NCBI RefSeq assembly: GCF_022524485.1
Contig: NZ_JAKXMK010000006.1
Span: 220,768 to 244,767, forward strand
Direction: 5' to 3'
DNA length: 24,000 nt
From: Pseudonocardia alaniniphila
GTDB taxonomy: Bacteria > Actinomycetota > Actinomycetes > Mycobacteriales > Pseudonocardiaceae
Shown: positions 1 to 24,000 of the stretch, one piece after another
Position numbering within the stretch: the stretch's first letter is position 1
Layout: every line of letters begins with the position of its first letter
Notes under the pieces: model-generated
What the model was told of the DNA's origin: nothing
Databases searched by the model: none
The model's input: only the letters and a program-made list of their open reading frames with translations
Translations under genes and position numbers: made by a program

Positions 1-531
1 GGCGCTCATCAGCAGGAACTGCGCCTGCGGCAGCTCGATCAACGGCACCTGCCACGCCCATCCGCGGTCGGGGTCGGCGTAGAAGTGGAACTCGTCCATC
101 ACCACCGAGCCCACGTCGGCGTCGCGGCCGCCGCGCAGGGCGATGTTGGCGAGGATCTCCGCGGTGCAGCAGATGATCGGGGCCTTCTCGTTGACCGCGG
201 CGTCGCCGGTGAGCATCCCGACCTTGTCGGCCCCGAACACCTCGATGAGCGCGAAGAACTTCTCGCTCACGAGCGCCTTGATCGGCGCGGTGTAGAACGT
301 GCGCTCCCCGCGGGCCAGCGCCGCGGCGTGTGCTCCCACCGCCACCAGCGACTTCCCGGAGCCGGTGGGGGTGGAGAGGATGACGTTGCTGCCGGTGACC
401 AGCTCCAGCAGCGCCTCCTCCTGCGCCGCGTAGAGCGACAGCCCCTGCTCCTCGAACGCCCAGTCGGTGAACGCCTCGACGAGCGCGTCGGGGTCGTCTG
501 GCGTCGGGGGGAGCCGGTCGGTGAGCGTCAT
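1..531 (-). CDS. DEAD/DEAH-box SF2 helicase (Ski2-like, mycobacterial Rv3649/DUF3516-type). Only the N-terminal 177 aa are present; the gene continues past the left edge.
   Basis: My own minus-strand translation from ATG at 531-529 gives [93 protein letters not shown]...[35 protein letters not shown]. It has a Walker A (TPTGSGKS) and a DEFH box. The ORF is absent from the track because it has no stop in the window. Confidence 0.85.
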
Positions 532-613
532 GATGCCTCGATCGTCCCTCGTCCGGCCGACCGTGTGGTCGCCGGGGCCCGCGAACGTCGGCGGCGCCGG
601 GGGCGTGGATCCG

Positions 614-632
614 TACGGTAACCGTTAGCGTA
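614..632. promoter_or_regulatory. 19-bp near-perfect inverted repeat TACGGTAAC-c-GTTAGCGTA in the divergent helicase/ligase-like intergenic region. Candidate operator, and/or a -10 element (TAGCGT 626-631) for a leaderless transcript starting near GTG 639.
   Basis: The arms match 8/9. The site is unusually AT-rich for this genome. No Shine-Dalgarno sequence lies before GTG 639. The core TAAC-N-GTTAGCGT recurs at 15683-15695. Confidence 0.4.
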
Positions 633-638
633 TGCCCC

Positions 639-2246
639 GTGACAGGGCGGCCCAGATCGGACGATCTGCCCGATCTCGTCCCGCCCATGCAGCCGGCCAC
701 GGTGTCGGGGGACCCGCCGTCCGGCCCCGACTGGGTCGTCGAGGTGGCCTGGACGGGCCACCGGTGCATCGCCTACGTGCAGCCGGGCAGGCGGGTCCGG
801 CTGCTCAGCGGGGGCAACAACTCGATGAGCGCCGCCTATCCGGAGCTCACCGAACCGCTGCTGCGCCGCTCGCCGCCGGGCGGCATGGTGCTCGACGGCA
901 CGCTCGTCGCGCGGGGAGAGGAGCACGCGCCACGACCCCGCCTGCTCAAGCGGCGCAGTGCCCGCAACCGCCCGTCGGACGAGACGATCCGGCGGATCCC
1001 GGTGGACTTCCAGGTGGCCGACCTGCTCTGGCTCGACGGGCACAGCACCACCGACCTGCACTACGCCGATCGGCGCGCGCTGCTCGACGGCCTCGGGTTC
1101 GCCAGCCCGCCGGTCTGGACCACATCGCCGCTGCCTGCCACCGAGCTGGACACGATGCTGGCCATCGCCGACCAGAAGGGTGCCGAGGGGCTGCACGCGC
1201 GTCATCTGCGGGGCCGGTACCACCCCGGTGGGCGCTCCCGCTTCTGGATCCGTGTGCCGGTCCGGCGGATGCGCCAGGTGTGCGTCGGCGGGTGGACGCC
1301 GGCCGACCCCCGGCGTCCCGACTCCGTCGGCACGCTGCTGCTCGGCGTGCCGAGCGGTGCGTCGCGCGAGGTGCCGAGCGCACTGCACTACGTCGGGCGG
1401 GTGGGGGTGTCGCTGGAGCAGCGCCGCCAGCTCGCCGCCGCGCTCGTGGCGCGCCGGGTGCCGGTCTCGCCCTTCGTCGGGGACGTGCCTGCCGACGCCG
1501 CCCGCCACGCGAGCTGGGCGGTGCCCGAGCTGGTGGGGCTCGTGGAGTTCACGGGCTGGATCGGCGGCGACCGGATGCGGCGGCCGCAGTGGCGAGGCCT
1601 GCTGGTGCCCGCGGCCGTGCGGGAGACGGCGTGGGCGCGGCCACCGGAGCCGACCCCGGACACCGCGGCGCCGCCGCCGGACCGCCCGCCTGCCCCGAGC
1701 AGGCGTGGCTCCGGCGCATCGCCCGCGTCGCAGTCGCGCGAGCTCGACCCAGCTCCCGTGACGCCGCCGCCCGGGGAGAACAGACGGCTCGAGCAGCACT
1801 TCGTCTACAACTCGCTCAACACCATCGCCGCGCTGATCCGCACCGACCCGTCACGGGCCCGCGAGCTTCTGTTCGGCTTCGCCGACCTGTCCCGTGCCAA
1901 TGATCGGGACGGGACGAGCACTCTCGGTCAGGAGCTGGACGCGGTGCGCGGCTATCTGCAGCTCGAGCAGGCGAGGTTCGGGGCGCGGCTGCAGGTCGAG
2001 ATGGACGTCGAGGGCGGGCTCGAACCGGTGCCGGTGACCGCGATGCAGGTGCTCCACGTCGTGCGCAGGGCGGTACAGGAGGAGATTGAACCGCTCCCCA
2101 ACGGCGGGACACTCTCGGTGGTCGCACGCAGGACGCCTCCGGGCTGCGCGATCACCGTCACCGCCGGTGCCGGAACTCCGACGATGTTGCTGCTCACAGC
2201 CGTACCTGACCGAGTGGGTGACCAGGGCGTGCGCCCCCGAAGGTGA
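639..2246 (+). CDS. Fusion protein: an ATP-dependent DNA-ligase-like domain (LigD/LigC-type adenylation + OB fold, catalytic Lys absent), a Pro-rich linker, then a LytS/YehU-type histidine-kinase module with a degenerate, truncated ATPase domain.
   Basis: The 535-aa track ORF has ligase motifs PPMQPATV, VLDGTLV, FQVADLLWLDG, EGLHARH, FWIRVP and RRPQWRGL. Motif I reads EVAWTGHR instead of ExKxDGxR. The C-terminal part EQHFVYNSLNTIAALIRTDPSRARELL...LQLEQARFGARL matches the His_kinase (LytS) family. The N-box reads VRRAVQEE and the ORF ends before a G2 box. Confidence 0.7.
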   Translation: MTGRPRSDDLPDLVPPMQPATVSGDPPSGPDWVVEVAWTGHRCIAYVQPGRRVRLLSGGNNSMSAAYPELTEPLLRRSPPGGMVLDGTLVARGEEHAPRPRLLKRRSARNRPSDETIRRIPVDFQVADLLWLDGHSTTDLHYADRRALLDGLGFASPPVWTTSPLPATELDTMLAIADQKGAEGLHARHLRGRYHPGGRSRFWIRVPVRRMRQVCVGGWTPADPRRPDSVGTLLLGVPSGASREVPSALHYVGRVGVSLEQRRQLAAALVARRVPVSPFVGDVPADAARHASWAVPELVGLVEFTGWIGGDRMRRPQWRGLLVPAAVRETAWARPPEPTPDTAAPPPDRPPAPSRRGSGASPASQSRELDPAPVTPPPGENRRLEQHFVYNSLNTIAALIRTDPSRARELLFGFADLSRANDRDGTSTLGQELDAVRGYLQLEQARFGARLQVEMDVEGGLEPVPVTAMQVLHVVRRAVQEEIEPLPNGGTLSVVARRTPPGCAITVTAGAGTPTMLLLTAVPDRVGDQGVRPRR

Positions 2247-2271
2247 TCATGGGCTTCTGTACCGTTGTTTC

Positions 2272-3018
2272 ATGCTCGGCCTCCCTGATGGCACGCGCGC
2301 GTGCCTCTTCGATCTCGACGGTGTCCTGACCGACACCGCCAGCGTGCACGCCGCCGCGTGGAAGCAGATGTTCGACGACTATCTGCGAGCCCGCGCGGAA
2401 CGCGACGGCACCCCGTTCCAGCCCTTCGACGTCAAGGCCGACTACGGCCCCTACGTCGACGGAAAGCCGCGGCTGGCGGGCACCGACGCGTTTCTCCGCT
2501 CACGTGGGATCGAGCTACCGGAGGGTGGGCCCGGTGACCCGCCTGACGCCGAGACGATCTACGCGCTGGCCACCAAGAAGAACGACCTCGTCCAGGAGAA
2601 GATCACCACCGTCGGGGTGACCGTCTACCCCGGGTCGGTCCAGTACCTGCACGCCGTGAAGGACGCGGGCCTGGCCACGGCATGCGTGTCGTCCTCGGCC
2701 AACGCTGCACAGGTGCTCGACGTGGCAGGGCTGAGCTACCTCATCGACCACCGCGTCGACGGCGTCACGGCCCGTGAGCGCGGCCTGCCGGGCAAGCCGG
2801 CACCCGACACGTTCCTCGCCGCGGCGGCCGATCTGGACGTCGACAAGTCGCAGGCCGTCGTCTTCGAGGACGCGCTGGCCGGGGTGGCATCGGGGAAGGC
2901 GGGCGGGTTCGCCTTCGTCGTGGGGGTCGACCGCGTGGGGCACGCCGACGCCTTGCGCGCGAACGGAGCGGACACGGTGGTCACCGACCTCGCACAACTG
3001 CTGGAGGAGCAGCGATGA
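2272..3018 (+). CDS. Beta-phosphoglucomutase-family HAD hydrolase (mycobacterial Rv3400-like).
   Basis: Track ORF 2086..3018 trimmed to ATG 2272 (M63). HAD motif I is present in CLFDLDGVLTDT, motif II in VSSS, and motifs III/IV in GKPAPD...VVFEDALAGV. Its stop overlaps the next start (ATGA at 3015-3018). Confidence 0.85.
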   Translation: MLGLPDGTRACLFDLDGVLTDTASVHAAAWKQMFDDYLRARAERDGTPFQPFDVKADYGPYVDGKPRLAGTDAFLRSRGIELPEGGPGDPPDAETIYALATKKNDLVQEKITTVGVTVYPGSVQYLHAVKDAGLATACVSSSANAAQVLDVAGLSYLIDHRVDGVTARERGLPGKPAPDTFLAAAADLDVDKSQAVVFEDALAGVASGKAGGFAFVVGVDRVGHADALRANGADTVVTDLAQLLEEQR

Positions 3019-5375
3019 GCCCTGACACCGCACGGCCCTTCACCGTGGAGCCATGGGTCGTCCGTGAGCCGAGACTCGATCTCGACACCATCGGCCAGGT
3101 CGAATCGGTGTTCGCGCTGTCGAACGGCCACATCGGGTTGCGGGGCAACCTCGACGAGGGGGAGCCCAACGCCTGGCCGGGCACCTACCTCAACTCGTTC
3201 TACGAGCGCCGGCCCCTGCCGTACGCCGAGGGTGGCTACGGCTACCCCGAATCCGGCCAGACGATCATCAACGTCACCAATGGCAAGCTGATCCGGCTGC
3301 TCGTCGAGGACGAGCCGTTCGACCTGCGCTACGGCGAGCTGCGCCGTCACGAGCGGGTGCTCGACCTGCGCGCCGGCACGCTCACCCGCGAGGTGGAGTG
3401 GGCGTCGCCCGCCGGCCGGGTGGTCGCCGTGCGCAGCACGCGGATGGTCTCGCTCACCCAGCGGGCCGTCGCCGCGATCTGTTACGAGGTCGAGGTGCTC
3501 GACGCGCCGGCGCTGCTCGTCGTGCAGTCGGAGCTGGTGGCCAACGAACAGATGCCGGCCCGCAACGACGACGACCCGCGCGTCGAGGCCGCGCTGACCG
3601 ACCCGCTGGTCGCCGAGCAGTACCGCGCCGACGAGGCGGGCGCGATCCTGATCCACCACACCCGCCGGTCCGCCCTGCGGGTGGCGGCGGCGATGGACCA
3701 CGAGGTCCACGGGCCCGACGGCGTGAGCGTCAGCTCGGAGGCCAGCGACGACATCGGGCGCACCACGGTGATCACCCGGCTGCAGCCGGGGCAGAAGCTG
3801 CGGATCATCAAGTACCTGGCGTACGGCTGGTCGGCCCGGCGCTCGCAGCCGGCGTTGCACGACCAGGTGCGCGCGGCGCTGGCCGCGGCCCGCTACACGG
3901 GCTGGGAGGGCCTGCTGGCGGAGCAGCGCCAGTACCTCGACGACTTCTGGGAGACCGCCGACGTCGAGATCGACGGTGACGCGGAGCTGCAGCAGGCCGT
4001 GCGGGTGGCGGTCTTCCACGTGCTGCAGGCCGGTGCCCGGGCGGAGCGACGGGCGATCGGGGCCAAGGGCCTGACCGGCGAGGGCTACGACGGCCACACC
4101 TTCTGGGACACCGAGACCTTCTGCCTGCCGGTGCTCTCGCACCTCGCGCCGGAGGCTGCCGCTGACGCGCTGCGGTGGCGGCAGTCGATCCTCCCGATGG
4201 CGTACGAGCGCGCCGAGCAGCTGGGGCTCTCCGGAGCGGCGTTCCCCTGGCGGACGATCCGCGGGCACGAGTGCTCGGGCTACTGGCCCGCCGGCACCGC
4301 GGCGTTCCACATCAACGCCGACATCGCCGACGCGGTGCGCCGGCACGTCGCCGCCACGGGCGATGTCGACTTCGAGCGTGAGGTCGGGCTGGAGCTGCTG
4401 GTGGCCACCGCGCGGTTGTGGCGCTCGCTGGGGCACCACGACTCCGCCGGACAGTTCCGGATCGACGGCGTGACGGGCCCGGACGAGTACACGGCCATCG
4501 TCGACAACAACGTCTACACGAACCTCATGGCCCAGCAGAACCTGCGGGTCGCCGCCGACACGGCCGCGCGGCACTCGCGTGCGGCGGGGCGGCTGGGCGT
4601 CAACGCCGAGGAGATGGCGAGCTGGCGCGACGCCGCCAAGTCGATGCGCATCCCCTACGACGAGGTGCTGGGCGTCCACCCGCAGTCGGAGGGCTTCACC
4701 AACCACCAGGGCTGGGACTTCGAGAACACCCCACCGGAGAAGTACCCGCTGCTGCTGCACGTGCCCTACTTCGACCTGTACCGCAAGCAGGTCTCGAAGC
4801 AGGCCGACCTGGTGCTGGCGATCCAGCTGCGACCGGACGCGTTCACCACGGAGCAGATGCAGCGCAACTTCGCCTACTACGAGGCCATCACGGTGCGCGA
4901 CTCGTCGCTGTCGGCCTGCACCCAGGCCGTCGTCGCGGCGTGGACGGGGCACCTGGACCTGGCATACGACTACCTCGCCGAGGCCGCGCTGGTCGACCTG
5001 AACAACCTTGCAGGCAACACCGAGCACGGCGTGCACATCGCGTCGATGGCGGGCACCTGGACGGCCGTCGTCTCCGGGTTCGGCGGGATGCGGCTCGACA
5101 ACGGCGGCATCGCGTTCGCCCCGCAGCTGCCGCCTGCGCTGTCGCGCATCTCGTTCGGCCTGAAGTGGCAGGGCCGGCAGCTGCGCGTGGAGATCCGGCC
5201 CGGTGAGGCCGAGTACCGGCTCGTCAGCGGGCCTCCGATGCGGCTGCGCCACCACGGCGAGCCGCTGGCCCTCGCCGACGCCCCGCAGGTGCGACCGATC
5301 GTGCCGTGTGAGCCCGTCGAGCCGGTCGAGCAGCCCTACGGTCGCGCTCCCAACGCCCGCCACCCCGGGAGCTGA
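3015..5375 (+). CDS. Glycoside hydrolase family 65 disaccharide phosphorylase (kojibiose/trehalose/maltose phosphorylase-like, Rv3401-like).
   Basis: 786 aa with GH65 signatures VFALSNGHIGLRGNLDEGEP, GAKGLTGEGYDGHTFWDTETF and IDGVTGPDEYTAIVDNNVYTN (catalytic Glu region). A GGAGGAG RBS lies 5 nt upstream. It is coupled to the pgmB-like gene, which is the canonical pairing. Confidence 0.9.
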   Translation: MSPDTARPFTVEPWVVREPRLDLDTIGQVESVFALSNGHIGLRGNLDEGEPNAWPGTYLNSFYERRPLPYAEGGYGYPESGQTIINVTNGKLIRLLVEDEPFDLRYGELRRHERVLDLRAGTLTREVEWASPAGRVVAVRSTRMVSLTQRAVAAICYEVEVLDAPALLVVQSELVANEQMPARNDDDPRVEAALTDPLVAEQYRADEAGAILIHHTRRSALRVAAAMDHEVHGPDGVSVSSEASDDIGRTTVITRLQPGQKLRIIKYLAYGWSARRSQPALHDQVRAALAAARYTGWEGLLAEQRQYLDDFWETADVEIDGDAELQQAVRVAVFHVLQAGARAERRAIGAKGLTGEGYDGHTFWDTETFCLPVLSHLAPEAAADALRWRQSILPMAYERAEQLGLSGAAFPWRTIRGHECSGYWPAGTAAFHINADIADAVRRHVAATGDVDFEREVGLELLVATARLWRSLGHHDSAGQFRIDGVTGPDEYTAIVDNNVYTNLMAQQNLRVAADTAARHSRAAGRLGVNAEEMASWRDAAKSMRIPYDEVLGVHPQSEGFTNHQGWDFENTPPEKYPLLLHVPYFDLYRKQVSKQADLVLAIQLRPDAFTTEQMQRNFAYYEAITVRDSSLSACTQAVVAAWTGHLDLAYDYLAEAALVDLNNLAGNTEHGVHIASMAGTWTAVVSGFGGMRLDNGGIAFAPQLPPALSRISFGLKWQGRQLRVEIRPGEAEYRLVSGPPMRLRHHGEPLALADAPQVRPIVPCEPVEPVEQPYGRAPNARHPGS

Positions 5376-5403
5376 CCCCCGCAGAACCCGCTGAGCTGGT
5401 CGT

Positions 5404-5435
5404 CTCCACCATCGGGCGGACCGCCCGTGGTGGAG
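5404..5435 (+). terminator. Strong GC-rich stem-loop downstream of the GH65 gene (CTCCACCA-t-CGGGCGG a CCGCCCG-TGGTGGAG). Likely a factor-independent terminator without a U-tract.
   Basis: A 15-bp stem with one bulge lies 29 nt after the stop codon, followed by a new transcription unit. The missing T-tract is common in actinobacteria but lowers confidence. Confidence 0.5.
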
Positions 5436-5503
5436 GCGTACCGGCTCGGCGGGGTGGGTATGCGAGTCCACTGATGCTTCCCGGACCCGGCGGAAGGACG
5501 AAT

Positions 5504-5863
5504 GTGGACCTCGACCGTGCCCGCACGCTCCTCACCACCGAGCTGGCCGAACTCGCCGAGCGCGAACGGTTCGCCCAGTCGAGCCTGGCGCAGGCGTCGG
5601 CCGACATGGTCGGCGAGGAAGGCTCCCTGGGCCAGCATCCGGCCGACTACGGCTCCGAGGTGAACAGCACGATGGAGGCCGAGCTGAGCGTCGGCACCAT
5701 CGCCGAGCAGCGCCGCCGGCTGATCGACGCCGTCGAGCGGATCGACGCGGGAACCTACGGCCGCTGCGCCGTCTGCGACCACCAGATCGACGACGAGCGG
5801 CTGGAGGCCCGGCCGGAGGCGGCGACCTGCCGGGCGCACGCGGACAGCCCTGTGGTCACCTGA
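5504..5863 (+). CDS. TraR/DksA-family zinc-finger protein.
   Basis: The track ORF is 5474..5863. I prefer GTG 5504 because GGAAGGA lies 5 nt upstream; ATG 5474 is the alternative. The C-terminal zinc finger is GRCAVCDHQIDDERLEARPEAATCRAH (CxxC-x17-CxxH), preceded by coiled-coil-like sequence. Confidence 0.75.
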   Translation: MDLDRARTLLTTELAELAERERFAQSSLAQASADMVGEEGSLGQHPADYGSEVNSTMEAELSVGTIAEQRRRLIDAVERIDAGTYGRCAVCDHQIDDERLEARPEAATCRAHADSPVVT

Positions 5864-5922
5864 CGGGCGGTCCCGCGTGGTTCGGTGGGTAGGGGGCCGT
5901 TCGGGCGGGTAGTGAGCCCAGT

Positions 5923-6981
5923 GTGAGTGAGGTCCCACTCGGGCTGGTCCGCGTCGATCCCGAGACACCCGGCATGACCCGACGCCGCCGTGGGCGCGGG
6001 TGGAGCTACTACGACGCTGCCGGTAGCCCGCTCGCCGACCCCGCGGAGATCGCCCGGATCAGGGCCTTGGTCATCCCTCCCGCCTGGCAGGACGTGTGGA
6101 TCTCCTCGGACCCGGATGGGCACATCCAGGCTGTGGGCGTCGATGCGGCGGGCCGGCGCCAGTACCGCTACCACGAGGAATGGCGGCGTCTGCGGGACCA
6201 GGAGAAGTACGACCGGGTCCTCGGCCTGGGGAGGCGGTTGCCCGACGTGCGGATCGAGCTGCTGGACCGGCTGGCGGAGAAGGGCCTCGGGCGGGACCGC
6301 GTGCTGGCTGCCGGCGTGCGGATGCTCGACATCGGGGTCTTCCGGTCGGGCGGCGAGGAGTATGCCCCCGGGGACGACGACGAGGACGGCACCTTCGGGC
6401 TGGCGACGCTGCGGCGCGAGCACGTCCAGCTCAAGCGCGGCGCCGTCCTGTTCTCCTACCCGGCCAAGGGCGGGATCCCGCGCACCATCGCGCTGCGGGA
6501 CCCACTGCTGCACAAGGTCGTCAACTCGTTGCTGCGCCGCCGCGGCGGCGGGGAGGACCTGCTCGTCTACCGCGTGGGCCGGGACTGGCACGACGTGCGG
6601 GCCGAGGACCTGAACACGGCGGTGAAGGAGCTGATGGGGGAGCAGCACACCTGCAAGGACCTGCGCACCTGGAACGCCACAGTGCTGGCCGCCGTCACGT
6701 TGGCGGCGGGCGTGGCACAGGGCGGCGTCCCGGAGAAGGAGCGGGCGCGGGGGCGCGTGGTGAACCGGGCGATCAAGGAGGTGGCGGAGCACCTCGGCAA
6801 CACCCCGGCAGTCGCCCGTAGCTCCTACGTCGACCCGCGGGTGCTCGAGCGTTTCGAGGAGGGGCGCACCGTGCTGCCGGCGCTGCGCAGGATGAACGGA
6901 TCCTCGCCGGTCCCCGACCTGACCGACGACGCGATCCGGGCGACGGTCGAGCGGGCCGTGGTGCGCCTGATCGGCTCCTGA
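5923..6981 (+). CDS. DNA topoisomerase IB (bacterial poxvirus-like type).
   Basis: 352 aa with IPPAWQDVWIS, RRQYRYHEEW, YPAKGG (Lys), KDLRTWNAT (Arg) and HLGNTPAVARSSYVDP. The Asn sits 9 residues before the catalytic Tyr, as in Deinococcus TopIB Asn280/Tyr289. Confidence 0.9.
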   Translation: MSEVPLGLVRVDPETPGMTRRRRGRGWSYYDAAGSPLADPAEIARIRALVIPPAWQDVWISSDPDGHIQAVGVDAAGRRQYRYHEEWRRLRDQEKYDRVLGLGRRLPDVRIELLDRLAEKGLGRDRVLAAGVRMLDIGVFRSGGEEYAPGDDDEDGTFGLATLRREHVQLKRGAVLFSYPAKGGIPRTIALRDPLLHKVVNSLLRRRGGGEDLLVYRVGRDWHDVRAEDLNTAVKELMGEQHTCKDLRTWNATVLAAVTLAAGVAQGGVPEKERARGRVVNRAIKEVAEHLGNTPAVARSSYVDPRVLERFEEGRTVLPALRRMNGSSPVPDLTDDAIRATVERAVVRLIGS

Positions 6982-7003
6982 CGCCCACGTCCGCGCCGCA
7001 GGG

Positions 7004-7213
7004 TCAGCTCTCCTTCTTCAGTGCACCCGGCTTGTGCACCGCGTCTCCGCCACTCTTCTCGCTGCGGACCTTGTACTGGGGGTCGTCGCGCGAGGCCCGG
7101 ACGGTGCGTCCGGCGGCCTCCGTGTCCTCGGTGATCTTCTCCTCGACCTCGCCCTCTGCGGTGCCTCCATGGCTCTTCCAGGAGACGCGGTCGCCCTTCT
7201 TGAACTCGGCCAT
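7004..7213 (-). CDS. DUF2945 (HVA TUDOR-like) small protein.
   Basis: Track ORF 7004..7480 trimmed to ATG 7213. The product is MAEFKKGDRVSWKSHGGTAEGEVEEKITEDTEAAGRTVRASRDDPQYKVRSEKSGGDAVHKPGALKKES, a typical 69-aa DUF2945 sequence. Confidence 0.8.
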   Translation of the reverse strand: MAEFKKGDRVSWKSHGGTAEGEVEEKITEDTEAAGRTVRASRDDPQYKVRSEKSGGDAVHKPGALKKES

Positions 7214-7289
7214 GCCGGTGCTTACCCGCCACCGGGGCCGGGTACGCGAACCGCAGAGGTTCACATCAGTGAGAACGAGGAAGGAACAC

Positions 7290-7871
7290 ATGACCGGCAG
7301 GCTGAACGGCAAGCGCATCGCCATCCTGGCCACCGACGGCGTGGAGCAGGTGGAGCTCGAGCAGCCCCGCGAAGCGGTGAACCGGGAGGGCGCGCAGACG
7401 GAGATCCTCTCGCTGTCCGAGGGCGAGATCCAGGCGATGAACCACGACATCGAGCCTGCTGACACCTTCACCGCGGACAAGGCGGTGAAGGAGGCATCCG
7501 CGGCGGACTACGACGCCCTCATCCTGCCCGGCGGCACGGTCAACGCCGACCGCCTGCGGATGGATCCTGACGTCGTCGGCTTCGTGCAGGAGATCTTCCG
7601 TGCCGGGAAACCGGTGGGAGTGATCTGTCACGGGCCGTGGACGCTGGTCGAGGCCGACCTCGTGCGCGGCCGGACGCTCACGTCGTACCCGAGCCTGCGC
7701 ACCGACATCCGCAACGCGGGCGGCACGGTGGTCGACGAGGAGGTCGTCACCGACCACGGTCTGGTGTCGAGCCGCAACCCGGGTGACCTGCAGGCGTTCT
7801 GCGCGAAGATCGTCGAGGAGTTCGCGGAGGGTGCACACCAGGTGCAGGCGAGCGGAGCGACGGCCGGCTGA
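7290..7871 (+). CDS. DJ-1/PfpI-family protein (type 1 glutamine amidotransferase-like; general stress protein 18/protease I-like).
   Basis: Track ORF 7032..7871 trimmed to ATG 7290, with a GAGGAAGG RBS upstream. The sequence includes KRIAILATDGVEQVEL, ALILPGG and a nucleophile elbow GVICHGPW. Confidence 0.9.
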   Translation: MTGRLNGKRIAILATDGVEQVELEQPREAVNREGAQTEILSLSEGEIQAMNHDIEPADTFTADKAVKEASAADYDALILPGGTVNADRLRMDPDVVGFVQEIFRAGKPVGVICHGPWTLVEADLVRGRTLTSYPSLRTDIRNAGGTVVDEEVVTDHGLVSSRNPGDLQAFCAKIVEEFAEGAHQVQASGATAG

Positions 7872-7942
7872 CCGGGCAACCGGGGGCCCGGGAAGGCTCT
7901 CGACGGACGACTCGCGTCCTGTGACCCGGGTACCCTCCCAGC

Positions 7943-8491
7943 ATGAAGGGCCCGGACCGCGGTATGCCGGAAGCCGGGCAGGAACGCCCCGGCGAGGGCC
8001 CCTTGCAGCGGGCCGACCGCAACATGATCGAGCTGCTGCAAGAGCTGCGGGTGGCGCAGACAGGCGTGCAGATCCTCTTCGCGTTCCTGCTGTCGCTGTC
8101 GTTCACGGACCGGTTCGCGAGGCTCGACGAGATGCAGCGGTGGACCTACATCGTCACCTTGCTGCTCTCGGTCATCACCGCCGGGCTCCTGGTCGCGCCT
8201 GCCGCCGCCCACCGCATGACGTTCCGCCGCGGGGTGAAGCAGCAGACGGTGCAGCTCGGCCACAGGCTCTTCACTACCGGACTGGCCACGCTGGCGCTCA
8301 CACTCACGGGGTCGGTGCTGCTCGTGCTCGACGTGGCGACCAGCGACGAGATCGCGGTGCCGGTCGCGAGCGCGGTCGGGGTGATCCTGCTCGGGTTGTG
8401 GTTCGTGCTCCCGCTGCGGCTCCTGCGGCAGCCGCGCAACGGCGGCACTGTCGCCCGGCAGGACGAGGAACGCACGCCGGCTCGAACCTAG
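7943..8491 (+). CDS. DUF6328-family membrane protein.
   Basis: The RNMIELLQELRVAQTGVQILFAFLLSLSF signature is followed by about 3 further hydrophobic segments. An alternative start is ATG 7964. Confidence 0.75.
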   Translation: MKGPDRGMPEAGQERPGEGPLQRADRNMIELLQELRVAQTGVQILFAFLLSLSFTDRFARLDEMQRWTYIVTLLLSVITAGLLVAPAAAHRMTFRRGVKQQTVQLGHRLFTTGLATLALTLTGSVLLVLDVATSDEIAVPVASAVGVILLGLWFVLPLRLLRQPRNGGTVARQDEERTPART

Positions 8492-8503
8492 CCGCCGCCG
8501 CGG

Positions 8504-9277
8504 CTACGCGTCGTCCTCCGTGATCCGCCTGCGCATCTGCGCCAGCGTCTGGGACAGCAGCCGCGACACGTGCATCTGGGAGATCCCGACGCGGTCGGCG
8601 ATCTGGGTCTGCGTGAGGTTGCCGAAGAAGCGCAGCAGCAGGATCGTCCGCTCCCGCTCGGGGAGCTCTTCCAGGAGCGGGGCGAGGGCCTCCCTGTACT
8701 CCACCTTCTCGAGTTCCGTGTCGGCGCTGCCGAGCGTGTCGGTCAGAGTGGTGTCGGCGCCTGCCACGAGCTCGTCCAGAGAGGTGCTGCGGTAGGCCTG
8801 CTGGGCGTCCAGGCCCTCGACGACCTCCGCGGGTGGGATGCCGATACGCATCGCGATCTCGCTGGGCCGCGGAGCCCGGCCCAGTTCCTGGGACAGGGGG
8901 CCGATGGCCGAGTTGATGGCGCTCTGCAGGTCCTTGAGGCGCCGCGGCACCCGCATCGACCAGGTCCGGTCGCGGAAGTGCCGCCGGATCTCGCCGGTGA
9001 TGGTGGGTACGGCGTAGGAGAGGAAGTCGACGCCGCGGTTCGGCTCGAACCGATCCACCGCGTTCAGCAGGCCGACGGTGCCGGCCTGCTCGAGGTCGTC
9101 GACCGGCTCGCCGCGCCCGGCGAAGCGCCGGGCGATGTGCCGCGCCACCGGCAGGTAACCTGTCACGAGCTTCTGGCGCAGCCCGGCTCGGCCAGGATCG
9201 TCCGGCGGCAGGGACGCGAACTCGGCGAACAACGGCGCCAAGTGGGCGTAGTCGGATTCGCGGGAGGAGTCAGACAC
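8504..9277 (-). CDS. SigB/SigF/SigG-family (group 3) RNA polymerase sigma factor.
   Basis: 257 aa. Region 2 is DLEQAGTVGLLNAVDRFEPNRGVDFLSYAVPTITGEIRRHFRDRTWSMRVPRRL. Region 4 is ERERTILLLRFFGNLTQTQIADRVGISQMHVSRLL. No RsbW/UsfX-type anti-sigma gene is adjacent. Confidence 0.9.
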   Translation of the reverse strand: MSDSSRESDYAHLAPLFAEFASLPPDDPGRAGLRQKLVTGYLPVARHIARRFAGRGEPVDDLEQAGTVGLLNAVDRFEPNRGVDFLSYAVPTITGEIRRHFRDRTWSMRVPRRLKDLQSAINSAIGPLSQELGRAPRPSEIAMRIGIPPAEVVEGLDAQQAYRSTSLDELVAGADTTLTDTLGSADTELEKVEYREALAPLLEELPERERTILLLRFFGNLTQTQIADRVGISQMHVSRLLSQTLAQMRRRITEDDA

Positions 9278-9405
9278 GGCGCACCGGGCACCTGGGGCAG
9301 GGATCGGGTCGCACCGTGTGAGCTACCCGCGAGCAGTCGGGAGAAAACGCTCGCGCTGGTACGTTCGTAAGCTGCCATTCCGTCCGTCCGCTTCGCGAAG
9401 GTGAA

Positions 9406-11844
9406 TTGCCGGTGTCGAACAGCACGTCCCACGCTCGCAGCGGCAGCGACGCCCCGGCGGGTGACACACCGACGGGGGACCCCCGTACCAGCGACAGCGC
9501 CTCCGCCGACGTTCTCCCCACCGGCGACGACGGAATCGAGTACGAGCGCCGCTACGTCGGAATGCTCTACGAGCGTCTCGACGCCCGTCGTGCCGACACG
9601 GCGCGGCGGCTCGAGTCCGTGCTGCACGACGAGACGGTGGGCACCCCGCAGGCACTCACCGAACGGGACGCTGCCGCGGCGATGTACACCGACCGCCTCG
9701 CGGCGCTGCGTGCCGCGGAGCACGGGCTCGCCTTCGGCCGGCTCGACACCGACGAGGGCGAGCGCCGCTACGTCGGGCGACTCGGGCTGCTCGACGAGGA
9801 GAACGAGTACGAACCGCTCCTGATGGACTGGCGTGCGCCTGCCGCGCGGCCCTTTTACACCGCCACGGCGGCCTCGCCCGAGGGCATCCGGCGCCGCCGC
9901 CACCTGCGTACCCGCCGTCGCGAGGTCACGGCCGTCGACGACGAGGTGCTGGACCTGGACGACGCCACGGCCGCGTCGCAGGCGGGCGGCCTGACCAGTG
10001 AGGCCGCGCTGCTCGCCGCGGTCGGTGCGCGCCGTACCGGGCGCATGGGCGACATCGTCGCCACCATCCAGTCGGAGCAGGACGCGATCATCCGCTCGAA
10101 GCCCAGCGGAGTTCTCGTGGTGCAGGGCGGCCCGGGCACGGGCAAGACGGCGGTGGCGCTGCACCGCGCCGCCTACCTGCTCTACACGCACCGCGACCGG
10201 CTGGCCCGCCGCGGCGTGCTGGTGGTCGGGCCGAACCCGACCTTCCTGAGCTACATCGGGCAGGTCCTTCCGTCGCTGGGTGAGACCGCGGTGGTGCTCG
10301 GCACCGTCGGGCAGCTGCACCCCGGCCTCGATGCTCGGCGTGCGGAGTCTCCGCTCACTGCTGCGGTCAAGGGCCGAGCCGAGATGGCGGCCGTGATCTC
10401 TGCGGCTGTCCGCGACCGTCAGCAGGTGCCCCGGCGGCCCATCGAGCTCGTCGTGGAGCAGCAGCGGGTGCGGCTGGATCGGGACGTCGCCAACGCTGCG
10501 CGCACGCGCGCCCGGCGCTCGCGGCGGCCCCATAACGAGGCGAAGCGGATCTTTCACAAGGAGGCCGTGCGGCTGCTGGCCGACCAGGTGGCGCGCACGC
10601 TCGGCGGCCGCGGCCTGCTCGATTCCGGCGACCTGTCCGACATCCGGGAAGAGCTCACGGAGAGCAGAGAGCTCACCCGTGAGCTCGATGCGCTGTGGCC
10701 GACGCTCTCGGCCGAACAACTGCTCACCGACCTGTTCTCCTCCCCGAAGCGGCTCAACACGGTGGCCCGGCGGCTCCCGGCCGCCGACCGGGAGCTGCTG
10801 CTGCGCGACGCCCCCGGCGACGACGTCGCGGCCAACCTGCGCTGGACGCCCGCCGACGTCCCACTGCTCGACGAGGCCGCCGAGCTGCTCGGCGACGACG
10901 GTGCTGAGGCGGCGGCACGGGAGGCCGCTGCGCTGCGCGAAGAGGTGCTGTACGCCCAGGGCGTGCTCGATGTGCTCGACCTGGAGGAGGATCTCGACCC
11001 CGAGCTGCTGCGCGCCACCGACGTCGTCGACGCCGACCGGCTGGCCGAGCGCCAGGCCGTGCGCCGCTACGACTCCACCGCCGACCGGGCCGCGGCCGAC
11101 CGCGAGTGGACCTACGGCCACGTGATCGTGGACGAGGCGCAGGAGCTCTCGCCGATGGCCTGGCGGCTGGTCATGCGCCGCTGCCCCACCCGCTCGATGA
11201 CCATCGTGGGGGACATCGCGCAGACCGGCGACCTGTCGGGCGCGGCGTCCTGGGGCGAGGTGCTCTCGCCGTTCGTGGCCGCCCGGTGGCGGCTCGAACA
11301 GCTCACCGTCAACTACCGCACGCCATCGGAGATCGCGGACGTCGCCGACGACGTGCTCGCCGCGATCGAGTCGGGGCTCGCCGCGCCGCGCTCGGTGCGC
11401 AGCACGGGTGTCCCCCCGCGCGCGGTGCGCGTCGACCTCGTCCCGGGCCCCGACGGCGTCCGCACGGCCACGGCGCTGGAGGACACCGTCGCGAAGGTGC
11501 TGGCCGAGGAGACCGGGGCGGTGGGTGACGGCCGCACCGCGGTGCTCGCCCCGGCCGCGCGGGTCGCCGCGCTGCGGGAGCGCCTGCTGGGAACGGACGA
11601 CCCCGAAGCCGACGGCGCCGAGGTGGACGTCGACCTCACCGCGCCCGTGGTGGTGCTCCCGGTCACCGCCGCGAAGGGCCTCGAGTTCGACGCCGTCGTG
11701 GTGGTGGAACCTGCCGAGCTCCTGGCCGAGTCGGTGCGCGGTGCGAACGATCTCTACGTGGCGCTCACCCGCTCCACCCAGCGGCTGGCGGTCGTGCACG
11801 CGGAGCCGCTGCCGGCGATGCTGCACCGGTTGCACCAGGCCTGA
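9406..11844 (+). CDS. helD: HelD-family (helicase IV/UvrD-like) RNA polymerase-associated ATPase, actinobacterial type.
   Basis: 812 aa with LLMDWRAPAARPFYTAT, Walker A VVQGGPGTGKTAVALHRAAYLL, Walker B HVIVDEAQELSPMAW, TVNYRTP and PVTAAKGLEFDAVVVVEP. The start is uncertain: TTG 9406 or GTG 9412, with GAAGG at 9396-9400. Confidence 0.85.
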   Translation: MPVSNSTSHARSGSDAPAGDTPTGDPRTSDSASADVLPTGDDGIEYERRYVGMLYERLDARRADTARRLESVLHDETVGTPQALTERDAAAAMYTDRLAALRAAEHGLAFGRLDTDEGERRYVGRLGLLDEENEYEPLLMDWRAPAARPFYTATAASPEGIRRRRHLRTRRREVTAVDDEVLDLDDATAASQAGGLTSEAALLAAVGARRTGRMGDIVATIQSEQDAIIRSKPSGVLVVQGGPGTGKTAVALHRAAYLLYTHRDRLARRGVLVVGPNPTFLSYIGQVLPSLGETAVVLGTVGQLHPGLDARRAESPLTAAVKGRAEMAAVISAAVRDRQQVPRRPIELVVEQQRVRLDRDVANAARTRARRSRRPHNEAKRIFHKEAVRLLADQVARTLGGRGLLDSGDLSDIREELTESRELTRELDALWPTLSAEQLLTDLFSSPKRLNTVARRLPAADRELLLRDAPGDDVAANLRWTPADVPLLDEAAELLGDDGAEAAAREAAALREEVLYAQGVLDVLDLEEDLDPELLRATDVVDADRLAERQAVRRYDSTADRAAADREWTYGHVIVDEAQELSPMAWRLVMRRCPTRSMTIVGDIAQTGDLSGAASWGEVLSPFVAARWRLEQLTVNYRTPSEIADVADDVLAAIESGLAAPRSVRSTGVPPRAVRVDLVPGPDGVRTATALEDTVAKVLAEETGAVGDGRTAVLAPAARVAALRERLLGTDDPEADGAEVDVDLTAPVVVLPVTAAKGLEFDAVVVVEPAELLAESVRGANDLYVALTRSTQRLAVVHAEPLPAMLHRLHQA

Positions 11845-11879
11845 ACTGCTACCGAGATGTCCGCTAGTGCATCGCACTT

Positions 11880-12291
11880 TCAGTGCGGTGGTGATGGCGG
11901 ACGCGGGGGGTTCGCGCAGCGGGCGAGTGTGCCCGAGAGCGGATGGTGCTGTTGCTCGATGTAGTGCCGCAGGATGCTGGGTGGTGCACCGCTGAGCGAG
12001 GACCACAAGCGCTGCGCACGCCAGTAGTGCCGCGCGAGGTCGGGGAACTCGTGGCGCAGACGGCGCGAGGAGACGCCTTTGAGGCTGTTGACCAGCTTCG
12101 AGATGGCGACCTTGGGCGGGAAGTTGACCAGGCCGGTGAACTCGACCAGCTCGATCTCCAAGTTGTCGCAGACAGCCCGCGTGATCTTTTCCAGCCGGGT
12201 GCGGTGTCGCTCGCTGAACACCCGGCCGGTACTTCGTGACGAAAACCAAGTGCGCGTGCAGCAGGAAAGAGCAGTGTCTGTCAGTGCGGAT
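11880..12291 (-). pseudogene. tnpA: IS200/IS605 Y1 transposase TnpA, decayed: start codon lost, frameshifted, and HUH and catalytic Tyr segments missing.
   Basis: Minus-strand frame A reads (I)RTDRHCSFLLHAHLVFVTKYR. It then shifts frame near 12219-12232 to RVFSERHRTRLEKITRAVCDNLEIELVEFTG-LVNFPPKVAISKLVNSLKGVSSRRLRHEFPDLARHYWRAQRLWSSLSGAPPSILRHYIEQQ. The expected E.DHVHL between EFTG and LVNFPP is absent. The expected SYFAGSVG after LWS is absent. ATC sits where ATG is expected at 12291-12289. Confidence 0.75.
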
Positions 12292-12302
12292 ACGGTGATC
12301 GG

Positions 12303-13496
12303 GTGCAGCTCCGGTACGCCTACCGCCTTAATCCGACACCGGATCAGCGGATCGCCCTCGCGAAGGCGTTCGGGTGCGCACGAGTGGTGTTCAACGACGC
12401 CGTCGCCGCACGCCGAGCAGCACATCTCGCAGGGGGTCCATACCCGACTGACGCGGCATTGTCGAAGGCGCTTACCGCCGCGAAGCGGACTCCCGAGCGG
12501 CCGTGGCTTGCCGAGGTGTCCGCAGTGGTGCTGCAGCAGGCGTTGGCCGATGCGAACACCGCCTACCGAAACTTCTTCGCCTCCCTCACCGGGAAACGGA
12601 AGGGACGCAAGCTGGGCGCACCCCGGTTCAGGTCGAAACGAGACAGGGCACAGTCGATCCGGTTCACCAAGGCCGCCCGGTTCCGAGTGACCCCCGCCGG
12701 TTGTCTAAGACTCCCCGGTATCGGCGACGTCCCCGTCCGCTGGTCCCGCGAGCTGCCGGCCGACGCCTCGAGCGTGACCGTGACCGTGGATGCCTCGGAC
12801 CGGTACCACGCCTCGTTCGTGGTAGAGGTCGACGACCAGCTACTCCCGCCGGCCGGGCGGCAGGTGGGGATCGACCTCGGGTTGACCCATTTCGCGGTGC
12901 TCTCCGATGGCCGCAAGGTCGACAACCCGCGTATCGCACGCAAGGCCGCGGCGAAGCTCCGGCGGGCACAACAAGAACTGTCCCGCCGTCAGAAGGGGTC
13001 GGCTAACCGCGGCAAGTCGGTACGCAAGGTCGCGCGCTGCCATGCCCGGGTCGGGGATACCCGTAGGGACTGGCTCCACAAGCTGTCGACCACGATCGTC
13101 CGCGAAAACCAAGCGGTCTATGTGGAAGACCTCGCCGTGTCCGGCCTTGCCCGCACACGGCTCGCTCGCTCGGTGAACGACGCCGGGTGGTCCACGTTCG
13201 TCGGCATGCTGGCGTACAAGGCGGCACGTCACGGGCGAACGTTCGCCAAGGTCGACCGCTGGTTGCCCTCCACCCGTGCATGCTCGACGTGCGGGGCCAT
13301 CGGCGAGGCCAAGCCCCTGCACGTGCGTGAATGGGTCTGCCCCTGCGGTGCTGTGCACGACCGGGACATCAACGCAGCAATCAACATCCTGGCCGCCGGA
13401 CGGGCGGACAGGCCAACGCCTGTGGAGACGACGTCAGACCTCGGCTTGCCGGGGCAGTTGTCCGCGAAGCAGGAACCCACCGGGAGCGCCGCATGA
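12303..13496 (+). CDS. tnpB: TnpB (OrfB_IS605 + zinc ribbon) RNA-guided endonuclease. The RuvC triad appears intact.
   Basis: 397 aa starting MQLRYAYRLNPTPDQR. RuvC-I is VGIDLGLTHFAV (D191, nt 12873-12875). RuvC-II is AVYVEDLAV (E275, nt 13125-13127). The zinc ribbon is CSTCG...CPCG. RuvC-III is HDRDINAAINIL (D355, nt 13365-13367). Confidence 0.9.
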   Translation: MQLRYAYRLNPTPDQRIALAKAFGCARVVFNDAVAARRAAHLAGGPYPTDAALSKALTAAKRTPERPWLAEVSAVVLQQALADANTAYRNFFASLTGKRKGRKLGAPRFRSKRDRAQSIRFTKAARFRVTPAGCLRLPGIGDVPVRWSRELPADASSVTVTVDASDRYHASFVVEVDDQLLPPAGRQVGIDLGLTHFAVLSDGRKVDNPRIARKAAAKLRRAQQELSRRQKGSANRGKSVRKVARCHARVGDTRRDWLHKLSTTIVRENQAVYVEDLAVSGLARTRLARSVNDAGWSTFVGMLAYKAARHGRTFAKVDRWLPSTRACSTCGAIGEAKPLHVREWVCPCGAVHDRDINAAINILAAGRADRPTPVETTSDLGLPGQLSAKQEPTGSAA

Positions 13497-13513
13497 GCAG
13501 CGCAGACCGGAAT

Positions 13514-13533
13514 CCCCGCCCATCAGAGCGGGG
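13514..13533 (+). other. Hairpin CCCCGC-ccatcaga-GCGGGG. Candidate right-end subterminal hairpin of the IS (3' part of the TnpB omega/reRNA scaffold), and/or a terminator for the convergent SDR gene.
   Basis: A 6-bp GC stem with an 8-nt loop lies 18 nt after the tnpB stop and 6 nt before the SDR stop codon (13540-13542). Confidence 0.4.
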
Positions 13534-13539
13534 AGGACG

Positions 13540-14319
13540 TCAAAGGGGAGTCACGTACGCACCCGAGATGCCGCCGTCGACCAGGAACGTCGAGGCCGTG
13601 ATGAAGGAGGCGTCGTCGCTGGCGAGGAACGCCACCGCGCCGGCGATCTCCTCGGGCCGGGCGAAGCGGCCCATCGGGATGTGCACCAGCCGCCGCTGCG
13701 CGCGCTCGGGGTCGGCGGCGAAGAGCTCCTGCAGCAGCGGGGTGTCCACCGGGCCGGGGCAGAGCGCGTTGACCCGGATGCCCTCCCGGGCGAACTGCAC
13801 GCCCAGCTCGCGCGACATGGCGAGCACTCCGCCCTTGGACGCGGTGTAGGAGATCTGCGACGTGGCAGCTCCCAGCACCGCCACGAACGACGCCGTGTTG
13901 ATGATCGAGCCGCGTCCGGCGCGCTGCATGTGCGGGATCGCGGCCCGGCAGCACAGGTACACCGACGTCAGGTTGACCTCCTGGACGCGTTGCCACGCCT
14001 CGAGGCCCGTGGTGAGGATCGAGTCGTCCTCCGGCGGGGAGATGCCGGCGTTGTTGAAGGCGACGTCCACGCTGCCGTAGTGCTCCGCCGCCGCCGCGAA
14101 CAGCGCCTGCACCTGTTCCTCGGAGGTGACGTCGGTGCGCACGAACAGGCCGTTGACCTCGTCGGCGACCGCCTGCCCCTGTCCCGTGTCGATGTCGGCG
14201 ACGACGACGTTCGCACCCTCCTGCGCCAGCCTGCGGGCCGTCGCCAGCCCGATACCGCTGCCGCCGCCCGTGACGACCGCCGTGCGTCCCGCGAACCGCT
14301 CGATCATGAGACCGGACAC
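13540..14319 (-). CDS. SDR-family NAD(P)-dependent oxidoreductase (classical short-chain dehydrogenase, FabG-like).
   Basis: It has TAVVTGGGSGIG (TGxxxGxG), NNAG, catalytic S...YTASK and PGPVDTP. The start is GTG 14319 or ATG 14307. Confidence 0.9.
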   Translation of the reverse strand: MSGLMIERFAGRTAVVTGGGSGIGLATARRLAQEGANVVVADIDTGQGQAVADEVNGLFVRTDVTSEEQVQALFAAAAEHYGSVDVAFNNAGISPPEDDSILTTGLEAWQRVQEVNLTSVYLCCRAAIPHMQRAGRGSIINTASFVAVLGAATSQISYTASKGGVLAMSRELGVQFAREGIRVNALCPGPVDTPLLQELFAADPERAQRRLVHIPMGRFARPEEIAGAVAFLASDDASFITASTFLVDGGISGAYVTPL

Positions 14320-14420
14320 TAGCCTGGCGCTTTCCCGCCGGTGTGATCACGAGAGCCGCGGAGCGGTCGTAGGGGGCTCCTGAGCTGGGACGAGCGGCGT
14401 TGTCGCGCGAACCTGTCGGC

Positions 14421-14879
14421 CTACGCCCGGGGTGGTGGCTGGCGGGTTTCGATGTGTCGTTTCAAACTCGCGACGTTGGCCGGCATTTCCTTCTGGGCTT
14501 GGCGGCGGACGACGAGCGGGACGAGGAGCTTGCCGATGCCGTGCCCCTCGAAGTCGACTGTGATGGTCAGCCGGGAACGGGTCTCGGTCAGTGGATCCAC
14601 TGTGAGATCGACCGTGGCGCGGATGGGGCCGTCGATGCCACGCACACCCCACGTCCTCGGTGGGTCGATATGGGTCAGTTCGGAAGTCACGGCCCGGTCG
14701 GCTCCGCCGATGCGTCGGGTGGTCAGGCACCTGATGCCTGTTTGCGGAGGGCCGGGATGGTCCATGCGAGCGTCGATGACGCCTGCCTGCCACTCCCTGA
14801 ACCGAGTCGGGTCGGTGGCGTAGGCGAAGACCTCGGCGGCGGGGCGGTCCACTTCCGCAGAGGCGATGATCGGGGACAT
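14421..14879 (-). CDS. SRPBCC-family protein (polyketide cyclase/dehydrase-like, START fold).
   Basis: 152 aa starting MSPIIASAEVDRPAAEVFAYATDPTRFREWQAGV, a typical SRPBCC N-terminus. It abuts the upstream gene with zero gap. Confidence 0.7.
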   Translation of the reverse strand: MSPIIASAEVDRPAAEVFAYATDPTRFREWQAGVIDARMDHPGPPQTGIRCLTTRRIGGADRAVTSELTHIDPPRTWGVRGIDGPIRATVDLTVDPLTETRSRLTITVDFEGHGIGKLLVPLVVRRQAQKEMPANVASLKRHIETRQPPPRA

Positions 14880-15362
14880 TCAGCTCTCCGGTTCGAACAG
14901 GGCGGCGTAGCGGGCCAGGTACAGCGGCCATCCGTGGTCTCCGTCGACGCCTTCACCGACCGACTGCCATCCGGGTCCGTGTCGGTCGAGGTGGCGGTGC
15001 TCCAGCTCGATACGGGTGCGGTTCGGACCCTCCGGGACGAACCGGACCTCGACCTCGCTGGTCAGTTCCGGGTCGGTCTCGACCTGCCACTGCGGGCTGA
15101 TGTCCCAACTGAACACCAAGCGCTCCGGCGGCTCGTAGTCCAGGATCCGCGCCCAGTGGCACTCACTGCCGTCGATCGCACGGTCGTAGATGTGTCCACC
15201 GACTCGCGGCTCGAACACCGTCTCGGTGATCGCAGCTGCGAGCAGGTTGTGTTCTGGTGGCTTGAAGTCGCCGAAACGTTTGGTGAACGCCGTGAAGGCC
15301 TGCGTGATCTCCGCGTTGACCACGACCTGCCTGCGGACAACAGCGGCCTCAGTTCGGGTCAT
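14880..15362 (-). CDS. SRPBCC/AHSA1-domain protein (activator of Hsp90 ATPase homolog 1-like).
   Basis: 160 aa including VVNAEITQAFTAFTKRFGDF...VGGHIYDRAIDGSECHWARILDYEPPERLVFSWDISPQW. A 4-bp ATGA overlap joins it to the upstream ArsR gene, which is the canonical ArsR-AHSA1 pairing. Confidence 0.8.
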   Translation of the reverse strand: MTRTEAAVVRRQVVVNAEITQAFTAFTKRFGDFKPPEHNLLAAAITETVFEPRVGGHIYDRAIDGSECHWARILDYEPPERLVFSWDISPQWQVETDPELTSEVEVRFVPEGPNRTRIELEHRHLDRHGPGWQSVGEGVDGDHGWPLYLARYAALFEPES

Positions 15363-15682
15363 GGACTCTCCTCTGTCGCTTGTTCGGCAACATCCACGTA
15401 GCTGGCGAGAGCTCGCTGCCAGAAGGTGTCGAGCTGATCTCGCAACGCGGCCATCGCCGTCGGATTGAGCCGGTAGATCCGTCGTGTACCGACCGCGCGC
15501 TCGCTCACCAGGCCGGCGTCCTTGAGGATCTTCAGGTGTTGGGAGACCGCAGACCTGGTGACCGGCAGCTCGGCAGCGATCTGCCCCACCGCCTGCGGGC
15601 CCTCAGCGAGGCGGCTCACAATGGCACGCCGCGTGCCGTCCGCCAACGCGCTCCACCCGTCAACTGCTCGGTCAGGACTCAC
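15359..15682 (-). CDS. ArsR/SmtB-family winged-helix transcriptional regulator.
   Basis: 107 aa including ALADGTRRAIVSRLAEGPQAVGQIAAELPVTRSAVSQHLKILKDAGLV...RRIYRL. It has a GTG start at 15682 with no SD, so it may be leaderless. Confidence 0.85.
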   Translation of the reverse strand: MSPDRAVDGWSALADGTRRAIVSRLAEGPQAVGQIAAELPVTRSAVSQHLKILKDAGLVSERAVGTRRIYRLNPTAMAALRDQLDTFWQRALASYVDVAEQATEESP

Positions 15683-15735
15683 TAACGGTTAGCGTTCACT
15701 AATAAAGCTGTGGGTGTCAAGGGTTCAGCGTGAAC
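15679..15735. promoter_or_regulatory. ArsR promoter/operator candidate region: palindrome CTAAC-g-GTTAG (15682-15692), direct repeat TCACTAA (15679-15685 and 15696-15702), and palindrome GTTCA-gcg-TGAAC (15723-15735).
   Basis: This is the most AT-rich stretch in the window and lies directly upstream of the arsR start. TGAAC/GTTCA half-sites resemble known ArsR/SmtB operators. Confidence 0.45.
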
Positions 15736-15821
15736 TGGACGTCGCGCCTCGCCCACCCCGCCAACTCGCCAAAGATCCGGTCTAGTGCGGGCGGTTCTCG
15801 CGCCCGGACGTGGACGCTCCG

Positions 15822-16868
15822 CTACGCCGTGGCGACCCCGGGCCCGCACAGCTGCGCCCCCTGGCGCAGGATCGTGCGGGCCATCTCCCGGTCGCGCCGG
15901 CCCAGCCCGCACGACGCGGCGATGTCGACCGGACGACCGAGCGCCTCCTCGACGGCCGTCATCGCCGAGCGCAGCTCGTCGGCCGTCCGGCCCTCGTGCA
16001 GGAGCCCGGCGACGAACCGGGTGTCCGGGGGCAGGCGCAGCGCCGAGAGTCGCGCGTAGAACGCCGGGTCGAGCGGTGGGGGCTCCTCACCCGCGGCCAG
16101 CGGTGCGTGGACGAGTTCCAGACGGTGATCGGACGGCCAGCGGGCGGCCAGGGCGTTGAGCAGCGTGACGACGGGGCCCGTGTCGTGCAACCGGAACAAT
16201 GCGGTGTGTTGCAGGTCACCCATGCACAGGTGCAGCCCGAAACGCGTGCCCTCCGGGGTGAGGCGCACCAGCGCGGCGACCGTGCGGGCGAGCCAGGCCG
16301 CGACGATCGGGCGTACCGGCGCGGGACTCATCGCGACGAAGGCGAGCTCGGCGGGCATCTCGAGCTGGACGAGCACGTCGTCGCCTGCGTCATCGCGGAT
16401 GCGGCTGATCTCCCTGGCGATGGCTTCGGAAAAGGGCCGCCGGTAGAGAAGCGGACCTCGGGGGCCCATGGTGAACATCGACATGCCGAGACCGGTCGGC
16501 AGGCCGATCTGGAAGATCAGGTCCGTGCGGCCGTGTGCCTGACGGGCCGCGTCGAACACCGGCCGTGCCTCGGCGTACGTCTCCGGGTAGCCGAAGTGCA
16601 GGGAGTCGCCGCGGAGCCGGTGGCCGCGGCGGACCCGGAAGTTGAGGAGCCGGTCGTAGCCCGCGAAGTCGCCCTCTCGGCGGACCTCCAGATCGGGGTG
16701 CGCGCGCAGGCCTTCCATCACCGAGGCGATCCAGTTGCGTCGATCACCGGTCTCGCCGTCGGGCAGCGTGGCAAGGTACGGCCCGGCCAGCTCCAGCATC
16801 TCGTTCATCGCGTCGGCCGTCGTGCCGGCCGGAAAGCTTCCGACCATGTGCAGCGCCCGGTTGATCAT
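15822..16868 (-). CDS. Cobalamin-independent methionine synthase (MetE C-terminal/UROD-like) family protein of unknown specificity.
   Basis: 348 aa with HMVGSFPAGT (compare MetE TTIGSFPQT), LHLCMGD (an HxC zinc-ligand-like motif) and IAASCGLGRR (compare PDCGLKTR). The assignment rests on remembered motifs only. Confidence 0.55.
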   Translation of the reverse strand: MINRALHMVGSFPAGTTADAMNEMLELAGPYLATLPDGETGDRRNWIASVMEGLRAHPDLEVRREGDFAGYDRLLNFRVRRGHRLRGDSLHFGYPETYAEARPVFDAARQAHGRTDLIFQIGLPTGLGMSMFTMGPRGPLLYRRPFSEAIAREISRIRDDAGDDVLVQLEMPAELAFVAMSPAPVRPIVAAWLARTVAALVRLTPEGTRFGLHLCMGDLQHTALFRLHDTGPVVTLLNALAARWPSDHRLELVHAPLAAGEEPPPLDPAFYARLSALRLPPDTRFVAGLLHEGRTADELRSAMTAVEEALGRPVDIAASCGLGRRDREMARTILRQGAQLCGPGVATA

Positions 16869-16932
16869 GAATCGAGCGTGAGCAATGGCAAAGACTTCGT
16901 CAAGTCACGCCATGGGGTGACCTATCCCAAGG

Positions 16933-17658
16933 TCAAGTGCGGGTTGCGGCCAGCAGCGCTGCCATGAGCCGGATGTCGGTGGCGTCCTGTTCGGGATGCC
17001 ACTGCACACCTACCACGAACGGGCGCTCGTCGAGTTCCACGGCCTCGACGGTGCCGTCGCCCGCACGGGCGGTGACGACCAGGCCGTCGGCGAGCCGGTC
17101 GAGGGCCTGGTGGTGGTGGCACTGCACCGCCACCGTGGTGCCGACCGCGGTGGCCACGCGGCCACCGGGAACCAGGTCGACCATGGTGGTGGCGAACTTG
17201 CCGGGGGTGGGGTTGTGCCCGTTGTGCCCGACGGCATCGGGCAGGTGCTGGACGAGGGTGCCGCCGAGAGCGACGTTGAGCATCTGCAATCCGCGGCAGA
17301 CGCCGAGTACCGGGATCTCACGCTCGAGCGCCCGCTGCAGCATCGCGATCTCGGCGGCGTCGCGCTCGGCCCGCGCGGCGCCGGTGAGGGGATGGCGGTC
17401 CGCCCCGTAGCGCTGCGGGTCGATGTCGGGCCCCCCGGACAGCACGAGTGCGTCGATCCGGTCGACGGCCGCGGCTGCCTGCGGGCGCGGTGGCAGGAGC
17501 ACGGGGATCCCGCCCGCGGCGAAGACGATGTCGGGATACGTGCTGGGCAGGAGCACGGTGTCGTGGTCCCACACCCCGTACGCCGCGCGCTCCCCGTAGG
17601 TGGTGAGCCCGACGACGGGACGATCGGGGCCGTGAGGATCAGAGCCGTTCGAAGCCAC
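16933..17658 (-). CDS. Gamma-glutamyl-gamma-aminobutyrate hydrolase family protein (peptidase C26, class I glutamine amidotransferase-like; PuuD-like).
   Basis: Track ORF 16933..17823 trimmed to GTG 17658, giving MASNGSDPHGPDRPVVGLTTYG. The catalytic motifs are LGVCRGLQMLN and VGVQWHPE. It overlaps the upstream GlnA-like gene by 20 nt. Confidence 0.85.
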   Translation of the reverse strand: MASNGSDPHGPDRPVVGLTTYGERAAYGVWDHDTVLLPSTYPDIVFAAGGIPVLLPPRPQAAAAVDRIDALVLSGGPDIDPQRYGADRHPLTGAARAERDAAEIAMLQRALEREIPVLGVCRGLQMLNVALGGTLVQHLPDAVGHNGHNPTPGKFATTMVDLVPGGRVATAVGTTVAVQCHHHQALDRLADGLVVTARAGDGTVEAVELDERPFVVGVQWHPEQDATDIRLMAALLAATRT

Positions 17659-19030
17659 GCCTGCGCTCCCAGTCGGTGACGGCCGCGTCGAAGGCGGCCA
17701 ACTCCACTCGTGCGGCGTTGGCGTAGTGATCGACAACTTCCTGGCCGAACGCCGCGAGGGCCACCTTGGACCCGGCGAAGAGCTCGGCCGCTTCTCGCAG
17801 CGTACCGGGCACTCGAGGGGCATCGGAGGTGTAGGCGTTGCCGACGAGCTCCGGCGACAGTTGCAGCTCGTTCTCGATGCCGTGCAGCCCTGCGGCGATC
17901 ACAGCGGCGACGCCCAGGTACGGGTTCATGTCGCCGCCGGGTACGCGGTTCTCCACGCGCAGCGACGGGCCGTGCCCGACGACGCGTAGCGCGCAGGTGC
18001 GGTTGTCCACACCCCATGCGACGGCCGTGGGCGCGAAGGAGCCGTCGGCGTAGCGTTTGTAGGAGTTGATGTTGGGCGCGAACAGGTAGGTGAGCTCGCG
18101 CAGGCATGCCTGCTGCCCCGCGATGAACTGCGCGAACAGCGGGGAGAAGCCGTGCTCCTCACCGGGCGTAGCGCCAGCGGAGCCCGCATCGGCACTGCCG
18201 GCGAAGACCGGTCCGTCCTGCCCACGCAGTGAGATGTGGATGTGGCAGGAGTTGCCCTCCCGCTCGTCGTACTTCGCCATGAAGGTGAGCGCCATGCCCG
18301 CCTGGTCGGCGATCTCCTTGGCGCCCGTCTTGTAGATCGAGTGGTTGTCGCAGGTGGTGAGCGCGTCGGCGTAGCGGAAGGCGATCTCGTGCTGGCCGAG
18401 GTTGCATTCGCCCTTCGCCGACTCGACGACCATGCCTGCGCCGGCCATCCCGTTGCGGATCCGGCGCAGCAGCGGCTCCACGCGTGCCGTGCCGAGCATC
18501 GAGTAGTCGACGTTGTACTGGTTCGCCGGCTCGAGCTGCTGGTAGCCCTTGCGCCACGCCGTGTCGAACGAGTCGGCGAAGAGCATGAACTCCAGCTCGG
18601 TGCCCACGTCGGCCTGCAGACCGCGCTCGGCGAGCCGCTCCAGCTGGGCACGCAGGATCTGCCGCGGTGACGCGACCACGGGCGAGCCGTCGGCCCACTG
18701 AGCGTCGCAGAGCACGAGCGCCGTGGCCTCGTGCCACGGGACCTGCCGCAGCGTCGTGAGGTCGGGCTTCAGCACGAAGTCGCCGTAGCCGCGCTCCCAG
18801 CTCGACATCGCGTAGCCGGCGACGGTGTTCATCTCGACGTCGACGGCCAGCAGGTAGTTGCAGGCCTCCGCCGCGTGCGGCACGACCTCGCCCAGGAAAT
18901 ACGTGGCCGCGCAGCGTTTGCCCTGCAGCCGGCCCTGCATGTCGGTGAACGCCACCAGCACGGTGTCGATCGACCCGTCGTCGACGGCGACGCGCAGCTG
19001 GTCGAGGGTGAGCATGCCGCGTGGTCTCAT
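17639..19030 (-). CDS. Glutamine synthetase-family gamma-glutamyl-amine ligase (GlnA3/GlnA4-like; gamma-glutamylpolyamine/ethanolamide synthetase-like).
   Basis: 463 aa with VGTELEFMLF, ESAKGECNLGQHEIAFRY, FMAKYDEREGNSCHIHISL, NSYKRY and RVENRVPGGDMNPYL. Confidence 0.9.
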   Translation of the reverse strand: MRPRGMLTLDQLRVAVDDGSIDTVLVAFTDMQGRLQGKRCAATYFLGEVVPHAAEACNYLLAVDVEMNTVAGYAMSSWERGYGDFVLKPDLTTLRQVPWHEATALVLCDAQWADGSPVVASPRQILRAQLERLAERGLQADVGTELEFMLFADSFDTAWRKGYQQLEPANQYNVDYSMLGTARVEPLLRRIRNGMAGAGMVVESAKGECNLGQHEIAFRYADALTTCDNHSIYKTGAKEIADQAGMALTFMAKYDEREGNSCHIHISLRGQDGPVFAGSADAGSAGATPGEEHGFSPLFAQFIAGQQACLRELTYLFAPNINSYKRYADGSFAPTAVAWGVDNRTCALRVVGHGPSLRVENRVPGGDMNPYLGVAAVIAAGLHGIENELQLSPELVGNAYTSDAPRVPGTLREAAELFAGSKVALAAFGQEVVDHYANAARVELAAFDAAVTDWERRRGFERL

Positions 19031-19043
19031 GTGATCGAGGATC

Positions 19044-20633
19044 TCACGGTGTTTCGGTCTCCAGCTCCCGTTCGGTGATCGGCGGCTCCTCCTCGATGCC
19101 CACTTCGCGCACCGGTCCCGTGAACCAGCGGCGCGCCGAGAGCAGGTACCAGCCGCCGAACAAGATCAGCGCCCCGCCCACGGTGAGCGGCGCGTAGTTG
19201 ACCACGTTCCAGTCGAAGTCGGCGGCGCCCGGAATGCCCTTGGGGGAGACCGGCATCAGGAAGAGCAGGCACACGATGGCGATCCAGGCGACCGCGACCG
19301 GCGCGATCCACCGGTAGTGGTGACCGAGGCTCCACGCCCCGCCCTCGAACCGGGCACCGGCCCGGATCCGCAGGATGATCGGCAGCGCGAACGCGATGTA
19401 GAGCCCGATCACCGCGATGGACGTGCCGACGAGGTAGCCGACCACACCGTTGGCGAGCGTCGGCAGCATCAGCGCCCAGCTCAGCACGGCGATCGCGATC
19501 ACCGCGTTCACCGGCACGCGGTTCGCCGCGACCTTGCGCCACACCCGCGAGCCGGGCACAGCGCCGTCACGGGAGAAGGCGAACATCATCCGCGACGCCG
19601 ACGTCACCGACGCCGTACCGCAGAAGAACTGTCCGACCACCGCGATGAGCAGCAGGAACTCCGCCCAGGCCGTACCGAGCGACTCGGTCCAGATGTAGAC
19701 CACCGCATTGCCCAGAGCGTCGAGCGTGCCCTGCACGTCGGGCACGGCGAACGTCACGGCCACCAGGAGCACGAAGCCGAAGAGCACCGACACGGCGACC
19801 GACATGACCATGCCCCACGCCGCGGCACGAGACGCCAGCCGCGTCTCCTCGCTCATGTGCGCAGAGGCGTCGTACCCGGTGATCGTGTACTGGGCCATGA
19901 GCAGGCCGATGCCGAACACGAACCAGAAGCCGACGTCGCCGAACCCGTTGCCGGCGAACCCGGAGTTGTTGATCGTCTCCCCGAAGACGAACGCCGCGGA
20001 CTGGTGGTTCTCCGGGATGACGATCAGCACGGCGACGATGACGACCACGCCGATCATGTGCCACCAGGCGGAGACCGTGTTGAGCCGCGCGAGCAGGTTG
20101 ACGTTCAGCAGGTTGAGCGCGAGGTGCAGCGCGACGATCACGGAGTAGACCACGAAGACCGTGCCGGTGCCGGTGCCGGCGACGGTGGGGAACCAGAGGT
20201 TGAGCAGCGCGGTCGTGAAGATCGCGGCGCCGTAGTCAATCGCGGCGGTCACCGCGATCTGCCCGACCAGGTTGAACCAGCCGGTGAACCAGCCCCACGC
20301 CGGACCGCCGAGCTTCGACGCCCAGAAGTACAGCGCGCCGGCGGTGGGCATCGCCGAGGCGATCTCACCCATGGCCATCGCCACCAGCACACAGAAACCG
20401 CCGACGAGGAGCCAGCCCCACGTGATGGCGACGGGCCCACCGTTGTTGAACGCGATGTAGTACGAGGTCAGGCAGCCGGCGAGGATCGAGATGATCGTGA
20501 AGGAGATCGCGAAGTTGGAGAACCCGCCCATCTCGCGGTAGAGCACCTGCACGTATCCGAGACGATGCAGGGTGGCCTCGTCGTCGTCCTTGCCCACGCT
20601 GTTCCTGTCGTCGGTCCGGTCGTTCGTGGGCAT
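19044..20633 (-). CDS. APC-superfamily amino acid/amine permease (12 TM-type).
   Basis: Track ORF 19044..21848 trimmed to ATG 20633, with GGAGGT 5 nt upstream. The product starts MPTNDRTDDRNS...LGYVQVLYREMGGFSNFAISFTIISILAGC and has multiple hydrophobic segments. The N-terminal 405 aa of the track ORF is out-of-frame read-through across the kinase gene. Confidence 0.9.
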   Translation of the reverse strand: MPTNDRTDDRNSVGKDDDEATLHRLGYVQVLYREMGGFSNFAISFTIISILAGCLTSYYIAFNNGGPVAITWGWLLVGGFCVLVAMAMGEIASAMPTAGALYFWASKLGGPAWGWFTGWFNLVGQIAVTAAIDYGAAIFTTALLNLWFPTVAGTGTGTVFVVYSVIVALHLALNLLNVNLLARLNTVSAWWHMIGVVVIVAVLIVIPENHQSAAFVFGETINNSGFAGNGFGDVGFWFVFGIGLLMAQYTITGYDASAHMSEETRLASRAAAWGMVMSVAVSVLFGFVLLVAVTFAVPDVQGTLDALGNAVVYIWTESLGTAWAEFLLLIAVVGQFFCGTASVTSASRMMFAFSRDGAVPGSRVWRKVAANRVPVNAVIAIAVLSWALMLPTLANGVVGYLVGTSIAVIGLYIAFALPIILRIRAGARFEGGAWSLGHHYRWIAPVAVAWIAIVCLLFLMPVSPKGIPGAADFDWNVVNYAPLTVGGALILFGGWYLLSARRWFTGPVREVGIEEEPPITERELETETP

Positions 20634-20656
20634 GCGACCTCCAGGAATCGCGGATC

Positions 20657-21595
20657 TCAGTCGGGTAGGCGCGCGGCCACGAGCAGGTGCTCGAGGTCGG
20701 GTCCGTCGAACTCCTGGACGGCACGGTCGTACTTCTCCATGCCCCAGGACCAGAAGTCGAACTCCAGCGGGCTGGAGCCGTGCTGGATCGAGGCCCACAA
20801 CATCCAGCCGTACTTCGCCATCAGCGCGAACAGCCGGGCGCGTGCGACCTGCCGGGGAGAGGGCCGCCCGTGGTAGGCGGCGACGAGCACGTTCAGCAGC
20901 GGGGGCGGCAGCGCGGCCTCGCTCCAGATGTTTCCCAGCTCGAAGGCCGGGTCGTTGTTGCCGGAGTACTCGAAGTCGATGATCCGCACCTGCCGGCCAC
21001 CGCTCCCGTCCGGGCAGAGGAGGAGGTTGGCGGCGAGCAGGTCGTTGTTGCACGGCACCGTGACCCGGGGGCCGAGCGCCGCTCGGATCCGCGGCACCAG
21101 CGGGGCGAACTCGTCGTAGCGAGGGGGCAGCCGGAAGCCGTGCTCGGCGACGATGCGCCGGTAGCGGGCCTGGACGTCGAACATGTCGAAGTCGCCCGCG
21201 AAGCGCGGCCCGGAGTGCAGCCGGCGACAGGCTGCCGCGACGAGGCGCAGCACCTCGCGGTCGTGCAGATCCTCGTCGGTGAGCGTGCGGCCGGGCAGGT
21301 ACCCGACGGTCAGGCCGGTGCCGGGGCGGTAGTGCAGGACGGGTGCACCGACTCCTGCCTGCGCGGCGGCGACCGAGTTGGCGTACTCGTTCTCGCGGTC
21401 GATGCCCAGCAGTCCACCGCCGTCCTGCATGGGGATGCGCACGACGCAGGACCCCTCGGGGTTGGTGACCTTGAGATTGCGGTTGGTGAGGCCGCCGGGA
21501 AGCTCCTCGACCGTGCGGGGGCGGCGAGCCGTGCACGGGATGGAGTCGAGCAGTGCGTCGGTGGCGGGATCGACCGCCATGGTCCGCACGCGCAT
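20657..21595 (-). CDS. Choline/ethanolamine kinase-family phosphotransferase (APH fold).
   Basis: 312 aa with ELPGGLTNRNLKV, a Brenner-like motif VPCNNDLLAANLL and the choline-kinase motif IIDFEYSGNNDPAFELGNIW. An alternative start is ATG 21580. Confidence 0.8.
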   Translation of the reverse strand: MRVRTMAVDPATDALLDSIPCTARRPRTVEELPGGLTNRNLKVTNPEGSCVVRIPMQDGGGLLGIDRENEYANSVAAAQAGVGAPVLHYRPGTGLTVGYLPGRTLTDEDLHDREVLRLVAAACRRLHSGPRFAGDFDMFDVQARYRRIVAEHGFRLPPRYDEFAPLVPRIRAALGPRVTVPCNNDLLAANLLLCPDGSGGRQVRIIDFEYSGNNDPAFELGNIWSEAALPPPLLNVLVAAYHGRPSPRQVARARLFALMAKYGWMLWASIQHGSSPLEFDFWSWGMEKYDRAVQEFDGPDLEHLLVAARLPD

Positions 21596-21648
21596 CGGTG
21601 GATGGTAGGGCTCGCGCCGGGAACGGTCTAGACCGTAAGGTCGCGGCC

Positions 21649-24000
21649 ATGGCGCAAGCGCTCCCCGGCCGAGCCCGTGTTGTGGTGATCGGTGGGGGAG
21701 TGGGCGGCGCGAGCGTGGCGTTCCACCTCGTCGAGCGCGGCGAGCGGGACGTCCTGCTCATCGAGCGCGCGGAGCTCACCAGCGGATCCACGTTCCACTC
21801 GGCGGGACTGGTCGGCCAACTGCGCTCCGACCCGGCGCTCACCACCATGAACGGCTGGTCGGTCGAGCTCTACCGCAGGCTGCAGCAGACCGAGCACGCC
21901 CCGGGCTGGGTGGAGTCCGGCTCGCTGCGGCTCGCGTCCTCGCCCGCCCGTCTCGAGGAGATCCGCAGGCAGGCGGGCTGGGCACAGCGCTCCGGCCTGC
22001 CACTCGACCTGATCTCCGCCGCCGAGGCGACCGAGCTGTTCCCGCTGATGTCGGCCCAGGGCGTGCTCGGGGCCGCCTACACGCCGACCGACGGCCAGGT
22101 CGATCCGGCGCGGCTCTGCTACGCCCTCGCGGCCCTCGCACGGGCCGGGGGAGCGACGATCACCCAGCAGACGCGGGTGGTCGGCATCGACACGGTGGAC
22201 GGGCGGGTGACGCGCGTCCGGACCGACCGCGGGGACGTGGAGTGCGAGGTGGTGGTCGACTGCGGAGGCATGTTCGCCGCCGAGATCGCGCGCCTGGTGG
22301 ACGTCAGGGTCCCGGTGGTGCCGATGTCGCACCAGTACGTCGTCACGGCGCCGCTGCCGCCCGGCTCGCTGCCCGATCATTCACTGCCGTCGCTGCGCGA
22401 CCCCGACCTGCTCGTCTACTACCGCCAGGAGATCGACGGGCTGGTGATGGGCGGCTACGAGCGCCGGAGCGCGCCGTGGACCGCCACAGCCCGCTGCGTC
22501 GACGCGGTCCCGCCGGACTTCAACGGCAAGCTGCTCCCACCGGACTGGGACCGGTTCGAGGAGATCCTCGCCAACTCCCAGATCCGCGTCCCGGTGCTCG
22601 CCGACACCGGCGTGGCGTCGATGATCAACGGACCGGAGGCCTTCACCCCGGACAACGAGTTCTGCCTCGGGGAGACCGAGGTCGCGGGGTTCTTCGTCGC
22701 GGCCGGGTTCTGCGCGCACGGGATCGCCGGTGCGGGGGGCGTCGGGCGCGTGATGGCGGCGTGGATCCTCGACGGCGACCCCGGCCTCGACCTGTGGCAC
22801 ATGGACGTGCGCCGCTTCGGCCACCGGCACCACCGCTCGCCCGGCTACACCCTCGCCCGTGTGCGGGAGAACTACGAGAGCTACTACGACATCCGCTACC
22901 CCGCCGCGGAGCGCACGGCGGGGCGCCCGCTGCGCACATCGCCCGCGTATCCGTGGCACGCGGCGCACGGCGCGGTGTTCGGGGAGAAGGCCGGCTGGGA
23001 GCGGGTGAACCACTACTCCGCACCCGGTTCCGAGGAGCTGCGACCGCGCGGATGGGCCGGCAGGCACTGGTCGCCCTGCGTCGAGACCGAGCACGTCGCC
23101 GTGCGGGAGGCCGTCGGCCTGTTCGACGAGAGCTCCTTCTCGAAGATCGAGATCTCCGGCGCGGACGCCGCCGCGTTCTGCCGTCACGTCTTCGCCGGTC
23201 GCACCGACCGCGCACCCGGCGCCGTCGTCTACACGCAGGCCCTCAACGACCGCGGCGGCATCGAGATGGACGTGACCGTCACCAGGGCGGGCCCCGAGGA
23301 GTTCCTCGTGGTCACGGGCACGGCGTTCGGGCCGCACGACCTCGGATGGCTGCGCCGCCAGGCCCGGGCGATCGGTTCTCAGGTGCGCCTCGCCGACGTG
23401 ACCGGCGCCTGGGCGTGCTTCGGGCTCTGGGGACCGCGCGCCCGTGACGTGCTCGCCCCGCTCACGCCCGCGTCCCTGTCGAACGCCGACTTCCCCTACC
23501 CGTCCATGCGGGAGACGACGGTCGGGGACGTCCCGGTGCGCGCGCTGCGTGTCACGTTCGTCGGGGAGCTGGGCTTCGAGCTCTACTGCTCCACCGAGTA
23601 CGGCGCCGCGCTCTGGCACACGCTCGTCGAGGCCGGTGCTCCCCACGGCTTGCGCCCTGGTGGGTACCGGGCGATCGAGAGCCTTCGGCTGGAGAAGGGC
23701 TACCGGGTGTGGGGTGCCGACATCGGACCCGACACCACCCCGGACGAGGCCGGTCTGAGCTTCGCCGTCCGCCGTAGTGACGGTGATGGCGAGTTCGTCG
23801 GGCGCGGGGCACTGCTGGCCGACCGGGCGCGAGGGGTCACCCGGAGACTGCAGTGCCTCGTGCTCGATGACCCCCGCATGGTCGCGCTGGGCGGGGAGCC
23901 GGTCCGCATCGCGGACGAGGTCGTGAGCCGGGTGACCTCCGGCGGATACGGCTACACGGTCGCTCGCTCCATCGCCTATGCCTACCTGCCCGCAGGCGCC
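21649..24000 (+). CDS. FAD-dependent oxidoreductase fused to a GcvT aminomethyltransferase domain (dimethylglycine oxidase/sarcosine dehydrogenase family). The C-terminus lies beyond the right edge.
   Basis: My own frame-1 translation gives MAQALPGRARVVVIGGGVGGASVAFHLVERG...STFHSAGLVGQLR, then GLFDESSFSKIEISGADA...TFVGELGFELYC...YRAIESLRLEKGYRVWGADI. It is open for 784 codons to the window end. It is absent from the track because it has no stop. Confidence 0.88.
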   Translation, partial: MAQALPGRARVVVIGGGVGGASVAFHLVERGERDVLLIERAELTSGSTFHSAGLVGQLRSDPALTTMNGWSVELYRRLQQTEHAPGWVESGSLRLASSPARLEEIRRQAGWAQRSGLPLDLISAAEATELFPLMSAQGVLGAAYTPTDGQVDPARLCYALAALARAGGATITQQTRVVGIDTVDGRVTRVRTDRGDVECEVVVDCGGMFAAEIARLVDVRVPVVPMSHQYVVTAPLPPGSLPDHSLPSLRDPDLLVYYRQEIDGLVMGGYERRSAPWTATARCVDAVPPDFNGKLLPPDWDRFEEILANSQIRVPVLADTGVASMINGPEAFTPDNEFCLGETEVAGFFVAAGFCAHGIAGAGGVGRVMAAWILDGDPGLDLWHMDVRRFGHRHHRSPGYTLARVRENYESYYDIRYPAAERTAGRPLRTSPAYPWHAAHGAVFGEKAGWERVNHYSAPGSEELRPRGWAGRHWSPCVETEHVAVREAVGLFDESSFSKIEISGADAAAFCRHVFAGRTDRAPGAVVYTQALNDRGGIEMDVTVTRAGPEEFLVVTGTAFGPHDLGWLRRQARAIGSQVRLADVTGAWACFGLWGPRARDVLAPLTPASLSNADFPYPSMRETTVGDVPVRALRVTFVGELGFELYCSTEYGAALWHTLVEAGAPHGLRPGGYRAIESLRLEKGYRVWGADIGPDTTPDEAGLSFAVRRSDGDGEFVGRGALLADRARGVTRRLQCLVLDDPRMVALGGEPVRIADEVVSRVTSGGYGYTVARSIAYAYLPAGA

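Follow-up and report, generated by a model that had tools for sequence, protein, structure and literature searches.

A gene in the window, by which we mean the whole 24,000-nucleotide stretch of Pseudonocardia alaniniphila DNA that was analysed, encodes a DNA-ligase-like fold joined to the DHp domain of a LytS-type histidine kinase, and sequence comparison identifies it as a kinase-dead, derived branch of a Pseudonocardiaceae-specific family of orphan histidine kinases that we call ligase-fold sensors. By the same comparisons, it is a real, conserved Pseudonocardia gene and not a decaying chimera. As our best explanation, still a tentative one when taken as a whole, we propose that the protein is soluble and functional, that it has neither ligase nor autokinase activity, and that it works as a binding head tethered to a DHp domain. 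The family of ligase-fold histidine kinases is undescribed in the literature searched, where queries for this architecture, for ligase pseudoenzymes and for actinobacterial GAF-LytS/LytTR systems returned nothing relevant.

Gene, domains and locus

A first-pass annotation had described the gene as a dead ligase domain fused to a degenerate kinase module, and the positions that it gave were all correct; the features are collected in Table 1. Both halves are recognised by profile searches, with DNA_ligase_A_M (PF01068, E = 2e-16) and DNA_ligase_A_C (PF04679, E = 3e-11) each scoring above its cutoff and His_kinase (PF06580, E = 3.4e-14) reaching 53.3 bits where the cutoff is 25.2. The AF2 model of the protein has a mean pLDDT of 87, and the depth of the alignment mattered: the adenylation domain was modelled at a pLDDT below 50 from 40 sequences and at 82–97 from 70. 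The length and sequence of the linker between the folded parts vary across the family. The N-terminal partner of the DHp is the ligase fold; neither a membrane domain nor any other recognised sensor domain was found N-terminal to the DHp, and helices in that part of the AF2 map reach 14 residues at most, so that the protein is predicted, as first annotated, to lack transmembrane segments. Before the next gene there is neither room nor an alternative frame for the missing half of the kinase.

Table 1. Features of the fusion gene and its neighbours, in positions of the window
Feature	Position	Strand	Remarks
SF2 DEAD-box helicase, 5′ part, divergent	1–531	-	ATG at 531–529; orthologues ~841 aa, with C-terminal DUF3516
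Divergent intergenic region	532–638		-10-like TAGCGT at 626–631, 7 nt before GTG
Pseudo-ligase/DHp fusion gene, whole	639–2246	+	GTG start, 535 aa
Adenylation (nucleotidyltransferase) fold, aa 29–205, every catalytic residue replaced	723–1253	+	PF01068, 1vs0 alignment, AF2, Foldseek
Motif I remnant EVAWTGHR	741–764	+	Lys nucleophile to Ala37, Asp to Thr39
OB-fold domain, aa 228–321, motif VI RxDK lost	1320–1601	+	PF04679, 1vs0 alignment, pLDDT 93–97
Pro-rich disordered linker, aa 326–378	1614–1772	+	pLDDT 42–60
LytS-type DHp, aa 383–451, His387 at nt 1797–1799	1785–1991	+	PF06580, GanS 6swj match
ATPase (CA) domain remnant, aa 452–520	1992–2198	+	Alignment with complete relatives and GAF kinases; no HATPase_c match
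Beta-phosphoglucomutase-family HAD hydrolase	2272–3018	+	Downstream of the fusion gene
GH65 glycoside phosphorylase	3015–5375	+	After the HAD gene

In a DNA alignment of seven loci, the GTG start and codons 10–17 of the fusion gene are kept, as are a TAnnGT hexamer and GTGAC in the intergenic region shared with the helicase gene. The placement of this -10-like hexamer 7 nt before the GTG suggests a leaderless transcript. A sigma-70 scan found nothing, and no SOS box, PafBC-type motif or other genus-wide operator was found in the intergenic region, only the hexamer and the GTG being kept. No Rfam family was found in the window.

The head-to-head helicase and the 25-nt gap to a sugar-phosphorylase pair, both described at first pass, were borne out by the coordinates. 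The helicase gene lies head-to-head with the fusion gene in every orthologous locus having upstream sequence, and the order of divergent DEAD/DUF3516 helicase, fusion, HAD and GH65 genes is kept in all orthologous loci with enough flank; this synteny falls entirely within one genus and therefore says little about function. The gap between the fusion and HAD genes contains no terminator-like element, and its length among orthologues lies anywhere between 25 and 303 nt. Genes for a type IB topoisomerase and a UvrD-like helicase are found nearby as well. Identification of the divergent helicase as mycobacterial SftH was considered and dropped, because SftH carries DUF1998, not DUF3516 (PMC3424565); no paper on the DUF3516 helicase was found in the literature searched. 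PADLOC defence-system models gave no match for the window protein or two complete-kinase relatives and, for the helicase, nothing beyond partial matches of a generic kind in the helicase core, most of them to HamB.

A LigD-derived fold that has lost its catalytic residues

The N-terminal part of the protein has the adenylation and OB fold of the ligase domain of Mycobacterium tuberculosis LigD (Rv0938; PDB 1vs0/6nhz) over its full length. The 1vs0 sequence aligns to aa 20–322 (E = 2.8e-29, 30% identity), and a Foldseek comparison of the AF2 model of both domains with 1vs0 gave E = 6.5e-23 over ~327 columns, so that profile, sequence and structure comparisons all agree with the original call of a ligase-like domain running along both folds. 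Relative to 1vs0, motif I has changed from EGKWDGYR to EVAWTGHR (A37, nt 747–749; T39, nt 753–755), motif IV from EGVIAKR to EGLHARH and motif V from WVKDK to WIRVP. These three changes had been read from the sequence, and the alignment both confirms them and adds losses that had been missed, namely the Arg of motif Ia (SRSG to SGGN), the Glu of motif III (LDGE to LDGT), the aromatic residue of motif IIIa and motif VI (RGLRPDK to RGLLVPA). In comparison with LigD, the motif I Lys, Ia Arg, III Glu, IV Lys, V lysines and motif VI are thus all replaced, and in place of the polymerase and phosphoesterase domains a histidine-kinase core is attached.

The altered motifs are shared. A homologue search returned 498 sequences at E ≤ 1e-3, and among the best 120 of these, which represent the window clade, 116 have Ala and 4 have Asp at the position of the motif I Lys; Lys is likewise found in none of 117 sister-clade members, that is, in 0 of 237 over both clades. 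HARH, WIRVP, LDGT and RGLLVPA are the same across the window clade. The window protein has only two lysines, the poorly conserved K104 and K180, both outside the catalytic motifs, and it scores 129.5 bits against the NCBIfam model TIGR02779 (NHEJ_ligase_lig), below the cutoff of 227.75. Based on these motif states, the ligase-like domain is catalytically dead. The E-x-x-W-x-G frame of motif I and the LDG of motif III are invariant in both clades and the Arg of motif I almost invariant, which indicates that the scaffold of the pocket is under selection.

We therefore suggest, as a part of the explanation given above and with the same reserve, that aa 1–325 are a LigD-derived adenylation and OB fold retained as a binding module without nucleotidyl-transfer chemistry. 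We infer both the ligand of the protein and its output; on sequence grounds, the module probably binds DNA ends or nicks. The ligase-like part has a median net charge of +9, compared with +2 in true LigD ligase domains, and because it is more basic and sister-clade genes lie beside Ku, a DNA end, a nick or Ku-DNA is the likeliest ligand. Since the motif Ia Arg, which contacts DNA in ligases, is also gone, nick recognition of the ligase type is not assured.

A LytS-type kinase core lacking its ATP-binding half

The C-terminal module contains the phospho-acceptor-type His in EQHFVYNSLN (H387), as the first-pass annotation had it, and its DHp is modelled as three helices at a pLDDT of 89–97. With this module as query, a PDB sequence search returned GanS (6swj/6swk) as the sole match, over 124 columns that extend into the first half of the ATPase domain. 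The fusion protein has in common with LytS/YehU kinases such as GanS and the Pseudonocardia GAF kinase the HFxxNxLN H-box and its His; unlike them, it has no membrane or GAF sensor, no N-box Asn, G1 box, ATP lid or G2 box, and no adjoining LytTR regulator. Thus, the N-box LIENAFIHGIE of 6swj corresponds to VVRRAVQEEIE (R477, nt 2067–2069) and the G1 box DDGxG to TAGAG, after which 24 aa remain; the ATP lid, the G2 box and what would follow are missing from a CA remnant that is nevertheless modelled confidently as a small alpha/beta unit. No Pfam match to HATPase_c (PF02518) was obtained in the window protein even at E ≤ 10. The N-box Asn is gone in every window-clade member with a readable motif. 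The H-box His is kept in 119/119 window-clade and 116/116 sister-clade homologues (alignment-based extraction), and the whole HFxYN is invariant in the former. The initial judgement that the ATPase part is non-functional is consistent with all of this: from its motifs, the remnant cannot bind ATP, and no autophosphorylation is expected. What looks like a truncation may instead have arisen by deletion from within, the ATP lid and G2 segment being lost and the last strand left in place.

The Spo0B and ChpT phosphotransferases and kinase-dead kinases signal without autophosphorylating. Like the fusion protein, Spo0B, ChpT and DivL have a DHp with a CA-like domain that does not bind ATP, a resemblance of architecture only; no sequence relation to any of them was detected in the PDB search with the C-terminal module. 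In the fusion protein, the CA remnant is much smaller, and it is a ligase fold that precedes the DHp. DivL is itself a kinase-dead histidine kinase (PMC4211667).

Conservation and selection

In more than 118 Pseudonocardia orthologues, the two parts remain fused, the substitutions recur and the surrounding genes stand in one and the same order. Isolates and metagenomes together contribute more than 118 clusters with intact ORFs of ~486–570 aa, and the fusion and locus are recognisable down to an orthologue of 40–45% identity. The dead motifs themselves are invariant among these orthologues. Relative to the closest orthologue (dS 0.21), dN/dS is 0.014 in the adenylation fold, 0.26 in the OB domain, 0.10 in the DHp, 0.09 in the CA remnant and 1.07 in the linker. 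Against close orthologues, values of 0.014–0.055 were obtained for the adenylation fold, 0.09–0.21 for the CA remnant and, for the linker in the two closest, about 1.07 and 0.74; the folded parts as a whole lie at 0.01–0.26, and only the linker is near 1. These comparisons, which the first-pass annotation had called for, point to purifying selection on a fusion kept with its substitutions. The fusion changes faster than the neighbouring genes (40–62% identity versus 74–95%). The adenylation domain is 96% identical to that of the P. xinjiangensis orthologue and only 42% identical at depth, a pattern that may stem from episodic adaptive change.

A wider family, with complete kinases beside Ku

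The first-pass annotation knew of no description of the architecture, and none was found in the literature searched; yet the window protein is not an isolated oddity, as relatives exist with all four domains. Complete forms occur in Actinomycetospora and in soil metagenome-assembled genomes, and the sister clades include HATPase_c, with an N-box ENAVRHG and a G1 box DDGxG. One sister-clade member reaches the NCBIfam cutoff for the NHEJ ligase domain. No other output domain was seen among the best 120 matches to the ligase part; apart from a few entries that consist of the ligase alone, fragments among them, all have the ligase-kinase architecture. In a neighbour-joining tree, the truncated clade of the window is nested inside the complete ones. 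The tree supports an order of pseudoenzymes that would run from a dead ligase, through a dead ligase with a live kinase, to a dead ligase with a dead kinase, and we infer an active LigD as the ancestor.

In two sister subclades, Ku adjoins the fusion gene, as it adjoins LigD, and it does so in two orientations: convergent in L021, L024 and L029, and co-directional, upstream with a gap of 20–24 nt, in L025, L026 and L091–94. Ku is absent from beside the fusion gene in the window clade, Actinomycetospora and the V-type clade. Where Ku does adjoin the gene, it could be a leftover from the LigD ancestor and no sign of present function. A synteny common to both clades was sought and rejected, since tblastn with the ten neighbour proteins of the window against L007–L029 gave nothing, which places the complete forms at other loci; no HAD or GH65 neighbours were found in the sister clades.

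A kinase of GAF-His_kinase-HATPase_c architecture and a LytTR regulator are present in more than 45 Pseudonocardia genomes, some of which also contain the fusion. In the DHp, complete fusions share 71–80% identity with the resident GAF kinase and truncated ones 47–56%, and the kinase module of the family was evidently, by this sequence similarity, copied from the GAF-kinase paralogue. No response regulator adjoins the fusion gene in any fusion locus examined, complete forms included, and tblastn with a Pseudonocardia LytTR query found none in the window or seven orthologous loci. The earlier statement that no LytTR regulator is nearby thus holds for the window; elsewhere in these genomes such a regulator does exist, beside the GAF kinase. 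The fusion protein may modulate this conserved GAF-kinase/LytTR pathway, and the divergence of the truncated-clade DHp from the GAF kinase makes a shared partner uncertain.

Possible functions

In the mechanism that we favour, the protein would dimerise through its DHp, a flexible linker of ~50 aa would tether the ligase-like heads to it, and ligand binding by the heads would alter the flow of phosphate to a LytTR-type regulator. The route would not be autophosphorylation; the protein could serve as a phosphatase, as a phosphotransfer intermediate like Spo0B or ChpT, or by titrating a partner. With its mechanism included, this best explanation falls a little short of probable in our judgement, and the long, neutral linker, where classical sensor kinases have a rigid helical coupling, counts against it. 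A joint reading, conceivable with the weight of doubt against it, is that a Pseudonocardiaceae pathway senses DNA breaks through a pseudo-ligase orphan kinase and Ku and signals to the LytTR regulator shared with the GAF kinase, the window protein being its kinase-dead branch. The latter would then be a phosphatase that responds to damage, an intermediate in phosphotransfer or, beside the DUF3516 helicase, a factor that bridges ends. The first-pass suggestion of a pseudoenzyme sensor or scaffold fits the strong purifying selection, the retained dead motifs and the Ku-linked relatives with complete kinases.

A pure repair scaffold, in which a DHp dimer would pair two pseudo-ligase heads so as to bridge or mark DNA ends or nicks for other enzymes, e.g. 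the divergent DEAD/DUF3516 helicase, with no phosphoryl chemistry, is rather unlikely. It would account for the loss of the ATP-binding half, for a flexible tether suited to two independently binding heads and for the strong positive charge of the ligase-like part, and it agrees with an SF2 helicase gene that lies head-to-head wherever sequence upstream of an orthologue is available, and with the UvrD-like helicase and type IB topoisomerase nearby. However, the His and the HFxYN H-box are invariant in 119/119 members although ATP binding has been lost, the CA remnant is still under purifying selection, a plain dimerisation helix would tolerate change of the His, and a helicase adjacency confined to one genus may be inherited gene order.

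Binding of a small molecule (a nucleotide, an NAD-derived compound or a sugar phosphate) in the remodelled pocket, with regulation of the downstream beta-phosphoglucomutase/GH65 genes or of general metabolism, strikes us as improbable. While the terminator-free 25-nt gap, the order kept within the genus and a motif I frame and pocket scaffold that stay invariant as catalytic residues change would suit such a sensor, the gap extends to 303 nt among orthologues, the sister clades have Ku in place of HAD/GH65 neighbours, and the motif III Glu, motif V lysines and motif IIIa aromatic residue that hold the nucleotide are lost. It is very improbable that the protein is still an enzyme, whether a ligase or nucleotidyltransferase with a non-canonical nucleophile or a kinase served by a partner ATPase in trans. 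The retained ligase fold and pocket frame, the invariant His and the complete paralogous kinase in the same genomes speak for it; against it, K104 and K180 are the only lysines and neither is in a catalytic motif, motifs I, III, V and VI have lost their catalytic residues and motif IV its Lys, and a DHp only 47–56% identical to that of the resident GAF kinase makes heterodimerisation doubtful. Finally, the decaying chimera that had been offered as a second reading, or an assembly or frameshift artefact, would explain the loss of catalytic residues from both halves and a gene that outpaces its neighbours, but has a negligible chance of being right given intact ORFs with invariant dead motifs in more than 118 clusters at one locus, dN/dS of 0.01–0.26 in the folded parts, a confident AF2 model (mean pLDDT 87) and neither room nor frame for the missing kinase half.

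Implications

Public databases label members of the family 'NHEJ DNA ligase', 'LigD' or 'histidine kinase', and for the window clade neither enzymatic label is correct, as judged from its motifs. Label-based counts of NHEJ capacity in Pseudonocardiaceae are inflated as a result.

Bacterial DNA-damage responses run via RecA/LexA and, in actinobacteria, also via PafBC. We know of no two-component system, and found none, for which direct sensing of DNA lesions has been demonstrated. A dead LigD-derived fold joined to a histidine-kinase core, in the position of LigD beside Ku, is a testable candidate for such a lesion sensor. If this proves true, the family would provide both a two-component system that senses DNA breaks directly and a repurposed DNA-ligase fold, neither of which was found in the literature searched, and it constitutes a series of pseudoenzymes within a single lineage.

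A ligase fold without its motif I lysine, joined to a truncated histidine kinase

The reading frame at 639..2246 (+), which the first-pass annotation took for a dead ligase fused to a degenerate LytS-type kinase, holds, with a GTG start, a 535-aa product and a GC3 of 0.89, in the range typical for genuine genes of this 72% GC window. Profile searches of the protein matched both ligase domains and PF06580 (see table), and no Pfam match to HATPase_c was obtained even at E <= 10. Among NCBIfam groups the N-terminal part lies nearest to the LigD-type NHEJ ligases, at scores far under the curated cutoffs (129.5 bits against 227.75 for TIGR02779), and the solved structure that it matches best is 1vs0, the ligase domain of M. 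tuberculosis LigD (E 2.8e-29, aa 20-322). The structural comparison proposed at first pass gave matches for both halves in Foldseek: LigD aligned across about 327 columns (E 6.5e-23) with the AlphaFold2 model from a 70-sequence alignment (mean pLDDT 87), and the GanS kinase domain across 124 columns with the first AlphaFold2 model.

The ligase fold is intact and its nucleotidyl-transfer residues are gone. Residue-by-residue alignment to 1vs0 confirmed every ligase substitution reported earlier and added further ones; from LigD to the window protein, EGKWDGYR becomes EVAWTGHR in motif I, SRSG becomes SGGN (Ia), LDGE becomes LDGT (III), AFDLL becomes VADLL (IIIa), EGVIAKR becomes EGLHARH (IV), WVKDK becomes WIRVP (V) and RGLRPDK becomes RGLLVPA (VI). 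Only two lysines occur in the entire protein, K180 and the poorly conserved K104, and the catalytic motifs hold neither. Of 120 listed homologues, 116 have Ala and 4 have Asp in place of the motif I lysine (Lys 0/120), and the 'dead' motifs are themselves almost invariant across the window clade (118-sequence alignment), the Pseudonocardia fusions that lack the ATP-binding half of the kinase. Net charge of the ligase-like part has a median of +9 (+12 in the window protein) versus +2 in 64 true LigD ligase domains. The loop between motifs III and IIIa (aa 92-110, nt 912-968) is longer than that of M. tuberculosis LigD, and in the window clade it is a highly charged, almost invariant segment, ARGEEHAPRPRLLKRRSAR, a candidate clade-specific interaction surface.

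Set against the GanS kinase domain (6swj), the kinase part has an intact H-box, EQHFVYNSLN with His387, and shows the loss of the N-box noted earlier (LIENAFIHGIE to VVRRAVQEEIE). Alignment with complete relatives upheld the loss of the G1 box (DDGxG to TAGAG) and showed that the ATP lid is missing, as are the G2 box and the elements after it. The ATPase remnant is unable to bind ATP. The DHp has an invariant His: RRLEQHFVYNSLNTIAALIRTDP around this residue is almost invariant in the 118-sequence alignment, and the phospho-acceptor-type His is kept in 119/119 of the listed window-clade homologues.

Conservation and selection

Of 5.8 billion proteins searched, 498 matched; the best 120 were inspected and, with a single exception, are full-length fusions that share the three Pfam domains, 56-92% identical to the window protein and, where named, essentially all from Pseudonocardia. 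Every folded part is under purifying selection, and the tether is flexible and neutrally evolving (see table); the pattern was repeated with a second close orthologue and with that of P. xinjiangensis, these three closest dN/dS comparisons being the only reliable ones because deeper ones are near dS saturation. The fusion evolves faster than its neighbour genes (40-62% versus 74-95% identity), and the DHp is its best-conserved part over long distances (71-83%). On this comparative evidence the gene is real and under selection. The suggestion of a decaying chimeric gene is refuted by the conserved fusion, the almost invariant dead motifs and the low dN/dS of the folded parts.

Features of the fusion, its related loci and the window (dN/dS by Nei-Gojobori against the closest orthologue, dS 0.21)
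Feature	Location	Strand	Details	dN/dS	pLDDT
DNA_ligase_A_M	aa 29-205		Pfam 2e-16
DNA_ligase_A_C	aa 228-321		Pfam 3e-11
His_kinase PF06580	aa 383-451		Pfam 3.4e-14
Adenylation fold				0.014	82-97
OB				0.26	93-97
Linker				1.07	42-60
DHp				0.10	89-97 (with remnant)
ATPase remnant				0.09	89-97 (with DHp)
Ku, L091-L094	about 3618-4562
Fusion, L091-L094	about 4478-6178
GAF-kinase cluster	L047 6021-10550		equivalents in L031-L086 (about 45 loci)
DksA/TraR-type zinc-finger protein, then bacterial type IB topoisomerase	window 5474-6981	+	Top1B_N_bact + Topoisom_I
Sigma-70 family factor	window 8504-9322	-	regions 2, 3 and 4; head-to-head with UvrD-like helicase
UvrD-like/AAA_19 helicase	window 9322-11844	+	about 840 aa
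IS605/IS200-family TnpB	window 12240-13496	+	HTH_OrfB_IS605 + OrfB_IS605 + Cas12f1-like TNB
360-aa ORF	window 15825-16904	-	gene-like codon composition, GC3 0.88

Relatives with a complete kinase

Among 1.84 billion representatives, searched exhaustively, were further fusions at 40-45% identity, and in the homologues P0129, P0130, P0131 and P0140 the motif I lysine is also missing, yet the kinase is full. A scan of species-representative genomes located complete forms in Actinomycetospora species and Pseudonocardiaceae MAGs; in place of the motif I Lys these carry V, T, D, F or S, and K or V replaces the motif III Glu, while their kinase has an intact H-box, an ENAVRHG N-box and a DDGxG G1 box and retains the ATPase domain's C-terminal half. 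With the ligase part of one complete form alone as query, a second large search gave 120 more members as its best hits, all from uncultured soil Pseudonocardiaceae, labelled 'NHEJ DNA ligase', 'LigD-like' or 'histidine kinase' and of ligase-kinase architecture save a few ligase-only entries (some fragments); the motif I Lys was found in 0/117 and the His in 116/116. In a neighbour-joining tree built from the ligase part, drawn without bootstrap support values, all fusions form one clade, with the truncated Pseudonocardia clade nested within the complete ones. Their sister is a stand-alone 328-aa ligase-like protein, P0167 (L088 608-1594), with a lysine-less motif I, EFLWEGLR, which may represent the pre-fusion pseudo-ligase. 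Its neighbours on a short metagenomic contig are a LuxR/GerE-type regulator and a Ser/Thr protein kinase.

The complete-form loci share none of the window's neighbour genes. In two of their subclades the fusion adjoins Ku, the usual position of LigD, in two arrangements: Ku is either convergent and directly downstream (L021, L024, L029) or co-directional and directly upstream with a gap of 20-24 nt (L025, L026, L091-94), the latter in a large clade of soil Pseudonocardiaceae MAGs. Public annotation calls the Ku-adjacent, lysine-less gene 'non-homologous end-joining DNA ligase' or 'LigD', and one such protein attains the NCBIfam NHEJ ligase-domain cutoff (234 vs 227.75); lacking the motif I lysine, these proteins should be unable to make the ligase-AMP intermediate. 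The truncated fusions descend from complete, Ku-linked kinases, and Ku adjacency may be an inheritance from a LigD ancestor.

Among kinases without the fusion, the closest is a soluble 400-aa GAF-His_kinase-HATPase_c protein, 79-94% identical among named Pseudonocardia species. It belongs to a cluster of five genes (162-aa protein, Nei/Fpg glycosylase, GAF kinase, S49 peptidase and LytTR response regulator) that is kept across more than 45 Pseudonocardia genomes and occurs in the same genomes as fusions; Catellatospora has the kinase-regulator pair as well. The Nei/Fpg-family DNA glycosylase gene ends a few bases ahead of the GAF kinase start. Within genomes, DHp identity to the GAF kinase is 71-80% for complete fusions and 47-56% for truncated ones, evidently reflecting a kinase module copied from the GAF-kinase paralogue, from which the truncated fusions have diverged.

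Other genes of the window

In every orthologous locus the UvrD-like helicase is found at this position, a few genes downstream from the fusion; its Pfam support is faint across the N-terminal two thirds. The TnpB gene, between the UvrD-like helicase and short-chain dehydrogenase genes, looks like a recent insertion, since this site lacks a gene in the P. xinjiangensis locus (L001). The type IB topoisomerase is present in orthologous loci L001 and L004 and missing from L002, L003 and L090. The 360-aa ORF, upstream of a Peptidase_C26/glutamine-synthetase-like pair (16936-19165), matched no Pfam family; the pair is reminiscent of a module for gamma-glutamyl-amine catabolism.

Discussion

Our functional statements draw on sequence, structure prediction and gene context. 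We propose that the ligase fold would serve as a head that binds or senses DNA ends, nicks or Ku-DNA, and that engagement of this head would control autophosphorylation in the complete members; given the flexible linker, the coupling may be ligand-templated dimerisation rather than rigid allostery. The LytTR regulator of the GAF kinase would be a plausible target of the complete fusions too. As the window protein would no longer autophosphorylate, it may act on a LytTR-type pathway by phosphatase activity, by relaying phosphate in the manner of Spo0B and ChpT, or by titrating a partner. No response regulator adjoins the fusion in any locus examined, in keeping with the earlier remark that no LytTR regulator lies nearby.

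The main rival to a signalling role is a pure dimeric DNA-binding scaffold working with the neighbouring helicase. In all fetched orthologous loci that extend far enough, even at an orthologue of only 40-45% identity, the order is divergent helicase (DEAD + DUF3516, about 841 aa), fusion, beta-phosphoglucomutase-family HAD and GH65 phosphorylase, a synteny that stays within one genus. The intergenic region shared with the helicase holds no recognisable damage-response operator; it carries a conserved -10-like TAGCGT 7 nt ahead of the GTG, suggestive of a leaderless fusion transcript. The His is still invariant after the loss of ATP binding, which weakly favours signalling over the scaffold. 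A metabolite sensor serving the downstream sugar genes, from which no terminator-like element separates the fusion, is less likely, as is a residual enzyme built on a fold stripped of its catalytic lysines. A pseudogene is also less likely, with selection acting on the folded parts.

The history of the family was likely one of four steps, in which a LigD ligase domain would have lost its chemistry, been joined to a kinase core and spread as a fusion inside Pseudonocardiaceae, before the Pseudonocardia fusion relocated beside the helicase and lost the ATP-binding half of its kinase. The window protein should not be listed in either enzyme family, having the ligase fold but failing the defining chemistry of ATP-dependent ligases, and having a LytS DHp but failing the ATPase requirement of histidine kinases. 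It would functionally resemble kinase-dead histidine kinases and DHp phosphotransferases such as DivL, Spo0B and ChpT; it has no sequence relationship to them. Neither the ligase-kinase architecture nor a ligase-fold sensor domain is described in the open-access literature searched, subscription journals being outside its scope. We regard the window protein as a pseudoenzyme derivative of a sensor kinase whose input domain is new; a more novel reading, in which a two-component system senses DNA breaks directly, is possible.
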